Source: an uncultured archaeon
GTDB lineage: Archaea > Altiarchaeota > Altiarchaeia > IMC4 > SCGC-AAA252-I15
NCBI GenBank assembly: GCA_902384455.1
Contig: CABMCB010000079.1
Location: forward strand, 618-64,617
Reading direction: 5' to 3'
Length of the DNA stretch: 64,000 nucleotides
A program made the translations under genes and the position numbers. Shown here in pieces: positions 1 through 64,000 of the stretch (position 1 is its first letter; every line of letters starts with the position of its first letter). The notes below the pieces were generated by a model. It ran no database searches and was not told the origin of the DNA. It was given only the letters and a program-made list of their open reading frames with translations.

Positions 1-1
1 C

Positions 2-1408
2 GGCACAAGCCTGCCCATAATAAGCAGCGTCATAGGCGTAATACTAGTTTCTCTCTCAATAGGATACTACGTAGGCGGATACCTGGCAGACAAACGGCCG
101 ATAGAAGAAACCCTTTATGCGGTCTGCCTTTTCGCTTCAGTGCTGGTGTCTGCCATCCCATATGTAGCATATCCTGCGTTCACAATTGCGGCTAATGCGT
201 TAAGGAACTATTCGGTCGGCTACTTCGGTTTGGCGTTGGTGTTGACTCTCATTTTGCTGTCCGTTCCGACGGTTCTTTTGGGGATGGTTACGCCGCTTGC
301 GGTAAGGATTGAAAGCAAGAAGATTCCTCAGTTGGGGCGGTCTGCAGGACGCCTTTATGCCCTATCCACATTAGGCAGCCTGCTTGGAACATTCCTCCCG
401 TCGTTTGTGCTAATACCATTCATCGGCTCCACAAAAACATTCGTCCTGTCAGGATTCATGTTGGCGCTGATGTCCTCTCTAGCATGGAGGCGAAAACTAA
501 TCCTGACGCTGCCCGCCTTAATCCTCATAATAATGCTTGTATTGCCCGCGCCAGTCAAAGGGCTGGAAAACGTCATCTACCAAAAAGAAAGCCCCTACTA
601 CCTAATCCAAGTGATAGAACGCAAAGACGGCCTCCGCCTGCTCACTTTGGACGAAGGACTGGGCATACAAAGCGTCTACACGCCCGGAAGCGTGCTGACC
701 GGAGAATACTTCGACGTAGCCCTTATCGGCGGCCTCATGACGTCGCCTGGGAAAGTCCTTCTTTTGGGCACGGGCGGGGGGACGGTGGCGTCGCAATACA
801 ATTTCTTCCATCCTGAAAGCCAGGTGACGACTGTAGACATAGACCCTGAAGTACTCAAGACGGGAGTCAATTATTTCGGGCTCAATGAAAGTCGCGTTCG
901 TCTTGTTGCGCAGGATGCCCGCGCGTTTCTGGCTCTTGACAACGGCACTTACGACGTCATACTTGTTGACGCCTACCGTCCGCCATACATACCTTTCCAT
1001 CTTGCTACCAGAGAATTCTTCCGTGAAGTGCGAGGCCATCTGGCGCCAAACGGAGTGCTTCTAATCAACGTCAACATAGCAACGCCTCAGGATGCCCACT
1101 ACCAAAGCCTGATTGCGACGGTGCAGGCGGAATTCGGGCGGGCCTACGCAATAGAAATGCAAAAAAAATCCGATTGGGTGATGAACCGCGTAATACTCGC
1201 ATCAAACTCGGACATACCGCTTGATATTAAAGGCCTTACCGCTAATGCGTCTGAAGCGCAGGAGCCTCTAAGGGGGCTTTACGTCCGTTACCTCAACGGC
1301 ACCCGTCTTCTTCCGCAGTCTTCCCGAAGCCCTTACACCGACGACAAAGCCCCTATCGAGTGGGACACAGACTACCTTATCATCACCCGCATAGACTCGT
1401 CGTTCTAA
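2..1408 (+). CDS. Spermidine-synthase-family aminopropyltransferase fused to an N-terminal multi-TM domain (5' end outside window)
   Basis: The frame is open from base 2 up to the listed GTG at 140, so the gene is 5'-truncated. The N-terminal half is hydrophobic. The C-terminal half has class-I SAM-fold motifs LLLGTGGGTVASQY, TTVDIDPEVL and YDVILVDAY, typical of spermidine synthases. Confidence 0.7.
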   Translation, partial: GTSLPIISSVIGVILVSLSIGYYVGGYLADKRPIEETLYAVCLFASVLVSAIPYVAYPAFTIAANALRNYSVGYFGLALVLTLILLSVPTVLLGMVTPLAVRIESKKIPQLGRSAGRLYALSTLGSLLGTFLPSFVLIPFIGSTKTFVLSGFMLALMSSLAWRRKLILTLPALILIIMLVLPAPVKGLENVIYQKESPYYLIQVIERKDGLRLLTLDEGLGIQSVYTPGSVLTGEYFDVALIGGLMTSPGKVLLLGTGGGTVASQYNFFHPESQVTTVDIDPEVLKTGVNYFGLNESRVRLVAQDARAFLALDNGTYDVILVDAYRPPYIPFHLATREFFREVRGHLAPNGVLLINVNIATPQDAHYQSLIATVQAEFGRAYAIEMQKKSDWVMNRVILASNSDIPLDIKGLTANASEAQEPLRGLYVRYLNGTRLLPQSSRSPYTDDKAPIEWDTDYLIITRIDSSF

Positions 1409-1409
1409 C

Positions 1410-2084
1410 CTAGACTGTAAGCAAGAACAAACGCAGGAAATAAAATCCGGAAACAAAAAGGAACGCGGCCGAAGCAAATTCTATCGTCCTCCGGTTTTTC
1501 TTAAGCGCATTGAATGAGGCGATGGCAGCTCCGCTTAGCCACCCCAAAAGTAGGAGCGGCGCTCCGAAAGTCAATGAGAATACTGAAAGTAGAACCACTC
1601 CTTCCGCGATGCTTCTGCTGTCTGCAAGAGCCGGCAGTATGCCTGTAACCAGAAAGGGGGCTGAGCACGGAGTGACCGTCGCCCCAAAAGCAAAACCTGA
1701 TAAAAGCGCCCCAAAATACCCGCCTGCTTTAACATCCTTGATAAAGCCAAACGTCGGCAAGTCAATTCCTCCTCTAACCGTCCTGTACGCAAGAAACCAA
1801 ACCATAAGGGCGCCAAAAAGAAGGAAATTACCCCTCCACTCCTCAACGGCCTCAACCAGTCCCAGCCCGAAAAAAGCCGCAGTAGCGCCCAAAATTAGGT
1901 ACAAGACGAAATAGACGCTCATAAGTCCTAAAGTGAAAAATAAGCTAACCCACCGTGGGTCCTCTTTGCTTCGCGTAAGATGGTTCAAAAGTACGGGGTA
2001 CAAAGGAAGAGTGCACCCGGAAACACCCGCAAAAAGGCCTGACGCAGCGGCGACAACGACGTCCTCAATCATACAACCAAGCAC
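1410..2084 (-). CDS. ccdA: CcdA/DsbD-family transmembrane thiol:disulfide electron transporter
   Basis: Polytopic membrane protein with the two hallmark membrane-embedded cysteines, in the CTLPLYP and TPCSAPF motifs. Confidence 0.7.
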   Translation of the reverse strand: MLGCMIEDVVVAAASGLFAGVSGCTLPLYPVLLNHLTRSKEDPRWVSLFFTLGLMSVYFVLYLILGATAAFFGLGLVEAVEEWRGNFLLFGALMVWFLAYRTVRGGIDLPTFGFIKDVKAGGYFGALLSGFAFGATVTPCSAPFLVTGILPALADSRSIAEGVVLLSVFSLTFGAPLLLLGWLSGAAIASFNALKKNRRTIEFASAAFLFVSGFYFLRLFLLTV

Positions 2085-2989
2085 CTCCCGCCGGAAACAG
2101 ACGAAACCCTATTTTCCATAGCCGACTGAGGCATAAACCCGTCGGAGACGTACCGGCCTTGGGGCCCCTCAAACACCAAAACGGGCGTGTCGACTGTGGA
2201 TTGGTCCGGGTAAAGCTGCTTTACTTCATCCCGAGGCGCATCGTTGATTATGGAAAGAAGCTCGTATGCGACGCAATCGCGGTTTCTTGCCGCAATCGCG
2301 GCCGCCCACGGCTTCATCCTCATGCAGTTGGGGCAGTTGGGTCTGTCGTAGAAGATGAATACGACTTTGCCTTCCTTGATGAGTTCCTGCCTTTCCGCCT
2401 CGGTCCGGTGCACTTTTACGGCGGGGGATAAGCCGTATTGGATGGGGTAGACGCTTATTGTGGTTGAGGCGGACGCGTGCCCTGTTTTTTCCGCTGTGAT
2501 TGTGTGGTTTCCTCCGGCTGCGTCGCTGAGGATTGTTTCTCCCTGGTCGTCTGTGGCTTCAATGGGCGTTCCGTCGACTGTTACTTGCGCGCCGGAAACG
2601 AATTTGTTTCCTGCAACAACTGTGATGCGCACGTCGTCTCCCCTGTATAGTGGGTCGCCTGAAATTTCTATCCTGAGGGGTTGGCCTAATGTTTCGTCGT
2701 TTGTTGTTGATGTGGAGGGTGGGGGTTGGTTTGTGGTCGTCGTTGATGTTTGTGTGGTTAGGTTAAATGAGGATGTTGTTTGGTTTTGTGGGGTTCCGGT
2801 GTTGTTGGTTGGGGCGGCAATGGTGGTCGTTGTGTAATACGATTCGTTTATTGGCGAAGCGGGATGTGAGGCGCTTGTGTTTGAGGGTGCATTTGCGGGT
2901 GCAAGAAGGTAGACCATCGAGCCCAGAACGATGGCGACGCCTGCGAGGAAGGCGAACAAAAGCAGGAGGATGACGTACTGGATACGCAT
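2069..2989 (-). CDS. Membrane-anchored extracytoplasmic thioredoxin-fold protein (CPNC) with a Thr-rich stalk
   Basis: N-terminal TM helix, S/T-rich linker (TTQTSTTTTNQPPPSTSTT) and a beta-rich middle domain. The C-terminal segment FIFYDRPNCPNCMRMKPW carries a CxxC thioredoxin-like motif. It overlaps the ccdA start by 16 nt. Confidence 0.6.
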   Translation of the reverse strand: MRIQYVILLLLFAFLAGVAIVLGSMVYLLAPANAPSNTSASHPASPINESYYTTTTIAAPTNNTGTPQNQTTSSFNLTTQTSTTTTNQPPPSTSTTNDETLGQPLRIEISGDPLYRGDDVRITVVAGNKFVSGAQVTVDGTPIEATDDQGETILSDAAGGNHTITAEKTGHASASTTISVYPIQYGLSPAVKVHRTEAERQELIKEGKVVFIFYDRPNCPNCMRMKPWAAAIAARNRDCVAYELLSIINDAPRDEVKQLYPDQSTVDTPVLVFEGPQGRYVSDGFMPQSAMENRVSSVSGGRCLVV

Positions 2990-3007
2990 AATATAACGTC
3001 GGGTTCA

Positions 3008-3997
3008 CTAGCACCCTAAGGCTTTAGCCTTCGAAAGAAGCATATTGATGTTGCAGTTCACAAGGTAATCAGCGCCGACAACGCAAAGCGGGTAGCCGCG
3101 CGCTGCCGTCCCATACTGCGATTCAACCGCCTCCATGGCGTCAGTGCACTCGTTAGTCGGGTTCTGGCAGTCCACGACGTTGATGTACCTAATCGCCGTC
3201 TTAAAGTAATCCTTCAATCCCTTACAATGCGGGCAAACGTTGTCATTCCTCAAGTAAAGCGTAGTCGAAAGCTTGGAAAGGCACAGAGCATAACGCTCAT
3301 TATCCGGCCTGCACGGCGGACAAGGACCTCCGCAGTCAACGCCCTCCTCGCCCTGATTCTGGAAACTGTCGCTGCAGCTTGGGCACTTTTTGGCGCATGG
3401 CCCTCCGCAGTCAGTTTGAGTTTCGCCTTGGTTTAATAATCCGTCGAAGCACGTCGGGCATTTGGCGCAAGGTCCTCCGCAGTCCACGCCAGTCTCAGCC
3501 TGATTCTGGATTCCGTCACTGCAGGTTGCGCAGGCCGTAGGGCATGGTCCTCCGCAGTCCACGCCTGCTTCTCCCTGATTCTTTATGCTGTCCCAGCAGG
3601 TCGGGCAAGGCGGGCAGACGCCGCCGCAGTCCACCCTGTCTTCATTCTGGTTTTTGATTCCGTCGGTGCAGCTTGCCGCAGGAGCGGTAGTCGTCGTAAA
3701 CCCCGCCTGCACCATACTTGACGTAGTAGTCGTCTTAAGGACAAGAGGCGGAGCCTCGTTGCGGCCGGAAAAAGCCACAAGATAAACTGCGACGCCTGTG
3801 AGAGCGAAAAAAACCAAAAGCAAAACTGCGCCAACGACAACACTCAGAATCAGTCTGGGGGTTATGTAGGAACTAAGAGGCTTCGAAGGCTCATCAGGTT
3901 CAACCTCATCAACGCCAGAATCAGAAGAATCTGAACTCCCCGCAGCCATCAGAAAAACATAGTACAGGCCACTTAAATAGGTTCGGTCAAACAGCAA
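3008..3997 (-). CDS. Membrane-anchored protein with five tandem Cys-rich repeats and a C-terminal CPHC thioredoxin/glutaredoxin-like domain
   Basis: One TM helix (LILSVVVGAVLLLVFFALTGVAVYLVAF), then five copies of C-x-D-[GS]-x-x-N-Q-x-E-x-x-x-D-C-G-G-x-C, then NVCPHCKGLKDYF. Confidence 0.65.
   Translation of the reverse strand: MLFDRTYLSGLYYVFLMAAGSSDSSDSGVDEVEPDEPSKPLSSYITPRLILSVVVGAVLLLVFFALTGVAVYLVAFSGRNEAPPLVLKTTTTSSMVQAGFTTTTAPAASCTDGIKNQNEDRVDCGGVCPPCPTCWDSIKNQGEAGVDCGGPCPTACATCSDGIQNQAETGVDCGGPCAKCPTCFDGLLNQGETQTDCGGPCAKKCPSCSDSFQNQGEEGVDCGGPCPPCRPDNERYALCLSKLSTTLYLRNDNVCPHCKGLKDYFKTAIRYINVVDCQNPTNECTDAMEAVESQYGTAARGYPLCVVGADYLVNCNINMLLSKAKALGC
3311..3670 (-). repeat. Five in-frame tandem ~24-25-codon Cys-rich repeats inside CDS 3008-3997
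   Basis: The repeats are CTDGIKNQNEDRVDCGGVCPPCPT, CWDSIKNQGEAGVDCGGPCPTACAT, CSDGIQNQAETGVDCGGPCAKCPT, CFDGLLNQGETQTDCGGPCAKKCPS and CSDSFQNQGEEGVDCGGPCPPC (aa 110-229). Confidence 0.85.
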
Positions 3998-4038
3998 AAG
4001 CCCAAAGACAGCAGCGAAAGATAGACGCCTATTAACCC

Positions 4039-4590
4039 TCAGCAGGAGCGGGTGAAACGCTTCAGAACCCCGTCAACCTTCCCCTTAAGGTCATCAAGAG
4101 AACCATCGTTAACAATCACAGCATCAGCAACAGACTCCAAACCCGCAATACCCAACTCAGTCTCCCTCCTCTCAGACGCCTTAAAATCGTCAAAAGAAAT
4201 AGACGCCTCACCCCGGCTGCCGCGGGAAGAAGCCCTCTTCCACCTCAAATTCTGCGGCGCCGTGACGAAAATAAGGAACCCGCCGACTTCCTTCACCATA
4301 TCCGCCTCAGACTTATACCTGACTCCATCCACAATCACCACCGGCGCATCGTCTTTAGCCACATCCTCCTTTAGCGCCTTAACAAGGACGTCGTCGCCGA
4401 AAGCCCCCCTGAGTGCCGCACCCAAACCTTGAAGGTCCTTCCTGACGATGGGCCGATGAAGCCTTACCAAAACGTCGGACAATACGTCTGAGAACCGGTG
4501 GGTTGAGGCGCTGTAGCGCTCAGACAAGTAAGAGCAGATTTCTCCTTTGCCTGCTGCTATGGGACCCGTGATTCCTACGACTACCATCAC
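4039..4590 (-). CDS. Small P-loop nucleotide/nucleoside kinase (dephospho-CoA-kinase-like / UPF0200-like)
   Basis: N-terminal Walker A GITGPIAAGKGE, a size of 183 aa and a DGVR motif. The specific substrate cannot be called from sequence. Confidence 0.5.
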   Translation of the reverse strand: MMVVVGITGPIAAGKGEICSYLSERYSASTHRFSDVLSDVLVRLHRPIVRKDLQGLGAALRGAFGDDVLVKALKEDVAKDDAPVVIVDGVRYKSEADMVKEVGGFLIFVTAPQNLRWKRASSRGSRGEASISFDDFKASERRETELGIAGLESVADAVIVNDGSLDDLKGKVDGVLKRFTRSC

Positions 4591-4628
4591 AAGAGAATAA
4601 AGCGCCTTTTCTTATAAGATGAAGTTGA

Positions 4629-4728
4629 GCGGGGGCCGGGAGCGCGAATCATACCAGAGTTCCCGTGTGAATCAGCTCTGCGGAATAGGAGGTGCACTCA
4701 GTGGAAGGAGGACCACACCGGACCCCGC
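4629..4728 (+). ncRNA. Candidate ~100-nt structured small RNA of unknown class
   Basis: An 11-bp closing stem pairs GCGGGGGCCGG (4629-4639) with CCGGACCCCGC (4718-4728), with one mismatch. There is an internal 7-bp hairpin, CAGAGUU...AGCUCUG. A TTATAA box sits at 4612-4617 upstream and a T-rich stretch (ttatttt) immediately downstream. The element lies in a 231-nt intergenic gap. Confidence 0.35.
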
Positions 4729-4821
4729 ATATGTTATTTTGCCGGCGGCCTATAAAAAACAGTACCTTATTATATCAAGATATTGTAATTACTACGCAGA
4801 ATCTGCATTTCAGGTGAAAAT

Positions 4822-5235
4822 ATGGCAGGCAAGAAAGTTGACGAAGTAAAGAACGTGAAGCTTGGGCGCTACATACTAATAGACGAAGTGCCCTGCAAAG
4901 TTGTAGGACTCACACACTCCAAACCCGGCAAGCACGGGGGAGCAAAATTCAGGATTGATGCGGTCGGAATATTTGACGGCGGGAAAAGAAGCATAATCAA
5001 GCCGGCAGGCGACAAAATCGAGGTGCCCATGATTGACAAGCGGGGCGCCCAAGTGCTTGCGATAGTCGGAAGCAACGTCCAATTGATGGACTCGGAAACT
5101 TACGACACATTCGAGCTGCCTATGCCGCCGGACGACGTAGAATTGACTTCCCCCATAGCTCAAGGCAAGGAAGTCATCTACATGGAAGTCATGGGCAAAC
5201 GCATGATAATACAGGTTAAAGGCGAAGCAGGCTGA
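4822..5235 (+). CDS. eif5a: Translation initiation factor 5A (aIF5A)
   Basis: Hypusination-site motif THSKPGKHGGAK, a length of 137 aa and a C-terminal OB-like domain. Confidence 0.9.
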   Translation: MAGKKVDEVKNVKLGRYILIDEVPCKVVGLTHSKPGKHGGAKFRIDAVGIFDGGKRSIIKPAGDKIEVPMIDKRGAQVLAIVGSNVQLMDSETYDTFELPMPPDDVELTSPIAQGKEVIYMEVMGKRMIIQVKGEAG

Positions 5236-5338
5236 TTACGGGGGATAGGCGCAGGCAGGCAATTCGCCCCAGCGGCATCCTCAACATACCTTTAAAACTA
5301 ATTCAACAGAATTTTCAAAACATCAAAGAGTGACCAAC

Positions 5339-8011
5339 ATGGCATCCACAAAAACAAAATACGTGTACTTTTTCGGGAACGGCAAAGCCGAAGGCAAAGC
5401 AGACATGAAATCAACCCTCGGAGGAAAAGGAGCCAACCTCGCCGAGATGACCAACATTGGGCTGCCAGTGCCACCGGGGTTCACAATCACCACCGACTGC
5501 TGCAACCTCTACTACGCAAACAACAAAAAATGGGCCCCCGGCCTTGAGCAAGAAGTTGAGGCGAACATAAAGCTTCTGGAAAAAACTACCGGCAAACAGT
5601 TCGGAAGCAAAACAAACCCGCTGCTTGTTTCAGTCAGAAGCGGAGCCAAATTCAGCATGCCCGGGATGATGGACACAGTCCTAAACCTCGGCCTAAACGA
5701 CAACACGGTGGAAGCTCTTGCGTCTGCCACAAAGAATCCGAGGATGGCTTACGACAGTTACCGCCGTTTCATCAACATGTTCGGCGACGTAGTGATGGGC
5801 GTTGCTCACGAGAAGTTTGAGGAGCAGCTTTCTGAGGTAAAGCGTAAGCTTAAGGTGAAGGTTGACACTGAGCTTACAGTCGACGCGCTGAAGAACGTTG
5901 TGGAACGCTACAAGGCGCTGATTCATGAGGAGAAAGGAAGAAGCTTCCCAACCGACCCGCGCGAACAGCTGACTATGTCCATTAACGCCGTATTTGAGAG
6001 CTGGAATACTCCGCGCGCCAAGACTTACCGCAAACTCCACGACATACCCGACAACTTGGGTACTGCGGTGAACGTTCAGTCGATGGTTTTCGGAAACATG
6101 GGCGACGACTCCGGAACAGGAGTCGCCTTCACAAGAAACCCGGCCACCGGAGTCAAAGAGTACTACGGGGAATGCCTGATTAACGCTCAAGGAGAAGACG
6201 TCGTCGCAGGAATACGCACGCCGCTCCCAATCAAGAGCCTTGAGAAAACCATGCCGAAAGCATACAAGCAGCTGCTTCAGGTTTACTCAACACTAGAAAA
6301 ACACTACAAAGACATGCAGGACTTCGAGTTCACAATAGAACACGGCGTCCTATACATGCTCCAGACAAGAAACGGCAAAAGAACAGCGCAAGCCGCAGTG
6401 AAAATCGCCGTAGACATGGAGAAAGAAGGCCTCATAAAAAAGGATGAGGCGGTGCTCAGAGTCGACCCCAACCAGTTGGACAAGCTTTTGCACAAGGGAA
6501 TCGACGTGAACGCCAAACTAGACGTCATAGCCAAAGGACTTCCTGCTTCGCCGGGCGCGGCAGTAGGCAAAGTCGTATTCTCAGCTGACGACGCTTTCGA
6601 GTGGGCTGACAAAGGCGAGAAAGTAATTCTCGTCCGAAACGAAACAAGCCCCGAAGACATCCACGGCATGGCCGCCGCCCAAGGAATACTGACCGCCCGC
6701 GGAGGAATGACAAGCCACGCAGCAGTAGTCGCAAGAGGAATGGGCAAATGCTGTGTTGCCGGCGCCGAAAAAGTCGTAGTTGACGCCAAAGCAAAAAAGT
6801 TCACGGTCGGCCAGTACACCGTCGTCGAAGGCGAAGTCATCGCTCTCAACGGGAACACCGGCGAAGTCATACTAGGAGAAGTGTCGCTTGTAGAACCAAA
6901 GCTCACCGGAGAATTCAAGATACTTATGGGCTGGGCAGACGAAGTCCGGGCACTCAAGGTCCGCACAAACGCAGACACCCCATTCGACTCCAAAGTCGCA
7001 CGCGACTTCGGCGCAGAAGGAGTGGGACTATGCCGCACAGAACACATGTTCTTCGAAGGAGACCGAATCAAAGCAGTCAGAGAAATGATTCTCGCGGACG
7101 ACGAGCCAGGCCGACGCAGAGCCCTATTCAAGCTCCTGCCGATGCAGAGAGGCGACTTCGAAGGCATATTCGAAGTCATGAAAGGCCTGCCAGTCACAAT
7201 CCGCTTGCTTGACCCGCCGCTCCACGAGTTCCTACCTCAAGAAGACAAGGACGTGGAAGATTTAGCCAAAGAAATGAGCGTCTCAGTGCAGAAACTCAAG
7301 GCGAAAGTCAAAAGCCTACACGAACTCAACCCCATGCTCGGACACCGCGGATGCCGCCTCGGCATAACATACCCTGAAATCACGGAAATGCAGGCGCGCG
7401 CAATATTCGAGGCCGCAGCAAACCTGAGGAAGAAAGGCATCACGGTGACGCCTGAAGTCATGGTTCCTTTGGTCGGAGACGTGAAGGAATTTACTCATCA
7501 GAAGGCAATCATCGTCCGCGTTGCTGAGGCCGTCATGAAGGAGCAGAACATTAAAATCGACTACTCTGTGGGAACTATGATTGAGGTTCCTCGCGCCGCA
7601 GTGCTTGCCGATGAAATCGCGAAGGAAGCCGAGTTCTTCAGCTTCGGGACAAACGACCTGACGCAGATGACTTTCGGATTCAGCCGCGACGACGTAGGCA
7701 AATTCATCCCGGAATACATAGAAAAAGGCGTCTACGAGAAAGATCCGTTCCAGGTGTTAGACCGAAAAGGGGTCGGCAAACTCGTAGAGTGGGCAGTACA
7801 AAAAGGCCGAGAGACCCGCCCGACAATCAAGGTCGGAATATGCGGGGAGCACGGCGGAGAACCCAGCAGCGTAGAATTCTGCCACATGGTCGGATTAAAC
7901 TACGTAAGCTGCAGCCCCTACCGCGTCCCAATAGCACGGTTGGCGGCAGCCCACGCCCAACTAAAGTATCCGAGGGCTAAGGCGGCCTCTAAGGCAGAAA
8001 AGAAAAAGTAG
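5339..8011 (+). CDS. ppdK: Pyruvate, phosphate dikinase
   Basis: Full-length match to the PPDK architecture. The phosphohistidine motif is GGMTSHAAVVARGMGKCCV and the PEP-utiliser C-terminal motifs are GLCRTEHMF and FFSFGTNDLTQ. The ORF track starts at GTG 5330; ATG 5339 (MASTKTKYVYFF) fits PPDK N-termini better. Confidence 0.92.
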   Translation: MASTKTKYVYFFGNGKAEGKADMKSTLGGKGANLAEMTNIGLPVPPGFTITTDCCNLYYANNKKWAPGLEQEVEANIKLLEKTTGKQFGSKTNPLLVSVRSGAKFSMPGMMDTVLNLGLNDNTVEALASATKNPRMAYDSYRRFINMFGDVVMGVAHEKFEEQLSEVKRKLKVKVDTELTVDALKNVVERYKALIHEEKGRSFPTDPREQLTMSINAVFESWNTPRAKTYRKLHDIPDNLGTAVNVQSMVFGNMGDDSGTGVAFTRNPATGVKEYYGECLINAQGEDVVAGIRTPLPIKSLEKTMPKAYKQLLQVYSTLEKHYKDMQDFEFTIEHGVLYMLQTRNGKRTAQAAVKIAVDMEKEGLIKKDEAVLRVDPNQLDKLLHKGIDVNAKLDVIAKGLPASPGAAVGKVVFSADDAFEWADKGEKVILVRNETSPEDIHGMAAAQGILTARGGMTSHAAVVARGMGKCCVAGAEKVVVDAKAKKFTVGQYTVVEGEVIALNGNTGEVILGEVSLVEPKLTGEFKILMGWADEVRALKVRTNADTPFDSKVARDFGAEGVGLCRTEHMFFEGDRIKAVREMILADDEPGRRRALFKLLPMQRGDFEGIFEVMKGLPVTIRLLDPPLHEFLPQEDKDVEDLAKEMSVSVQKLKAKVKSLHELNPMLGHRGCRLGITYPEITEMQARAIFEAAANLRKKGITVTPEVMVPLVGDVKEFTHQKAIIVRVAEAVMKEQNIKIDYSVGTMIEVPRAAVLADEIAKEAEFFSFGTNDLTQMTFGFSRDDVGKFIPEYIEKGVYEKDPFQVLDRKGVGKLVEWAVQKGRETRPTIKVGICGEHGGEPSSVEFCHMVGLNYVSCSPYRVPIARLAAAHAQLKYPRAKAASKAEKKK

Positions 8012-8163
8012 GGTGCGGTTAATCCCCTTACGCGGCAGTTGGAATCCTCGTTAGTTTAGGGTTTCATCTGCCCGTTTAACGCTTTAAGGAAAAACTTCTT
8101 TATTGTATAACGCGCAGAGGCGGAGCATCCAGACGTACGGTTTGGAGGCTGCTGCGCGATTTT

Positions 8164-11100
8164 ATGCAGTTCCATCCCTTAACTCCCGATGAGGCCGGCG
8201 TCAAAGCTGCTGTGGAACCTCCGCTTGTCGTTCCAGCGGCAGCCGAGGCGCAAGCGAATTTGCCCCCCGTAATGCGCCGACTTAGTGAAACAGACGCCAA
8301 GAGGGGGACTCAACTTTTGCCTGCTTGGAGAAAGTTCCTTGACGACCAGGAGGCAGGTCGTCTTCCGGGCGTATCAGACAAGGAAGTGGCTGCGTTGATG
8401 CGTCTTGGCCAGGTTGCTGAGCCGGAGTTTGAAAGGGCCGTTAAAATTCTGTCTCAGAGTGGGGAAGCGGAGTATGAAGTCAAAGGCAGGTACGTCCGCA
8501 CTTTAGCTACGTTGGTGGATGCGTTGCCTGAGGAGGAGATGGCTGGGGGCGTACGCTCTTTCAGCACTTCTTTCGAGCAGGAGACTGCAAGGCGCATTGG
8601 GGTGTGTGATGTGGTCGACAGCATCGCAAAAAGGCCTAGAAACTACATGGGGCAGGATCTTATGCATTTCTCTTTTATGCGGGAGGTTGGCGCATACGAC
8701 GTATTTTGGGATTTTAGGGACTCTCTGCCGCCTAATATGCGGGGGTTTTATGACCGTGTGGCGTTCGACGTTTACGATAATTCCTATGATGCGCGCGAGG
8801 GTTTGATTGAGTTCAACAGGCATTTATCCGAGACTGAGGAGGGGCTTCGGGAGCCGTATCTCGAAATGCTGGCGGCTGGAGTAAACGCGCCGTTATTCTC
8901 CGACCAAAACGCAGAACCCCGCAAGAATCTGATGGCCCGCAGGGATGAGGAACCAGTTAAAAACGCTCTTCGTGCCGCGAAATCAATGGAAGGAGAAACA
9001 AGGCGCCAATTCATAGAATGCGCAGAACACGTAGCCTCAATGAACGGCGATTACGCCGCGCATTTAACTCGTTTGACCGAGGCCGTGTTAGGCGTTGATG
9101 AAGGCAGAAGGCCGTCTTTGGTTGGGTTAATTCATGAGGGTAGCAGGGATGCCTTTTCTTACTTTGACCGGAATGTTGCTGTTCGTAGGTATTTGGGGCA
9201 GTTGGACTGGTTCACAAATCCTGATAATAGGGAATTGCGCGACCGGTCATTGAGGCTCATTGAGGGTTTGCAGGAGGGTGAAGGCGAGGACTTGAAGAAG
9301 GCGATGTTTTTCTATCTAAGGCGTCTTAAAGAAGACGTTCCTGTAGAACAGTACAATGCTCCCATCGCGTCCCTCATAGGCAAGGCGGAGGCATTAGGTC
9401 CTGAAAGAGCTAGTTACCTTCGGCTTATTTCGCCATCTAAGCAAGGCATTGATAATTCCTCCGGCGAAAGTGACTTATTTACGAAGATATTGGATCGTGC
9501 GAACTCTTTGAGCGCTGAGGAAATACGTTGCATCCACTCTAACGCAACCTCGCTGGGAGACGCATCAGAAGACTACTTCAAGATCCTGAGAAAAGTACTT
9601 GTAAACTCATCAACCGACGAGCAGCTTCATACAAACCTGTCGACCGTCAACGCGCTAATAACTGAGCCTCTAAGCCAAGGAAACACCGCCCAAGCAGCAG
9701 GCAGAGCATACTTGTTGGGCTGCTTCTCAGACCAATTTTTGTACGACACCCACAGCAACGACTACATGGACAAGTCGCTCGCCAGAATGAACCAGCTGCT
9801 CACAAACCCCGCCGGAATAAGAGCCACAGAAATACTCCCGCAGCTGCCTCCAGAACAAAAGGAAGCATACGGTCAAATCATAGCGTTCACACCCCACGTA
9901 TGGAATCTAAAAGAAGAACACGTTGTGCCCGCAGTAGAAGCATTAAACGCCGCAGTAATAGGCCCTGACGGCTTAGTGCAACGTCATACGCCCCTGACGC
10001 TTCACCTATTAAACGAGTACTGCAATGAAAACAGGTATAATAGTTCGGCATCAGACAAAACAGTAAACGGATTCGTCAACATCCTTAACCTACATCAAAA
10101 ACCAGAGTTCCAGGCCATCTCCTCCATTTACGAGCAGCTAGGAAACCCAGAAGTAGTCCGTGAAATGGCTGCCAGAGAGCAATCAACCAAAAGAGATACC
10201 ATAACGTCAGCAAGAGACTTTGAGGACGTGTCAGGTTTATCAGGCCACTACAGGGGTGCTTTGCTTAAGGCCGTGGGTGTCATTGTCTCCTCGTCAGCCC
10301 CAGAGGACCTAAGCCAAAACTTGGCGGATTTCGTGTCAGTTTACGGGCAACACCTAAACGGAACCTCCTCCGCCTACCTAGACATTATCCCAAAAGTCTC
10401 CCCAACTTCCAAAGCCGACTTCACAGAAAGATTCAGGCAACTAAACTCCCGCATAATAGCGCTCGAAAGGCCGCAGCCTGTGCTTACTGTTCCAGCAAAA
10501 AGTTATGGTTGCGAAAAAGCGTGCGTAGGGCTTGCCGACGCATACCTTGAATGCGCTGGTAATGTCCTTGCTAAATGCAGGGATAACATGCCGTTGGTTG
10601 ACGCGCTGGTGGACGCTCAACCCACAGACCGGCTTAAGGCTAGGTGGCTTGTCGCGGTAAACGCGATGGTCTCAAAAGGCTCTGGGGATATAGGGGAAAG
10701 GCTTCAGCAGATTTCAGAGTTTTCCCGGTCTCTACCGCCCGATGAACGCCAAAGGTACTTCGAAACAGTTGAGCGGCTGACTGTGGGTAACTTTTATGGG
10801 CCTATGGAAAGCGTCCACGGTTTGGTGCGTCCTCTTGAGTCTTCGCAGAGTCGGCAGGATGTTTTGTTTGCGGCTTCTAGCGTTCTTTCAGGTGACGGCG
10901 AGAATCTTCCTGTTCTTCAGGATTTGTCGAATCGACTCCGATTGGCGGAGTTACGCTCTAAAGCGGTGTCTTCGGAAGGTGCAGTCTCTGAGCAGGAATT
11001 AGAGAGGTGTCAGCTTCTTACTGATGTCTGCGGGTGTGCGGCGAGAGTTTCGACGGGGTTTCCCATATTGTCTGACCGGCTTAGGTACCAGAATGATGAA

Positions 11101-13533
11101 GAGGAGGTTAACCGCACAATCAGGTTGGTTGTTGGGTCTATGGTGGAGGACGCAGACAGGGTAAGTAGCAGTCTTTCGGGTGTTCAAGAAAATGATGCGT
11201 TGGCCGGCACCAGAAAGCTTTACGGAGAGTTCGGCGCGAAAGCTAGGGCGTGCAGGGATGCGTTCGACCAAGGGGATATGCCTTTGTTTCAGCAGAGGTT
11301 TGGTGAGTTGGCGCAGTCCTTTGAAGGAGCATTAAAGGAGAATTACGGATTAGTCGATGGGATGCGCGGCGAAGCGTACTCGGCCTTGGACTCATCCATT
11401 GCTCAATGCCAAGTTGACGCACAATTTTTGGCGCAAGAGCGTAAGAAGGTTTTCCATGATTGGTCTATGGGCAATGGATACTTCTATGTGACAAAAAAAC
11501 CGCGGTATTCCACGCGGCATGAAGACATGTTGGGCAGGGATGAACACATCAATAGAGAGCTTGTTTTCGGCAGAGAATGCCAGGCAGACGGCTGTGTAGA
11601 AGCCGCGTTAAGCGCATACTCCCACATAGCTCAGACTCCCTACAGAGGATACGACGTTTACGCCGACATGGGAGAATGCCGCCTGCTAACCGGAGACAGA
11701 GAAGGCGCGATAAGAGACTTCGAGCAAGGCATCCAGGAAACAGGCGACATAGTCGCATTCCACCACCGCGCACGCCTAGCTGCCGGGCAGCCAATAGAAC
11801 AAGACCTACTTAACCTGCCGGGACCAGCGCGCGTCATCGCCCTGAACCTAAGCCAGAAAGCAGGCAACCCCACAGAAGAAGACTTGGCGGCGTTCGAAAA
11901 TTTCGTAAGAACATTAAGGGCGCAGCCCCTCCAATTAACCAAAACCGAATCAAGAGACACAAGCTCAATATTAGACACCAAAACAAAACGCGAAACAGTA
12001 GACGTCGACACAGCAATGGGCGAACTACTGGCCTCCCAGACGTTCATACTCTGCGACGTAGTCGAAAGAGGAAACATGAGCCTAGCAAGTGCTTTTACTC
12101 TACTAACAAGGACAATAGAACAAAACGGGCAGAAAAGCGAAGACGAAATACGCACAGGCTGGAGCGCAACAAGAAGCAGGTTCATCCAAGACGTCGTCGC
12201 ATCAAGCACCCAAACACAGAAACTAGCGGGAGCAGACCCCCTTACCGCAGAATTCTACCTCCGCGGCGGCCCATACTGCCTAACCCACCTACCCGACTAC
12301 CACGCCCTCACAGAAGCAGCCCAATTCCAAGACGTACCAGACCACCTAAGAGAAGACTTCCTCAAAGCATACTGGGTACGAAGACCAAACGCCAAACTAC
12401 AATTCCAAGACACAGGCACACCCCAAAAATTCATCCGCAGAACAGGCGCCTACTACGCCCAAATACAAAACAAAGAAGACGCATTCGAATACCGACAACA
12501 AGACACAATAGCCGCCGACATATCCCTCATCGCAGAATTCGGCCCACTACCCGGAGGAAGCGTAACCTCGCTGTTCGACGCCGAAATAGGCCACCACGCA
12601 GACCCCTTCGTATACGGCAGAGAATACACTGCGCTAACAGAACTGCAGGATCGGGCAAACATGGCGCCAAGAGCAAGCAGAGAAGAAATAAATGAAGCGG
12701 CCGTACGATACAGGGCGCTTGACGCAGGATTCATAGGGCTAGCTGACGAAGCCCAGCGAGTATTCACAAGAGAAGAGCTTGCTGGAATACTTGCGCAAGC
12801 TCAGGGCAGAGGAACAGTTAGGGACGACTACTACATCCGAGAAGCTACAGCATGCTTAGACGGAGGACTACAAGACAACCTATCCAAAAAGCTCGCAGGA
12901 GAAGGGATATTCCGCGCACTGGAACTCACACGCGATACCCTCCCGCAAGGGCACGAAAGAATGAGCGCGCAACTTACTCCGGTACGAGCAGACGCTGAGC
13001 AGGCTGCTCAACTCCCCTTCAAAGTCAGAGCCATGTTTGAAGGAGCACTATACCTGTCCACGTCGCAAAACACATTCCTGACCGCAGCTCCTCCAAAAAT
13101 GGGGATTCGCGGAGAACACAATTTCGAAGTAGAACAACACGTAGGCGCTGAATGGTTCACCTACCTAATCCAAGAAAAAACAAGGACGTTGCTTGCTGAA
13201 GGAAGCATAGCGCCAACCGCCTACGACAGATTTTCACGCAACATGCCGCTAATACTGCAGGCAAGAGGCCTACCTAAGACTCCGGGCGTTGAAGCCAGGG
13301 AGCATTCCGACGAGGAAATATGGCGAAACATGTCTGACGTCGCCGACTATGCTATGGGTTTCACGCGAACGGAAGGATACGCGGCAATAAGGCAGATGGA
13401 GGAAGCGAGGCCTAGGAGGGCTTTGATGACTGCGTACTTAAACCATCTTGATCGGCGGTTTAGGTCTGGGAGTGTTTCTTTCCCTGAACTATGTCAGCTT
13501 TCAGACGATTTAAGAGTCCAATTCGACGAATGA
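8164..13533 (+). CDS. Giant (1789 aa) soluble, predominantly alpha-helical protein of unknown function
   Basis: Uninterrupted ORF. By eye there is no TM segment, no signal peptide, and no Walker, HExxH or other catalytic motif. One TPR-like stretch is visible (YADMGECRLLTGDREGAIRDFEQGIQ). Confidence 0.7.
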   Translation: MQFHPLTPDEAGVKAAVEPPLVVPAAAEAQANLPPVMRRLSETDAKRGTQLLPAWRKFLDDQEAGRLPGVSDKEVAALMRLGQVAEPEFERAVKILSQSGEAEYEVKGRYVRTLATLVDALPEEEMAGGVRSFSTSFEQETARRIGVCDVVDSIAKRPRNYMGQDLMHFSFMREVGAYDVFWDFRDSLPPNMRGFYDRVAFDVYDNSYDAREGLIEFNRHLSETEEGLREPYLEMLAAGVNAPLFSDQNAEPRKNLMARRDEEPVKNALRAAKSMEGETRRQFIECAEHVASMNGDYAAHLTRLTEAVLGVDEGRRPSLVGLIHEGSRDAFSYFDRNVAVRRYLGQLDWFTNPDNRELRDRSLRLIEGLQEGEGEDLKKAMFFYLRRLKEDVPVEQYNAPIASLIGKAEALGPERASYLRLISPSKQGIDNSSGESDLFTKILDRANSLSAEEIRCIHSNATSLGDASEDYFKILRKVLVNSSTDEQLHTNLSTVNALITEPLSQGNTAQAAGRAYLLGCFSDQFLYDTHSNDYMDKSLARMNQLLTNPAGIRATEILPQLPPEQKEAYGQIIAFTPHVWNLKEEHVVPAVEALNAAVIGPDGLVQRHTPLTLHLLNEYCNENRYNSSASDKTVNGFVNILNLHQKPEFQAISSIYEQLGNPEVVREMAAREQSTKRDTITSARDFEDVSGLSGHYRGALLKAVGVIVSSSAPEDLSQNLADFVSVYGQHLNGTSSAYLDIIPKVSPTSKADFTERFRQLNSRIIALERPQPVLTVPAKSYGCEKACVGLADAYLECAGNVLAKCRDNMPLVDALVDAQPTDRLKARWLVAVNAMVSKGSGDIGERLQQISEFSRSLPPDERQRYFETVERLTVGNFYGPMESVHGLVRPLESSQSRQDVLFAASSVLSGDGENLPVLQDLSNRLRLAELRSKAVSSEGAVSEQELERCQLLTDVCGCAARVSTGFPILSDRLRYQNDEEEVNRTIRLVVGSMVEDADRVSSSLSGVQENDALAGTRKLYGEFGAKARACRDAFDQGDMPLFQQRFGELAQSFEGALKENYGLVDGMRGEAYSALDSSIAQCQVDAQFLAQERKKVFHDWSMGNGYFYVTKKPRYSTRHEDMLGRDEHINRELVFGRECQADGCVEAALSAYSHIAQTPYRGYDVYADMGECRLLTGDREGAIRDFEQGIQETGDIVAFHHRARLAAGQPIEQDLLNLPGPARVIALNLSQKAGNPTEEDLAAFENFVRTLRAQPLQLTKTESRDTSSILDTKTKRETVDVDTAMGELLASQTFILCDVVERGNMSLASAFTLLTRTIEQNGQKSEDEIRTGWSATRSRFIQDVVASSTQTQKLAGADPLTAEFYLRGGPYCLTHLPDYHALTEAAQFQDVPDHLREDFLKAYWVRRPNAKLQFQDTGTPQKFIRRTGAYYAQIQNKEDAFEYRQQDTIAADISLIAEFGPLPGGSVTSLFDAEIGHHADPFVYGREYTALTELQDRANMAPRASREEINEAAVRYRALDAGFIGLADEAQRVFTREELAGILAQAQGRGTVRDDYYIREATACLDGGLQDNLSKKLAGEGIFRALELTRDTLPQGHERMSAQLTPVRADAEQAAQLPFKVRAMFEGALYLSTSQNTFLTAAPPKMGIRGEHNFEVEQHVGAEWFTYLIQEKTRTLLAEGSIAPTAYDRFSRNMPLILQARGLPKTPGVEAREHSDEEIWRNMSDVADYAMGFTRTEGYAAIRQMEEARPRRALMTAYLNHLDRRFRSGSVSFPELCQLSDDLRVQFDE

Positions 13534-13538
13534 AAAGT

Positions 13539-13946
13539 TCAAACGCCAAACATCCATCTTGAAATCGTCGGGAGAATGAGGTAGATGAGGATTAGGGTCA
13601 TTGCCACGTAAGTGATTATGCTTACGGCTACAAGCGTCTTCCTCCTTCCTATGTCTGCTAGGGTGCATTTGCCTCCTGATTCCCTTTTAATTGTGAAATA
13701 CAGGGAGGCTGCTAGAAACAGTGTTCCCAGCGCTTCGAACGCTATTTTGTATCTGGCTATTCTGAGCGCGGCAGCTAGGCTTCCAACGCCCAGCGTGCTG
13801 AAAGTCATCGCTAATGCGAGAGGCAGGCTGCAGCAGCTTGACGCTATTATGCTTGCTTTTATCCCGGTCCAGACGCCCTTGAGGTCCATTAGCAGATGCT
13901 GTTTGTACTCCTTTATCGGTTTTCTATTTAAGGTGAACAGTATCAA
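13539..13946 (-). CDS. MerT-like small heavy-metal transport membrane protein
   Basis: Three TM helices with a vicinal Cys pair in TM1 (IIASSCCSLPLAL) and a further Cys in the TM2-TM3 loop. The likely true start is the internal ATG at 13889, which would give 116 aa. Confidence 0.45.
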   Translation of the reverse strand: MILFTLNRKPIKEYKQHLLMDLKGVWTGIKASIIASSCCSLPLALAMTFSTLGVGSLAAALRIARYKIAFEALGTLFLAASLYFTIKRESGGKCTLADIGRRKTLVAVSIITYVAMTLILIYLILPTISRWMFGV

Positions 13947-13957
13947 AACGTTACCGT

Positions 13958-14371
13958 ATGTCTGTTCCCGCCAAAAGGAAGGTTTTGTCGCCGCAGGAAT
14001 ATTGCCCCATACGTCAGACCCTAAGCCTTCTGGGGAAACGCTGGACCATCCTCATAATCAAGGAAATATATTTTAGCTCGCACAAGAAACTGGCGTTCAA
14101 CGAGCTTAGGAAGAAGCTGGGAAGCGCAAGCGCCAAAGTTCTTTCTGAACGCCTCAAGGAGATGATTGATGCGGGCATAATCAAGAGGAAAGCCGTTAAT
14201 TCGGAGCAAAAAAGGGTTTATTATTCGCTCACGCCAAAAGGAGACGACGCATGCCACATAATCGACGAGATGAAGAAGTACGGTTTGAAATGGGGCGGAA
14301 AAGAGACGTTTGACTGCGATAAAGTCGACTGCGAATTCTGCATCAATTACTCCCCCAAAGAGGTAAAGTAA
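13958..14371 (+). CDS. HxlR-family winged-helix transcriptional regulator
   Basis: The CPIRQTLSLLGKRWTILIIKEI motif is typical of HxlR/DUF24 regulators. The gene is divergent from the MerT-like gene. Confidence 0.75.
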   Translation: MSVPAKRKVLSPQEYCPIRQTLSLLGKRWTILIIKEIYFSSHKKLAFNELRKKLGSASAKVLSERLKEMIDAGIIKRKAVNSEQKRVYYSLTPKGDDACHIIDEMKKYGLKWGGKETFDCDKVDCEFCINYSPKEVK

Positions 14372-14427
14372 GGGGCATCGGTTGCCGCAGCATTACGGTT
14401 ATAAGCTTTTACCTGTAAGTCATTAGC

Positions 14428-15975
14428 GTGGACGGGTTGGCGAAGAAGGTGTTGATTTTAATCGTATTAATATCGTTTGCCTCCTGCGTTTCTGCCGCAT
14501 ACTTGGCCGATTGGCCGATGGCCCGCAAGGACTCTCAGCATTCGGGCGCAACGGCTGCCTTATTCAACAGGTCTTCGTCTCAGATGAGGTTGCTGTGGTT
14601 TTATCAGGCAAGCGCCGCATTTCTTTCTGAGCCGGTTGTTTCTGACGTGGACGGCTCTCCGGGGCTTGAAGTTTTGATTGGCGACATCGAAGGCAACATT
14701 TACTGCTTCTCCAAAGGCGGGCAGCTTCTTTGGGTGAAGAAAATGCCCGACCGAATCACTTCCCCTCTTGCTGTTGTCAAAACTCAGTCGAGAGCGATGA
14801 TTTTTGCGGCGGTATCCGACGGTAAAATTAGGGCATTTTCAGGTTCAGGCACGCTCGTATGGGAAGTGGACGCCGGCAAGAAGATCGATAAGTCTCCAGT
14901 CACAGTGGCTGACATAACTGGCGAATTAAACCCTGTTGTGATAGTCCAAGACCTTGTTTTAACGACCGAAGGCAGGCCTTCAAGCCTGACGTTAACCAAT
15001 GTACTGGAGAATGGAATAACTCCCCTATACGGCGACTACCAGTATGTCTTGATTCAAAAACCGCAAAACAGGACGTACGTTAAAATCGACTCAGTGGACG
15101 GAATCCTCCCCGCATACGCCGACCTGAACAAAGACGGAAAAATAGAGGCGATTACCGCTTACTCCGACGGAAAAACCCCTGCCGGCTACTACATTAAGGC
15201 AACTGACCTGCAGGGGAACGAAATATGGAAATACGAAGGAGCCCACATCGCAGCATCCCCCTCCATAGGCGACATAGACGGAGACGGGTCACTGGAAATA
15301 ATATTCCCCGCAGAAGACAGCAGCCTACACATACTACGACCGTCCGGCGCTGAAGCATACTCAATACCAACGCAAGGACTAAGCGGATACGCCCCAGCAA
15401 TAGCCGACATAAACGGCGACGGATACGCAGAAATCGCAGTAGCATCACACCTAGGCGGCCTATACGTATTCGGCTACCCGCTAGAAACGCCGTCAACAGA
15501 CGAAAACAACGGCGACAAAACCAAAACAGAAAACGACTCCTACATTACACCCCTGCTTCTGCTCGGAGGCGGAGCCTTGGCCATAATACTCGTATTCATA
15601 CTCGGCCACTTCTCCATGGGCACAGAACTGTTCATGAAACGAAGCGACAAAAGAACACCCGGCAAAGCAACAATCAAAAACGTCGCGGGAGAAATACGCA
15701 AACAAAAAGAGGCGGCACGAGAAGTAGACGTAAACTGGGGAAACACAGTAGCCCAAGAAGTCGGCTCATCAGACCCAGTATTCACCCACGAACTACTCAA
15801 CCTCATACTAAAACAGAAGGCCGTAAAATCCAGCGAAGCAGCACGTTACTTCAGCATAAGCCACCTTAAGGTCGCAAACGCCGCAACAGAACTGGAAAAA
15901 AGAGGGTTCATAGAAATAGACGCACACCTAGACAAAAGCGACCCAATACTTAGGCCTAAACCCGGCAAATTCTGA
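14428..15975 (+). CDS. Signal peptide + PQQ-like/FG-GAP beta-propeller ectodomain + TM helix + cytoplasmic winged-helix-like domain
   Basis: WPMARKDSQHSG is a PQQ-like propeller start. GDIDGDGSLEI and ADINGDGYAEI are FG-GAP-type motifs. The TM helix is PLLLLGGGALAIILVFILGHF. The C-terminal HELLNLILKQKAVKSSEAARYFSISHLKVANAATELEKRGFIEID resembles a MarR-type wHTH. Confidence 0.6.
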   Translation: MDGLAKKVLILIVLISFASCVSAAYLADWPMARKDSQHSGATAALFNRSSSQMRLLWFYQASAAFLSEPVVSDVDGSPGLEVLIGDIEGNIYCFSKGGQLLWVKKMPDRITSPLAVVKTQSRAMIFAAVSDGKIRAFSGSGTLVWEVDAGKKIDKSPVTVADITGELNPVVIVQDLVLTTEGRPSSLTLTNVLENGITPLYGDYQYVLIQKPQNRTYVKIDSVDGILPAYADLNKDGKIEAITAYSDGKTPAGYYIKATDLQGNEIWKYEGAHIAASPSIGDIDGDGSLEIIFPAEDSSLHILRPSGAEAYSIPTQGLSGYAPAIADINGDGYAEIAVASHLGGLYVFGYPLETPSTDENNGDKTKTENDSYITPLLLLGGGALAIILVFILGHFSMGTELFMKRSDKRTPGKATIKNVAGEIRKQKEAAREVDVNWGNTVAQEVGSSDPVFTHELLNLILKQKAVKSSEAARYFSISHLKVANAATELEKRGFIEIDAHLDKSDPILRPKPGKF

Positions 15976-16078
15976 CCAAGTATAGTCTCGTACACCACAC
16001 TGCACTGCCTTTATTTAGGGGGTGTTTGCGTCTAATAAACTGAAGTTATTAAGCCGCCTTAACCCAAAATTAACCCTA

Positions 16079-16996
16079 ATGGAATCGTCAGCTGTCAGCT
16101 ACGGGGCGGCCACAGTGGTTGCGGCGTTTGCTAGCGGTAAAGGAGGGGCAGTATCGACCCAACTGAAGACATTCGCCAACGTAAATCTCACTAAAGGAAA
16201 AAAAATCGAGGCCGAAATCATAGGCGGCCCTAAGGAGGATACTACTCTGCTTAAGGCCTGTGTTAAGAGGACTTTGGATTTTTATGGTTTCAATTTTGGT
16301 TGTAGGATTGAGACTGAAAGTGACATTCCTATTGCGCGCGGGCTGAAGAGTTCTTCTGCTGCGGCGAATGCGGCGTGTCTTGCTGTTGCGGGCGCTTTGT
16401 GCAAGGAGCACGGGCATGTAGAGCAGACGCGCTTAGGGAAGAGTCCGCCTGAAAACGTCTATTTCATAGGCAAAAAGCGAGTTGACGCTCTTGACGTGGT
16501 CAAATTGGGTGTGGCTGCGGCTTTTGACGCTAAGGTGACTGTTACGGGCGCTTTCGACGACGCCGCTGCGAGCATGCTGGGGGGGTTCGTTCTTACCGAC
16601 AACGCGAAGAACGTCATAGTCCGCAGAGGCGAGATGGAGGAGCTGCCCGTAATAATCCACGTGCCTAAGATGCGTTCATACAGCGGCAAAGTGGACTTAA
16701 GCCGGCTGATGCTGCTAAAGAGGGAGGTAGATTTCGCCTGGGAGGAGGCGCGCAAAGGAGGCGTCTACACCGCATTGACTCTCAACGGAATACTGACTGC
16801 AAACGCACTAAACCTTTCCACAGAACCCATCTTCCAAGCTTTGGACGCAGGCGCAATAGCCGCCGGAATAAGCGGGAAAGGCCCGTCTACTGTCGCCATA
16901 TCGCGCAAGCCGGAAGATGTTGTTGCCGCATGGAGCAAGCTGCCCGGCAAAATCATAGTCACCAAACTAAACAACAAGAAAGCAGAAATCTTATGA
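16079..16996 (+). CDS. aroK: Shikimate kinase, archaeal GHMP-kinase type
   Basis: GHMP motif GLKSSSAAANA and an N-terminus (SYGAATVVAAFASGKG) typical of archaeal shikimate kinases. The ORF track starts at GTG 16022. ATG 16079 fits better with the TATA-like tttattta near 16011. Confidence 0.8.
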   Translation: MESSAVSYGAATVVAAFASGKGGAVSTQLKTFANVNLTKGKKIEAEIIGGPKEDTTLLKACVKRTLDFYGFNFGCRIETESDIPIARGLKSSSAAANAACLAVAGALCKEHGHVEQTRLGKSPPENVYFIGKKRVDALDVVKLGVAAAFDAKVTVTGAFDDAAASMLGGFVLTDNAKNVIVRRGEMEELPVIIHVPKMRSYSGKVDLSRLMLLKREVDFAWEEARKGGVYTALTLNGILTANALNLSTEPIFQALDAGAIAAGISGKGPSTVAISRKPEDVVAAWSKLPGKIIVTKLNNKKAEIL

Positions 16997-17412
16997 CAGC
17001 AAAGACGCAGTACATAAGCCTAAAGACTCTTGGAGAAGGCTCCATAATAGACTTGACTTCTAAGGTCGCGGAGATAGTAGAGAAATCCAAAATAAAGGAA
17101 GGCACAGCAACAGTTTTCTGCGTCGGAAGCACAGGCGCAATAAGCACAATAGAATACGAGCCCGGCCTGCAGAAGGATTTGCCCAAGATTCTAGACAAAA
17201 TCGCGCCATCCGACTTCCCCTACAGCCACCACACCACATGGAACGACAACAACGGAAGAAGCCACGTCCGAGCGACATTAATCGGCCCAAGCCTCACCGT
17301 CCCAATAACATCAGGCAAGCTCGTTTTGGGTCAGTGGCAGCAAATAGTGTTCATTGAGTTGGACACGCGAGGAAGAGACAGGCAGATTGCGGTGCAGATA
17401 ACCGGCGAATAA
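16993..17412 (+). CDS. YjbQ/UPF0047 family protein (secondary thiamine-phosphate synthase family)
   Basis: IDLTSKV...ATVFCVGSTGAISTIEYEPG, then H-rich SHHTTWNDNNGRSHVRATL, then LVLGQWQQIVFIELD. The ATG overlaps the aroK stop (ATGA). Confidence 0.8.
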   Translation: MTAKTQYISLKTLGEGSIIDLTSKVAEIVEKSKIKEGTATVFCVGSTGAISTIEYEPGLQKDLPKILDKIAPSDFPYSHHTTWNDNNGRSHVRATLIGPSLTVPITSGKLVLGQWQQIVFIELDTRGRDRQIAVQITGE

Positions 17413-17415
17413 AGT

Positions 17416-18741
17416 CTACCTGATAATCCCGCCAATCTTCCTGAAGAATTCCAGCGTCTTTCTGTCGCCTTCCTTAACGTCGTCCCTAATCAAGTTCACG
17501 GTGAAAAAAACGCTTTTTTTGCCGTCAGGAACCTGCGGCCCAGTGTAAACGTCTTTCGCCTTGACGCTCACCGCCAAATCGACGCTCTGAATCAAAAGCT
17601 CGGTAATGTAATGCTCATCGCAGGATGCCGGAAGAAGCACACTGTAGTTCCTTTCGGCGACACCAGACTTCTCAGCCCGCAACCTCTTGAGCTCGCCGTC
17701 AGGCAACAACCTAAGGTTACTAAGCTTCAAAGTCTTAGTCTTATCTCCGTCCCTCAAAGTAAGGTCATGCGCAGTCACAGACTCAACAGTCCCCAAATGC
17801 ACAGCACCCGAGTAAATATGCGCAACCGCAACCTGACGGCCAATCCTCTCCTTCAAAGCAACAATCTCAGCAACAAGCCCCGCAATAGCCTTATCTGAAC
17901 GCCCCATCGCCTCATCAACATCGCCGAAATGACGCGCAGCCTTCACCATCGCCGAAACGAATCCATCTTCGTCGCGGGATTCAAGGCCGTTCGAAAGGGA
18001 TTCCGCTGCCGACATGAACGTTTCGTGGACTAACCCGGTGTAAGGATTGTACAGCTGGATTTCAGCGTAAAGATGCGGGTCCTGGCCAATTATCCGCCCT
18101 ATCATGTCAAGCATCAGGTCGTATACCGGGGAGGCGTATTCGCGGCTTTCCTTTACGTTGAACTGCAGGTCGCATAGTGTTTTCCCCACGCTAATGTAGG
18201 CGAAATGCGTCAACCCCTGGACTACGGCCATCACGCGGTCGTGTTCGTCGGGTGTGGTTGTGATGACGCGGGCGCGTTTTTTGTGAAGGATGGTTGTTAT
18301 GCGGTGAGCCCCCTTTTTACCCCGAATAGGCGTAAGTACCACGGGCTGGCCTTCGAATCCTCGCACTCGCGGCCCGAACACGGGGTGGCTTCCGAGAATC
18401 TCAACTCCATTTGCGGCGAACTCGTCCATTATGCGGCAGGGCTCTGTTTTGACGCTCGTTAAGTCCATTATTAGGCCGCCGTGTTTGATGTGGGGTGCGA
18501 CTTCTTTTATGCCGTCGTATGTTGTTGCGATTGGCACTGTGATTATTACGGCTTCGGCTTCTTTGGCTGCTTTGACGTTGTCGTGGGTGTATTCTACGCC
18601 TAGTTCTTTGGCTGTGGCTTTGCCTTTTTCTTTTGTGGGGCCGGTGATTGTGACTTCCCATCCTTCTTCCTTTAGGAGTTGGGCGAACAATCGTCCCATC
18701 CCGCCGTATCCGCCTATTATGGCGACTTTGTGCGTCGACAT
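17416..18741 (-). CDS. tyrA: Prephenate/arogenate dehydrogenase with an extra C-terminal ~150-aa extension
   Basis: Rossmann motif VAIIGGYGGMGRLFA and a TyrA core (GSHPVFGP, HDR...QGLTHF). The C-terminal tail ends in a ferredoxin-like segment, DVYTGPQVPDGKKSVFFTVNLI. Confidence 0.8.
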   Translation of the reverse strand: MSTHKVAIIGGYGGMGRLFAQLLKEEGWEVTITGPTKEKGKATAKELGVEYTHDNVKAAKEAEAVIITVPIATTYDGIKEVAPHIKHGGLIMDLTSVKTEPCRIMDEFAANGVEILGSHPVFGPRVRGFEGQPVVLTPIRGKKGAHRITTILHKKRARVITTTPDEHDRVMAVVQGLTHFAYISVGKTLCDLQFNVKESREYASPVYDLMLDMIGRIIGQDPHLYAEIQLYNPYTGLVHETFMSAAESLSNGLESRDEDGFVSAMVKAARHFGDVDEAMGRSDKAIAGLVAEIVALKERIGRQVAVAHIYSGAVHLGTVESVTAHDLTLRDGDKTKTLKLSNLRLLPDGELKRLRAEKSGVAERNYSVLLPASCDEHYITELLIQSVDLAVSVKAKDVYTGPQVPDGKKSVFFTVNLIRDDVKEGDRKTLEFFRKIGGIIR

Positions 18742-18772
18742 CTTTCTTTAACTCTTATCTGAATCCCCTTAA

Positions 18773-19954
18773 TTACCGCGCTTCAAGTTTCTCGTACGCA
18801 TCAAGCAGTTTCTTCGCGGACGCATTCCACGTGTACGTCTTGATTTTGTTTTTAGCATTCTTACCTAGTTTAACCACGACTTTTTCGTCAGCCATACTCC
18901 TTATTGCTGCGGCGATGCCTTCAGGACTGTTGCCTACAATAAACCCTGTTTTTCCGTCCTCAATCCAATCGGCTGCAGCGTTCAACTTTGAATCAACGGT
19001 AACCGTAGGCACGCCGCATGCGGCGGCATCTGCGGCAAAGAAACTGAATCCCTCCCGTCTGGACGGCAAAACCGCGATGCGCGCAGAGGCGATGCGACGG
19101 AAGTATTCCCTCCGAGACGGGGCATAAGGGAGGAAAGAAACGGAAGAAAGATGACTTCGCCTGGCAGCCTCAATCAACCCGTTTTTTTGAGGGCCCTCAC
19201 CGCACAAATGCGCAGTCAAAGATAGTCCCTCCCTCTTTAGGATGGCGAGCGCTTCAACAAGCGCCATAAGATTCTTCTCGGGAAGCATGCGGCCGCAGTA
19301 TATGACGTCGACTGTTTTCGGGGTTTCTTTTGAGGGTATGTTTTCGAAGTCTACGCCGTTTGGGATAAGTGTGGCGTCAGTTTTTTTGACGTCGAGTATG
19401 CTCATGAGCCTGTTTAGGGTGAATTCGCTGACGGCAATGTGCTTGTTTGGGAGGCGGCTTGCGTATTTCTCTACTGCTTCTCCGATAGCTCCCGGATTTC
19501 CGCTAAGATACTCCCTCCAGTATTCCCCACCCCAGACTTCATGCCAAGTCAATGTGAAGGGGTTGCGCTTCAGTTTGCTTACTGCCCACACGCCGTAAGC
19601 AGGAAAATAAGGGAAAGCAGTGCAGTCCAAAACGTCATATTCTACGCCTGAAGCCAAAGCTAATGAAACGGAGGATGCGTAGGACGCCGCCTGAAGAAGA
19701 CTCCTTTTTCCGTTTCTATAAAGAGGAAGAGCAGGCCTTACCCCCCTAAGCGTTATGCCCTCCCTCTTAATCGTGGAAGGTCCTTCCCATAGTTTTGCGC
19801 ACAAAAGATCGACTTCACACCCTTCACTTACGAGCTCTCTGGCGAGCATCCAGTTGCGCCACTCACCCCCCCCATAAACCTCCGGATAAACCGCGTCATA
19901 GACGAACCCAATGCGCACGTTAAAACCAAAGGTAAACTCAGGATTAAACCGCAC
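18773..19954 (-). CDS. Glycosyltransferase family 4 (GT-B fold)
   Basis: RIGFVYDAVYPEVYGGGE N-terminus and a C-terminal E-x7-E-like region (PSRREGFSFFAADAAACGVP). The true start may be the in-frame GTG at 19918. Confidence 0.8.
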   Translation of the reverse strand: MRFNPEFTFGFNVRIGFVYDAVYPEVYGGGEWRNWMLARELVSEGCEVDLLCAKLWEGPSTIKREGITLRGVRPALPLYRNGKRSLLQAASYASSVSLALASGVEYDVLDCTAFPYFPAYGVWAVSKLKRNPFTLTWHEVWGGEYWREYLSGNPGAIGEAVEKYASRLPNKHIAVSEFTLNRLMSILDVKKTDATLIPNGVDFENIPSKETPKTVDVIYCGRMLPEKNLMALVEALAILKREGLSLTAHLCGEGPQKNGLIEAARRSHLSSVSFLPYAPSRREYFRRIASARIAVLPSRREGFSFFAADAAACGVPTVTVDSKLNAAADWIEDGKTGFIVGNSPEGIAAAIRSMADEKVVVKLGKNAKNKIKTYTWNASAKKLLDAYEKLEAR

Positions 19955-19997
19955 GCAGGACGTTAATTAATATTCCCACCCATAAGTCAATTAGCTG

Positions 19998-21566
19998 ATG
20001 GACGACTACGGAGAGCTTTCTCTGGAACACGAGTACCACAACCTCGGCAACGACTACTATAAGCTCGGCGAATTCGACAAAGCAATAGACCAATTCAACA
20101 AAGCACTAGAACTACGGCCAGACCTGCTGGAAACATACTTCAACAGAGGACTCGCCTACACCCGAAAACAAGAATACGACAAAGCCCTCTCAGACCTCAC
20201 CAAAGTAATACAACTCAACCCAAACCTCGCAGAAGCATACTACACACGAGGCCTCGTATACGAATACAAGCAGGACTACGACAAAGCCATAGAAAACTAC
20301 GGGAAAGCGCTGGAAGTAGACCCAAACTATTCCAAAGCGGCAACCCAAAGGGAAGTCGCCCAAAGCAAAAAAGCAAGCATCTCCTCAGGAGGCGGCGGAG
20401 GCGGAGGAAAAGCAGCCTCAACACCAGGCGCAGGAGGCGGCGGAGAAGGAGACAACCTCACCAAATTCGAGGTCATGAAGAAGCCGAAGATGAACTTCGA
20501 CGACGTCGCAGGCCTCAAGAAGGTGAAGGAGCAGCTTAAGGAGGCGATTGTTTATCCTTTGTCTAATCCGGCGCTTGCAAAAAGGTACGGCAAGACTGCC
20601 GGGGGCGGCATAATATTTTACGGGCCTCCTGGGACGGGTAAGACTTTCATTGCTAAGGCGGCTGCGGGGGAGTGCGCGGCAAGTTTCATTAGCGTTAAGG
20701 CAAGCGACATCGTGGACATGTATGCCGGAAACACGGAGAAAAACATCCACAACGCATTTGAGACGGCGCGCAAAAACGCTCCTTGCATCATATTCTTCGA
20801 CGAGATGGACGGCATAGCAGGAAAGCGTGAGGGCATGGACCAGAGCTTCGAGAAGCGTGCCATCAACCAGTTCCTAATGGAATTGGACGGCGCAGAATAC
20901 AGCAACGACGGAGTGCTGGCTGCCGCGGGCACAAACGCCCCCTGGGACATAGATGCTGCGTTAAGAAGAGCCGGTCGTTTCGCCAAACTAATTTATTTCC
21001 CTGAGCCCGACAAGGACACTCGGGCGGGAATCGTTAAATTAAATATCCGAAACAGGCCTGTTGACCCTAAGTTGCCCATAGGCAGGATAGCTCGTTTGAC
21101 TGAAGGGTACAGCAGCGCAGACATCGCTGAATTGTGCGACGCGGCAGCCGCCGTCCCCTGGAGGGAGGCGCTTAAGACTGGTAAGGAGCGTTTGATCACT
21201 TTCAAGGATTTCGTTAAGGCGCAGGAAGGCGAGGAGGGTGTTCATTCGTCTCTTCCGCCTTGGTATGGGAGCGTAAAGAAGAAGCTTTTTGAGGACGAGG
21301 AGGAGGACAAGGATAAGGATGCTGGGTCTGGGACTTTTAAGGGCATATTCAACGACCTTCTTACTTTGCCGTCTGAGTCCGACTCTGGTGGTGGTGCCGC
21401 AAGCAAGCCTCACGTAGTCAAGCATAAGAGCGAGCAGAAGGGGCTGATTAGCGAGGAAGAGCGCAGGCAGTTCTCTCAACTTATCCGCGATATTGAAAGC
21501 CGCAACAGCGAAGGATACAAGACCATGAAAAAGCTAAAGCAGATGTTCGCCCGCTACGTAATGTGA
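19998..21566 (+). CDS. TPR-repeat + single AAA+ ATPase fusion protein
   Basis: Three or four TPR units (AIDQFNKALELRPDLLETYFNRGLAY...), a Gly-run linker, then an AAA module with Walker A GPPGTGKT, Walker B IIFFDEMD and the second region of homology. The C-terminal tail is acidic. Confidence 0.8.
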   Translation: MDDYGELSLEHEYHNLGNDYYKLGEFDKAIDQFNKALELRPDLLETYFNRGLAYTRKQEYDKALSDLTKVIQLNPNLAEAYYTRGLVYEYKQDYDKAIENYGKALEVDPNYSKAATQREVAQSKKASISSGGGGGGGKAASTPGAGGGGEGDNLTKFEVMKKPKMNFDDVAGLKKVKEQLKEAIVYPLSNPALAKRYGKTAGGGIIFYGPPGTGKTFIAKAAAGECAASFISVKASDIVDMYAGNTEKNIHNAFETARKNAPCIIFFDEMDGIAGKREGMDQSFEKRAINQFLMELDGAEYSNDGVLAAAGTNAPWDIDAALRRAGRFAKLIYFPEPDKDTRAGIVKLNIRNRPVDPKLPIGRIARLTEGYSSADIAELCDAAAAVPWREALKTGKERLITFKDFVKAQEGEEGVHSSLPPWYGSVKKKLFEDEEEDKDKDAGSGTFKGIFNDLLTLPSESDSGGGAASKPHVVKHKSEQKGLISEEERRQFSQLIRDIESRNSEGYKTMKKLKQMFARYVM

Positions 21567-22711
21567 AGATGCCTGAATGCGAAGTTTCTCTTATTCTCCC
21601 GTGCAGGAACGAGGAAGCAACAGTCGGGGAATGCGTCAAAGAAGCGAAAGGAGTTTTCAAAAGCAACGGGATTAAAGGCGAAATAATAGTCTCAGACAGC
21701 GGCACAGACAAATCCGCTTACATAGCAGCTCAACTTGGCGCAAGAGTAATTGCCCACAACAAAATGGGTTACGGGGCGGCATGCGAGGAAGGCGCAAGAG
21801 CCGCCTCCGGCAGGATTCTTGTTTTTGCGGACGCAGACGGAACATACGACCTGACTGAAATTCCCAACTTAATCAAGGCCGTGAAATCTGGCGCGGACTT
21901 GGCGGTAGGATACCGAGTTGCCGGCAGAATAGAGAACAAAGCAATGCCGCTTCTAAACAGGTACGTAGGCAATCCATTGCTCACATCCACATTAAACGTC
22001 TTGTTCCATTCTCAAGTCAAAGACGCCCATTGCGGCTTCCGCGCGCTGCCCACTGACGTACACAAAAAACTTAAGCTCAGAACACAAGGAATGGAGTACG
22101 CAAGCGAGATGCTTGTGAAAGCATCCCGTCTGGGCCTCACGATAGTAAACGTTCCAGTTGGCTACCGCAGAAGAAAAGGAAAAAGCAAGCTAAGGCCTTT
22201 TCCTGACGGCTACAGGCATCTGCGTTTGATGCTTCTTTTTTCTCCAAGTCAGCTTCTTCTTTTGCCGGGATTGCTTATGTTTGCGGTAGGATTCGCGCTG
22301 CTTTCGGCGATGCTGTCTGGCCCCCACTGGCTTAGGGTAGTTACGTTCGACATCCACCCCATAGAACTGGGTAGTCTGCTCACGCTTCTGGGGTACAACA
22401 TCTTTTTGATGGGCATTTACGCCAGAAAATACGCATCAGCCGTAGGCATAGACAAGCCAGACCCGCTGGTGGAAGAAGCGGCGGTGTATCTCACTCTGGA
22501 GCGGGGCGGGCTGATTGGGCTGATACTTTTTGCGTGCGGATTCGCAATGAACCTTAATGTTCTTGTTGAATGGTTTTCATCCGGGTTCGGCGAACTCTCT
22601 GAGATGCGGACTGTGATTTTCGCCTCCACAATAATGCTTTTGGGGGTTCAGACGTTTTTTTCGGCAATATTCGTTTCTGCGATGGACGAGTTCAGGTCAG
22701 ACAAGGATTAA
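21563..22711 (+). CDS. Glycosyltransferase family 2 with a C-terminal TM domain (dolichyl-phosphate sugar synthase-like)
   Basis: VSLILPCRNEE and FADADGTYD (DxD) motifs, followed by about four TM helices. The GTG start overlaps the upstream stop. Confidence 0.8.
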   Translation: MKMPECEVSLILPCRNEEATVGECVKEAKGVFKSNGIKGEIIVSDSGTDKSAYIAAQLGARVIAHNKMGYGAACEEGARAASGRILVFADADGTYDLTEIPNLIKAVKSGADLAVGYRVAGRIENKAMPLLNRYVGNPLLTSTLNVLFHSQVKDAHCGFRALPTDVHKKLKLRTQGMEYASEMLVKASRLGLTIVNVPVGYRRRKGKSKLRPFPDGYRHLRLMLLFSPSQLLLLPGLLMFAVGFALLSAMLSGPHWLRVVTFDIHPIELGSLLTLLGYNIFLMGIYARKYASAVGIDKPDPLVEEAAVYLTLERGGLIGLILFACGFAMNLNVLVEWFSSGFGELSEMRTVIFASTIMLLGVQTFFSAIFVSAMDEFRSDKD

Positions 22712-24132
22712 TGAGAAAGAAGCCCCGCAATCCTCTCTCTTCTTTCCCTAAACCTCACAAAAACCTCCTCCTTAGCTTCATAAGGCCGCTCAATAAGGAG
22801 GTCGGCGATGTGTTGTGGGAAGTTTAAATGCGCCTTACCGGCCGACTCAACAATCTCTTTGGGGCAAGACGCTGGAGTACTTTTGTTGGCGTATGATTCG
22901 ACCGCAAGAAGCCTGAAACTGACGTTTTGAATGTAGTCCGAGGTGAGGTGGCTTCTGGGGAAAAGCTTCAGTTCCACAGAAGAATAAGAAACCCACGTCT
23001 CCAACGCCTTCCTCCTAACCCACTCGTCCTTCTGTTTGAGAAGAAGGCTGCGGGGGTCTTTACCCAATGCAGCGCAACCATGCCTGCAAATATGCAAGGA
23101 AATGAAAGGGTCGTTGTCAGCCAAAAAAGTCCTTTCGCCAACCCACTGGTTCTCTGTGTACAACCTCATCTGCGCCCCACTCGCCTTCATAACCTCAAGG
23201 ATAGATTCAAGTTCATCCTCAGCAGCGTCTTTTGGCGCCAAAACATCCGCGGATTCACCCGCCTCAAGATAAGGCTTAGGATAAGCCACAGCCGACTTGA
23301 CGCCCACATCAGAAACGGATTCTAGGGCCTGATTAAGTTCAGGCGACATTTCAAATCCGGATTTTTTAGAAGCAACGGCCTTCCTAAGTTTGGCCGCAGA
23401 AAGCCTTTTTTTGTACTGCCTATCCAGCATCTGCCTAACCAGCTTAAACCCCGTGAGCCGATACTTCCTCCCGTCCTCCACCCTGAAACCAGACTTCTCA
23501 GCCTCAACAAGATGCTCCTCAAGAGCAGAATCAGACGCATCCAAAGCCAAGCATATGACCCGCGCAACCTTCACGAAAGGCCGCACATAATCGCTTTTAG
23601 GGTCTGCCAGGATGTCTCTTATTAGGCGGCGGTGGAACCAGAATCCTGCTTGGCGGCGCAGGGGATACTGCGGCGTATCCAATACGTTTCCTATCAAAAT
23701 GTTTTCCCCTGAAATCAGCTGCCAGTTGGCAGGCGGCTTGCGGACTTGGTCTCTGCCGTAAGTTGAAACAAGGGGGCTCTTCATTTCGCTTACTGCGTAA
23801 GGCTCTGCGTACAGCGGCGGCATAAGTGTCCTTACGGGGAGATAACGCCGGAAAAAAGACGACAGAATCCTGTATTCGTCCGCAGGGGAAACGTCCCCGT
23901 AGACTACATAGTAATCAAGGTCTGAGTCCCCGTACACAAGCCTATCCGACCTGTTCTGCCGGTAAATTGCGACCGGACTAAGAGGCGAAGCGCATAAGAC
24001 GAAGGCCTTCTCCATCAGCTGGTATGCTGCTGGTCCAACAAAAGAAAGTTCTGGCACGTTCCCGCAAGCAAGAAGTCCCCGTCGGACTGCGTTTTGCGCA
24101 AGACGCAGGGGCGTCAGTTCTTTCGCGGGCAT
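22708..24132 (-). CDS. Hypothetical protein, possible Pol-beta-type nucleotidyltransferase-like N-domain
   Basis: Only a weak motif is visible (LVYGDSDLDYYVVYGD). The gene overlaps the upstream HPr-kinase-like gene by 19 nt, which suggests co-translation. Confidence 0.3.
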   Translation of the reverse strand: MPAKELTPLRLAQNAVRRGLLACGNVPELSFVGPAAYQLMEKAFVLCASPLSPVAIYRQNRSDRLVYGDSDLDYYVVYGDVSPADEYRILSSFFRRYLPVRTLMPPLYAEPYAVSEMKSPLVSTYGRDQVRKPPANWQLISGENILIGNVLDTPQYPLRRQAGFWFHRRLIRDILADPKSDYVRPFVKVARVICLALDASDSALEEHLVEAEKSGFRVEDGRKYRLTGFKLVRQMLDRQYKKRLSAAKLRKAVASKKSGFEMSPELNQALESVSDVGVKSAVAYPKPYLEAGESADVLAPKDAAEDELESILEVMKASGAQMRLYTENQWVGERTFLADNDPFISLHICRHGCAALGKDPRSLLLKQKDEWVRRKALETWVSYSSVELKLFPRSHLTSDYIQNVSFRLLAVESYANKSTPASCPKEIVESAGKAHLNFPQHIADLLIERPYEAKEEVFVRFRERRERIAGLLSH

Positions 24133-25127
24133 TTTTTGCGGACTTCGCCAATCAACATGTCGACAGATTGGTCAATATCACTTCCGAACGAGGCGGAATA
24201 AATAGACGAATAATTTAGAAGACGCAGCGCAGCGACACCCCTGCCCCAAAAGGAAGGAAGTCTGCTCAAATTCTCTCTGAACGAAAGCCCCATGAAGTAA
24301 GCCAAAGCCTGAGGCAACTCCAAACCCAAAATCATGTTCTTCAGAAGCCGAGGCAACGCGGCAAACTTGCCTGAAGGCGAAAAAACAAGGCCTCCTTTAG
24401 AGCGCCTTGAGCCGAGAATCAGGACGTAAGGCGGGCCTGCTTCCTTCTGGATTTTGTCGCTAAATGCTTCGGCGGAAACAAGCGTCTTTTCGCCGTGACC
24501 AGCACGCTGGAAAGTTCTAACGTTTCCTTCAAACGACTTTGCTTCATCGCGGTTTCTGACACCCAGCCGCGAAGGAAAAGCAAAAATCCTCCCGTCGCGG
24601 GAAACAAGAGGCGTATCCTCGGAGATAAGCCGGACACCCTCTCTTTTGAGCAAAGCCAAAGCCAAAGTAGTCTTGCCGCCGCCAACAGGAAGCAAAACAA
24701 CAACAGGAAAAGAATCAACTGTGAAGGCCAACGCGTGAACGCGGTGAAGCCCTTTCCCATCCAGCAGGTCTCCAAGCTTGCTTTCCAGCGCCGTATGAAG
24801 GACGTCATAAAGCACCGACAAGTCAGACGCTGTAACAGTCATCAAACTATTGCCCGGTTCATAAACGCAAAATGCGCCGTTGAAATAGACGACGTACCTT
24901 ATGCCCCCGCTGTCGTAAGCCACATAATCCTCATGATACAAAGAAGCAGAAACATCCGGCTCCTTAGACAAATCAGGCACAGCAACATCAGCCTTCACAG
25001 TCAACTTAACACCAGAAGCGACCCCCTCAAAATACCCGTAGTCATGACGCAGCCACTCAACTATTTTAGCCGGCCCCTCAACCCTCACTCCAACACCGTG
25101 AACATTAAGCATAAACTCAGACTTCAC
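24114..25127 (-). CDS. HPr-kinase-like P-loop protein (HprK-related kinase family, no PTS context)
   Basis: VVLLPVGGGKTTLALALLKREGVRLISEDTPLV matches the HprK C-terminal domain signature (P-loop followed by the ALxLxxRG..L[IV].[DE]D motif). The 4-nt overlap with the upstream GT4 is noted. Confidence 0.6.
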   Translation of the reverse strand: MKSEFMLNVHGVGVRVEGPAKIVEWLRHDYGYFEGVASGVKLTVKADVAVPDLSKEPDVSASLYHEDYVAYDSGGIRYVVYFNGAFCVYEPGNSLMTVTASDLSVLYDVLHTALESKLGDLLDGKGLHRVHALAFTVDSFPVVVLLPVGGGKTTLALALLKREGVRLISEDTPLVSRDGRIFAFPSRLGVRNRDEAKSFEGNVRTFQRAGHGEKTLVSAEAFSDKIQKEAGPPYVLILGSRRSKGGLVFSPSGKFAALPRLLKNMILGLELPQALAYFMGLSFRENLSRLPSFWGRGVAALRLLNYSSIYSASFGSDIDQSVDMLIGEVRKKCPRKN

Positions 25128-26221
25128 CCCGCCACCTCCAAAGCAAACGACTCAAACGCTTTAACCGCAGCAGAAAGAGGAAACTTCCCAGCCGCCTTCC
25201 GCGCCTCAACCCTCATACCACCCAACCGCTTAGAATCAGAAAGAAGACCAACCACCTCCTTGTTAAGACAATCCAAATCCCCCGGCGAAACCAAAACACC
25301 CGAAACACCGTCCTTAACAAAAAACTGCAACCCCCCAGTACGCGACGCCACAGCCGGCACACCACACGCAGCCGCCTCCAACACTGAAATCCCGAAGCCC
25401 TCATGAGCGCTCAAAGAAGGCGCAACAACCAAAGTATGACCTCTGTACACCTCAGCCATCTCATCGTGCAACACGCGGCCTATGAAGCGCACCCCATTTC
25501 GCCTTGAAAGCGACGGCTCAATATGTCCGCCTCCGGCCACCGTAAGTTCGGCTTCGGGAAACTTCGCCTTGATCATGTGAAAAGAGGAGAGAAGGACGTC
25601 CAGGCCCTTCCAAGAGTGTCCGCTGGAGAGTTGGCCGACGAAGAGAAGGCGGTATGGCGGATAATTTTTCGCAGGAGAGAATAACTCGAGGTCGACTCCC
25701 GGCGGGAGACTTCTGACGTTTGAAACCCTCTTTCTCATGAAATCAGCGACGTAATCCCCAACACCAGCAACACTCTTCGCATTCGACAGAAGACTAGATT
25801 CGGCTGTCGCCCCATAAACCCGAGCCAAAGAATCCAAAAATCGCCTACCCTTAATCAACCCCCTGTTGTGGTAAACTACTCCATACGGAACTCCCGCACG
25901 CCTTGCCGCAAAAGCCACAGCATCAGCAACACCCGGCACAGGAGTATGAACAACAACCGCCTCAATACGCTTCTCGCGGATAATCCTCATAGCAATGCGG
26001 TAAACCGAAGCTGAGACGGGAGTATTCGACACAAAAACAGAAGGATGAACCCTGACGACATCCACCATACCATCCAACACACGACCGCCTTCAGAAGCAG
26101 TGCCACAAAGAACAGATACGTCATGCCCCAACTCCGAAACACCCTGCGCCATAGACTCAGCATACACCTCAAGACCACCGCCCTCAGGCGGATAATAAGG
26201 AGCAGCAACAAGAACCCTCAT
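25124..26221 (-). CDS. Glycosyltransferase family 4 (GT-B fold)
   Basis: MRVLVAAPYYPPEGGGLEVYA N-terminus and a C-terminal EGFGISVLEAAACGVP motif. The start is placed at the internal ATG 26221 because the longer ORF (to 26326) would overlap adk. Confidence 0.8.
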   Translation of the reverse strand: MRVLVAAPYYPPEGGGLEVYAESMAQGVSELGHDVSVLCGTASEGGRVLDGMVDVVRVHPSVFVSNTPVSASVYRIAMRIIREKRIEAVVVHTPVPGVADAVAFAARRAGVPYGVVYHNRGLIKGRRFLDSLARVYGATAESSLLSNAKSVAGVGDYVADFMRKRVSNVRSLPPGVDLELFSPAKNYPPYRLLFVGQLSSGHSWKGLDVLLSSFHMIKAKFPEAELTVAGGGHIEPSLSRRNGVRFIGRVLHDEMAEVYRGHTLVVAPSLSAHEGFGISVLEAAACGVPAVASRTGGLQFFVKDGVSGVLVSPGDLDCLNKEVVGLLSDSKRLGGMRVEARKAAGKFPLSAAVKAFESFALEVAG

Positions 26222-26249
26222 ATCAATAAAGAATGAGCAAACCAACCTC

Positions 26250-26885
26250 TTAAACTGACACCTGACTAAGCGAAGAAAGCACGGCCTCAGTAATCTCGAC
26301 AACCTCCTTGTTGCCATCAATTTCATCCAAAATGCCCTTCTCCCTGAAGAAGTTCACAAGAGGCTCAGTAGACTCATGATACAAAGAAATCCGCTTCCTC
26401 ACAACATCCGGCATATCATCCTTACGGCGAATAAGGCGGCCGCCGCAGTCGTCGCATATTCCTTCCTTTTTCGGCGGCTTGTGGGTGCTGTAGGGTTCCC
26501 CGCATTTCTCGCATATCATTCGTTCTGAAAGCCGTTTTACAAGCACGTCGTCTGGGACGCGCAGGTATATGACGAGGTCGAGGGGGTAAGCGTCCATGAG
26601 GAATTTGGCCTGTGATATGTCGCGGGGAAATCCGTCAAGAAGAAAACCGTTTGCGCAGTCTTCCCCGGAAAGCCTCTTTAAGACCACCTTCTCCACTATC
26701 TCGTCCGGGGCCAATGTTCCTTGGGCGACATAAGCGGCAATGGACTGCCCAAGCTCAGACTTATTGGCGACCTCCTCCCTCAAAAGCTCGCCCACAGAAA
26801 TCCAGGGGATATTAAGTTTGCGGGAAATAAACTCCGCTTGAGTCCCCTTTCCGGAACCCGGCGGGCCAAGAAGAACCAAACGCAT
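26250..26885 (-). CDS. adk: Adenylate kinase (long form with zinc lid)
   Basis: GPPGSGKGTQ P-loop, LLDGFPR, and lid cysteines CEKCGEPY...CDDCGG. Confidence 0.9.
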   Translation of the reverse strand: MRLVLLGPPGSGKGTQAEFISRKLNIPWISVGELLREEVANKSELGQSIAAYVAQGTLAPDEIVEKVVLKRLSGEDCANGFLLDGFPRDISQAKFLMDAYPLDLVIYLRVPDDVLVKRLSERMICEKCGEPYSTHKPPKKEGICDDCGGRLIRRKDDMPDVVRKRISLYHESTEPLVNFFREKGILDEIDGNKEVVEITEAVLSSLSQVSV

Positions 26886-26921
26886 AGATTGGATTTAAGG
26901 AACGCAGACTAAAATACAAGA

Positions 26922-27194
26922 GTGGAAGAGGTGCGCGCCCACTTGCTCATTTCAGGGCGAGTACAAGGAGTCTGGTACAGAGCAAGCGCACGCAACGAAG
27001 CGTTCCGACTTAAAATCAAAGGGTGGGTAAGAAACCTCCCTGACGGCAAAGTTGAAGCGGCATTCGAAGGACCCACGAAAGCAGTCGAAGAAGTAGTAGC
27101 GTGGTGCTACAAAGGCCCGCCTGCGGCAAGGGTGGACAATGTTGAATTAACTTGGGAGAAACCCCAAGGCGAAACGGAATTTTCAATGAGATGA
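26922..27194 (+). CDS. acyP: Acylphosphatase
   Basis: ISGRVQGVWYR and GWVRNLPDGKVEA motifs, 90 aa, GTG start. Confidence 0.85.
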   Translation: MEEVRAHLLISGRVQGVWYRASARNEAFRLKIKGWVRNLPDGKVEAAFEGPTKAVEEVVAWCYKGPPAARVDNVELTWEKPQGETEFSMR

Positions 27195-28723
27195 ACAAAA
27201 GCAGTCCCATAAAAAAAAGCCATAAAGGAAAAACAAAACTACCGTTTATCATACCTAAGAAAGCCGCCTTATGGGTACTCGTCGCAGTATCATGCGCTTT
27301 AATTGCCGCCTTAGTGCTGAACATCCGCGCCGGATACTACCTACCAAACCACCTTGACGAATGGCAACACCTGGGACTCGCCAGAAACCTCGTGGAAACT
27401 GGGCAACTCCTGCAAAAGAACCCGTACTACTCAGACGTACAGCAATACAACCCAGAACCAGGATTCACGATATTCACCGCCGCAACATGGGTTCTACTAA
27501 ACGACCCCCTATACTACGCCGCCATAATGCCCGCAATATTCTCGGCATGGGGCGCATTAATGGTATACATCCTCACCCGAAAAATCACAGGCTCAGCCAC
27601 AGCAGGACTATACGCGCTACTACTCTACGGAGGAATCCGCAGCAACGTCAACATACTCGGAGAATGGTTCTATACGCCGATGAATCTGGCGCTGCCGCTA
27701 ACGTACGCGACGCTCCTGCTGATGATCCGCGCGCTATACGACGACGACAAAAAAGCGTATGTTTCCGCCGCCATCACCGCAGCAGCAGTCGTGCTAATAC
27801 ACCCGCCGTCCGCACTAGCAATACTAGCGTCATTCGCATTGGCGATTGCAGCAGAACCCTCAAAAATAAAATCGCGCAAAATGGCCGCAATAATCCTTCT
27901 GCCGGCGGCAATAGGACTGGTACTTCTGGTCTTTTACGCTGAAATGAAAGGCGGAGGAATAAACTTCATACTAAACGCATTCCAATTCAGCGCCGAATGG
28001 GGAACAATCAACTTCCCCCACAACCCGTTCACATTCTACGGCATAGGGATGTCGATGCTTGCCGCATTAGGCGCAATAATCCTGCTTAAGAAAAAAACAA
28101 TCCTGCCCGTATTATTCGCAGCCTTCCCCATAGCAGTCTCATACGTCTACATCGACGCCAACATCGCCTTCTTCATACCCTTCCAAAGAGCAATATACCT
28201 TTCGGCTGTAGGGCTCGTGCCTCTCACTGCTGTGGGATTGGACGCCCTAATAAAGGCGGCGTCCGACTTCGTAGGCCGCGCCCTTACCGGCGGAAAGCCC
28301 TCTTTGACGCAGAAGATGCTGCCTCTGCTTGCGGTCGTAATTGTGCTGTATGTTTCATTCGACGGCTACTACAACGTCCCCAAAGAATTCTCAGTTTACC
28401 TGTCTGCGAACCCATACGACGTAGACGCATTGCGCGCACTAGACGGAGCAGCCAAGCAAAAAGTCGTGTTAACAGACCCGTGGAGTTCAGCGGCTGTTTA
28501 TCCCATAACTGGAGGGTACGTGGTGGCGATGAGGACTGGAAAGCTTTGGGGAAGAAACTACACGGCGACAAGCAATTTCTACAATAACCATGACTGCCAG
28601 TACCAGACGAATTTCATGAGAACCTACGACGTATCGTACCTAATCAGCAAGCAGGCGAACACGTGCGGGTTCAAGGAGATATACAGTAACCGCGGTAACC
28701 ACGTCTACGAGGTGAAAAGATGA
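27191..28723 (+). CDS. Polytopic GT-C-fold membrane glycosyltransferase (ArnT/PMT-like)
   Basis: More than 10 TM helices, an acidic DE motif in the first loop (HLDEWQH) and a C-terminal soluble domain. The ATG at 27191 overlaps the acyP stop (ATGA). Confidence 0.55.
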   Translation: MNKSSPIKKSHKGKTKLPFIIPKKAALWVLVAVSCALIAALVLNIRAGYYLPNHLDEWQHLGLARNLVETGQLLQKNPYYSDVQQYNPEPGFTIFTAATWVLLNDPLYYAAIMPAIFSAWGALMVYILTRKITGSATAGLYALLLYGGIRSNVNILGEWFYTPMNLALPLTYATLLLMIRALYDDDKKAYVSAAITAAAVVLIHPPSALAILASFALAIAAEPSKIKSRKMAAIILLPAAIGLVLLVFYAEMKGGGINFILNAFQFSAEWGTINFPHNPFTFYGIGMSMLAALGAIILLKKKTILPVLFAAFPIAVSYVYIDANIAFFIPFQRAIYLSAVGLVPLTAVGLDALIKAASDFVGRALTGGKPSLTQKMLPLLAVVIVLYVSFDGYYNVPKEFSVYLSANPYDVDALRALDGAAKQKVVLTDPWSSAAVYPITGGYVVAMRTGKLWGRNYTATSNFYNNHDCQYQTNFMRTYDVSYLISKQANTCGFKEIYSNRGNHVYEVKR

Positions 28724-29031
28724 GCATAATCCCCTCAATTACCGCCTTCATAGTTTTCCTGCTGCCTGGACTCGCTCTCACCCGGATTCTGCAGCCGAGC
28801 GCAACAAAAACTGAGAAAGCCGCATACACAGCCTCATTCGGAGTATCCTGCATAGTGATTTTAGGGCTCATTTTGGCGTTGCCGCCTCTTGCGCCCCTAA
28901 CCGGAGGATTCTCATATAAAACACTCATCATATCATCCCTCATCCTCACCCTACTTCTGCATCTAACCAAGATTCGCTTGGATAAGGCCGCCTCAAAGAA
29001 CGAAGACGCGCGTAAAGGGAAAAAGCGATGA
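28720..29031 (+). CDS. Small 3-TM membrane protein, unknown function
   Basis: Hydrophobic 103-aa ORF coupled by ATGA overlaps to both neighbouring glycosyltransferase genes. Confidence 0.5.
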   Translation: MSIIPSITAFIVFLLPGLALTRILQPSATKTEKAAYTASFGVSCIVILGLILALPPLAPLTGGFSYKTLIISSLILTLLLHLTKIRLDKAASKNEDARKGKKR

Positions 29032-29906
29032 CGCCCAAAGTTTCAGTGGTGATGGCTGTTAGAAACGAAGAGCGCTACATTCGCCAGGCCATTGAAAGCA
29101 TCCTAAACCAGACTCACGCCGACTTAGAGCTCATAATCGTAGACGACGCAAGCACCGACGCAACCCCCCAAGTCATAGATGAGTACGCAAAAAAAGATTC
29201 GCGGGTGCGCGTCATAACGCTAAAAAAACCGGCAGGAGTATGCGCGGCAACAAACACTGCGATCAAAGCCGCATTGGGCGAGTATGTTGCTGTCATGGAC
29301 GGAAACGACATAGCGATGGCCGGCAGAATCGAAGAAGAAGCCGGTTTCCTTGCCGAACACCCGCAGATAAGCTGCGTCTCAAGCCCAGTGATTCTCTTGG
29401 ATGAAGAAGGAAACGAAGTGGGAGAAAGAAAAGACATAACTCCCGGACCAATAGAAAAACTGCCAAAAAACCACAACCCCATAGTCAACTCCACCGCAAT
29501 ATTTCGGAAAAAAGACTTTCTCGCTGCCGGAGGATACCCAGACACCCAATACGCAGGAGACAGAATACTGTGGGAAAAAATGCTGAAACAAAAAATGAAA
29601 ATCCAAATACTCCCAAAGCCACTACTCAAATATCGCCTACACACCCAAGGCCTAACAAACGCGATGTACGCCGGAGAAGGCCCTCAAACGCGCAGGCAAT
29701 ACCTTTGGACCCTATCCTCCTACCTGCTTCAGAACAAGAAGAATAAAGAAGCAAAAACCAATCTAACAAAGCTCATAAAAGAAGAACCTACGCGGCCGAA
29801 ATACTGGCTCTACCTGCTGTTGTCTCTTATGCCAACAGTTGCCTCGGAAAAAGCAGTCAACCTCCTGCTACCAAAAATAAAGAAAATCATCCGCGTCCGT
29901 CAATAA
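29028..29906 (+). CDS. Glycosyltransferase family 2
   Basis: VSVVMAVRNEERYI, IIVDDASTD and the DGND (DxD-like) motif. Confidence 0.8.
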   Translation: MTPKVSVVMAVRNEERYIRQAIESILNQTHADLELIIVDDASTDATPQVIDEYAKKDSRVRVITLKKPAGVCAATNTAIKAALGEYVAVMDGNDIAMAGRIEEEAGFLAEHPQISCVSSPVILLDEEGNEVGERKDITPGPIEKLPKNHNPIVNSTAIFRKKDFLAAGGYPDTQYAGDRILWEKMLKQKMKIQILPKPLLKYRLHTQGLTNAMYAGEGPQTRRQYLWTLSSYLLQNKKNKEAKTNLTKLIKEEPTRPKYWLYLLLSLMPTVASEKAVNLLLPKIKKIIRVRQ

Positions 29907-32149
29907 CTCTCAAGAACAAGTTTTTTACTCAAATCAAGGCCGTCAACGTGCACGTGGCTGACAAGTATAAGCTGGCCGTTTTCGGCCACACGGCTTAGTG
30001 CGCAACCCAGTATTTCACGGTGTTCTACGTCAAGGCTTCCGAAAGGTTCGTCGAGTATCAGAAGTCGCGCGGGAGAAAGCATGTCCACCAACGCTATTCT
30101 CAACGCGAGGGCAAGCTGCACCTTCTCTCCTCCTGAAAGCTGGTGCGCGGAAAGAAGCCCGCCTGGCGTCTTAAGGTTAATCTCGTAGTCTTCGCTGAAA
30201 AAAACGTCCTGATACCGGGGATTCTCGTTGAACTCCCCAAAGTACCTTGAAAGAAGATAATTAAGCCGCCCCATAAACTGCGTCCTAAGGAAACGAGGAA
30301 GACCCTTGTCGCTGTGATAAACCTCGCGCGCCCGCCTGAAAAGAGAAATCCTCTTCTCCAAACCCGCAAGAGAACCCACCACACCCCTAAACTCCGCAAT
30401 CTTTTCGCGCGCCCTATCAGCCTCCTTCCTCAAAGACAACTCACGCTCCTTAAAGCCTGCCACATCAGACTCAACAGAATACTTCAACTCAAGCAACTCC
30501 TCCCTACGACGCCGAGCCGCCAAAACATCATCGGGATTAAAAACAGACGACGCAACAGCAGCCTCAAGAGAAGCAGCCTCAGACGACGCTGCCAAAGACT
30601 CAGCTTCGGCCTTTGTAAGCTCCTTCCTCAAAGAAGTTTCAGCCGCCAAATCATTTGACAAAGCATTCAAGTTCCCCTTTATCACATGCAGCTTTCTAAC
30701 GCCGGCCTTAATCTCATCAACGCTTTGGCCGTCGTAGCCGGACTCAACCAGGGCTTCTTCTGCGCGCTTGGATTCGGCGTCAATCTCATTCAGCAATGAT
30801 TCAGCGCAGGAAATCTCCCTGCGAACCTCATCCAAAGCTCCCCTCTTGCGGGTAAGCAGATTCGCCTGCGATTCCGCATCGCTCCTCATTAATATAGCAC
30901 TCTTGAGGCGCCCTGAAACCTCATTAAGCACCGCCTCAAAAGACGAAATCTCCCCCTTAACCTTCTTTTCCTCATCCAAAAGATGGCCTTCAGACAAAGG
31001 CTGCCCGCAAGTAGGACACTTAGCTACACCCTCAATTCCCCTAAGCGCCAAAAGCCGCTTTTTGGCCCCCTCCAAAGCAGCCTTAACATCAGCTTCCCTC
31101 GAAACAGCCGACTTAACCTCATCGTCCAATTCCCTAAACCTAACCTCAAAGCCAGCCAAAGACGCAACCTCACCCCCCAACACAGCCGCCTTCTTCCTTA
31201 TCCCCTCCAAATCGACGTTGCCTCGGCGCTCATCAAGAGAACGCTTACCCTCAATAAGCTTAAGCAAATGCTCAACCTTGTCAAGAGAATCGGCTTCGGA
31301 CTTAAGACGCTCAAACTCATTCCGCTTAACCGCCATCTCAGAAATACGTCTTTTGCACGCGGACACCTCAGAATCAGCCTTCTGCTTTTTCTCCCGGGCC
31401 GCAGAAAGACGCTCCCTAAGAACAGAAACCCTCCTCTCCTCCGACTCCAGACGCCTCAATTTAACGTCCGCTTCGGCAAAACGCTCCTTCACTCCAACAA
31501 GATCAGCCTCCAAAGCAGTGCGTTTAACCGCGGCCTCGCTGATTTCAGAAGACATCTTGGATAATTCCCCTGTTAACGCCTCCTCAAAATCGGCTGGGTA
31601 AGTGTTCTTCCTTGCCTGGAGGGAATTCAACTCCCCCTCCATCAGCTTAATGTCTTCGCCTACTGCCGCGTAAACCCCATCAAGCTTATCCAAGCCAAAA
31701 AGGGAGTCCAAAGATTGCCTGCCGCCCTTCCTGGAAAGGTCTTCCACAAGCCGGGTGAAACTGTCCTGCTGAACATAAAGAAGCTTCTCGAATACGCCCG
31801 CATCAACAATGGAATTCAGGCGGGAACGGACACTTGTAACGTTGTCTGCTACCACGACGCCATCCTTAAGAAGAACCGCAGTCGAAGCCTTCTCAACATG
31901 CAACGTCTTCTCAACCTCATACTCTGCGCCATGAGCCGAAAAAGACAACCTGACCGTAGCACTACGCTCCCCATGGCGAATCAACTCTTTAAAGCCCCTG
32001 CCTGAATCAGTGAAAACAAAACGAACCGCCTCAAGAACACTGCTTTTGCCAGTCCCATTACGCCCCTCAATCTGAAGCCCACCAGACAAATCCACCGAAA
32101 GCTCACGATGAACAACCCAATTCGAAAGAAAAAGTGTATTCAACCGCAT
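29900..32149 (-). CDS. rad50: Rad50-type SMC-like ATPase with zinc hook
   Basis: Walker A GRNGTGKSS, a long coiled coil, the CPTCGQP hook at mid-length, the signature LSGGEKVQLALAL and Walker B LLILDEPF. Confidence 0.75.
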   Translation of the reverse strand: MRLNTLFLSNWVVHRELSVDLSGGLQIEGRNGTGKSSVLEAVRFVFTDSGRGFKELIRHGERSATVRLSFSAHGAEYEVEKTLHVEKASTAVLLKDGVVVADNVTSVRSRLNSIVDAGVFEKLLYVQQDSFTRLVEDLSRKGGRQSLDSLFGLDKLDGVYAAVGEDIKLMEGELNSLQARKNTYPADFEEALTGELSKMSSEISEAAVKRTALEADLVGVKERFAEADVKLRRLESEERRVSVLRERLSAAREKKQKADSEVSACKRRISEMAVKRNEFERLKSEADSLDKVEHLLKLIEGKRSLDERRGNVDLEGIRKKAAVLGGEVASLAGFEVRFRELDDEVKSAVSREADVKAALEGAKKRLLALRGIEGVAKCPTCGQPLSEGHLLDEEKKVKGEISSFEAVLNEVSGRLKSAILMRSDAESQANLLTRKRGALDEVRREISCAESLLNEIDAESKRAEEALVESGYDGQSVDEIKAGVRKLHVIKGNLNALSNDLAAETSLRKELTKAEAESLAASSEAASLEAAVASSVFNPDDVLAARRRREELLELKYSVESDVAGFKERELSLRKEADRAREKIAEFRGVVGSLAGLEKRISLFRRAREVYHSDKGLPRFLRTQFMGRLNYLLSRYFGEFNENPRYQDVFFSEDYEINLKTPGGLLSAHQLSGGEKVQLALALRIALVDMLSPARLLILDEPFGSLDVEHREILGCALSRVAENGQLILVSHVHVDGLDLSKKLVLESY

Positions 32150-32229
32150 ACGGACAACAAAAGGAAGTACGCCCTTATATGCGGGAAAAACAAGGCGCCA
32201 AAACGGCGCCTCAAAACCAAAAGCTGAAA

Positions 32230-32766
32230 TCAGAATTTCTCCACGTACTTATCAAACTTATCCAATTTATCATCCTTCCCGAAAATGTCGTCAGGCTCCT
32301 CAAAAGCCGCAGACAAATCCTCCTCGTCCTCATCCAAACCGCCCTTACCCTTCTTCTTTTTCCTCAAAGGAGGCCGCTTAGCCAAAACAGGACCCTTCTT
32401 CTTAACGCCAACAACAGCCGGCTCACCGACAACAACCTCCTCCTTAGGCAAAGCAGCAGAAACAGAAGGCACACCACCGGCAACAACCTCCATACGACCC
32501 CTGCGGCCGCTTGCAACCTGAAGCTCCCCACGATACTCCTTGCACCAACCGTCAGTCACCTTTATCGTCTGACCTTTGGAGAAGCGGTCGGTTTCTTCGT
32601 TCCACAAAGACAACGTGACTTCACGTCCCTCGCTGTCTTGGGCTTTTATGTTCAAAACTTTGCCGGAACCCCGGTCATTCTGGAATTCATGCACCCGCCC
32701 ATCCCCAACAATCGTCAATACGAGTTCGTCTATGGGCATGTTCGCCTTAAGGTCGCGTACCAACAT
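32230..32766 (-). CDS. Single-OB-fold ssDNA-binding protein with basic/acidic C-terminal tail
   Basis: The OB-fold pattern (GKVLNIKAQDSEGREVTLSLWNEE...TIKVTDGWCKEYRGELQV) is followed by a flexible tail ending DEDEEDLSAAFEEPDDIF. Confidence 0.6.
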   Translation of the reverse strand: MLVRDLKANMPIDELVLTIVGDGRVHEFQNDRGSGKVLNIKAQDSEGREVTLSLWNEETDRFSKGQTIKVTDGWCKEYRGELQVASGRRGRMEVVAGGVPSVSAALPKEEVVVGEPAVVGVKKKGPVLAKRPPLRKKKKGKGGLDEDEEDLSAAFEEPDDIFGKDDKLDKFDKYVEKF

Positions 32767-32918
32767 TTTATCACCGTTTGTGTTTGTTTACAAAATAATT
32801 TGATTCTATGCAACAGGAAAACGATATTTAAATTAGGAATAGCTTAAGTGAAATTTTCTTATACCCACGTTTTCTGTACTATACTGGGAAATTCCCCTAT
32901 AAAACCTTAACGTACCCC

Positions 32919-34238
32919 TCAACCCTTCCCTCCACCACGCAGCCGAAGAACCATAACGGCAACAATCAAAAACAACCCACAAACAAAAACGAGCCCGACG
33001 ACCAAATAAAACAGGCGGCCATTCCCAGCAACTTCATCAGGCGCGTTGGCTGCGGCAGTTAAATTGCCGCCAGACGAAACGTTAGCCGCCTTATCGACCG
33101 CGCCAGAAGTAACTGCGCTGCCGTTCACATTCAAAATGACGTCCCTGCTTCTGGTGCCTGCGCCACCATAAAAAACCCTGCCCCTGACAATATAACGCCC
33201 AACGCTTTCCGGCGAAAAATAACTCACTAAAACAGCAGTTTCCCCGCCAGACACGTTCAGAACTCCGCTCTCAACCTTTCCGGCAGGAACCCTGGAACCA
33301 TCCTGCTCATTGATAAGATAAGCATCCCCCCTAAACACGGCGCCTTCAATCGGCAAAACACCGTTATTCCTAAAAAAAGCGGCAAGCCGAACCCTATCGC
33401 CTACACTGCTCCAAATCCTATCCGAACGAACCTCATTAAGCTCGCCCTTCAAGGAAAAAGCGCCGACGTCCAGCACATCAAAAAAAATCTCCTGCATCTG
33501 CCCACCATCAGCAGAAACATCCGCCCTATACTTGCCAACCGAAAGATCGCCGGAAGGAATACTAACAATGATACGCTCCGTTCTGCTAGCCTTAACCTCC
33601 GTATTCCCATACGACCTAACGCTTACCGCATCTTTCCCCAACTCATCAAAAACAACGACATCAACCTGAGGCGTAACAGGCACATTGCCAGTATTCAAAA
33701 CAGGCACCACAAACTCAACAAGAGAACCAGATTCAACATCCCTAACCGAAACTAAGCCCAGACTATAACTCCTGACGACATCGCCAACAACCTCCACCAC
33801 CACGCTAAGAACAACACCCGCCCCCACCGTTATGTCACCCTCCACCCTATTAACCGGCCTACCCTGCAAAAGAATAGTGCCGCTATAGTTGCCAACAGAC
33901 ACATTATCCGGCAGCCTAACCACCACATTCAAATCCGTCCTCCCCCCAGGCCCCAACAAAAACGAACCGTCAACACCAACACCCTCAATAACAAGCCAGT
34001 CTTTCACTGCCCCATCAACATGAGACGAAACATTCAACCACTCAGCCCCCGCCGTAGAAACAGTAACAACACCCTCAGAATACCCGCCGCCAACCATCCG
34101 CAAAAAACCCACAGTAGAAGGCCCCGCACCCAAACTAGTCTCAGAAGCCCCTACTCCGCAGCTAACCGCGGAAAAAACAAAAACGACAAAGCATAACCTA
34201 ACAGCCACCCCCTTAAAACCGAAACCAAAATCAACCAT
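32919..34238 (-). CDS. Membrane-anchored surface beta-sandwich protein, family M (paralogue of 56812-58011 and 58041-59267)
   Basis: Signal peptide, N-terminal SLGAGPSTVGF...GGGYSEGVVTVSTAG motif, shared VGKY..DV.AD.GQ.QE.FF.VL and LPIEGA.F.G.AYL...GRY..RG.V.YGG blocks, and a C-terminal TM helix with a basic tail. Confidence 0.8.
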   Translation of the reverse strand: MVDFGFGFKGVAVRLCFVVFVFSAVSCGVGASETSLGAGPSTVGFLRMVGGGYSEGVVTVSTAGAEWLNVSSHVDGAVKDWLVIEGVGVDGSFLLGPGGRTDLNVVVRLPDNVSVGNYSGTILLQGRPVNRVEGDITVGAGVVLSVVVEVVGDVVRSYSLGLVSVRDVESGSLVEFVVPVLNTGNVPVTPQVDVVVFDELGKDAVSVRSYGNTEVKASRTERIIVSIPSGDLSVGKYRADVSADGGQMQEIFFDVLDVGAFSLKGELNEVRSDRIWSSVGDRVRLAAFFRNNGVLPIEGAVFRGDAYLINEQDGSRVPAGKVESGVLNVSGGETAVLVSYFSPESVGRYIVRGRVFYGGAGTRSRDVILNVNGSAVTSGAVDKAANVSSGGNLTAAANAPDEVAGNGRLFYLVVGLVFVCGLFLIVAVMVLRLRGGGKG

Positions 34239-34256
34239 AACTACACCTGAATATAA

Positions 34257-35180
34257 TCATCTTTGCAGCGCATTAAAGAAGATGCTGGTCCAACAACTCC
34301 CGCGAATGCCCTCCGGCACATGCACACCCCAAAAAGTCCACAACATATCCCCACCCTCCAACGGCTGCTCCCTATCAAAAACAGTCGCATTAGCAAGCTC
34401 ATCACACCACGAAAGAGTACCCTCACCAAGAACACAACCACCCGGAAACTGCGAATCAGCCACAACACTAAAACTAATGTTACCAACAGAAATATTGCGC
34501 GGCCCATTACAAGACATCATAGCCGGCGAAGTAATCGTAATGAAAATGTCTGCATTACCACCATTAAAAGTGACAGCAGAAGCATTAAGAAAACCCGGCC
34601 TCCACTGAGTCCCGCTTTCGCCCACCTTCATTGCGCCAAAACTTATGTCACTACTCTGGTCTATGGCCACAAGAGGATTAATTGTGACAACGCCCAAATC
34701 GATCGCCTCCGCATCAAAAGAATCCTTAGCGTAAACCTTCGCAGCCCACTTGCCCCAATCAGCAAAATAACGGATAGGTCCGACAGTGCAGTTGGCAAAA
34801 GCAGTAATCCCGCTGCCGCCTTCAATACGGCAGGCGCTCGCATTGCCGTACCTAACGTCCTCGTCAGCGGGGCCTTCTCCGGAATCAAGCCGGTAAAAAG
34901 TGAAGTTTACGTAAGTCACGTCCTGAAAAGAGTTCCTATCGGTGATTAACGCCTGACACGAAATCCAGTAGTCCGTGTCGGGGCTGGGCGTATAAGGAAA
35001 CCTATCGATTGATTGGCCGGAATTAACGACGCAGACGACGTCCCCTACCTGCGGCGGAACATTGCCCACCCTAACAGTAGCGTTAACCACAACCGCATCA
35101 ACGCCGGCAAAAAAAAACTCTACAACGCAGGCCACTACAATCGCCGCCAGCAAAACCGTCAAACAGCCCGTAAACCTCAT
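34257..35180 (-). CDS. Secreted Cys-rich two-domain protein, family S, copy A
   Basis: Signal peptide. Motifs NVPPQVG, YTPSPDTDYWISC, ITDRNSFQDV, RYFADWGKWAAKVYAKD, ISFGAMKVG and GIRGSCWTSIFFNALQR-end are colinear with 41094-45179. Confidence 0.8.
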   Translation of the reverse strand: MRFTGCLTVLLAAIVVACVVEFFFAGVDAVVVNATVRVGNVPPQVGDVVCVVNSGQSIDRFPYTPSPDTDYWISCQALITDRNSFQDVTYVNFTFYRLDSGEGPADEDVRYGNASACRIEGGSGITAFANCTVGPIRYFADWGKWAAKVYAKDSFDAEAIDLGVVTINPLVAIDQSSDISFGAMKVGESGTQWRPGFLNASAVTFNGGNADIFITITSPAMMSCNGPRNISVGNISFSVVADSQFPGGCVLGEGTLSWCDELANATVFDREQPLEGGDMLWTFWGVHVPEGIRGSCWTSIFFNALQR

Positions 35181-35181
35181 T

Positions 35182-36408
35182 TCATCTCACACGAAAAAAC
35201 CCCTTAAGCGTAAACCTTTCCATGACGGAATTCTTTCTCCTCTCAAATTCGACAGCGCTCCCAGCAGAATAAGGCGAAAGCAAAAAGTAAAACACAAGCG
35301 GCGGAAAAATACTCGTCAAAAGGCTCATAAGAACAACAGCCGAAAAAACGTGCGGCTGAATAACCCCAAAAGAAAGCCCGATGCTCGCCGCAATCAAAGC
35401 CACCTCGCCCCGCGGAATCATCCCAAAACCAACAATCAAACTATCCAACTTATCATGACCCGCCAGCTTGGCCGCAAAATAACAACCAAAAACCTTGCCC
35501 AAAACAGCAACCACCGTAAGAAGAATGCCAAAAACAAGGCTCTCCCTGAGGTCGGTAAAAGAAATCATGAGTCCTATGCTAAGGAAGAAGAGCGGGGCGA
35601 ACAGGTTCACGAGGGGCTCAATGTCTTTTATGAACACGTCTTTTTGCCTGTGAAATTGGGATTCGCTTATTATGATGCCCGCAAGAAAACTTCCTATAAT
35701 GGTGGATAAGCCGGCGTCTTTAGCCCATAGCGCTCCGAAAAGGGCAAGAGAAATCATGAACAGATAGAACGCCGAATCCTGAATGTTCCTCTGGAAATAC
35801 GTGCGCAAGTAATAAAGAAGGCGCGTCCCAAGAAGCAGGACTGCGACCACAAAAGCCACGTCCTTAAACGTCACCAAAGCAAGGGCGCCAAAATCGAAGA
35901 CACGCTTCTCCCCAAGCCCCTGAGCGGCAGACAACGCTATCAAACCCAAGACGTCATCCACCACCGCCGCGCCGATAATAGTCTCAGCAAACGGCTTAGA
36001 CAGCATACGCAAATCCCTAAGGATGGCGACAGTAATCCCCACGCTCGTTGCCGTAAGAATCACTCCAACAAAAAAAGATTCCGCAAAATCAAAGCCAAAC
36101 AACCTGCTAACGCAAAAACCCAAAACCAAAGGAAGAAGAATACCCATAAAACCCACAAGAAGCGGCCCCTTAGAACGGAACTTTTTGACTGAAGACTCCA
36201 ACCCCACATGAAACAACAAAAGAATAATCCCAATGTTAGCGAGAAAATCAACGATGTCCGTCCTCTCAACTACGCCCAAAAAAGCCGGCCCAACAGCAAG
36301 CCCCGCAATAATCAACCCGACCGAACTGGGAAGACGCAGGCGGTAAGACAGTTGCGTGCCCAACGCAGCGGCAAAAAAAGCAGTCACCAAGCCGAGAGAC
36401 ACTTCCAT
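35182..36408 (-). CDS. Cation:proton antiporter (CPA2/Kef-NapA type)
   Basis: About 11-12 TM helices. The N-terminus LGTQLSYRLRLPSSVGLIIAGLAVGP and the later GLE and PRGEVAL motifs are typical of Na+/H+ exchanger family proteins. Confidence 0.75.
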   Translation of the reverse strand: MEVSLGLVTAFFAAALGTQLSYRLRLPSSVGLIIAGLAVGPAFLGVVERTDIVDFLANIGIILLLFHVGLESSVKKFRSKGPLLVGFMGILLPLVLGFCVSRLFGFDFAESFFVGVILTATSVGITVAILRDLRMLSKPFAETIIGAAVVDDVLGLIALSAAQGLGEKRVFDFGALALVTFKDVAFVVAVLLLGTRLLYYLRTYFQRNIQDSAFYLFMISLALFGALWAKDAGLSTIIGSFLAGIIISESQFHRQKDVFIKDIEPLVNLFAPLFFLSIGLMISFTDLRESLVFGILLTVVAVLGKVFGCYFAAKLAGHDKLDSLIVGFGMIPRGEVALIAASIGLSFGVIQPHVFSAVVLMSLLTSIFPPLVFYFLLSPYSAGSAVEFERRKNSVMERFTLKGFFRVR

Positions 36409-36474
36409 TGATGAATGATATGACTTGTAAAATAAAACTAATCCAATAAACCAAAACGCCGAATCATCGCTGCG

Positions 36475-37233
36475 TCAAACTGAAAACGGCATAAACAAAA
36501 AATTCATCGCAAGCTTAATGTAACCCACATACGGGATTCTGAAGAACCCGCGCCCCGTGACCTGCGATTCAGTAACGGGATAAGAAATCTCAAACCTGCC
36601 GCTGCACTGGTCAGTCGCCTCGTTGTTGTCCCCCTTAGTTATGAAGAAAGAATACTCCTTGCCTGAAGGAAAACTAGGATAAACGCAGCGCTTACCCTCC
36701 CTGCAATCATCAACCTTACTTATGAACTGCGCAAAATCATCCGGCTTAAAACAATCCAACGTCCCGCCCCAACCGGCAACAACGCCATCCTTCACAGAAA
36801 CAACGCCCACAACCCTGTGAATAATAGGCTCACGACCCAAAGGAAACCCGATATGATCCAAATCCCGCTGATAAATAACAACATCCCCCAAATGCGCATC
36901 CGGACTCTTAACCACAATCATATCCCCCCGCTGAAAACCAGAAGTCAAAGGAAAACCATCCACCCCAGAAACATTACGATCCAAAAGCCACGTACGCCAA
37001 GTAAGATCACCCACATGATGCTCCATACTGCCAGAAGTAACAACAACCAAAGGAACAAGCATATCCGCCCCAAGAGCCAAACGAAGAACAACCAAAATAA
37101 CCGCAACAGTCACCATAACCTCAACAGCATCCCTAAACCACGAAATCAAAGTCCCCTTAACACCCCTACCCGAATCTACAGAAGACGACTGCGAAACAAC
37201 GCCCGACTGGGAATCTTTGCCGCTAAAGCTCAT
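36475..37233 (-). CDS. Type I signal peptidase, Sec11/SipW (S26B) type
   Basis: One TM helix, then catalytic boxes SGSME (Ser), GDMIVV, IIHRV (His) and TKGDNNEATD. It carries extra insertions, including a Cys-containing one. Confidence 0.8.
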   Translation of the reverse strand: MSFSGKDSQSGVVSQSSSVDSGRGVKGTLISWFRDAVEVMVTVAVILVVLRLALGADMLVPLVVVTSGSMEHHVGDLTWRTWLLDRNVSGVDGFPLTSGFQRGDMIVVKSPDAHLGDVVIYQRDLDHIGFPLGREPIIHRVVGVVSVKDGVVAGWGGTLDCFKPDDFAQFISKVDDCREGKRCVYPSFPSGKEYSFFITKGDNNEATDQCSGRFEISYPVTESQVTGRGFFRIPYVGYIKLAMNFLFMPFSV

Positions 37234-37304
37234 ATCAAACCAAAAACCACACTAAATTTACGTATTAAAGCGCACCATCCTAAAAATAAAGCCGAAGAAA
37301 AAAA

Positions 37305-38438
37305 GTGAAAAACCCCGACATCGAAACATGGGAAAAACGCGTCTACGCAAACACATTCAAACGCCTACCCATAACCCTAGAAAAAGGCGAAGGACCATAC
37401 GTCTGGGACATACAAGGAAAAAAATACCTCGACTTCTACGCAGGAATAGGCGCAACATCCATAGGCCACAACCACCCCGCAATAATAAAAACAATCACCC
37501 AACAAGCCTCCAAACTAATCCACACAAGCAACTGGGTATACACCCTACCACAACTACAACTCGCCGACCACCTAATCCAAATCTCAAAAATGCAAAAAGT
37601 CTTCTACACAAACAGCGGCACAGAAGCAGTAGAAGCAGCAATGAAACTAGCACGCACAACAACAAACCGCAAAAACTTCATAGCATTCACCGGATCATTC
37701 CACGGCCGCACACTCGGCGCAGTAAGCCTCACGTGGACCAAAAAATACCGCGAACCCTTCGAACCTCTAATTCCCGGATGCACGTTCATACCCTACGGCG
37801 ACGAAGAAGCACTCAAACAGGCAGTAGACTCACAGACAGCGGCAGTATTCATAGAAGCAATCCAAAACGAGTCCGGAATAATAGAACCCCCAGAAGGATT
37901 CCTCAAGGCGGCGCGCGAAATCACGGAAGACGCCAAAACACTACTCATAGCAGACGAAGTATCCACCGGATTCGGACGCACAGGAAACTTCTTCGCATAC
38001 CAACACGAAAAAATCCAGCCAGACGCAGTAATAATAGCCAAAGCAATGGGCGGCGGAATACCCATCGGCGCACTACTCTACCAAGGACGCGACTTCAAAC
38101 CCGGCGAACACGGAGGAACATACGGCGGAAACCCGCTCGCATGCGCAGTAGCCCAAACAGTACTAGATATAATACAAACCGAAAACCTCACGGAAAACAG
38201 CACAAAAATGGGGATAAAACTAAGGAAAGAACTAAACTCAATCGGCTACAAAACACGCGGACGCGGACTACTTTTGGGGATAGAAGCACCCAACCCCGAA
38301 GCAACAGTACGCTCGTTAATCGACGAAGGAGTACTAACAATCCCCTCAGACAAAGTCATCCGCGCACTACCCCCGCTAAATATCAAAGACGAACACGCCC
38401 AAGAGTTCACGGCAGCCCTCCGCTCAATAACAAAATAG
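37305..38438 (+). CDS. argD: Class-III PLP aminotransferase, acetylornithine/LysJ-type
   Basis: GSFHGRT, the IADEVSTGFGRTG motif, and GGTYGGNPLACA. Confidence 0.75.
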   Translation: MKNPDIETWEKRVYANTFKRLPITLEKGEGPYVWDIQGKKYLDFYAGIGATSIGHNHPAIIKTITQQASKLIHTSNWVYTLPQLQLADHLIQISKMQKVFYTNSGTEAVEAAMKLARTTTNRKNFIAFTGSFHGRTLGAVSLTWTKKYREPFEPLIPGCTFIPYGDEEALKQAVDSQTAAVFIEAIQNESGIIEPPEGFLKAAREITEDAKTLLIADEVSTGFGRTGNFFAYQHEKIQPDAVIIAKAMGGGIPIGALLYQGRDFKPGEHGGTYGGNPLACAVAQTVLDIIQTENLTENSTKMGIKLRKELNSIGYKTRGRGLLLGIEAPNPEATVRSLIDEGVLTIPSDKVIRALPPLNIKDEHAQEFTAALRSITK

Positions 38439-38477
38439 GTTTTTAAGCAATAACCGCTATAATGGTATCCACTCAAA

Positions 38478-38786
38478 ATGGAATACGTATATGCCGCCCT
38501 CCTACTCCACTCCGCTGGACAGAAGGTGGAAGAAGCTTCGCTTTCAAAGGTGCTGCACGCAGCAGGCGTGAAAACCGACGAAGCAAAGGTTAAGGCGCTA
38601 GTCGCAAGCCTCGAAGGCGTAAACATCGACGAAGCCGTAGCCAAAAACGTCGTAGCAGCCGCAGCTGCACCAGCAGCCGCACCCGCGGCCGCAGCAGCCG
38701 AAGGAAAGAAGGAAGCCAAATCCAAGCAGGAAGAAGAGAAGAGCGAGGAAGAAGCAGCATCCGGACTTGCCGCACTATTCGGCTAA
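38478..38786 (+). CDS. rpl12: 50S ribosomal stalk protein P1 (L12e)
   Basis: [15 protein letters not shown]-terminus, Ala-rich hinge, acidic tail and the conserved C-terminal GLAALFG. A T-run follows the stop. Confidence 0.9.
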
Positions 38787-38899
38787 AAAACCCGCGCCTA
38801 AAGAAAACGTAGGCCGGGTCCCTTTATTGTTTACTTTTTTTTAATTCATCCTTCATTTTCACAGGCTTTTATCCGTTCCATCCGCAGTTTTATATACAT

Positions 38900-39328
38900 A
38901 TGACGCTACATCCTCCCGGAGAAGAGCAACCTCAAACTGGCCCGCGTCAAGAGCTTCCGCCAGTAATGGAAAAAGTACGGCAAGAGATAGCCGATAAAAC
39001 TGAAGAAACGAGGGTGCGTCTTAAAGAGCTTATGGAACGAGACGGCATACCCGGAGAACCCCCCAAAAGAGTTCTGCCTCTTGACAAAGTTCCGTCACCC
39101 CTAGAAATCGCTGCAGCACTCCATGGCAATCCGCCGTACGACCCGGCGATAGCCCTGACGGCACCGCCGAAATACGTGGGACAGACACCAGACTCTGTAC
39201 GCCTAGCGCAAGAATTCGACCAAGAAAACTACACTCCCGGAAGAACATACTCCGACGGAGAGCTTATGGCAGTAGTCTCCTACCAGTACCAATTTCAAGT
39301 CCTCTACTTCCGTAAGCCTGGCGAATAG
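38900..39328 (+). CDS. Hypothetical protein
   Basis: An ORF only; it is Pro-rich and shows no motif I recognise. The start is uncertain; there is an alternative ATG at 38966. Confidence 0.35.
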   Translation: MTLHPPGEEQPQTGPRQELPPVMEKVRQEIADKTEETRVRLKELMERDGIPGEPPKRVLPLDKVPSPLEIAAALHGNPPYDPAIALTAPPKYVGQTPDSVRLAQEFDQENYTPGRTYSDGELMAVVSYQYQFQVLYFRKPGE

Positions 39329-39330
39329 TC

Positions 39331-40500
39331 CTAAACCTTAAGTTTCTTTAGCCGCTCAAGAGCTTCATTAATACGCTCATCAGACTGCGTAATGCTAATC
39401 CTTATGTACCCCTCCCCATACTGACCGAATCCTACTCCCGGAGTGACTACGACGCCGGCCTTATCCAGAACGGTTTTTGCGAAGTCAACGCTGCTTATGC
39501 CTTTGGTCGGGACTGGGAACCATATGTAATATGATGCTTTTGGTGGGCGAACATCCCAACCCAATCCTGAAAGTGTCTTGACTATGTTGTCGCGTCTTTT
39601 CTCAAGAATCTTCATGTTGTCTGAGACGCACTTTTGGCTGCCGTTCAAAGCGGCGACGCCCGCAATCTGAACTGCCTGGAAAACTCCCGAGTCGACGTTC
39701 TCCTTGACTTTGCCGAGCGCCCTGACGACGTCGGGGTTGCCGACAACCATTCCGATGCGCCACCCAGTCATGTTGTAGGTCTTGCTGAGGCTGTGGAATT
39801 CTATGCCAACGTCTTTGGCGCCAGCAACCTCAAGGAAGCTCATCGGCTTGTAACCCCCGAAAGCGACTTCGCTGTAGGCGGCGTCGTGAGCGACGACTAT
39901 GTTGTTGTCAACCGCAAAATCAACAACCTCCTTGTAAAACTCCTTCTCCGCGGTCGCTCCAGTAGGATTATTTGGGTAACAGACGAACAGAAGCTTAGCC
40001 TTCTTAAGAGAATCCTTAGGCACGGCAGAAAGGTCAGGAAGGAAATTGTTTTCCCTGCTAATCGATATAGGGACCGGCTTGCCTCCCGCAAGAATAGTCC
40101 CAATCTTATACACCGGATAACCCGGATCAGTATAAAGCACCACATCCCCGGGGTCAACCAAAGCCAAAGGAAGATGGCCGATGCCTTCCTTGCTCCCTAT
40201 AAGTGAGACCACTTCACTGCCAGAGTCAAGAGCAACATTAAAGCGCTTCTTATACCAACCAGCAACAGCCTCCCTAAACTCCCTAAGCCCCTGATAACTA
40301 GGATACTGATGATTCCTCTTGTCCCCCGCCGCAACCCTCAAAGCCTCAACAATATGAGGCGGTGTTGGCAAGTCCGGGTCGCCGATACCCAAGCTTATGA
40401 CGTCAACACCAGACTTCCGCTTAACCTCAATAGCACGGTCAATCTCAGCAAACAAATAAGGAGGAATACTCTGTATACGCGAAGACAAAGACACTTTCAT
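39331..40500 (-). CDS. Class I/II PLP aminotransferase (LL-diaminopimelate / aspartate aminotransferase-like)
   Basis: RIQSIPPYLFAEIDRAIEVKRKSGVDVISLGIGDPDLPTP N-terminus and an SLSKTYNMTGWRIG PLP-lysine region. The start is set at the ATG giving MKVSLSS. Confidence 0.7.
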   Translation of the reverse strand: MKVSLSSRIQSIPPYLFAEIDRAIEVKRKSGVDVISLGIGDPDLPTPPHIVEALRVAAGDKRNHQYPSYQGLREFREAVAGWYKKRFNVALDSGSEVVSLIGSKEGIGHLPLALVDPGDVVLYTDPGYPVYKIGTILAGGKPVPISISRENNFLPDLSAVPKDSLKKAKLLFVCYPNNPTGATAEKEFYKEVVDFAVDNNIVVAHDAAYSEVAFGGYKPMSFLEVAGAKDVGIEFHSLSKTYNMTGWRIGMVVGNPDVVRALGKVKENVDSGVFQAVQIAGVAALNGSQKCVSDNMKILEKRRDNIVKTLSGLGWDVRPPKASYYIWFPVPTKGISSVDFAKTVLDKAGVVVTPGVGFGQYGEGYIRISITQSDERINEALERLKKLKV

Positions 40501-40572
40501 GGTAGGTGTATTAATGCACAACAAAATAAAAGGAGAGGTGATTTTTATGGCTTACTCCCAATAAATAAAACA

Positions 40573-41091
40573 ATGAACCGCCTACCAATTCTCGCTGCAG
40601 TAACCATAATAACCTGCATAGTAACAATCGCCGGATGCATGGACGATGGCAGCAGCGGAACCCAAACACAAAGATCAAAAGTCACACCCTGTAACATCAT
40701 AACCCAAAACATCGAAATAAAAATAGACGGAAACACCCTAAACACAGAAACAATCAAAGGACCACTATCCCTCTCATTCGTCGACGACTTCAACGGCCCA
40801 AGCAAAGACGTGCTGTCCAGCAAATACTTGGTGGAATGCTACTGGGCGAAAAACATAGGTGAACGAAAAGACCTGTACTACTGCACCGGAAGCTATCAAG
40901 CACCCGACGTAGACGACCGAAACATAATAAAAAGGTACCTGGACAAAAACTTCAAGATAGGGTTCGCCGTGGAAAAGCACGAAGGCGGAACATGGGTGGA
41001 CTACGAAGGAAAAAGCCGGACAGAACAACCCTTCAGCGTGCTCACAGTCCGCGAAATAACCGCAACATGCTGGACCACAGTGAAAAGCTAG
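40573..41091 (+). CDS. Small lipoprotein-like secreted protein
   Basis: The start is set at the internal ATG giving MNRLPILAAVTIITCIVTIAGCMDD (signal peptide with a lipobox-like AGC). The upstream part of the tracked ORF overlaps the aminotransferase gene. Confidence 0.55.
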   Translation: MNRLPILAAVTIITCIVTIAGCMDDGSSGTQTQRSKVTPCNIITQNIEIKIDGNTLNTETIKGPLSLSFVDDFNGPSKDVLSSKYLVECYWAKNIGERKDLYYCTGSYQAPDVDDRNIIKRYLDKNFKIGFAVEKHEGGTWVDYEGKSRTEQPFSVLTVREITATCWTTVKS

Positions 41092-41093
41092 AC

Positions 41094-42011
41094 ATGAACC
41101 GCCAAAAACACATCCTAACCCCAACAATTCTATTCAGCATTGCACTACTGCTGCTTTACTCCCCCCCCGGCGTTTCAGGAGAAAGCAACACCACAGCAGA
41201 CATCCAAAACGTAGCCCCCCAAGTCGGAACACTAACATGCTGCTTTGAAAGCGACTGCAGCGGAACATACACTCCAAGCGCAAAGACAAACTATACTCTA
41301 AGATGCATGGCAACAGTCACAGACAACAACTCTTACCAGGATATTTCAAGCGGAAACTTCTCGTTTTACATGACCTCATCAGGCCTTTCAGGCAGCGCGG
41401 ACTTGGACATACGGTATCTCAATTCAACTGCCTGCAACCTATACGGAGGAAGCGGAACTACAGAAACCGTAAACTGCACAATCTCCAAGGTGGCTTATTA
41501 CGCCGACTCCGGCAGTTGGACCGCAAACATTACTGTGGTGGATTTAGCCGGCAACGTAGGCTACAACACCAAGGCTCTGACAGTCAACGAGTTGATTGCG
41601 TTAGAACAGACATCAACGGTAAGTTTTGGCTCCATGTCAATTGGCGCCACCGGCTCTCAAACGTACCCTGGAAAAGTCAATCAATCAGCCACCACAACAA
41701 ACACAGGCAACGTAAACATCAACATAAGCATCACTTCCCCCGCTTCTATGGCGTGCAGCCAAACAGGCTCAATCCCCATATACAACATCACGGGAAACAC
41801 CACCGCAGGAGGAACATACCCCAGCGCCTGCCATCTTGTTGCGTCCACTACGGTGGGAAAGGCAGATTGCCCAATTTTTGGCATTGACATCCCCGATCAG
41901 GAGGACACAGCCGTCAACGCTTATGGAGTCACGTACTGGGGCGTAAGCGTTCCATCCGGGATACGCGGAACATGCTGGGCAGACATAACTTTCAACGGGC
42001 TTAAAGCTTAG
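41094..42011 (+). CDS. Secreted Cys-rich two-domain protein, family S, copy B
   Basis: Signal peptide MNRQKHILTPTILFSIALLLLYSPPGVSG. Family motifs are NVAPQVG, YTP, TVTDNNSYQDI, YYADSGSWTANITVVD, VSFGSMSIG, TTNTGNVNINISITSPAS, DCPIFGIDIPDQED and GIRGTCWADITFNGLKA-end. I count 11 N-x-S/T sequons. Confidence 0.85.
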   Translation: MNRQKHILTPTILFSIALLLLYSPPGVSGESNTTADIQNVAPQVGTLTCCFESDCSGTYTPSAKTNYTLRCMATVTDNNSYQDISSGNFSFYMTSSGLSGSADLDIRYLNSTACNLYGGSGTTETVNCTISKVAYYADSGSWTANITVVDLAGNVGYNTKALTVNELIALEQTSTVSFGSMSIGATGSQTYPGKVNQSATTTNTGNVNINISITSPASMACSQTGSIPIYNITGNTTAGGTYPSACHLVASTTVGKADCPIFGIDIPDQEDTAVNAYGVTYWGVSVPSGIRGTCWADITFNGLKA

Positions 42012-42093
42012 ACTACTGCTTGCTTTTAAGTCTAAATGAGGGAATAAGTACATAGGAGGAATAACAATTCCATCTAACAAAAAGGTCGAAAAA

Positions 42094-43077
42094 ATGAAAA
42101 AGGATTTTAAAATGAGCTGTTTGTCCTCTCGGGGACGTGTTGCCTTAAGTGGCTTAGTCGCCTTGTTGCTTGTAGGCTTGTTTGCCGCAAGCTTTTTAGT
42201 GAACAACGCGATCGGTCAGACTACTGGACCGCAGAACTACAGCGTTGTAATAGGAAACGCCGCTCCCACTTTGGGCACGGTTGCTTGCTGTTGGGGAGCT
42301 TCAGGCAACCCAAACACATGCGCTGACTCATATACGCCAGCCGCAAGCACAGACTACGTAATACGCTGCAACGTGACAGCAACCGACACAAACGGCTACG
42401 CCGACATCGTTGGCGCAAACATGTCTGTTTATACTGACGCCGCAGCCGAAGGTTGTACTGCCGACCAAGACGTTTGTTACAAGAACACTTCCTGCAGTCT
42501 ACTTTCAGGAAGCGGAACCACAGTCACAGTTTCATGCGGGTATACGAACATAAAATACTTCGCTGACGCATCCTCCACATGGAACTCTAAAATATACGTT
42601 TGGGACAACGCTCCCGCATCAGCAAACGCAATAGACTCCGCATTAACAATAGCCGACCTAGTCGCTATGACACAGAGCGCAACACTAGGATTCGGTTCAA
42701 TGAACGTCGGAGACACAGGGTCAGCCAACTTCCCCGGCAAAGTCAATGAGAGCGCCACCACAACCAACACAGGAAACGTGAACGTCAACATAAGCGTTAC
42801 AGCACCCGCTCAGATGGTGTGCAGCACCACAGGAAACATCGGAGTAGGCAACATCACAGGAAACACCACCGCCGGCGGAACATTCCCCAGTTCATGCAAA
42901 CTCGTAGCCTCCACAACCATAGGAAAAACAGACTGCCCAATGTTCGGAATAGACCTAGCCGACCAAGAAGACACCACAGTCACAGTGACAGCAAAGACAT
43001 ACTGGGGCATAAGCATACCAGCCGGAGTCAGAGGAACCTGCTGGGCAGACACAGTATTCAACGCCATAAAAGCGTAA
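42094..43077 (+). CDS. Secreted Cys-rich two-domain protein, family S, copy C
   Basis: Same motif series, with 12 Cys in the mature part. By eye it is identical to copy E at most aligned positions. Confidence 0.85.
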   Translation: MKKDFKMSCLSSRGRVALSGLVALLLVGLFAASFLVNNAIGQTTGPQNYSVVIGNAAPTLGTVACCWGASGNPNTCADSYTPAASTDYVIRCNVTATDTNGYADIVGANMSVYTDAAAEGCTADQDVCYKNTSCSLLSGSGTTVTVSCGYTNIKYFADASSTWNSKIYVWDNAPASANAIDSALTIADLVAMTQSATLGFGSMNVGDTGSANFPGKVNESATTTNTGNVNVNISVTAPAQMVCSTTGNIGVGNITGNTTAGGTFPSSCKLVASTTIGKTDCPMFGIDLADQEDTTVTVTAKTYWGISIPAGVRGTCWADTVFNAIKA

Positions 43078-43082
43078 AGAAA

Positions 43083-43126
43083 TTTCCGATAGAGCTATCG
43101 GAAACAACGGGGGCTAACAAGCCCCC
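43083..43126 (+). terminator. Two consecutive perfect hairpins followed by T-runs
   Basis: TTTCCGATAG-AG-CTATCGGAAA (43083-43104) and GGGGGCT-AACA-AGCCCCC (43109-43126), followed by ttttata and cctttttttc. Confidence 0.5.
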
Positions 43127-43175
43127 AACCCCCTATTTTATACCTTTTTTTCAAACAAAACTTTTACGTACGTCT

Positions 43176-44099
43176 GTGAAAGCATCTAAACTAATTCTTG
43201 GAAGCATACTACTAACACTTACCTGCTGCTTAACCCTCCTTTCTGAAACAGAAAGCCAACACGCAATACAAAACTACAGCGTAACAATAGCAAACAACCC
43301 CCCCACAATCGGCACACCCACATGCTGCATAGAAGACCAATGCGGCACATCATACACACCTCGCCAAGCAGCAGACTACAGCATAACATGCTACGCCACA
43401 GCAAACGACCCAAACGGCTACTTAGACATATCCCAATACGGAAACGGCAGACTAACATTCTACAAAAACGACTCAGAAGAAACAGGAACAGAAGACCAAG
43501 ACATCCGCTACACAAAATCCCACTGCACATTCTCAAACGGAAACGGCCAAGCATTAACGGTCAACTGCACGATAAGCGGAATAAAATATTACGCTGACGC
43601 TGGAGAATGGATAGCCAAGATTTACGTGACCGACGGAATATCAAAGCCCGCCTACTCCACAATGACGTTGACTATAAATTCCCAAGTGGCGATAGACCAG
43701 ACCCCAACGCTAGATTTCGGGACGATGGACATAGGGAGCGCCGGCTCAAGTTCGCGGCTGGGATACAACAACGTCCAAGCAATCACAAAAAACACGGGCA
43801 ACGTAAACATCAATCTCACAATAACAGCCCCCGCGAGTATGAAATGCAGTGTAGCGGGAAACATGGGCATAGGAAACATAACCTTTGACACAGCCGAAAA
43901 CACGACTTACCCCGGTAAATGCCACCTACAACAAGGAACAATAACCCCCCGGGAATGCCAGTACCTCGGGCTTAACATCCCCGACCAAGAAGACCCCGCT
44001 GGAAACTACACGGCCACGACATACTGGGGAATAGCCATACCTGACGGTGTAAGCGGAACATGCTGGGCCGATACAACATTTAATGCTATTCAAGCGTAG
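43176..44099 (+). CDS. Secreted Cys-rich two-domain protein, family S, copy D
   Basis: The start is set at GTG 43176 (VKASKLILGSILLTLTCCLTLL signal peptide). The upstream part of the tracked ORF 42819-44099 is an out-of-frame shadow of copy C. Family motifs are NNPPTIG, YTP, ANDPNGYLDI, KYYADAGEWIAKIYVTD, TKNTGNVNINLTITAPAS and GVSGTCWADTTFNAIQA-end. Confidence 0.75.
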   Translation: MKASKLILGSILLTLTCCLTLLSETESQHAIQNYSVTIANNPPTIGTPTCCIEDQCGTSYTPRQAADYSITCYATANDPNGYLDISQYGNGRLTFYKNDSEETGTEDQDIRYTKSHCTFSNGNGQALTVNCTISGIKYYADAGEWIAKIYVTDGISKPAYSTMTLTINSQVAIDQTPTLDFGTMDIGSAGSSSRLGYNNVQAITKNTGNVNINLTITAPASMKCSVAGNMGIGNITFDTAENTTYPGKCHLQQGTITPRECQYLGLNIPDQEDPAGNYTATTYWGIAIPDGVSGTCWADTTFNAIQA

Positions 44100-44201
44100 G
44101 GTACTTGAAGATTCGGAAAGGATTAAAGGATTTTTTTAGACGCCAGTCAATTTAATAATCAAGTTCGACAGAAAAACGTGTTCTGGACAATTAATCAAAA
44201 A

Positions 44202-45179
44202 ATGAAGAGTATTCCAATTGGTTCTAAAGTCGGTAGGCGCGTTGCGTTTAATGGTTTGGTCGCTTTGTTGCTCGTAGGCTTGTTTGCCGCAATCTTTTTC
44301 GTTAACAACGCAATGGGGCAGACTACGGCGGCTGCGAACTACAGTATTGTCATCAACAACGCCGCACCTACTTTAGGCACGGTTGCTTGCTGTTGGGGAG
44401 CTTCAGGCAACCCAAACACCTGCGGAAGCAGTTATACGCCAACTGCGAGCACTGACTACGTAATACGCTGCAACGTGACGGCAACCGACACAAACGGCTA
44501 CGCCGACATTGCAGGCGCAAACTTCTCCGTTTATACGACTGCTGCGGCTGAAGGATGTACTGCAGACCAAGACGTTTGCTACAAGAACACTACATGCGGG
44601 CTACTCTCAGGAAGCGGAACCACAGTCACAGTCTCATGCCAGTACACCAACATGAAGTACTTCGCGGACGCAGGAACAACATGGAACTCTAAAATATACG
44701 TTTGGGACAACGCTCCAGAATCAGCAAACGCAATAGCATCATCATTAACAATCGCCGACTTGGTCGCAATAACCCAAACAGCGACACTAAGTTTCGGTTC
44801 AATGAACATCGGAAGCACAGGGTCGGCTAACTTCCCCGGCAAAGTCAATGAGAGCGCCACAACCACCAACAACGGAAACGTAAACGTCAACATAAGCGTC
44901 ACAGCACCAGCATCATTTACTTGCAGCACAACAGGTACAATCCCAATATACAACGTCACAGGAAACACCACCATCGGAGGAACATACCCCAGCTCATGCC
45001 ACCTCGTAGCCTCCACAACCATAGGAAAAACAGACTGCCCCATGTTCGGAATAGACCTAGCCGACCAAGAAGACACATCAGTAACAGTAACAGCAAAAAC
45101 CTACTGGGGCGTGGCCGTCCCAACAGGAGTCCGAGGAACATGTTGGGCGGACATGATATTCAACGCAGTAAAAGCCTAA
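44202..45179 (+). CDS. Secreted Cys-rich two-domain protein, family S, copy E
   Basis: The ATG at 44202 gives MKSIPIGSKVGRRVAFNGLVALLLVGLFAA. The motif series is as in copy C. Confidence 0.85.
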   Translation: MKSIPIGSKVGRRVAFNGLVALLLVGLFAAIFFVNNAMGQTTAAANYSIVINNAAPTLGTVACCWGASGNPNTCGSSYTPTASTDYVIRCNVTATDTNGYADIAGANFSVYTTAAAEGCTADQDVCYKNTTCGLLSGSGTTVTVSCQYTNMKYFADAGTTWNSKIYVWDNAPESANAIASSLTIADLVAITQTATLSFGSMNIGSTGSANFPGKVNESATTTNNGNVNVNISVTAPASFTCSTTGTIPIYNVTGNTTIGGTYPSSCHLVASTTIGKTDCPMFGIDLADQEDTSVTVTAKTYWGVAVPTGVRGTCWADMIFNAVKA

Positions 45180-45180
45180 T

Positions 45181-46449
45181 TCAAGAAGCTACTTTCTCCC
45201 TAAGGAAATACAGAAAAGCAGCCACCACAAGCATAACCGACACAGCCACGGCAAAAATCCTCACGTCAAAAGAACCCAAATCAAAAGGCAACCCTGACGC
45301 AGGACGCTCAGAAACCACAAGATGCGTATCATCACTCACAACCGAATAATTAGACCCGACGCCGTCCCCGTAATAAACTTCAGCCCTCGAAAAAATATCG
45401 ACAACCTCCTTAGGGCTATACGTGTAAAACAAAACAAAACTCTCCATAGGCATAAGAGTAGGCAAAGTATAGTTCGCCTGCCCACCCACGACGTCAAAAG
45501 AATCAAGAAGAGGAAAATCCCGGATGAAAACATCATACGCCGTCCCATTGCCAACATTGCTTACGGTAATTGAAACGTTCCCCAAACCACCCACAAACCC
45601 CTCAGAAGGTCCGTCGCGCTTCACCTTCAAAACAGGCCTTTCAGGATGAACAAACACCGTAAGAGTCGGCGTCACGTTTGAGTAGGCCTTGCCTTTTTCG
45701 TCGTAAAAAGAGTATGAGAGCGGCTGAAACTCGAATGCCCCCAACTTGGTTGCGTTCAGTCTGACTGCGTAGGTGACGATTCCTCCTGCATTCAAGCTCC
45801 TGTTGGTGTAGTTGGGGTTGCCGTCCAACACCTGAAACACATCAGGTATGTCCTGTTTTAGCTGGACGCCGAAGGCGTGCTGTCCTCCGAAGTTGGCGAT
45901 GGACACTTCCATGTTGAATGGTATGCCTATGATCTGCGTGATGTTGTAGACTGAGCGCACGACTGCAATGTCGGGGCGCACGAAAAGCGGGGGTACCATG
46001 AGGCGTACGTTTCTCATTAGGAAGTCGTCGTAGTTGTTTTCTAGTCCTGCTTTTATTGTTAGGCGGTTTTTTCCTGCGGTTACTGCGCCTGGTTTTAGGG
46101 GTATTACGCATCCTTCCCAGTTGAGGGATTTTTGGCTTAAGCAGAGGTATCCTGCGTTTTCGCCGTTTATTTTTATGTCGTCTCTGATTGAGACTTCAAA
46201 TAGTTCTATGACTAGAAACGCGTTTTTTGGCGTGGACTCGAGGTCAAAGACGTAAGTGTATTCGATTCCGACTGGCCTGCCCGGGTCGAATCCCCAGTCG
46301 TTGAGGCTGTCGCCTATGTATACCTGCTTATCTCCTATAGGCACGGGCGCGTAATCCCAGGGTATGGATTCCTCCGTGGCGCAGGAGACAGAAGTAAGTC
46401 CTGCTATGAACAATATGATTAATGACGCGTGAACTAGGTTCTCCCGCAT
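45181..46449 (-). CDS. Membrane-anchored surface protein with beta-sandwich repeats
   Basis: Signal peptide (ASLIILFIAGLTSVSCA), two CARDB/DUF11-like segments (VSIANFGGQHAFGV and ITVSNVGNGTAYDV), and a C-terminal TM helix. It is convergent with copy E at a 1-nt gap. Confidence 0.65.
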   Translation of the reverse strand: MRENLVHASLIILFIAGLTSVSCATEESIPWDYAPVPIGDKQVYIGDSLNDWGFDPGRPVGIEYTYVFDLESTPKNAFLVIELFEVSIRDDIKINGENAGYLCLSQKSLNWEGCVIPLKPGAVTAGKNRLTIKAGLENNYDDFLMRNVRLMVPPLFVRPDIAVVRSVYNITQIIGIPFNMEVSIANFGGQHAFGVQLKQDIPDVFQVLDGNPNYTNRSLNAGGIVTYAVRLNATKLGAFEFQPLSYSFYDEKGKAYSNVTPTLTVFVHPERPVLKVKRDGPSEGFVGGLGNVSITVSNVGNGTAYDVFIRDFPLLDSFDVVGGQANYTLPTLMPMESFVLFYTYSPKEVVDIFSRAEVYYGDGVGSNYSVVSDDTHLVVSERPASGLPFDLGSFDVRIFAVAVSVMLVVAAFLYFLREKVAS

Positions 46450-46455
46450 GGTTTA

Positions 46456-47187
46456 TCAGCCGTACATCGGCGAATCGCACTCCATCTGCTTGTACCCGTC
46501 GCGGCCTCTTTTTACGTGTTCTGTGATGTCCTTCATCTTTTTTTCTATTTCCTCTCCCACTTCGGAAAGTTTGGCGGTATCGACTTTTATGCCGAGTATG
46601 TCGTTTAGTATGGTTAGTAAGCTGGCTGCTGCCGCTGGGTCTGGGGAGTAGACTGTTTCCACCATCAAGCTGACGTATGGAACCTCGTTTGTCCTGCACC
46701 AGAACAGTAGTTCGCTTGATACTCCGATCATCATTCCTTCCTTTAGGTGTGGAACTTTAAGCGCGTCAAGTTTGGTCTGGCAGGCGTTGTGGCTGCAGAG
46801 GGTGAATATGGCGTGGTCCGCGTTGCTTTGAGTTCCTGTGACGCCGGCAAGAAGTATCATCTCTTTAGGCTTAATCTGGTTGAGCCAGTCTTCAAGTGCC
46901 TTAGAGAACTCAGGTATCTTATCCAGGGGTATTACCGCCTCGGAGTAGATGACTACAAACTGGTTTTTCGCATAAATCTGAATCGGCTTTAATGGAGTGC
47001 CGTCGTGGACCACCGTTATGCCAGCGGTTATGTCCGAATCAATGAAGCCGATTAACTCCATATCAAGCGCCGCAATAATCTGCCCTGCTGCTATGGTGGA
47101 CACGTATCCTTTTCCTGGGAACGCTTCGATTACCGTCGGCTTGTCCGAAACTGTTTTTCCTTTAAACAAATGAATGGTTGCTGTCAT
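46456..47187 (-). CDS. PAC2-family proteasome assembly chaperone
   Basis: PTVIEAFPGKGYVSTIAAGQIIAAL N-terminal motif and a length of 243 aa. Confidence 0.6.
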   Translation of the reverse strand: MTATIHLFKGKTVSDKPTVIEAFPGKGYVSTIAAGQIIAALDMELIGFIDSDITAGITVVHDGTPLKPIQIYAKNQFVVIYSEAVIPLDKIPEFSKALEDWLNQIKPKEMILLAGVTGTQSNADHAIFTLCSHNACQTKLDALKVPHLKEGMMIGVSSELLFWCRTNEVPYVSLMVETVYSPDPAAAASLLTILNDILGIKVDTAKLSEVGEEIEKKMKDITEHVKRGRDGYKQMECDSPMYG

Positions 47188-48179
47188 TTTCTTCCTGCGA
47201 GAGTAATAACGTCCGAGAGTATGGCGCTGCTCGTCTCCCTTGGCCCTGCGCCCCGCCCTATCACCGTGACGTCCCTTGCGATATCAGTATTCAACTGGAT
47301 GGCGTTCAGCGTCCCTGAAACGTTAAGCGGATGATGCTTAGGCACCAAGCGAGGCGAAACTTCCCGTGCCCCCACGTCGCCAATAAGTTTGATTGCATAA
47401 CCGTGCTTGGAGGCCAGCGAAACAGTCTCATACGTTATGTCCGCGATTCCTGTCACCTTAACGTCACTGAACGTTATGTTTTGCCCCATAAGCGCGTTAG
47501 CAAGTATGACCACTTTAGCGGCAGTGTCAATCCCCTGGATGTAGTACGTCGGATCCGGCTCTGCTATTCCAAGTTCCTTGGCTTCGTTAAGGGCGGCGTC
47601 AAAAGGCACGCCGTCGTCAGTCATCTTGGTGAGAATAAAGTTTGTCGTGCCATTAAGTATTCCGTAAATGCTCTCTATGGAATCCGCCTTCAACGTCTCC
47701 CTATAGAGGTTAAGTAACGGCACAGCCCCCCCTACTGTCGCCTCAAACAGCACCGTCTTGCCTGTCTTCTCCTGCGCATCCATAATCCTCTTATAGTTGG
47801 TAGCGAAAGGCGCCTTGTTTGACGTGGCGACGTCCTTCCCGCTTTCAAGGGCGGCAAGAATATGGTTCAAACCCGGCTGACCCGTCTGAATATTCCCCGG
47901 CGTAAGCTCCACCACAGCGTCAGCAGTCGACTCCTTAATCGCGTCCAAAGTCTTCAAACCCTGACGCCACCCCTCCTGCTCAGCAAGAGGCTTAGACAAA
48001 ACTGTAGAAAGATCAACATCGCCTTTAGGAAGAAGACAGCCGTTTATCTCACAGACACCCGAAACCCTCAAATCAACCCCATGACGCTTCCTAATGTACG
48101 CCTGCTTCTGCTCAAGCGTCTTAAGCAGGCCCTTTCCAATGATTCCGAACCCTACTATTAGTATCCTGTACTGTTTCAT
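47184..48179 (-). CDS. hom: Homoserine dehydrogenase
   Basis: ILIVGFGIIGKG Rossmann motif, plus GILNGTTNFILT and AEPDPT..I.G.D motifs. Confidence 0.85.
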   Translation of the reverse strand: MKQYRILIVGFGIIGKGLLKTLEQKQAYIRKRHGVDLRVSGVCEINGCLLPKGDVDLSTVLSKPLAEQEGWRQGLKTLDAIKESTADAVVELTPGNIQTGQPGLNHILAALESGKDVATSNKAPFATNYKRIMDAQEKTGKTVLFEATVGGAVPLLNLYRETLKADSIESIYGILNGTTNFILTKMTDDGVPFDAALNEAKELGIAEPDPTYYIQGIDTAAKVVILANALMGQNITFSDVKVTGIADITYETVSLASKHGYAIKLIGDVGAREVSPRLVPKHHPLNVSGTLNAIQLNTDIARDVTVIGRGAGPRETSSAILSDVITLAGRK

Positions 48180-48721
48180 GTCTCAATAGAACTGATTAAC
48201 AAAAGCTTCTTTTCCACACATATAGACTGGACTTCCTCAAGAAGCACCTTCTTCCTCTTAGCGTCAAAATGCACCGAAAGAAGAACAGACGACTTCTTCT
48301 CAGGAGCCGGCATCTGAACATCCACATCAGACACCAAACCATGCCTGTTAATGCGGTCAATAGTATCCTTCATGTCCGTATCAATCACATGGCCGACAAA
48401 CAGAAGATGAAGAGTCTTCCTCTTGTAATAAGGGCTTCCTTCAACGCTGATAGTCGAAACAGGGACCTTAGCCTCGGAATAAGCCCTGCTGATATTAGCC
48501 AAAGACGTCTCGTCGGCGACAGACAAAACAACATCAAGGTCTACGTTGCTGCCTTCCTTGCGATGATGAGAAACGCTCAGGATATTGCCCCCAAAGTCAG
48601 AAATCGGCTTCAAGGCCTGAAGAAGAGCCCCCGGCCTATCCTGAACACCAACGCGCAGCTCGACCTTCATACGCAAGGATATAGGACGCAACACTTTAAA
48701 ACGCCCGCGCAGAACCCTCAT
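48176..48721 (-). CDS. ACT-domain regulatory protein
   Basis: VELRVGVQDRPGALLQALKPISDFGGNILSV is an ACT signature. The gene overlaps hom by 4 nt. An alternative start lies at 48670. Confidence 0.65.
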   Translation of the reverse strand: MRVLRGRFKVLRPISLRMKVELRVGVQDRPGALLQALKPISDFGGNILSVSHHRKEGSNVDLDVVLSVADETSLANISRAYSEAKVPVSTISVEGSPYYKRKTLHLLFVGHVIDTDMKDTIDRINRHGLVSDVDVQMPAPEKKSSVLLSVHFDAKRKKVLLEEVQSICVEKKLLLISSIET

Positions 48722-48776
48722 TAAAGTAACCCCCGCCTTTTTTATTCTGAGCGCGGAATACTAACCCAATCCCCAA

Positions 48777-50876
48777 ATGACCACGCTAATAGTCACAGAA
48801 AAACCCAAAGTCGCGGAAAGAATAGCCACCACCATAGGCGCAAGCCCAGAAAGAAAACAAAAAGGCCAAGTAACATACTTCAAAGTAGGCGACGTATACG
48901 TAGCACCCGTTGTAGGACACGTTTACGGGCTGGCTGAAGCCAAAAAAGACGCCAAATGGACTTATCCCGTATTCGACATAGAGTGGGTGGGGTCGTGGGA
49001 AAACGGCAAGGACAGCGACTACACTAAAAAATACGTTGACGTCATAAAGGAACTGGCTAAAAAATGCGACCTCTTCGTCAACAGCTGCGACTACGACATA
49101 GAAGGGGAAGTAATAGGATACAACGTCATAAAGCACGCCTGCAAAACAGACCCGCTTGGCCCAAAAGCCAAAAGGATGCGCTACAGCTCACTAACCGAAG
49201 AAAGCATACTCAAAGCATACAAAAACCTAAGCCCAGCAGACAAAGGAATGGCCGCGGCAGGACTAACCCGCCACACACTCGACTGGTACTGGGGAATAAA
49301 CCTAAGCCGCGCCCTCACAATAGCATTACGCAAAGCACGCAGATACGCCACATTAAGCGTTGGCCGCGTTCAGGGGCCTTCGCTTAAGATGCTCGCCAAG
49401 AGGGAGTTGGAGATAATCGCTTTCAAGAGCGAAAAGTACTGGGAAGTCGTTCTAGTCTCTGAAAAGGACAAGATTGCTTTCGAAGCCCTCCACAAGATAG
49501 AGCGGTTCAAGAAGAAGGAAGAAGCCGACGCCGCAAAAGCGCGGTGCGGACCTAAGGCGACGGTAGTAAAAGTAACAAAAAGGGACATAGAGCAGCCGCC
49601 TCCAACGCCTTTTGACCTGACGACGCTGCAGACTGAAGCGTACCGCCACCACGGCATAGACCCCCGCCAAACGCTTGATGTGGCCCAAGACCTCTACATC
49701 TCAGCGCTCATAAGTTATCCCCGAACAAGCAGCCAACAGTACCCCCCGGACCTTGACGTAGAGGGCATACTCAAAAAAATAAGCCAACAACCAGAATACA
49801 AGCCCCTAACGGACATAGTGCTCAAGAAAAAGCCGTTAAAACCCCACAACGGACCCAAAAAAGACCCAGCCCACCCCGCAATCCACCCCACAGGCGAAAC
49901 ACCCAAAGGGCTCGACGGATACCACAAAAGAATATACGACCTCATAGTGCGCAGATTCATAGCGTGCTTCGGCGAACCCGCGCTACGCCAAACACTCACA
50001 GTCAACCTGGAAACAAACAAAGAACCATTCACAGCCAAAGGAATGGCAACAATAAAACCCGCCTGGCACACACTATACGGACCCTACGCCAAATTCAAGG
50101 AAATACAACTCCCGCCGCTCACCGAAGGCGACATCGTAAACGTAAAATCAGTGGACGTCAAAGGCAAAGAAACAACTCCGCCCAAAAGATACACCCCCGC
50201 AAGCATAATCCGGGAAATGGAAAAAAGAAACCTGGGCACCAAAGCCACACGCTCAACAATAGTAGACATACTATTCAAACGCGGATACATCAAAGGCAAA
50301 AGCCTCGAAGTAACCCCACTCGGCATAAACGTAGTAGCAACACTAGACAAACACTGCCCAGAAGTACTCTCCGAAGAACTAACAAGAAAATTCGAAAAAG
50401 AAATGGAGAAAATACAGGAAAACAAATACCCACCAGAAAAAGTCATAGAAGAAGGAAAAGAAGCAATACAAACAATCTCCAAAAACTTCACCCAACACGA
50501 AAACGAAATAGGCCAAGAACTAGCCAAAGCACTCGCAGAAAGCTCACGCGACGAAAACGACCTGGGACCATGCCCCAAATGCGAAAAAAACAGGCTCACA
50601 TTCAGATTCGGAGGACCCCGAAAAACAAGATTCATCGGCTGCACAGGCTACCCAACATGCACATTCACAGTAAACCTGCCCCCAGGAACAATAAAGAAAA
50701 TGGGGGAATGCAAATACTGCGGCAGACAAGTACTCGCAACCACAGGGAAAAACTCATTCGCATTCTGCGCCAACCCATACTGCGAAAGCAAAAAAAACGG
50801 CCTCTCCAAAAACCCCAAAGAACTACTGAAGAAGGAGGAGGCCAAATCTGAGCCTCAGGAAGAAGACCAAGAATGA
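48777..50876 (+). CDS. topA: Type IA DNA topoisomerase with C-terminal zinc ribbons
   Basis: Toprim start TLIVTEKPKVAE, an active-site region ISYPRTSSQQY with the catalytic Tyr, and C-terminal CPKC...C..YP.C and CKYCG...CANPYC fingers. Confidence 0.85.
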   Translation: MTTLIVTEKPKVAERIATTIGASPERKQKGQVTYFKVGDVYVAPVVGHVYGLAEAKKDAKWTYPVFDIEWVGSWENGKDSDYTKKYVDVIKELAKKCDLFVNSCDYDIEGEVIGYNVIKHACKTDPLGPKAKRMRYSSLTEESILKAYKNLSPADKGMAAAGLTRHTLDWYWGINLSRALTIALRKARRYATLSVGRVQGPSLKMLAKRELEIIAFKSEKYWEVVLVSEKDKIAFEALHKIERFKKKEEADAAKARCGPKATVVKVTKRDIEQPPPTPFDLTTLQTEAYRHHGIDPRQTLDVAQDLYISALISYPRTSSQQYPPDLDVEGILKKISQQPEYKPLTDIVLKKKPLKPHNGPKKDPAHPAIHPTGETPKGLDGYHKRIYDLIVRRFIACFGEPALRQTLTVNLETNKEPFTAKGMATIKPAWHTLYGPYAKFKEIQLPPLTEGDIVNVKSVDVKGKETTPPKRYTPASIIREMEKRNLGTKATRSTIVDILFKRGYIKGKSLEVTPLGINVVATLDKHCPEVLSEELTRKFEKEMEKIQENKYPPEKVIEEGKEAIQTISKNFTQHENEIGQELAKALAESSRDENDLGPCPKCEKNRLTFRFGGPRKTRFIGCTGYPTCTFTVNLPPGTIKKMGECKYCGRQVLATTGKNSFAFCANPYCESKKNGLSKNPKELLKKEEAKSEPQEEDQE

Positions 50877-51928
50877 GCCACTTCGAGCTTTGGCTTAAAG
50901 CATACGAGGAAAACAGGAAAGACATTCTGAAAGAACTGAGGACTTACCGTCAGACCATAAAAAACACCTCGGAAAAACTCCCAAAAAACCTCCTCCGCCA
51001 AGTAACCCCCGGCCACCACAACCTGCCGGGACCCCACGCGTTCGTCGACGGCGGAGAAGGAATCAGAGACCTGCTTGGGGCAGCCGCCTACGCAGTAAGA
51101 GGAAGCGCACTGATAATAGACGACGTAGATAAGCAAAAAGGCAGGTTTGCGAGAAACATAGACATAGGAGTGCTGCCGCACGACGACCACACAAAAGACC
51201 GCGTGGAACTTAGGCGAGAAATACTGGAAGTAGACGCCGCAACAACGGCAATAAACGACCACAACGCAAAAACGTTGTTTCTGGACGGAAGCCTATACGT
51301 CAAAGCCCGCAGACAACCCGCTCCAGTAGAAGAATACAAAGCATACAGGAAAAAATTCGCCGCACTACTCAGAACATGCAAAAACAAGAACATACGCCTC
51401 ATAGGAGTAAGCGAAGACACAAAAAGCAAACTACTAACACACCACCTAAAAACACAATACGACGTAGAATTCCCCATATTCCTAACCGACGCAAGCATAC
51501 TAAGAATGCTCGCAGGAAAACAAACAACATTCCAAACACCATTCTTCACGCCACAAAGCTTATTCGAAGCAGACGAAGACCTCGGCCGAGGATTCACAGT
51601 AGGATTCCACACAGCCTACCTGCAGCCGACACCCCTCTCGCTGCCCCTTAGAATCGACATCCCCGACTGGGACCCCAATCCGCAGCAACTGATGGACTTC
51701 ACGGCGTACTTAACACAAGGAAGCCGCAGCTACGGCTACCCCGTGCCCCTGTACCTTGTTCACATTGACGCCCACATAACCCCCCACCAAACAGACTGGA
51801 GCACAGAACAACTGCTGATGTACATAAGGAAAGAAGACCCCGACATCGCCGACTCGATACTGCACATAAACCGCAGAGAAAACAGGCCAAAAGGAAAAAA
51901 CCAAACGGAAGAGAAAAACAGTTCCTGA
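50873..51928 (+). CDS. nurA: NurA-domain 5'-3' nuclease
   Basis: The acidic motifs FVDGGEG, LFLDGSLY and LIGVSEDTKSKLL resemble the conserved NurA blocks. The start overlaps the topA stop (ATGA). Confidence 0.5.
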   Translation: MSHFELWLKAYEENRKDILKELRTYRQTIKNTSEKLPKNLLRQVTPGHHNLPGPHAFVDGGEGIRDLLGAAAYAVRGSALIIDDVDKQKGRFARNIDIGVLPHDDHTKDRVELRREILEVDAATTAINDHNAKTLFLDGSLYVKARRQPAPVEEYKAYRKKFAALLRTCKNKNIRLIGVSEDTKSKLLTHHLKTQYDVEFPIFLTDASILRMLAGKQTTFQTPFFTPQSLFEADEDLGRGFTVGFHTAYLQPTPLSLPLRIDIPDWDPNPQQLMDFTAYLTQGSRSYGYPVPLYLVHIDAHITPHQTDWSTEQLLMYIRKEDPDIADSILHINRRENRPKGKNQTEEKNSS

Positions 51929-51988
51929 TTCCTCTATTATATATACGGCGTTTATCCAAAGAATAACAGCATCAAAGCCGGTGAAAAA

Positions 51989-54900
51989 GTGAGGATGGAC
52001 GACAAAACTACATTTAATCCAACAAAAAACAGGCCGTCCATCAACCCCGAAATTCCTCTTTTCGTTCCCTACAAATCCAAGCCGGCAAAGCATACCAACA
52101 AATTGGTTGTCCTCTTAGCCGCAGTATTCATCCTTTCCGGCGTCTTTTTGGCCATCCGCGCCTCATTCCCGGCGACACCACAAGTACAAGGCGCATTCCT
52201 GGGGGTAGACTTAGACAAGATATTCGGGAAACAAACAGGCGGAGATTCAAAGATACAATACGACGTAGAAAATACCTGGCGAATGAGCGGGAAAAACCCG
52301 CAGCACACAAGATTCTTCAACGTGTCAATAAACGGCACCCTCATCCCCGAATACATATGGTACGGCTGGGCGAACTCATTATACACAACACCCATCGCAT
52401 TCAACGACAAAATATACGCTATATTAGACGGCTCTTACTACTCCGGATACGGAAGCATGTACAACTCATATGCCTACCAATACTGCTACTACACCGGACT
52501 ATACGAATTCGACGCCAGAGACCTTACAGTCCTCCAATACAACAACCCCTGGTATTATTACAACTACTGCCCCTACTCATATGGAAGCTTAGCCGGCGCA
52601 GGAGACAAAATATTCTACACCGACGAATACACGCGCGACCTAATAGCCGTAAATGCGTCAAACATAAGCCAAGTACTCGGAAACTTCAGCACCGCAGACA
52701 ACTGGTGGCAACGAGGATCACTGGTAGTAATAAACGGCACAAGCACAGACGACTCAGACCCCATAGTGTACACCTCAGAAAGCTACAACCGGACACTGTA
52801 CCGGATAAACGGCACAAACATGGCCAAGCTAGACCAGTTCATAGGCCTAGGATACGTCTACGACGGACCAACATACTTCAACGACAACCTATACTTCTCA
52901 GGAGGCGACGGATACATATACCGGACATACCCCAACCTAACACTAATCCAAAACTACAGTACAGGCGGAAGCGTAGGCCAAATGGCGGCAGGAGACAACG
53001 GCCTGATATACTTCTTCGGGACAATGAGCTACAACGACACCAACGGCACGCTATACTATTTTAATGGGCTATGGGCCCTAAACAGCAGCAACATAAGCCA
53101 AATCGTAACAAACCAATCCGGCATCGATAGATACTACGAATACTGGGGAACATGCAGCCCAGTAATAGCCAACGGCATAGTATACGGCCAAGTCTACAAT
53201 AGTAGCAGCGGCAGATTTATGATTGCCGCATACAACGAAAACGACCTGTCCCAGCAACTTGCAGCCCGTGAGTTAGTGCCCAGAGGATACCTCAATTACT
53301 GTCCGTATTACTACTACTGGTACTACGGGTACTATTGGCAATATGACCCATACTGCTACTACTACTATTACCCATCAAATTACATCTCCGGATGTCCCAT
53401 AGCGGGAGGAGGATACATATTTTTGGGCGACAACCACTGCCACTTCTACTCATTCAACGCAACAACCCTTGAATTGGTCGACTCATACGACCTGCTGAAC
53501 GACGGATACTACTACTGGGGCAACTACGCAGACACATGCACATGGTACCCATTCATAAGTGGCGAATCAGTTTACGCTGGAGTAACAGACTCAAAATACT
53601 ACGCAGCCAGCTGGTGCAGCCAAGTAAACACAACAGACAACAGCGTCTGCGATTCATGGGCATATAGCAGTTCATCCGAAGCCCAAGCATACCTAATCAA
53701 GTTCTCAGCATTGGTAGCCGAGGCAAACTTAACCCAAACCGCAACACCAGCCAGCCCGCAAAAATGGAACACATCAATCACATTCAGCTGCAACTACACA
53801 AACTCATCAGGAAGCCCCATAACAGGCTCAAAAGTCACCCTATCAATAGATTCCGACAACTACACAGCAACATACTCCGGCGGAGTATACTCCGTGACAA
53901 TAACCAACCTCACCCGAGGAGCCCACTCATGGTTCTGCAACGCAAAAGGCACAGGATACGAAGCCAAAATGGGAACACCCCAGACATACAGGATCAACCA
54001 AGAACCCATATTCGGATACAGGATATTCCAGCCAAACGGAAACGAATCAAGAGACACATACATAATGCAAAACTACGAAACATCATACTGGTGGAACTGG
54101 GCATGGCTCGCCGGATTAAACCACTACGAACATGACCCATACCTCAGAGTAGGAGCCGGATGGTACACGTGGTGCTACGACTGCGGCTCACCATACGGCT
54201 GGTGGGGATACACATCATGGGACTACAGAACACTAATATACTTCGACCTATCAAAACTACCACAAAACTCCACCAACATCACATCCGCAAGCGTAGGCCT
54301 GCACACCGACAACCTATACTGGGACTGGACGTGGTTCACAATCTACAACATGACCAACGGCTGGGCAGATAACGCAAGCTGGTTCATGAACGTAACAGAA
54401 ATAGACGCATGGTGGAACGACACCGAAGGCAACCTGTGGTACAACGGAACATTCTGGAACCAATCAGGAGGAGACTACGACTCTAACGCAATCAACCAAA
54501 CAACAATGGGCTGGCAATACTACTGGACATACTCTAACTGGCTATACTTCGACATAGCATCAACGCTAAGAAACTGGATAGGACACCCAGAAATACAAAA
54601 CCTAGGATTCCTACTAGACAGCTTCGGAAGCGGAGGAAGCTACACCAACTACAACTACTACGACCAAACAAACTTCGACTCATCAGAAACAGAAAACCCC
54701 GCAAACAGACCAAAACTACAAGTAAACTTCACAATAACAGACCAAACATGGCCCAGAAACACAAACAACAGCAACATAATAGCAAGCAGATTCTTCTGGG
54801 ACCCAGACAACGAAAACCTCACATACAACGTACTAGGACTAGATAACGACCTAGAAAACATGACCGCAATCATAGACACAAACTCAACCATCATAACATT

Positions 54901-55819
54901 CGTCCCCACCGAATGCTGGTACGGCGTCATAAGAAACATACGAATAATAGCAAACGACAGCTTCGGAACAACAGGAATAAGCAACAACTTCACACTAAAC
55001 GTCACATACACAGAAGGAGCCTGCAGCCACAACTACCCACCCCGAATAGGCAACGTAAACTGCACAAACCCAATAGACCTAACCGCCGCAGATTACGTAG
55101 CCATAACATGCAACGCAACATTCACAGACTCAAACGGATGCTCAGACGTAACAGGCGCAAACGGCACATTCTGGGACTCAACAAGCACAACATTCACAGC
55201 CGCAGACAACACATACAACCACTACACAAACGCAACATGCAGCAGACTATGCGCAGCAAGCCTAGTAACATGCGCATTCAACCTCGCATGGGTAGCCAAC
55301 GCAACAAACGACTGGTACGGAAACATCACAATCTGGGACAGCGACAACCAAAGATACAACTACACAAGCGGAATACAAGTAAACACAATAACAGGAACAC
55401 GCGGCAACACATCATCAATACCCGCAGGAGACTTCATAATAAACTTCAGCATAACATACACCGGAGGCCAAGTAATACCCGGCAGAACAAGCGACACCGA
55501 CGCAGTATCCACATTCCACAACACCGGAAACACCAAAATGAACCTGGAAGTCAACGGCTCAGACATGAGCTGCGCGCTAGGAACATCAATACCAGTGGCC
55601 AACATAAAATACGACAACAAAACCCTAAGCCACTCAAGCAAATGCGGCACACTAGCAACCAGCCTAGACAACACATGCACATCACTATCCTCCTACTTCC
55701 TGCTCGCCCCAGGCAACCCCTACCCAAAGAAAGACGTCTACTGGAGCGTCCAAGCGCCAATACCCCTCAAAGGACCCTGCAACGGAAGAATAGGCGTACT
55801 CGCAATAGCAGCAACCTAA
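51989..55819 (+). CDS. Giant (1276 aa) membrane-anchored or secreted adhesin-like glycoprotein: beta-propeller + Ig-like + DNRLRE-like + C-terminal family-S module
   Basis: N-terminal TM or signal anchor (LVVLLAAVFILSGVFLAI). A PQQ-like propeller region is rich in Y/W/N. RTLIYFDLSKLPQNSTNITSASVGLH resembles the DNRLRE domain core. From about 55031 the motifs YPPRIGNVNC, FTDSNGCSDV and HNTGNTKMNLEVNG are colinear with family S. Confidence 0.7.
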   Translation: MRMDDKTTFNPTKNRPSINPEIPLFVPYKSKPAKHTNKLVVLLAAVFILSGVFLAIRASFPATPQVQGAFLGVDLDKIFGKQTGGDSKIQYDVENTWRMSGKNPQHTRFFNVSINGTLIPEYIWYGWANSLYTTPIAFNDKIYAILDGSYYSGYGSMYNSYAYQYCYYTGLYEFDARDLTVLQYNNPWYYYNYCPYSYGSLAGAGDKIFYTDEYTRDLIAVNASNISQVLGNFSTADNWWQRGSLVVINGTSTDDSDPIVYTSESYNRTLYRINGTNMAKLDQFIGLGYVYDGPTYFNDNLYFSGGDGYIYRTYPNLTLIQNYSTGGSVGQMAAGDNGLIYFFGTMSYNDTNGTLYYFNGLWALNSSNISQIVTNQSGIDRYYEYWGTCSPVIANGIVYGQVYNSSSGRFMIAAYNENDLSQQLAARELVPRGYLNYCPYYYYWYYGYYWQYDPYCYYYYYPSNYISGCPIAGGGYIFLGDNHCHFYSFNATTLELVDSYDLLNDGYYYWGNYADTCTWYPFISGESVYAGVTDSKYYAASWCSQVNTTDNSVCDSWAYSSSSEAQAYLIKFSALVAEANLTQTATPASPQKWNTSITFSCNYTNSSGSPITGSKVTLSIDSDNYTATYSGGVYSVTITNLTRGAHSWFCNAKGTGYEAKMGTPQTYRINQEPIFGYRIFQPNGNESRDTYIMQNYETSYWWNWAWLAGLNHYEHDPYLRVGAGWYTWCYDCGSPYGWWGYTSWDYRTLIYFDLSKLPQNSTNITSASVGLHTDNLYWDWTWFTIYNMTNGWADNASWFMNVTEIDAWWNDTEGNLWYNGTFWNQSGGDYDSNAINQTTMGWQYYWTYSNWLYFDIASTLRNWIGHPEIQNLGFLLDSFGSGGSYTNYNYYDQTNFDSSETENPANRPKLQVNFTITDQTWPRNTNNSNIIASRFFWDPDNENLTYNVLGLDNDLENMTAIIDTNSTIITFVPTECWYGVIRNIRIIANDSFGTTGISNNFTLNVTYTEGACSHNYPPRIGNVNCTNPIDLTAADYVAITCNATFTDSNGCSDVTGANGTFWDSTSTTFTAADNTYNHYTNATCSRLCAASLVTCAFNLAWVANATNDWYGNITIWDSDNQRYNYTSGIQVNTITGTRGNTSSIPAGDFIINFSITYTGGQVIPGRTSDTDAVSTFHNTGNTKMNLEVNGSDMSCALGTSIPVANIKYDNKTLSHSSKCGTLATSLDNTCTSLSSYFLLAPGNPYPKKDVYWSVQAPIPLKGPCNGRIGVLAIAAT

Positions 55820-55820
55820 A

Positions 55821-56783
55821 ATGAACAAAAACCTGATAACAACAGCACTAATACTCATAGCCCTGACAGGCACAGCAACATCCCTAAGCATAGCAATCTC
55901 CCCCAGCATCACCAGAACGTCCATAGCCCGCGGACAAGAAATAGTCCAAAACATAAGAGTAACAACCCAAGACGAAGGCACATTCATAACCGTAGTAAGC
56001 GTAACAGGCTCCGCAAAAGGATGGACAACAATCCTAAACCCCTCAGTCAACGTAACCAAAAACCAACCCGGAAACATAAAAGTCAACATACAGATACCGC
56101 CAGAAGCAACAAACGGAGACTATGAATCCAAAATCTACATAACCCTACAACCCTACGTAGAAGCAACATCACAAGACATGGGAATGTCAGCCGAAATGAC
56201 CGGAGTAGCACTCATAGAAATAACCGTCACAGGCACAGGACTACTAGAACAAAAAATACTCCACATAGACATAGAAAGCGCAAAAGAAAACGACCCCATA
56301 AGACTAAACACCATAATAGCCAACTCAGGAAACATCCTCCTAAGAACAGCCCTCAACGTAAACATCCTAGACCAAGACAAAAACACCCTAAACAAAGAAT
56401 TCAACGAATACATAACCCTACCCGAAGGAACCCAACAACCATTCAACTTCAACATAACCTCCGGACTACCCGCAGGAAGATACTGGGCAAACGTCACATT
56501 CCTCTTCAACAACATAAAAAAACAAAACATAATGCTACCCTTCACAGTCCAAAAAAACCAGATAAAAAGACCCGAAACCACAACAACAACCACACAAACA
56601 CCCACAACAACCACAACACCCACACAAGAAACACCCCAAAACACCACAAAAACACCACAACCCGAAACAGAACAACCCACAACAATACCCTGGTCAACAA
56701 TAACCCTAATAATCCTAGTAGCCGCCATAGCCTACGTGCTATACTGGAGCAAGAAACGCGAAACAGCACGAAGATTTATATGA
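55821..56783 (+). CDS. Membrane-anchored surface beta-sandwich protein with Thr/Pro stalk (family M-like)
   Basis: Signal peptide, two beta-sandwich-like segments, a TTTTTQTPTTTTTPTQETPQNTTKTPQPETEQPTT stalk, then a C-terminal TM helix and basic tail. It starts 1 nt after the adhesin stop. Confidence 0.75.
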   Translation: MNKNLITTALILIALTGTATSLSIAISPSITRTSIARGQEIVQNIRVTTQDEGTFITVVSVTGSAKGWTTILNPSVNVTKNQPGNIKVNIQIPPEATNGDYESKIYITLQPYVEATSQDMGMSAEMTGVALIEITVTGTGLLEQKILHIDIESAKENDPIRLNTIIANSGNILLRTALNVNILDQDKNTLNKEFNEYITLPEGTQQPFNFNITSGLPAGRYWANVTFLFNNIKKQNIMLPFTVQKNQIKRPETTTTTTQTPTTTTTPTQETPQNTTKTPQPETEQPTTIPWSTITLIILVAAIAYVLYWSKKRETARRFI

Positions 56784-56811
56784 CCTCGCCAAATACAATA
56801 GGGATACATAA

Positions 56812-58011
56812 ATGACAAAAAAGGCGCATAATACGACCAAACAAATTCTCAAAAAAGCCCTAATAGCAACAATAATCCTCACATTCTACACCCTACAAAC
56901 AAACGCCGTAAGCATAGGCGCAGGCCCAGCAGTACTCAACTTCAACAACATGGTACGCGGCGGATACGCAGAAGACTCAGTCACAGTATCAACAAGCGGA
57001 ACAGAAAACCTAACCGTAGTAATCGAATCCACAGGCCAAATAAAAGACTGGGTCACAGTATCAACCCCCATGCCAATGCCCCTAATGGCAGGCGAAAGAA
57101 AAAACATCAAAATCGTAGTCAGACCCCCAGTAACAGCCTCACCCGGAGAATACTCAGCAATACTATACATAAGAGCAGCACCCACCGCAGGCATAGGAAA
57201 CTCAACCGGCCTAGCACTAGGCGCAGGAGTAGGAATACAAATCAACGTAAACATCACAGGCCGAGAAATCAAAGGATACAGCCTAAAAGCAGTCAACGTC
57301 AAAGACACCGAAGTCACATTCCCCATAGACATCACAACCCTAATTGAAAACACCGGAAACATCCCACTACAACCCACATTCAAAGTCAAAATACTAACAC
57401 CCACCGGAGAAGAAACAACCGCCCAAAAAGAATTCACAGTAGGCACATTCAACCCCGGCATACAAGAAAACTACACATTCACCCTACCCTCCACAGGACT
57501 AGCCGAAGGAAAATACGCGGCCAGCATCGCAATAAAAATAGAAAACAACGAAACCGACCTAGCCAACCTAGGTTTCACCCTACTCCCACCCGGCAGCCTG
57601 CGCCTAAAGGGAGAATTCAAGAGCATAACACTATCCGAAAACACCATAGCACCCCAAAAACCCGTAAAAATCACCGGCATATTCCAAAACACCGGCGAAG
57701 TACCGACAAACGCTCAACTAACAGTTGAAGTATACAAAGGCACAGAACTCATAAAGACAATAGACTCAACAGAAACACGAGTAGACGCAGGAGAAACCCA
57801 ACTACTCGACGTAACATACACCTCAGAACAACCAGGAGACCTAACCATACGAGGCACAATAACATACAGCAAAAAGAAGACGCCAGAAAAAGAAATAACA
57901 CTCATAGTATCCGGAGGCGGATTACCCACCACATACATCGCAATCGGAGCAGCAGTAATAATACTGATAATCGGAGGGGTAGTCTACTACAAACGGAACT
58001 ATGCACTATAA
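56812..58011 (+). CDS. Membrane-anchored surface beta-sandwich protein, family M
   Basis: VSIGAGPAVLNFNNMVRGGYAEDSVTVSTSG N-terminal block, ENTGNIPL, GKYAASI, and a C-terminal TM helix. Confidence 0.8.
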   Translation: MTKKAHNTTKQILKKALIATIILTFYTLQTNAVSIGAGPAVLNFNNMVRGGYAEDSVTVSTSGTENLTVVIESTGQIKDWVTVSTPMPMPLMAGERKNIKIVVRPPVTASPGEYSAILYIRAAPTAGIGNSTGLALGAGVGIQINVNITGREIKGYSLKAVNVKDTEVTFPIDITTLIENTGNIPLQPTFKVKILTPTGEETTAQKEFTVGTFNPGIQENYTFTLPSTGLAEGKYAASIAIKIENNETDLANLGFTLLPPGSLRLKGEFKSITLSENTIAPQKPVKITGIFQNTGEVPTNAQLTVEVYKGTELIKTIDSTETRVDAGETQLLDVTYTSEQPGDLTIRGTITYSKKKTPEKEITLIVSGGGLPTTYIAIGAAVIILIIGGVVYYKRNYAL

Positions 58012-58040
58012 ACAATAATAACAAAAAAAGGGAGAAAACC

Positions 58041-59267
58041 ATGACAAAAAAGAACCTATGCGTTGTAGTCGCCGTGCTAACGGCATTAATGGGATACGCT
58101 TCTGCCGTAAGTCTGGGCGCAGGCCCGGCAGTCGTAGAATTCCCCGAAATGATAAAAGGCGGATACGCCGAACAAGTCATAACGGTATCAACAGCCGGTG
58201 ACGAACCCCTAATCGTCAAATCAGAAGTCACAGGCGAAATCAAAAGCTGGGCGTCAGTAGAAGAAGGAGGCACATTCAAACTCGACCCAGCCGCCCGAAG
58301 AGACGTCAAAATAATGGTAAACCTCCCCATCGACGTCCCCAACGGCAGATACGAAGGAATAATCTACTTCCGCGCAGCACCAGCATCAAGTGCATCAGGC
58401 GAAGGAACAGGACTATCACTCGGCGCAGGAGTAGGAATACGCGTAGGCATAACAGTAAGCGACAAACAAGTAGAAAAATACGAACTACGACAAGTCGGAG
58501 TCAAAGACACAGAAATAGGATTCCCCGCAGAATTCACAGCAACACTAGCAAACACAGGAAACGTCCGCTTAGTCCCAAAAATAACAATCACAATAATGGA
58601 CGAACTAAAAAAGAGAACAATAAAAACATTCGACTACGCTGAAACAGAAATAAAACCAACATCCTCCGAAACAATAACAATAAAAGTCCCAACAAACGGA
58701 ATAGACGTAGGCAAATACACCGCAAAAGTAACAGCAGACAACGGACAAGAACAAGAAGTATTCTTCAACGTACTAGAAAAAGGCACACTAGCACTCAAAG
58801 GAATCCTACGCGAAGTCAAAGCCGAAAAAGTCTGGGTAGAAGAAGGAGAAATGGTCAAAATAGTCGCCACACTCGAAAACACCGGCGAACTACCCATCGA
58901 AGGAGCAATATTCAAAGGAGAAGCATACCTAGTAGACGACGCATACGGAACCAGAAAACTAGTCGGAACATTCGAAAGCGACCAAATGGACGTACCCAAA
59001 GAAAAAACAGTCGAACTATCCAGCTACTACACACCCGCAATAGGCGGCCGCTACGTCATCCGCGGTGAAGTAGCATACGGCGGCAAAAGAACCCAAAGCA
59101 AAGACACCATACTAAACGTAGTGGCAAAGCCGACAAACTTCCTACCCTACGCAGTAATCGTAGGCGTAATAGTAATAGCCATAGTCTACTACCTAACACG
59201 AAAAACCGAAGACGGAAGAACACGCCGCTTCAAAAAGATTTGGGCAGACTACTTAGGGCTAAAATAA
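58041..59267 (+). CDS. Membrane-anchored surface beta-sandwich protein, family M
   Basis: VSLGAGPAVVEFPEMIKGGYAEQVITVSTAG. It is colinear with 32919-34238 throughout (VGKYTAKVTADNGQEQEVFFNVL, LPIEGAIFKGEAYL, GRYVIRGEVAYGG). It has a C-terminal TM helix and basic tail. Confidence 0.8.
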   Translation: MTKKNLCVVVAVLTALMGYASAVSLGAGPAVVEFPEMIKGGYAEQVITVSTAGDEPLIVKSEVTGEIKSWASVEEGGTFKLDPAARRDVKIMVNLPIDVPNGRYEGIIYFRAAPASSASGEGTGLSLGAGVGIRVGITVSDKQVEKYELRQVGVKDTEIGFPAEFTATLANTGNVRLVPKITITIMDELKKRTIKTFDYAETEIKPTSSETITIKVPTNGIDVGKYTAKVTADNGQEQEVFFNVLEKGTLALKGILREVKAEKVWVEEGEMVKIVATLENTGELPIEGAIFKGEAYLVDDAYGTRKLVGTFESDQMDVPKEKTVELSSYYTPAIGGRYVIRGEVAYGGKRTQSKDTILNVVAKPTNFLPYAVIVGVIVIAIVYYLTRKTEDGRTRRFKKIWADYLGLK

Positions 59268-59280
59268 GGAGGACAAAAAA

Positions 59281-60000
59281 ATGATCAAAAAAACCAAAAC
59301 AGGAATCCCCGGAGTGGACGAACTCATAGGCGGAGGCATACCAGACAAAGCAGTCATAATAGTATCAGGATCCCCCGGTATCGGGAAAAGCAACTTCGCA
59401 ATGCAATACATATACAACGGAGCAACAATGTTCAATGAACCCGGCGTATACATAACCGTAGAAGACACACCCGAAAACGTCAAAGCATACGCACAAGAAT
59501 TCGGCTGGGACCTAGACAAACTCGAAAAAGAAAACAAAATAGCAATAGTCGCCCAACCAATATACGGCGACGACAAAGAAATGAAAAGAGGAGGCAAAGA
59601 CCGCAAAGACACCCTATCCGAAACAATAAAAAGAATAGGCGCAAAAAGAGTAGTACTAGACAGCGTAACACTATTCAAATACCTATTCAACGACGACATA
59701 GCACGAAGAATAAACCTCCTAAACTTCATCAAACAAGTAAAAGACTCCGGCTGCACAACAGTAATGGTAGCAGAACAACACGAAAGCTCCCCAAACATAA
59801 CATACCTAGACGAACACTTCCTAGCAGACGGCCTACTACTCCTATTCTGGAGCAGACACCGCGAAAAAGCAGAAAGATGCTTCGTAGCAGTAAAAATGAG
59901 AGGCTGCGAAATCAACTCAGACATGAGGCCCATGAAAATAACCAACAAAGGCGTCATAGTCTACCCAACACAAGTACCATTGACGTTGGCCTCCGACTAA
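59281..60000 (+). CDS. Single-domain KaiC/RecA-superfamily ATPase (COG0467-like)
   Basis: GIPGVDELIGGGIP, Walker A GSPGIGKS and Walker B RVVLDS; 239 aa. Confidence 0.8.
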   Translation: MIKKTKTGIPGVDELIGGGIPDKAVIIVSGSPGIGKSNFAMQYIYNGATMFNEPGVYITVEDTPENVKAYAQEFGWDLDKLEKENKIAIVAQPIYGDDKEMKRGGKDRKDTLSETIKRIGAKRVVLDSVTLFKYLFNDDIARRINLLNFIKQVKDSGCTTVMVAEQHESSPNITYLDEHFLADGLLLLFWSRHREKAERCFVAVKMRGCEINSDMRPMKITNKGVIVYPTQVPLTLASD

Positions 60001-60052
60001 AAGCCAGTAATCCCGTCAACACGGCCGATTCACCGTTACTTTAATCTGAGCG

Positions 60053-60634
60053 ATGCCAGTTACCCCAGTTGGACGGAGTTCAGGGATAGACATAAACTCG
60101 GACCTGCAAGGGGCTCAGATTCTGGTTCTTGTCATACCCGAAGACCAGTATAACGACAAGGTTATGGCAATCCTAAAGAACCTTGCAGAGAGCAACACAA
60201 ACAAAGTCTGCTATGTCTCATTGAATCGGCCGTATTCCTCTCTTAGGAATAATCTTGCGTCTGCGGGGGTGTCAATTAACAGCATATATGTTATTGATGC
60301 TATCACTAAGACTGCGGAGATGGCTGAGAACACGGAGAATGTTGAGTTCATTTCTTCTCCTGATGCGTTGACTGAGTTGTCTCTTGCGGTAAGCAATTCT
60401 TTTGACGTGAAGAAGTTCAATTACTTGTTCTTTGATTCATTGTCGACTCTTCTTGTTTATGAATCGGATAGGGTAGTCACTAAGTTTGTTCATTTTTTGA
60501 TGGCTAAGATTAGGGTTGTAGAAGCTAGGGCTATATTTACTGTCTTGAAAAGGGACGTTGATTCTGTGCTTTTGAAGGACATCAACATGTTCGCGGATAA
60601 GATAGTTGACTTGGAGTACTGGAATCCCAAATGA
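60053..60634 (+). CDS. KaiC-like-fold paralogue lacking Walker A (probable pseudo-ATPase)
   Basis: The length and hydrophobic beta-strand pattern parallel KaiC-like domains (ILVLVIP, VCYVSLNRPY, YLFFDSLSTLL as a Walker-B-like strand), but no GxxxxGK[ST] is present. It is a paralogue of the next gene. Confidence 0.5.
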   Translation: MPVTPVGRSSGIDINSDLQGAQILVLVIPEDQYNDKVMAILKNLAESNTNKVCYVSLNRPYSSLRNNLASAGVSINSIYVIDAITKTAEMAENTENVEFISSPDALTELSLAVSNSFDVKKFNYLFFDSLSTLLVYESDRVVTKFVHFLMAKIRVVEARAIFTVLKRDVDSVLLKDINMFADKIVDLEYWNPK

Positions 60635-61245
60635 AAGCATTAGCTGACGTTAAAAACGAAGTCTCACAGTTGATAGGGAAAGCTGACACTTCGGACTCCT
60701 TCCTTATTGTGGTAAACTCAGGGTATCTGCAGGAGGTTACTGCAGACGTAGTCCGCGAATTCCAGGAAAGAACAACTTATGGGATATATGTCTCTCTTAA
60801 TAGGCCTTATTTCAGCGTGAAGAAGTATTTGGTGGAGCGGGGGGTTGACGTGGAGAGGGTCTTTTTTGTTGATTGTATCACTTCTGCGGCGACAAATGCT
60901 CAGTTTATTAATGACGCTAATGTTTTTTTTGCAAAGCACCCGGAGGATATCCGGCCGGAGGGTAGTATTCTTACGTCGATTAATAGGTTCATTAAGGCTA
61001 CGAGTGGTGAAAAGTTCATTGTGGTGGATGCTTTGAGGACTCTTTTGTTGCATAATGACGTTGAGGAGGTCTCTCAGTTTGTACATCATATTCTATCTCT
61101 CACGCATGGTCATCGCGTTAAGATTGTTTTTCTGACTTTGTGGGAGGAGGATATGGAGGTGATTCAGCGTCTTGGTATGGCGTTTGATGAGATTGCGCTT
61201 GTTGGCAGTGAAGATGGGTATATAGTTCCGCTGGATATCGATTAG
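60631..61245 (+). CDS. KaiC-like-fold paralogue lacking Walker A (probable pseudo-ATPase)
   Basis: It shares FLIVVNS, IYVSLNRPYFS and FIVVDALRTLL with the preceding gene. The ATGA start overlaps the preceding stop. Confidence 0.5.
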   Translation: MKALADVKNEVSQLIGKADTSDSFLIVVNSGYLQEVTADVVREFQERTTYGIYVSLNRPYFSVKKYLVERGVDVERVFFVDCITSAATNAQFINDANVFFAKHPEDIRPEGSILTSINRFIKATSGEKFIVVDALRTLLLHNDVEEVSQFVHHILSLTHGHRVKIVFLTLWEEDMEVIQRLGMAFDEIALVGSEDGYIVPLDID

Positions 61246-61340
61246 CCTTTTTTTATCCCCTTTTTCGTGATTCCTCTCACATAGGGGTTTCGTATTTTCC
61301 TTTTTTTTCTCACTTTTGTGTGAGTGAACATCACAATAAA

Positions 61341-61515
61341 ACACACATCTTATATTTATTATATAGTATATAATTACTATATTTATTAAATTATTTTATA
61401 TTCTACAAATAAAAATTACTTATTTATAACACATATATTATATATAACCAAATAAGAAATTTTTAATTTCGCAAATATTTTCAGATAAACCGTAAAATAT
61501 TCTTTCTTTTTATCG
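61341..61515. other. Near-pure A+T tract 1
   Basis: For example, 61381-61440 contains only 5 G/C in 60 nt, against about 50% GC in the flanking genes. Confidence 0.9.
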
Positions 61516-61852
61516 CTTTAAGGCACTAAATAAACGTTTTTTTAAGCATTGTTAATATATGAACTTCACACCCTGTTTTTCTATACTCGAGGACAGCAAT
61601 ACCCTGCGTTTAGGTTCGTAGGAGATAAATCGCTATATAGTGTCAGATTTTATAACCCGATTATGGGATAAAATCTATTAGAATCTAGTTTAACGCTCTT
61701 TTGCCCATGGGTTTGCTATCTGTATTTACTACTCCATATCATTATGATATACAGAACATATTTTGGTTAATTTTTATTAGATCATGTAAATTTTCTGCCT
61801 TTTTAATCTCTTAAGTTAATAGATTGATAACTATCCTTTTGGGGGATAAACA

Positions 61853-62080
61853 ATGGAAATAACGTCAAAAGATATAGAAAAACTTAAGTTTGTCAAAGAT
61901 TCGATAGACAAAGGAAATGCTACGACTATCGAAAAAAACGAGTGCTTGCAGGCCCTTGACGCAGTTATTTCCCCAAAGTGTGCCATGTGTAGGATGCCTT
62001 TGGGTGAAGGTTATGCCGTAGTAAATGAGCGAAAGTTCCACGAATCCTGCGTAAAGAAGTATTCTGCTGCCCCTAAGTAA
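61853..62080 (+). CDS. Small (75 aa) protein with a C-x2-C...H-x2-C zinc-binding-like motif
   Basis: CAMCRMPLGEGYAVVNERKFHESC. GGGGGAT lies 7 nt upstream of the ATG as a possible RBS. The gene is embedded between the two A+T tracts. Confidence 0.5.
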   Translation: MEITSKDIEKLKFVKDSIDKGNATTIEKNECLQALDAVISPKCAMCRMPLGEGYAVVNERKFHESCVKKYSAAPK

Positions 62081-62232
62081 TAATATATTTCGTTTTTATG
62101 TTTAAATTTTATGTAATAAAATATTTCATATGAATACATACTATATAATACATATAAAAAATATACTAATTTACAAAAATATAAATTTATAATAATTATT
62201 ATATTATATAAATTAAATTTATCTTATGTGGA
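62081..62232. other. Near-pure A+T tract 2
   Basis: For example, 62161-62220 contains only 2 G/C in 60 nt. Confidence 0.9.
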
Positions 62233-62402
62233 TTTTAGGGTGGGAAATGCGCATTAAAAATGTGAGAGATAGACAAAAAGAAAATGTGAGAAGTATATGC
62301 TCGAAAAACAGTCACTATACAACGAAAAATAAATGCGCAAAGAATCTGACAACTGACCACAAAAAGCAATGGTGTTATTAATTCCCTCTCACATATGTTA
62401 CC

Positions 62403-62693
62403 ATGGAGTTAATGGGACGTTCAATATCATACGGCGTCTTAGTCGGCGGAATTTTCGGATTTATCAACCTCTGGCTGTTCCCTTATGCTCCGCCTGAAGG
62501 AACAGGAAGAACACTAATGCTATTTCCGTCAACAGTAGGATTCATGATAATCAAAGTAGTTCGTTGCACAGGATTCACATGCGGTCCTGAAATCATCCCT
62601 TTCTTGTTTTTAACGCTCCTTACTGGCGCAATTGCGGGAGCTGTTACGGGGTATGTCCTGTCTGAAGTTGTTTACCGGATAAAAACCAGGTAA
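62403..62693 (+). CDS. Small 3-TM membrane protein
   Basis: A hydrophobic 96-aa ORF with no recognisable motif. Confidence 0.45.
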   Translation: MELMGRSISYGVLVGGIFGFINLWLFPYAPPEGTGRTLMLFPSTVGFMIIKVVRCTGFTCGPEIIPFLFLTLLTGAIAGAVTGYVLSEVVYRIKTR

Positions 62694-62705
62694 GAAACCA
62701 TTAAC

Positions 62706-63053
62706 ATGAAGCAGTTGCTGGTTTTTTCAGTAGTCGCCATTTTTTTTCCTCAAATTGTCGCAGGGGAATGCTTAGTCAACGGAAACGTCACTTGCGACAA
62801 GTTTGCTGAAGATCATCTTGCAAAGGATTTCAACGCCTCGTTCACTGATATGGGAGGCATTGGATTATTGATTGTTTTGCTATCGGTTCTTCTCTCCTTT
62901 ACCGGATTTGCGTTTTGGGTGTGGATGATTGTAGATTGCATAAAAAGAAAGGATTTTAGCGATAAGTTGCTTTGGACGGTCGTGTTACTTCTTTCTGGCT
63001 TTGTCGGAGGACTAATCTATTATTTTACGGTGAAAAAGAAGGATAGGGGATAG
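62706..63053 (+). CDS. Small membrane protein with a PLD-N-terminal-like (PLDc_N) segment
   Basis: Signal peptide, then WVWMIVDCIKRKDFSDKLLWTVVLLLSGFVGGLIYYF, which is typical of the short PLDc_N/cardiolipin-synthase-N family. Confidence 0.5.
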   Translation: MKQLLVFSVVAIFFPQIVAGECLVNGNVTCDKFAEDHLAKDFNASFTDMGGIGLLIVLLSVLLSFTGFAFWVWMIVDCIKRKDFSDKLLWTVVLLLSGFVGGLIYYFTVKKKDRG

Positions 63054-63097
63054 GTTGTTTAGCGGCTTTTTATCTTCCGTCACCCAACCATTTTACT

Positions 63098-64000
63098 GTG
63101 CGAATTATCGGGGTCATCCTATCCATCCTTTCTCTATCCTCCTTATGCGGGGCTGTTCCGTTGGGGCTAGAATTTAATTTCTCTGAACAGATTCCTCTTC
63201 AACTTGCTCTTGCCGCCCCCAACGGAACCAACGAGATTTCAGTTGACTTGAACGTATTTATCGTGTACGGGAGTGGGCTGGATATAATCGAGGCAGGCGT
63301 ACGGGATGGCATCCAGAATAATCTTGTGGTTGTTCAGCCCACTGTATTGACTCAATATTCGAACGGATACAACATTTCGATTAGATCCGTTCGAAAAATA
63401 GAGCTAAACGACAGTTCTGAAACTATTAAACTACTTGACAGCTCTAAAGGAGTTATCCTCTTAGTCGGGGGGCCTGAGCATAACAATGTTTCCAAAGAGT
63501 TCTACCGGAGGGGTTTTATCACTAATGAGTCGGAGTCATATTGGGGACGATTTACTGTTGGGCGAGGAAGAACGGATTCTGGTAATGGCGTCTTGGTTTA
63601 TGCGCATAAGCCGGTTGGGGCTGCGTTAGAGAGGGAGGCGGTTAAGTATTCTCCTTTGAGGGGCCATGTTCCCGACGAGTACATCCCCCTGGTGGCAACT
63701 GGAGTAAGTATCACTCTTTTAGGTCTGAGTGGTGTGCTTAACGGAATATTCAACGTGCTTAAAACTGTTGTGGAGTTTAAGGCGCTGGACGTCGGAAGAG
63801 CGAAGAAGAAGGAGAGAAGAAAGACAATTAAAATTGCGGGAGTTGATCTAAGGGAGGGTTTGGCTGTTTTCGCTGCTTCTTTTATTTTGGGTTTGTCTGT
63901 TTCGTGGACTTTCTTGGGTCCTGGAAGCGGGTTTTTGTTGTTTTTGGCGCTTAATACGGCGGTGAGTTTGTTTTCGGCTATTTCTCATGAGGTTAGTCAC
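63098..64000 (+). CDS. Membrane protein with an extracytoplasmic N-domain and an HExxH motif in a TM helix (possible M50/S2P-like metalloprotease), 3' end outside window
   Basis: This ORF is not in the track because it has no stop. The frame from GTG 63098 runs open to base 64000. It encodes a signal-like VRIIGVILSILSLSSLCG, an ectodomain of about 170 aa, a TM helix, the basic linker GRAKKKERRKTIK and further TM helices. It ends ...LFSAISHEVSH. Confidence 0.4.
   Translation, partial: MRIIGVILSILSLSSLCGAVPLGLEFNFSEQIPLQLALAAPNGTNEISVDLNVFIVYGSGLDIIEAGVRDGIQNNLVVVQPTVLTQYSNGYNISIRSVRKIELNDSSETIKLLDSSKGVILLVGGPEHNNVSKEFYRRGFITNESESYWGRFTVGRGRTDSGNGVLVYAHKPVGAALEREAVKYSPLRGHVPDEYIPLVATGVSITLLGLSGVLNGIFNVLKTVVEFKALDVGRAKKKERRKTIKIAGVDLREGLAVFAASFILGLSVSWTFLGPGSGFLLFLALNTAVSLFSAISHEVSH

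Follow-up and report, generated by a model that had tools for sequence, protein, structure and literature searches.

Near the right end of the window (the whole 64,000-nt stretch of DNA analysed here, which is nearly all of a 64.9-kb contig), a small zinc-finger gene lies between two tracts of almost pure A+T whose outer edges carry inverted palindromes, next to a KaiC-domain ATPase gene and two KaiC-like genes. From left to right, the locus contains:

59281..60000, + strand: KaiC-domain ATPase gene (Pfam PF06745, E 6e-59; NCBIfam KaiC-domain models)
59980..60205, unstranded: strand-composition switch zone, A+C-rich to G+T-rich on the + strand, with origin-type sign (composition profiles)
60053-60634 (A) and 60631-61245 (B), + strand: two tandem DUF7504 (degenerate KaiC-like) genes (Pfam PF24336)
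61269..61287, + strand: outlying half-site TTCCTCTCACATAGGGG, left member of a "direct repeat" (motif search)
61305..61327, unstranded: distal boundary palindrome PAL1, TTTTCTCACTTTTGTGTGAGTG, the only CTCAC-N3-10-GTGAG match in the window
61323..61513, unstranded: distal A+T tract 1, ~190 nt, minimum 6.7% G+C
61456..61470, unstranded: inner palindrome PAL2, GAAATTTTTAATTTC, at the inner end of tract 1
61700..61752, + strand: 53-nt conserved central element TTT-N13-CNATC-N14-MAYAYCR-N4-GATAKAC (alignments of related loci)
61853..62080, + strand: 75-aa zinc-finger gene, two helices followed by a CxxC...HxxC knuckle
62067..62249, unstranded: proximal A+T tract 2, ~180 nt, minimum 3.3% G+C, beginning at the stop codon of the small gene
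62250..62270, - strand: proximal PAL1, outer half AAAATGTGAGAGA intact, inner half degenerated (GCGCATT)
62281..62291, - strand: extra half-site AAAATGTGAGA (repeat and motif search)
62382..62396, + strand: outlying half-site TTCCCTCTCACATAT, right member of the "direct repeat", 7 nt before the next gene
62403..63053, + strand: two small membrane-protein genes of the right flank (ORF and Pfam scans)

Scanning the 64 kb in 60-nt windows for G+C below 20%, against an average of 49.3%, we found such runs only at 61323-61513 (minimum 6.7%), 61735-61796 (18.3%) and 62067-62249 (minimum 3.3%). The two low-G+C tracts of the original prediction (61341-61515 and 62081-62232) were confirmed at 14.9% and 9.9% G+C, and the region as a whole (61246-62402) has 29% G+C, below that of the genome. 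Independent assemblies of public runs reproduced 61264-61622 and 61731-62481 with 0 differences. In every related locus, an A+T tract of ~140-235 nt directly follows the small gene, and all related loci that reach far enough also contain an equivalent of tract 1, 170-350 nt long. Among loci, the tracts keep their composition and length but differ in sequence, as unwinding elements would be expected to do. Assemblies tend to break at them, with 31 of the 48 members of the small-gene family located on contigs shorter than 2 kb.

A repeated box surrounds the tracts. The exact 8-mer TCTCACAT, for which ~1.3 copies are expected in the whole window, occurs four times, at 61275 (+), 62260 (-), 62284 (-) and 62387 (+); this is fewer than the at least five copies initially claimed for the motif core. 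All of these copies lie around the tracts within 1.1 kb. The 6-mer core TCTCAC is similarly clustered, with 6 of 17 window copies inside 61050-62420 (P ~1e-6), and the motif is likewise concentrated at this position in relatives, where half-sites spill into the flanking genes. At the distal edge, GTGTGAG at 61319 and a half-site copy at 61308 together form a palindrome, which is found at the equivalent place in L003, L005, L007, L008, L012 and L042 (L numbers denote related loci); elements of the GAAAT-N5-ATTTC type occupy the place of PAL2 in L005, L006, L007, L008, L010 and L012. The putative unwinding element has inverted boxes on its two sides, TCTCTCACA... distally and ...TGTGAGAGA proximally, both here and in most relatives, and by blastn 62158-62269 aligns with the reverse strand of L002 9062-9183. 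The proposed 1.1-kb direct repeat is real in that CCTCTCACATA (11 nt) recurs exactly at 61273 and 62385, 1112 bp apart, but its copies are half-sites of the palindrome. A further motif, AAATGCGCA, does occur at 62245 and 62331 as noted earlier, but with four copies in the window it carries little weight.

The 75-aa ORF bracketed by the tracts proved to be a real, conserved gene, with 48 family members at E <= 1e-22 and invariant residues C43, C46, H63 and C66, and it is subject to purifying selection. An AlphaFold2 model of the protein (pLDDT 81) places one CxxC...HxxC knuckle after two helices. Membership in the LIM-domain family was considered and rejected, as the Pfam LIM match (E 0.0095; 16.6 bits versus a cut-off of 22.9) covers only half the profile; fold matches to LIM domains were weak (E > 0.4), and no PDB entry matched significantly enough to suggest a function from the fold. 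Upstream of the gene, the spacer appears to carry its promoter, with a TATA-like element ~30 nt before the ATG in most loci, and downstream a T5 run occurs within 20 nt of the stop codon, so that tract 2 seems to open with an oligo-T terminator. A structured RNA in the 340-nt spacer was also considered: the 11 orthologous spacers align well, yet RNAalifold gave 0 pairs on the strand of the gene, and an apparently covarying GGGC/GCCC palindrome was not kept in L005, L008 and L010. Rfam yielded no match at gathering thresholds in the window and none at E <= 1 in L001 and L002. The 53-nt element is not an RNA gene.

Together, these parts make up a conserved DNA cassette of ~1.0-1.3 kb, present in more than 15 loci of Altiarchaeota that span 29-55% G+C. 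The order of parts runs from an outer palindrome CTCACA-N5-6-TGTGAG through an A+T tract of 170-350 nt, the palindrome GAAAT-N5-ATTTC, the 53-nt conserved element, a zinc-finger gene of 72-83 aa and an A+T tract of ~200 nt to the outer palindrome in inverted form, and it is identical in L002/L003, L004-L014, L018/L039, L025, L026/L042, L043 and L045. The cassette always co-occurs with the small gene, is specific to Altiarchaeota, and is present in a single copy per genome: a pattern search with the 53-nt element found one match in each of seven Altiarchaeota assemblies, while the other 16 matches were bacterial and look like chance. Nothing similar to the cassette was found in the viral contigs searched.

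The surroundings of the cassette are conserved on one side. The KaiC gene, which did not reach the threshold of the NCBIfam RadB models, is a conserved neighbour, and KaiC, DUF7504 and cassette are adjacent in L002, L008, L010, L018, L026 and the P0039 contig, while in L006 a topoisomerase, NurA and KaiC lie on the same side of the cassette. Orthologues of both DUF7504 paralogues occur in the relatives; a first scan of reference genomes had given no close relatives of the flanking DUF7504 gene, and the window's own flanking proteins were absent from the assembly collection. The right-flank genes, by comparison, had no tblastn match in the other loci and are not syntenic with any relative. Checking related genomes for presence or absence of the segment gave a mixed answer: at least six divergent genomes carry the cassette at the syntenic position, although the neighbouring proteins of these relatives are only ~50-73% identical to those of the window, but L040 lacks it, and there the right flank is also rearranged, with no half-site scar. 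In more distant genomes, the cassette is found in other contexts. Judged from these comparisons, it is probably ancestral to a whole clade, and syntenic. Its orientation relative to KaiC varies: the window and L006 have it one way and L002, L008, L010, L018 and L026 the other, so that the cassette is inverted in this genome relative to most relatives. Such cassette-centred inversions are recurrent, comprising the cassette alone in the window and the cassette plus a neighbouring 342-aa gene in L006, and may have arisen because the cassette is bounded by inverted repeats.

Left of the tracts by 1.1-1.3 kb, and not inside them, the strand composition switches abruptly. Four-fold sites on the + strand are 94-97% A+C at 55.8-60.0 kb and 72-76% G+T at 60.05-61.25 kb, a flip from 96% A+C to 75% G+T within ~200 nt. 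A maximum-likelihood changepoint over all positions falls at 60205 (support 60201-60214), and third codon positions change, by eye, at the last ~7 codons of the KaiC gene. This gene, the last one of the strongly A+C-rich left arm, has four-fold sites with A.58, C.38, G.03 and T.01, and the DUF7504 genes beyond the switch have T.43-.47 and G.25-.33, with G+T-rich silent sites. The sign of the switch is that of an origin: on both sides, the strand running 5'->3' away from it is G+T-rich. The asymmetry is graded over more than 35 kb and is, to our knowledge, far stronger than any known in a cellular chromosome. Transcription direction does not account for it, since genes on both strands share the bias, and neither does an assembly artefact or DNA damage, since independent contigs match exactly and silent sites carry most of the bias, the protein itself being conserved. 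The flip marks the fixed start point of a strand-specific process, be it replication, transfer or transcription.

Across the other loci, the skew data are inconsistent in sign. The KaiC-side arm has a like polarity in L039, L040 and L042, and L040, with the same synteny, displays a similar switch at its KaiC gene, where the 8 kb to the right contain no cassette, no palindrome and no A+T tract. L006 has a moderate switch exactly at the cassette with the opposite, terminus-type sign, and L002, L008 and L010 show no coherent skew. At the switch site itself, neither the window nor L040 has A+T-rich DNA or repeats, and a fork that left the cassette leftwards would meet the "wrong" polarity in the 1.2 kb between cassette and switch.

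We tentatively favor the reading that the cassette is a non-canonical chromosomal replication origin, or part of one, and give it slightly less than an even chance. What stands of the oriC-like element proposed originally are the unique tracts, the inverted boxes at their edges, the conservation of one copy per genome, and a switch of origin polarity 1.1-1.3 kb away; in particular, A+T-rich DNA of the kind that serves as unwinding element in Orc1/Cdc6-dependent oriC is present as two ~190-nt tracts with minima of 3-7% G+C. The picture of origin-recognition boxes did not hold up: the ORB and mini-ORB patterns TTCCNNNGGAA, TTCCANTGGAA and TCCANNGGAAA had no match in 59.9-62.5 kb, and that interval contains no TTCC-N3-GGAA mini-ORB core, the repeated box being a different palindrome. 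That the window lacks orc1/cdc6 was correctly noted, as Pfam found no Cdc6/Orc1 domain in most of its long ORFs, and none of the neighbours checked at related loci is an orc1/cdc6 gene. We infer protein binding, DNA melting and initiation at the cassette along the following lines. A dimeric, sequence-specific protein would dock on the CTCACA-N5-6-TGTGAG palindromes that stand inverted at the two boundaries, with PAL2 and the 53-nt element as probable further targets. Unwinding and helicase loading would take place at the two ~190-bp tracts, both more than 90% A+T, and the 75-aa zinc-finger protein, inherited together with the cassette, would have an accessory role and might bind or regulate the cassette. 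This reading is weakened because a protein-coding gene inside an origin is unusual, because no orc1/cdc6 gene and no mini-ORB core lie nearby, because L040 has a similar switch without a cassette, and because the switch lies outside the tracts, has the opposite sign in L006 and is missing from L002, L008 and L010. A literature search on Altiarchaeota replication origins or skew returned nothing relevant. For these uncultured archaea, the cassette is a concrete, testable origin candidate with clear putative protein-binding elements, and an origin without canonical ORBs or an adjoining orc1/cdc6 gene would, if true, bear on the variety of archaeal origin recognition.

The closest resemblance is to the experimentally mapped oriC of Thermococcales. 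In Pyrococcus abyssi and P. furiosus, oriC is a long non-coding region with two A+T-rich stretches. It has two long inverted boxes, further copies of which spill into a neighbouring gene (PMC1904270). The cassette shares the two A+T stretches, the inverted boxes and the spilled copies, as well as the single site per chromosome; the skew inflection at the Pyrococcus locus may have its counterpart in the switch 1.1-1.3 kb left of the tracts. It differs in its box: those of Pyrococcus combine a TTCC...GAA ORB core with a C/G string and bind Cdc6/Orc1, whereas CTCACA-N5-6-TGTGAG has no ORB core. Pyrococcus oriC also abuts cdc6/orc1, while the cassette has no orc1/cdc6 gene within tens of kb, and places a zinc-finger gene and a 53-nt conserved element between its two tracts. 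A chromosomal ARS of Halobacterium NRC-1, reportedly found upstream of orc7 by Berquist and DasSarma in 2003, is similar in having a ~190-bp A+T-rich segment bounded by ~30-bp inverted repeats within a much G+C-richer genome. Unlike the cassette, it is said to need the adjacent orc gene and to carry ORB-related sequence, and to consist of one A+T segment with no embedded gene instead of two tracts with a gene. The mention of this ARS in PMC1904270 states that its activity was lost upon deleting half of the inverted repeat.

The extreme asymmetry next to the cassette recalls the vertebrate mitochondrial control region, a ~1-kb non-coding region in a genome where four-fold sites are nearly devoid of G and T on one strand and where the asymmetry is graded with distance from the start site. 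Such a gradient is what prolonged single-strandedness of one strand would produce in mitochondrial DNA, through deamination (C to T, A to G). It is conceivable, although we regard it as quite unlikely, that the cassette is an Altiarchaeota origin with its own boxes and an embedded zinc-finger factor in place of ORB/Orc1 linkage, from which replication proceeds strand-asynchronously as in mitochondria. Replication would then start at a fixed point beside the cassette and leave one parental strand single-stranded for long, which could yield the almost total depletion of G and T at silent sites, the grading over more than 35 kb, and perhaps a local excess of cassette DNA in the metagenome. The setting differs from the mitochondrial one, however: this is a 2.4-Mb archaeal chromosome with housekeeping genes, and its asymmetry changes sign at one point, declines across tens of kb and is absent from close relatives.

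Among the alternatives to an origin, a limited but appreciable probability goes to an insulated unit that regulates the small zinc-finger gene and plays no part in replication. The palindromes, shaped like classic dimer operators, would be the targets of a transcription factor that binds as a dimer and might be the zinc-finger protein; the promoter would lie in the spacer; and the A+T tracts would serve for termination or insulation, or as bendable DNA free of protein. The TATA-like element, the start of tract 2 at the stop codon with its T5 run, the constant company of the gene and the lack of any replication gene linked to the cassette are in line with this, and the promoter and terminator-like sequences bear out one part of an earlier suggestion of a promoter or regulatory hub. 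They leave the two palindrome-capped ~190-bp tracts unaccounted for: each side keeps some 190-350 bp with A+T above 90% in genomes of 29 to 55% G+C, which goes far beyond the needs of a promoter or terminator and would create many spurious TATA boxes, and the distal tract, at 340-500 nt from the gene, ends in a palindrome of its own that faces outwards. Half-sites also spill into flanking genes, and the nearby polarity switch and the recurrent inversions would stay unexplained. It is less probable still that the cassette is another kind of chromosome-maintenance site (centromere-like, SMC-loading, fork barrier or terminus) beside a true origin or start at ~59,980-60,200. The sharp switch does lie 1.1-1.3 kb from the cassette and not within it, L040 keeps the switch without the cassette, and the sign at L006 is that of a terminus; bacterial parS sites, moreover, are short palindromes clustered near origins, and offer an analogy. 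Yet nothing origin-like is seen at the switch in the window or L040, no partition or Xer genes are found nearby, and skew signs that vary among loci support no single role.

The inverted boundaries could also be the ends of an invertible or mobile cassette, with terminal inverted repeats TCTCTCACATTTT ... AAAATGTGAGAGA, that moves by site-specific recombination and possibly has extra copies in the community, which we deem improbable. Both orientations relative to KaiC among lineages, the absence of the cassette from the syntenic site in L040, the other contexts in more distant genomes and a ~5-fold over-representation of the cassette versus its flanks in the source metagenome point this way. 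However, at no locus does the cassette contain or adjoin a recombinase or transposase gene, viral matches are lacking, and the cassette occurs once per genome at a position that is constant across relatives. Neither a circle junction nor the alternative orientation appears in any contig: the contigs, which come from four runs, all have the orientation of the window and no joints, at very low depth, and those that cross the two direct repeats continue into the present flanks, which argues against an excised circular form. Strain heterogeneity as the source of the depth excess was examined separately and rejected, as no diverged contigs appeared on the flanks even at 80% likeness. Switches of the Hin, Gin and Fim type are similar ~1-kb segments with short inverted repeats and two orientations; the cassette differs in having no linked recombinase gene, in an orientation that differs between lineages, and in a content of A+T tracts and a conserved gene instead of a promoter driving flanking genes. 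A recently inserted foreign islet, for which the original prediction offered the 11-13-nt direct repeats as att-like borders, is very improbable. The repeat CCTCTCACATA at 61273 and 62385, the lower G+C and the non-syntenic right flank would fit an insertion, but the idea is contradicted by the synteny in at least six genomes of a cassette that seems ancestral to the clade, by the absence of an integrase or recombinase gene in or beside the cassette, of any tRNA in the window and of viral relatives, and by the nature of the repeat, a conserved palindrome half-site with further copies at 62260, 62284 and 61308. The small gene, which is subject to purifying selection, also looks G+C-richer by eye in the 55% G+C relative L002 than it does here.

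Profiling of the G+C content in 60-nt windows confirmed the two A+T tracts that the original prediction had placed on either side of a 75-aa open reading frame (ORF): against a window mean of 49.3%, they are, apart from one marginal run, the only stretches that fall below a threshold of 20%. Public assemblies of the source runs are identical to the window over 61264-61622 and 61731-62481.

Features of the cassette in the window
61305-61327: boundary palindrome, a motif copy paired with GTGTGAG; the sole CTCAC-N-GTGAG palindrome in the window
61323-61513: A+T tract 1, minimum 6.7% G+C (60-nt windows)
61735-61796: marginal run below 20% G+C (60-nt windows)
61853-62080: small gene, the 75-aa ORF, between tracts 1 and 2
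62067-62249: A+T tract 2, minimum 3.3% G+C (60-nt windows)

The predicted clustering of a motif around the tracts was borne out, its count of at least five copies was not: only four exact copies of the 8-mer TCTCACAT are present (61275+, 62260-, 62284-, and 62387+; ~1.3 expected in 64 kb), all of them at the cassette, and 6 of the 17 copies of the 6-mer core fall within 2.1% of the window (P about 1e-6). The direct repeat CCTCTCACATA is present at 61273 and 62385, and AAATGCGCA does occur twice at the cassette, with a weight that is limited by its four copies across the whole window. The earlier observation thus stands once the motif count is corrected.

A KaiC-based scan yielded one syntenic relative, the locus L002 (55% G+C; KaiC protein 73% identical), which shares the layout of the window. 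There, KaiC and DUF7504 precede a TCTCTCACA-N-GTGTGA palindrome and an A+T tract; the small-gene orthologue comes next, then ~350 nt of non-coding DNA, and finally further A+T tracts and an inverted palindrome. Upon scanning with the small-protein alignment, with the DNA pattern of the conserved non-coding element, and with DUF7504, we found the same ordered cassette at over 15 loci, the genomes ranging from 29 to 55% G+C; all loci with a named source belong to Altiarchaeota. The DNA pattern matched seven Altiarchaeota assemblies, once each, and its 16 remaining hits, all bacterial, look like chance matches; no relatives of the cassette were found among the viral contigs searched.

Parts of the cassette across related loci, read in the small-gene direction
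Distal edge: outer palindrome, TCTCTCACA-N5-6-TGTGAG
Distal A+T tract: 170-350 nt
Inner end of the distal tract: second palindrome, GAAAT-N5-ATTTC
Non-coding spacer: 340-500 nt, containing a 53-nt conserved element (61700-61752 in the window)
~30 nt upstream of the small-gene ATG: TATA-like element
Small gene: 72-83 aa
Proximal A+T tract: about 140-235 nt, beginning at the small-gene stop codon
Proximal edge: second copy of the outer palindrome, facing the opposite way

Among loci, both tracts keep their length and composition, whereas their sequences are not conserved. We rejected a structured RNA as an explanation of the conserved non-coding block, since 11 aligned orthologues gave no predicted pairing on the gene strand and a search of Rfam gave no match. 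The small protein is predicted (pLDDT 81) to form two helices followed by one CxxC...HxxC zinc knuckle; its LIM-like similarity is weak, and a fold search returned no informative match. The only other record of the small gene is a single 883-bp contig (ENA assembly ERZ926243, PRJEB14718; trench water of the Little Forest Legacy Site), a site for which one Altiarchaeota genome is given, LFW-28, of 2.41 Mb and 49.9% G+C (PMC8561730), in agreement with the window. Of 48 cluster representatives in the 75-aa family, 31 come from contigs of less than 2 kb; many of these contigs have just 580-950 bp and correspond to the segment between the two A+T tracts. Breakage of assemblies at both tracts is routine, and most Altiarchaeota bins will therefore lack the cassette or contain it as an orphan. 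On one Altiarchaeales contig (L004, 995-1456), a dCMP/cytidine deaminase-family gene directly adjoins the cassette; it is probably a housekeeping gene, of note given the deamination-like asymmetry of the window.

The window makes up nearly all of a 64,864-bp contig, and its housekeeping genes (aIF5A, adenylate kinase, ribosomal protein P1, aminotransferases, homoserine dehydrogenase, topoisomerase I, NurA, and Rad50) show that it is chromosomal. Pfam searches that covered most long ORFs of the window detected no Orc1/Cdc6 domain. A block of surface-protein genes is inserted between NurA and KaiC, which are contiguous with the topoisomerase gene in the related locus L006: the gene for a 1276-aa secreted or surface protein (51989-55819, +), in which Tyr, Trp, Asn, and Thr are extremely abundant and form runs like YYYWYYGYYWQYDPYCYYYYYP, is followed by three CARDB/Ig-like surface-protein genes (55821-59267).

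In the related loci L002, L008, L010, L018/L039, and L026/L042 and in the P0039 contig, KaiC-DUF7504 flanks the cassette on one side and a conserved ~342-aa gene on the other, with the small gene directed towards DUF7504. The cassette of the window is inverted, as blastn matched 62158-62269 to the left edge of the L002 cassette on the reverse strand, and its right flank is unrelated to every relative compared. In L006, the cassette and the 342-aa gene are inverted together, and in more distant genomes the cassette has other flanks. The locus L040 (Altiarchaeota STB_145) retains the KaiC-DUF7504 synteny without the cassette: its positions 1-18616 keep the gene order of the window (surface protein, KaiC, DUF7504-A/B), and to the right of these lie translin, MFS, HerA, and ProRS genes, with no cassette, palindrome, or A+T tract. 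In L018 (3008-3723, equal to L039 9163-9878), the KaiC orthologue is divided between two ORFs (89 and 153 aa), owing to a frameshift or else to faulty assembly.

The source study also provided a view of read depth, where we compared the cassette (61264-62481) with its flanks (44001-61263 and 62482-64000). Across four lanes or samples, 7 of the 17 assembled contigs on 44-64 kb fall within the cassette, the share of index words recovered is 0.18-0.39 for the cassette versus 0.05-0.11 for 59.3-63.9 kb, and for the 9.9-kb left flank no source run was listed. These small numbers suggest that cassette DNA is about five-fold over flank DNA. Sequencing used TruSeq Nano libraries on a NextSeq (PMC5561297), a preparation from which a bias of such size is not expected. 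The source-run contigs showed neither diverged copies nor joints nor circle junctions.

At third-position and four-fold sites, the window displays a strand asymmetry that is independent of gene direction. Between about 24 kb and 59,980, G and T are scarce on the + strand: at 55.8-60.0 kb, its four-fold sites consist of A+C to 94-97%, with A at.57-.58, C at.35-.40, G at.03-.04, and T at.00-.03. In the two genes that follow (60053-61245), these sites switch to 72-76% G+T, with T at.43-.47, G at.25-.33, A at.12-.17, and C at.11. By eye, the switch sets in within the final ~7 codons of the KaiC gene, while a two-state changepoint over all positions falls at 60,205; from the switch to the window end, the strand is G+T-rich, the cassette interior excepted. 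The asymmetry spans 24000-61250 and is sharpest at 55800-60205, fading leftwards over more than 35 kb; it is patchy, being absent from the genes at 45181-47187. At 166 KaiC codons with the amino acid and first two letters kept, third letters are A 84, C 71, G 9, and T 2 in the window, versus G 63, C 67, A 20, and T 16 in L002, whose KaiC orthologue lacks such a bias. The bias is therefore lineage-specific and selection-filtered, which, together with independent contigs that match the sequence, led us to reject DNA damage or an assembly artefact as its cause.

Deamination makes the strand that is exposed as the lagging-strand template rich in G+T. By this usual rule, the sign of the switch is of the origin type, with forks diverging from about 60.0 kb. 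The switch falls 1.1-1.3 kb left of tract 1 and outside it, at a place where no origin-like features were found. L039, L040, and, less strongly, L042 share the polarity of the KaiC-side arm. L040 has a two-sided switch at the KaiC gene without any cassette, its A+C-rich left arm extending over both gene strands and ending at the KaiC 5' end; L006 has a moderate switch at the cassette, of opposite sign; and L002, L008, and L010 have none. The skew thus places a strand-polarity boundary in the neighbourhood, not pinned to the cassette.

We tentatively favour, at somewhat below even odds, a chromosomal replication origin of a non-canonical type as the best reading of the cassette, where proteins would bind, DNA would melt, and replication would initiate. 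This reading is favoured because the cassette occurs once per genome, throughout the lineage, and at a stable position, because its paired, composition-conserved A+T tracts are capped by inverted boxes with further copies extending into the flanks, because inversions centred on it recur, and because an origin-polarity switch adjoins it. The mapped Pyrococcus oriC similarly combines two A+T-rich regions with inverted ORBs (PMC1904270). This partly supports the oriC-like element originally predicted; both the ORB core and linkage to orc1/cdc6 are missing at the cassette, which counts against an origin. An insulated regulatory cassette that serves the small gene is unlikely, yet the strongest rival.

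The offset of the switch from tract 1, as well as the conflicting L040 and L006, weakens the origin reading; that the cassette is some other chromosome-maintenance site adjoining a separate start point appears improbable. We consider an invertible or mobile cassette a slightly poorer prospect still. The direct repeats, proposed earlier as att-like borders of a small inserted element, both proved to be half-sites of the boundary palindrome, of which there are six or seven; outlying half-sites are likewise present in the flanks of relatives. This rules out a recent foreign islet and leaves the islet reading very improbable.

A search of the available literature library found no description of the cassette, of Altiarchaeota origins, or of such asymmetry. 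If an origin, the cassette would be a variant within a known kind of element; the adjacent strand asymmetry is the more surprising feature and merits separate follow-up. Long spurious antisense ORFs occur on the - strand (56886-57461; 59259-59957, 232 aa, opposite the KaiC gene; and others), because the skewed composition eliminates stop codons on the opposite strand, and gene callers could mis-annotate the skewed arm through them.
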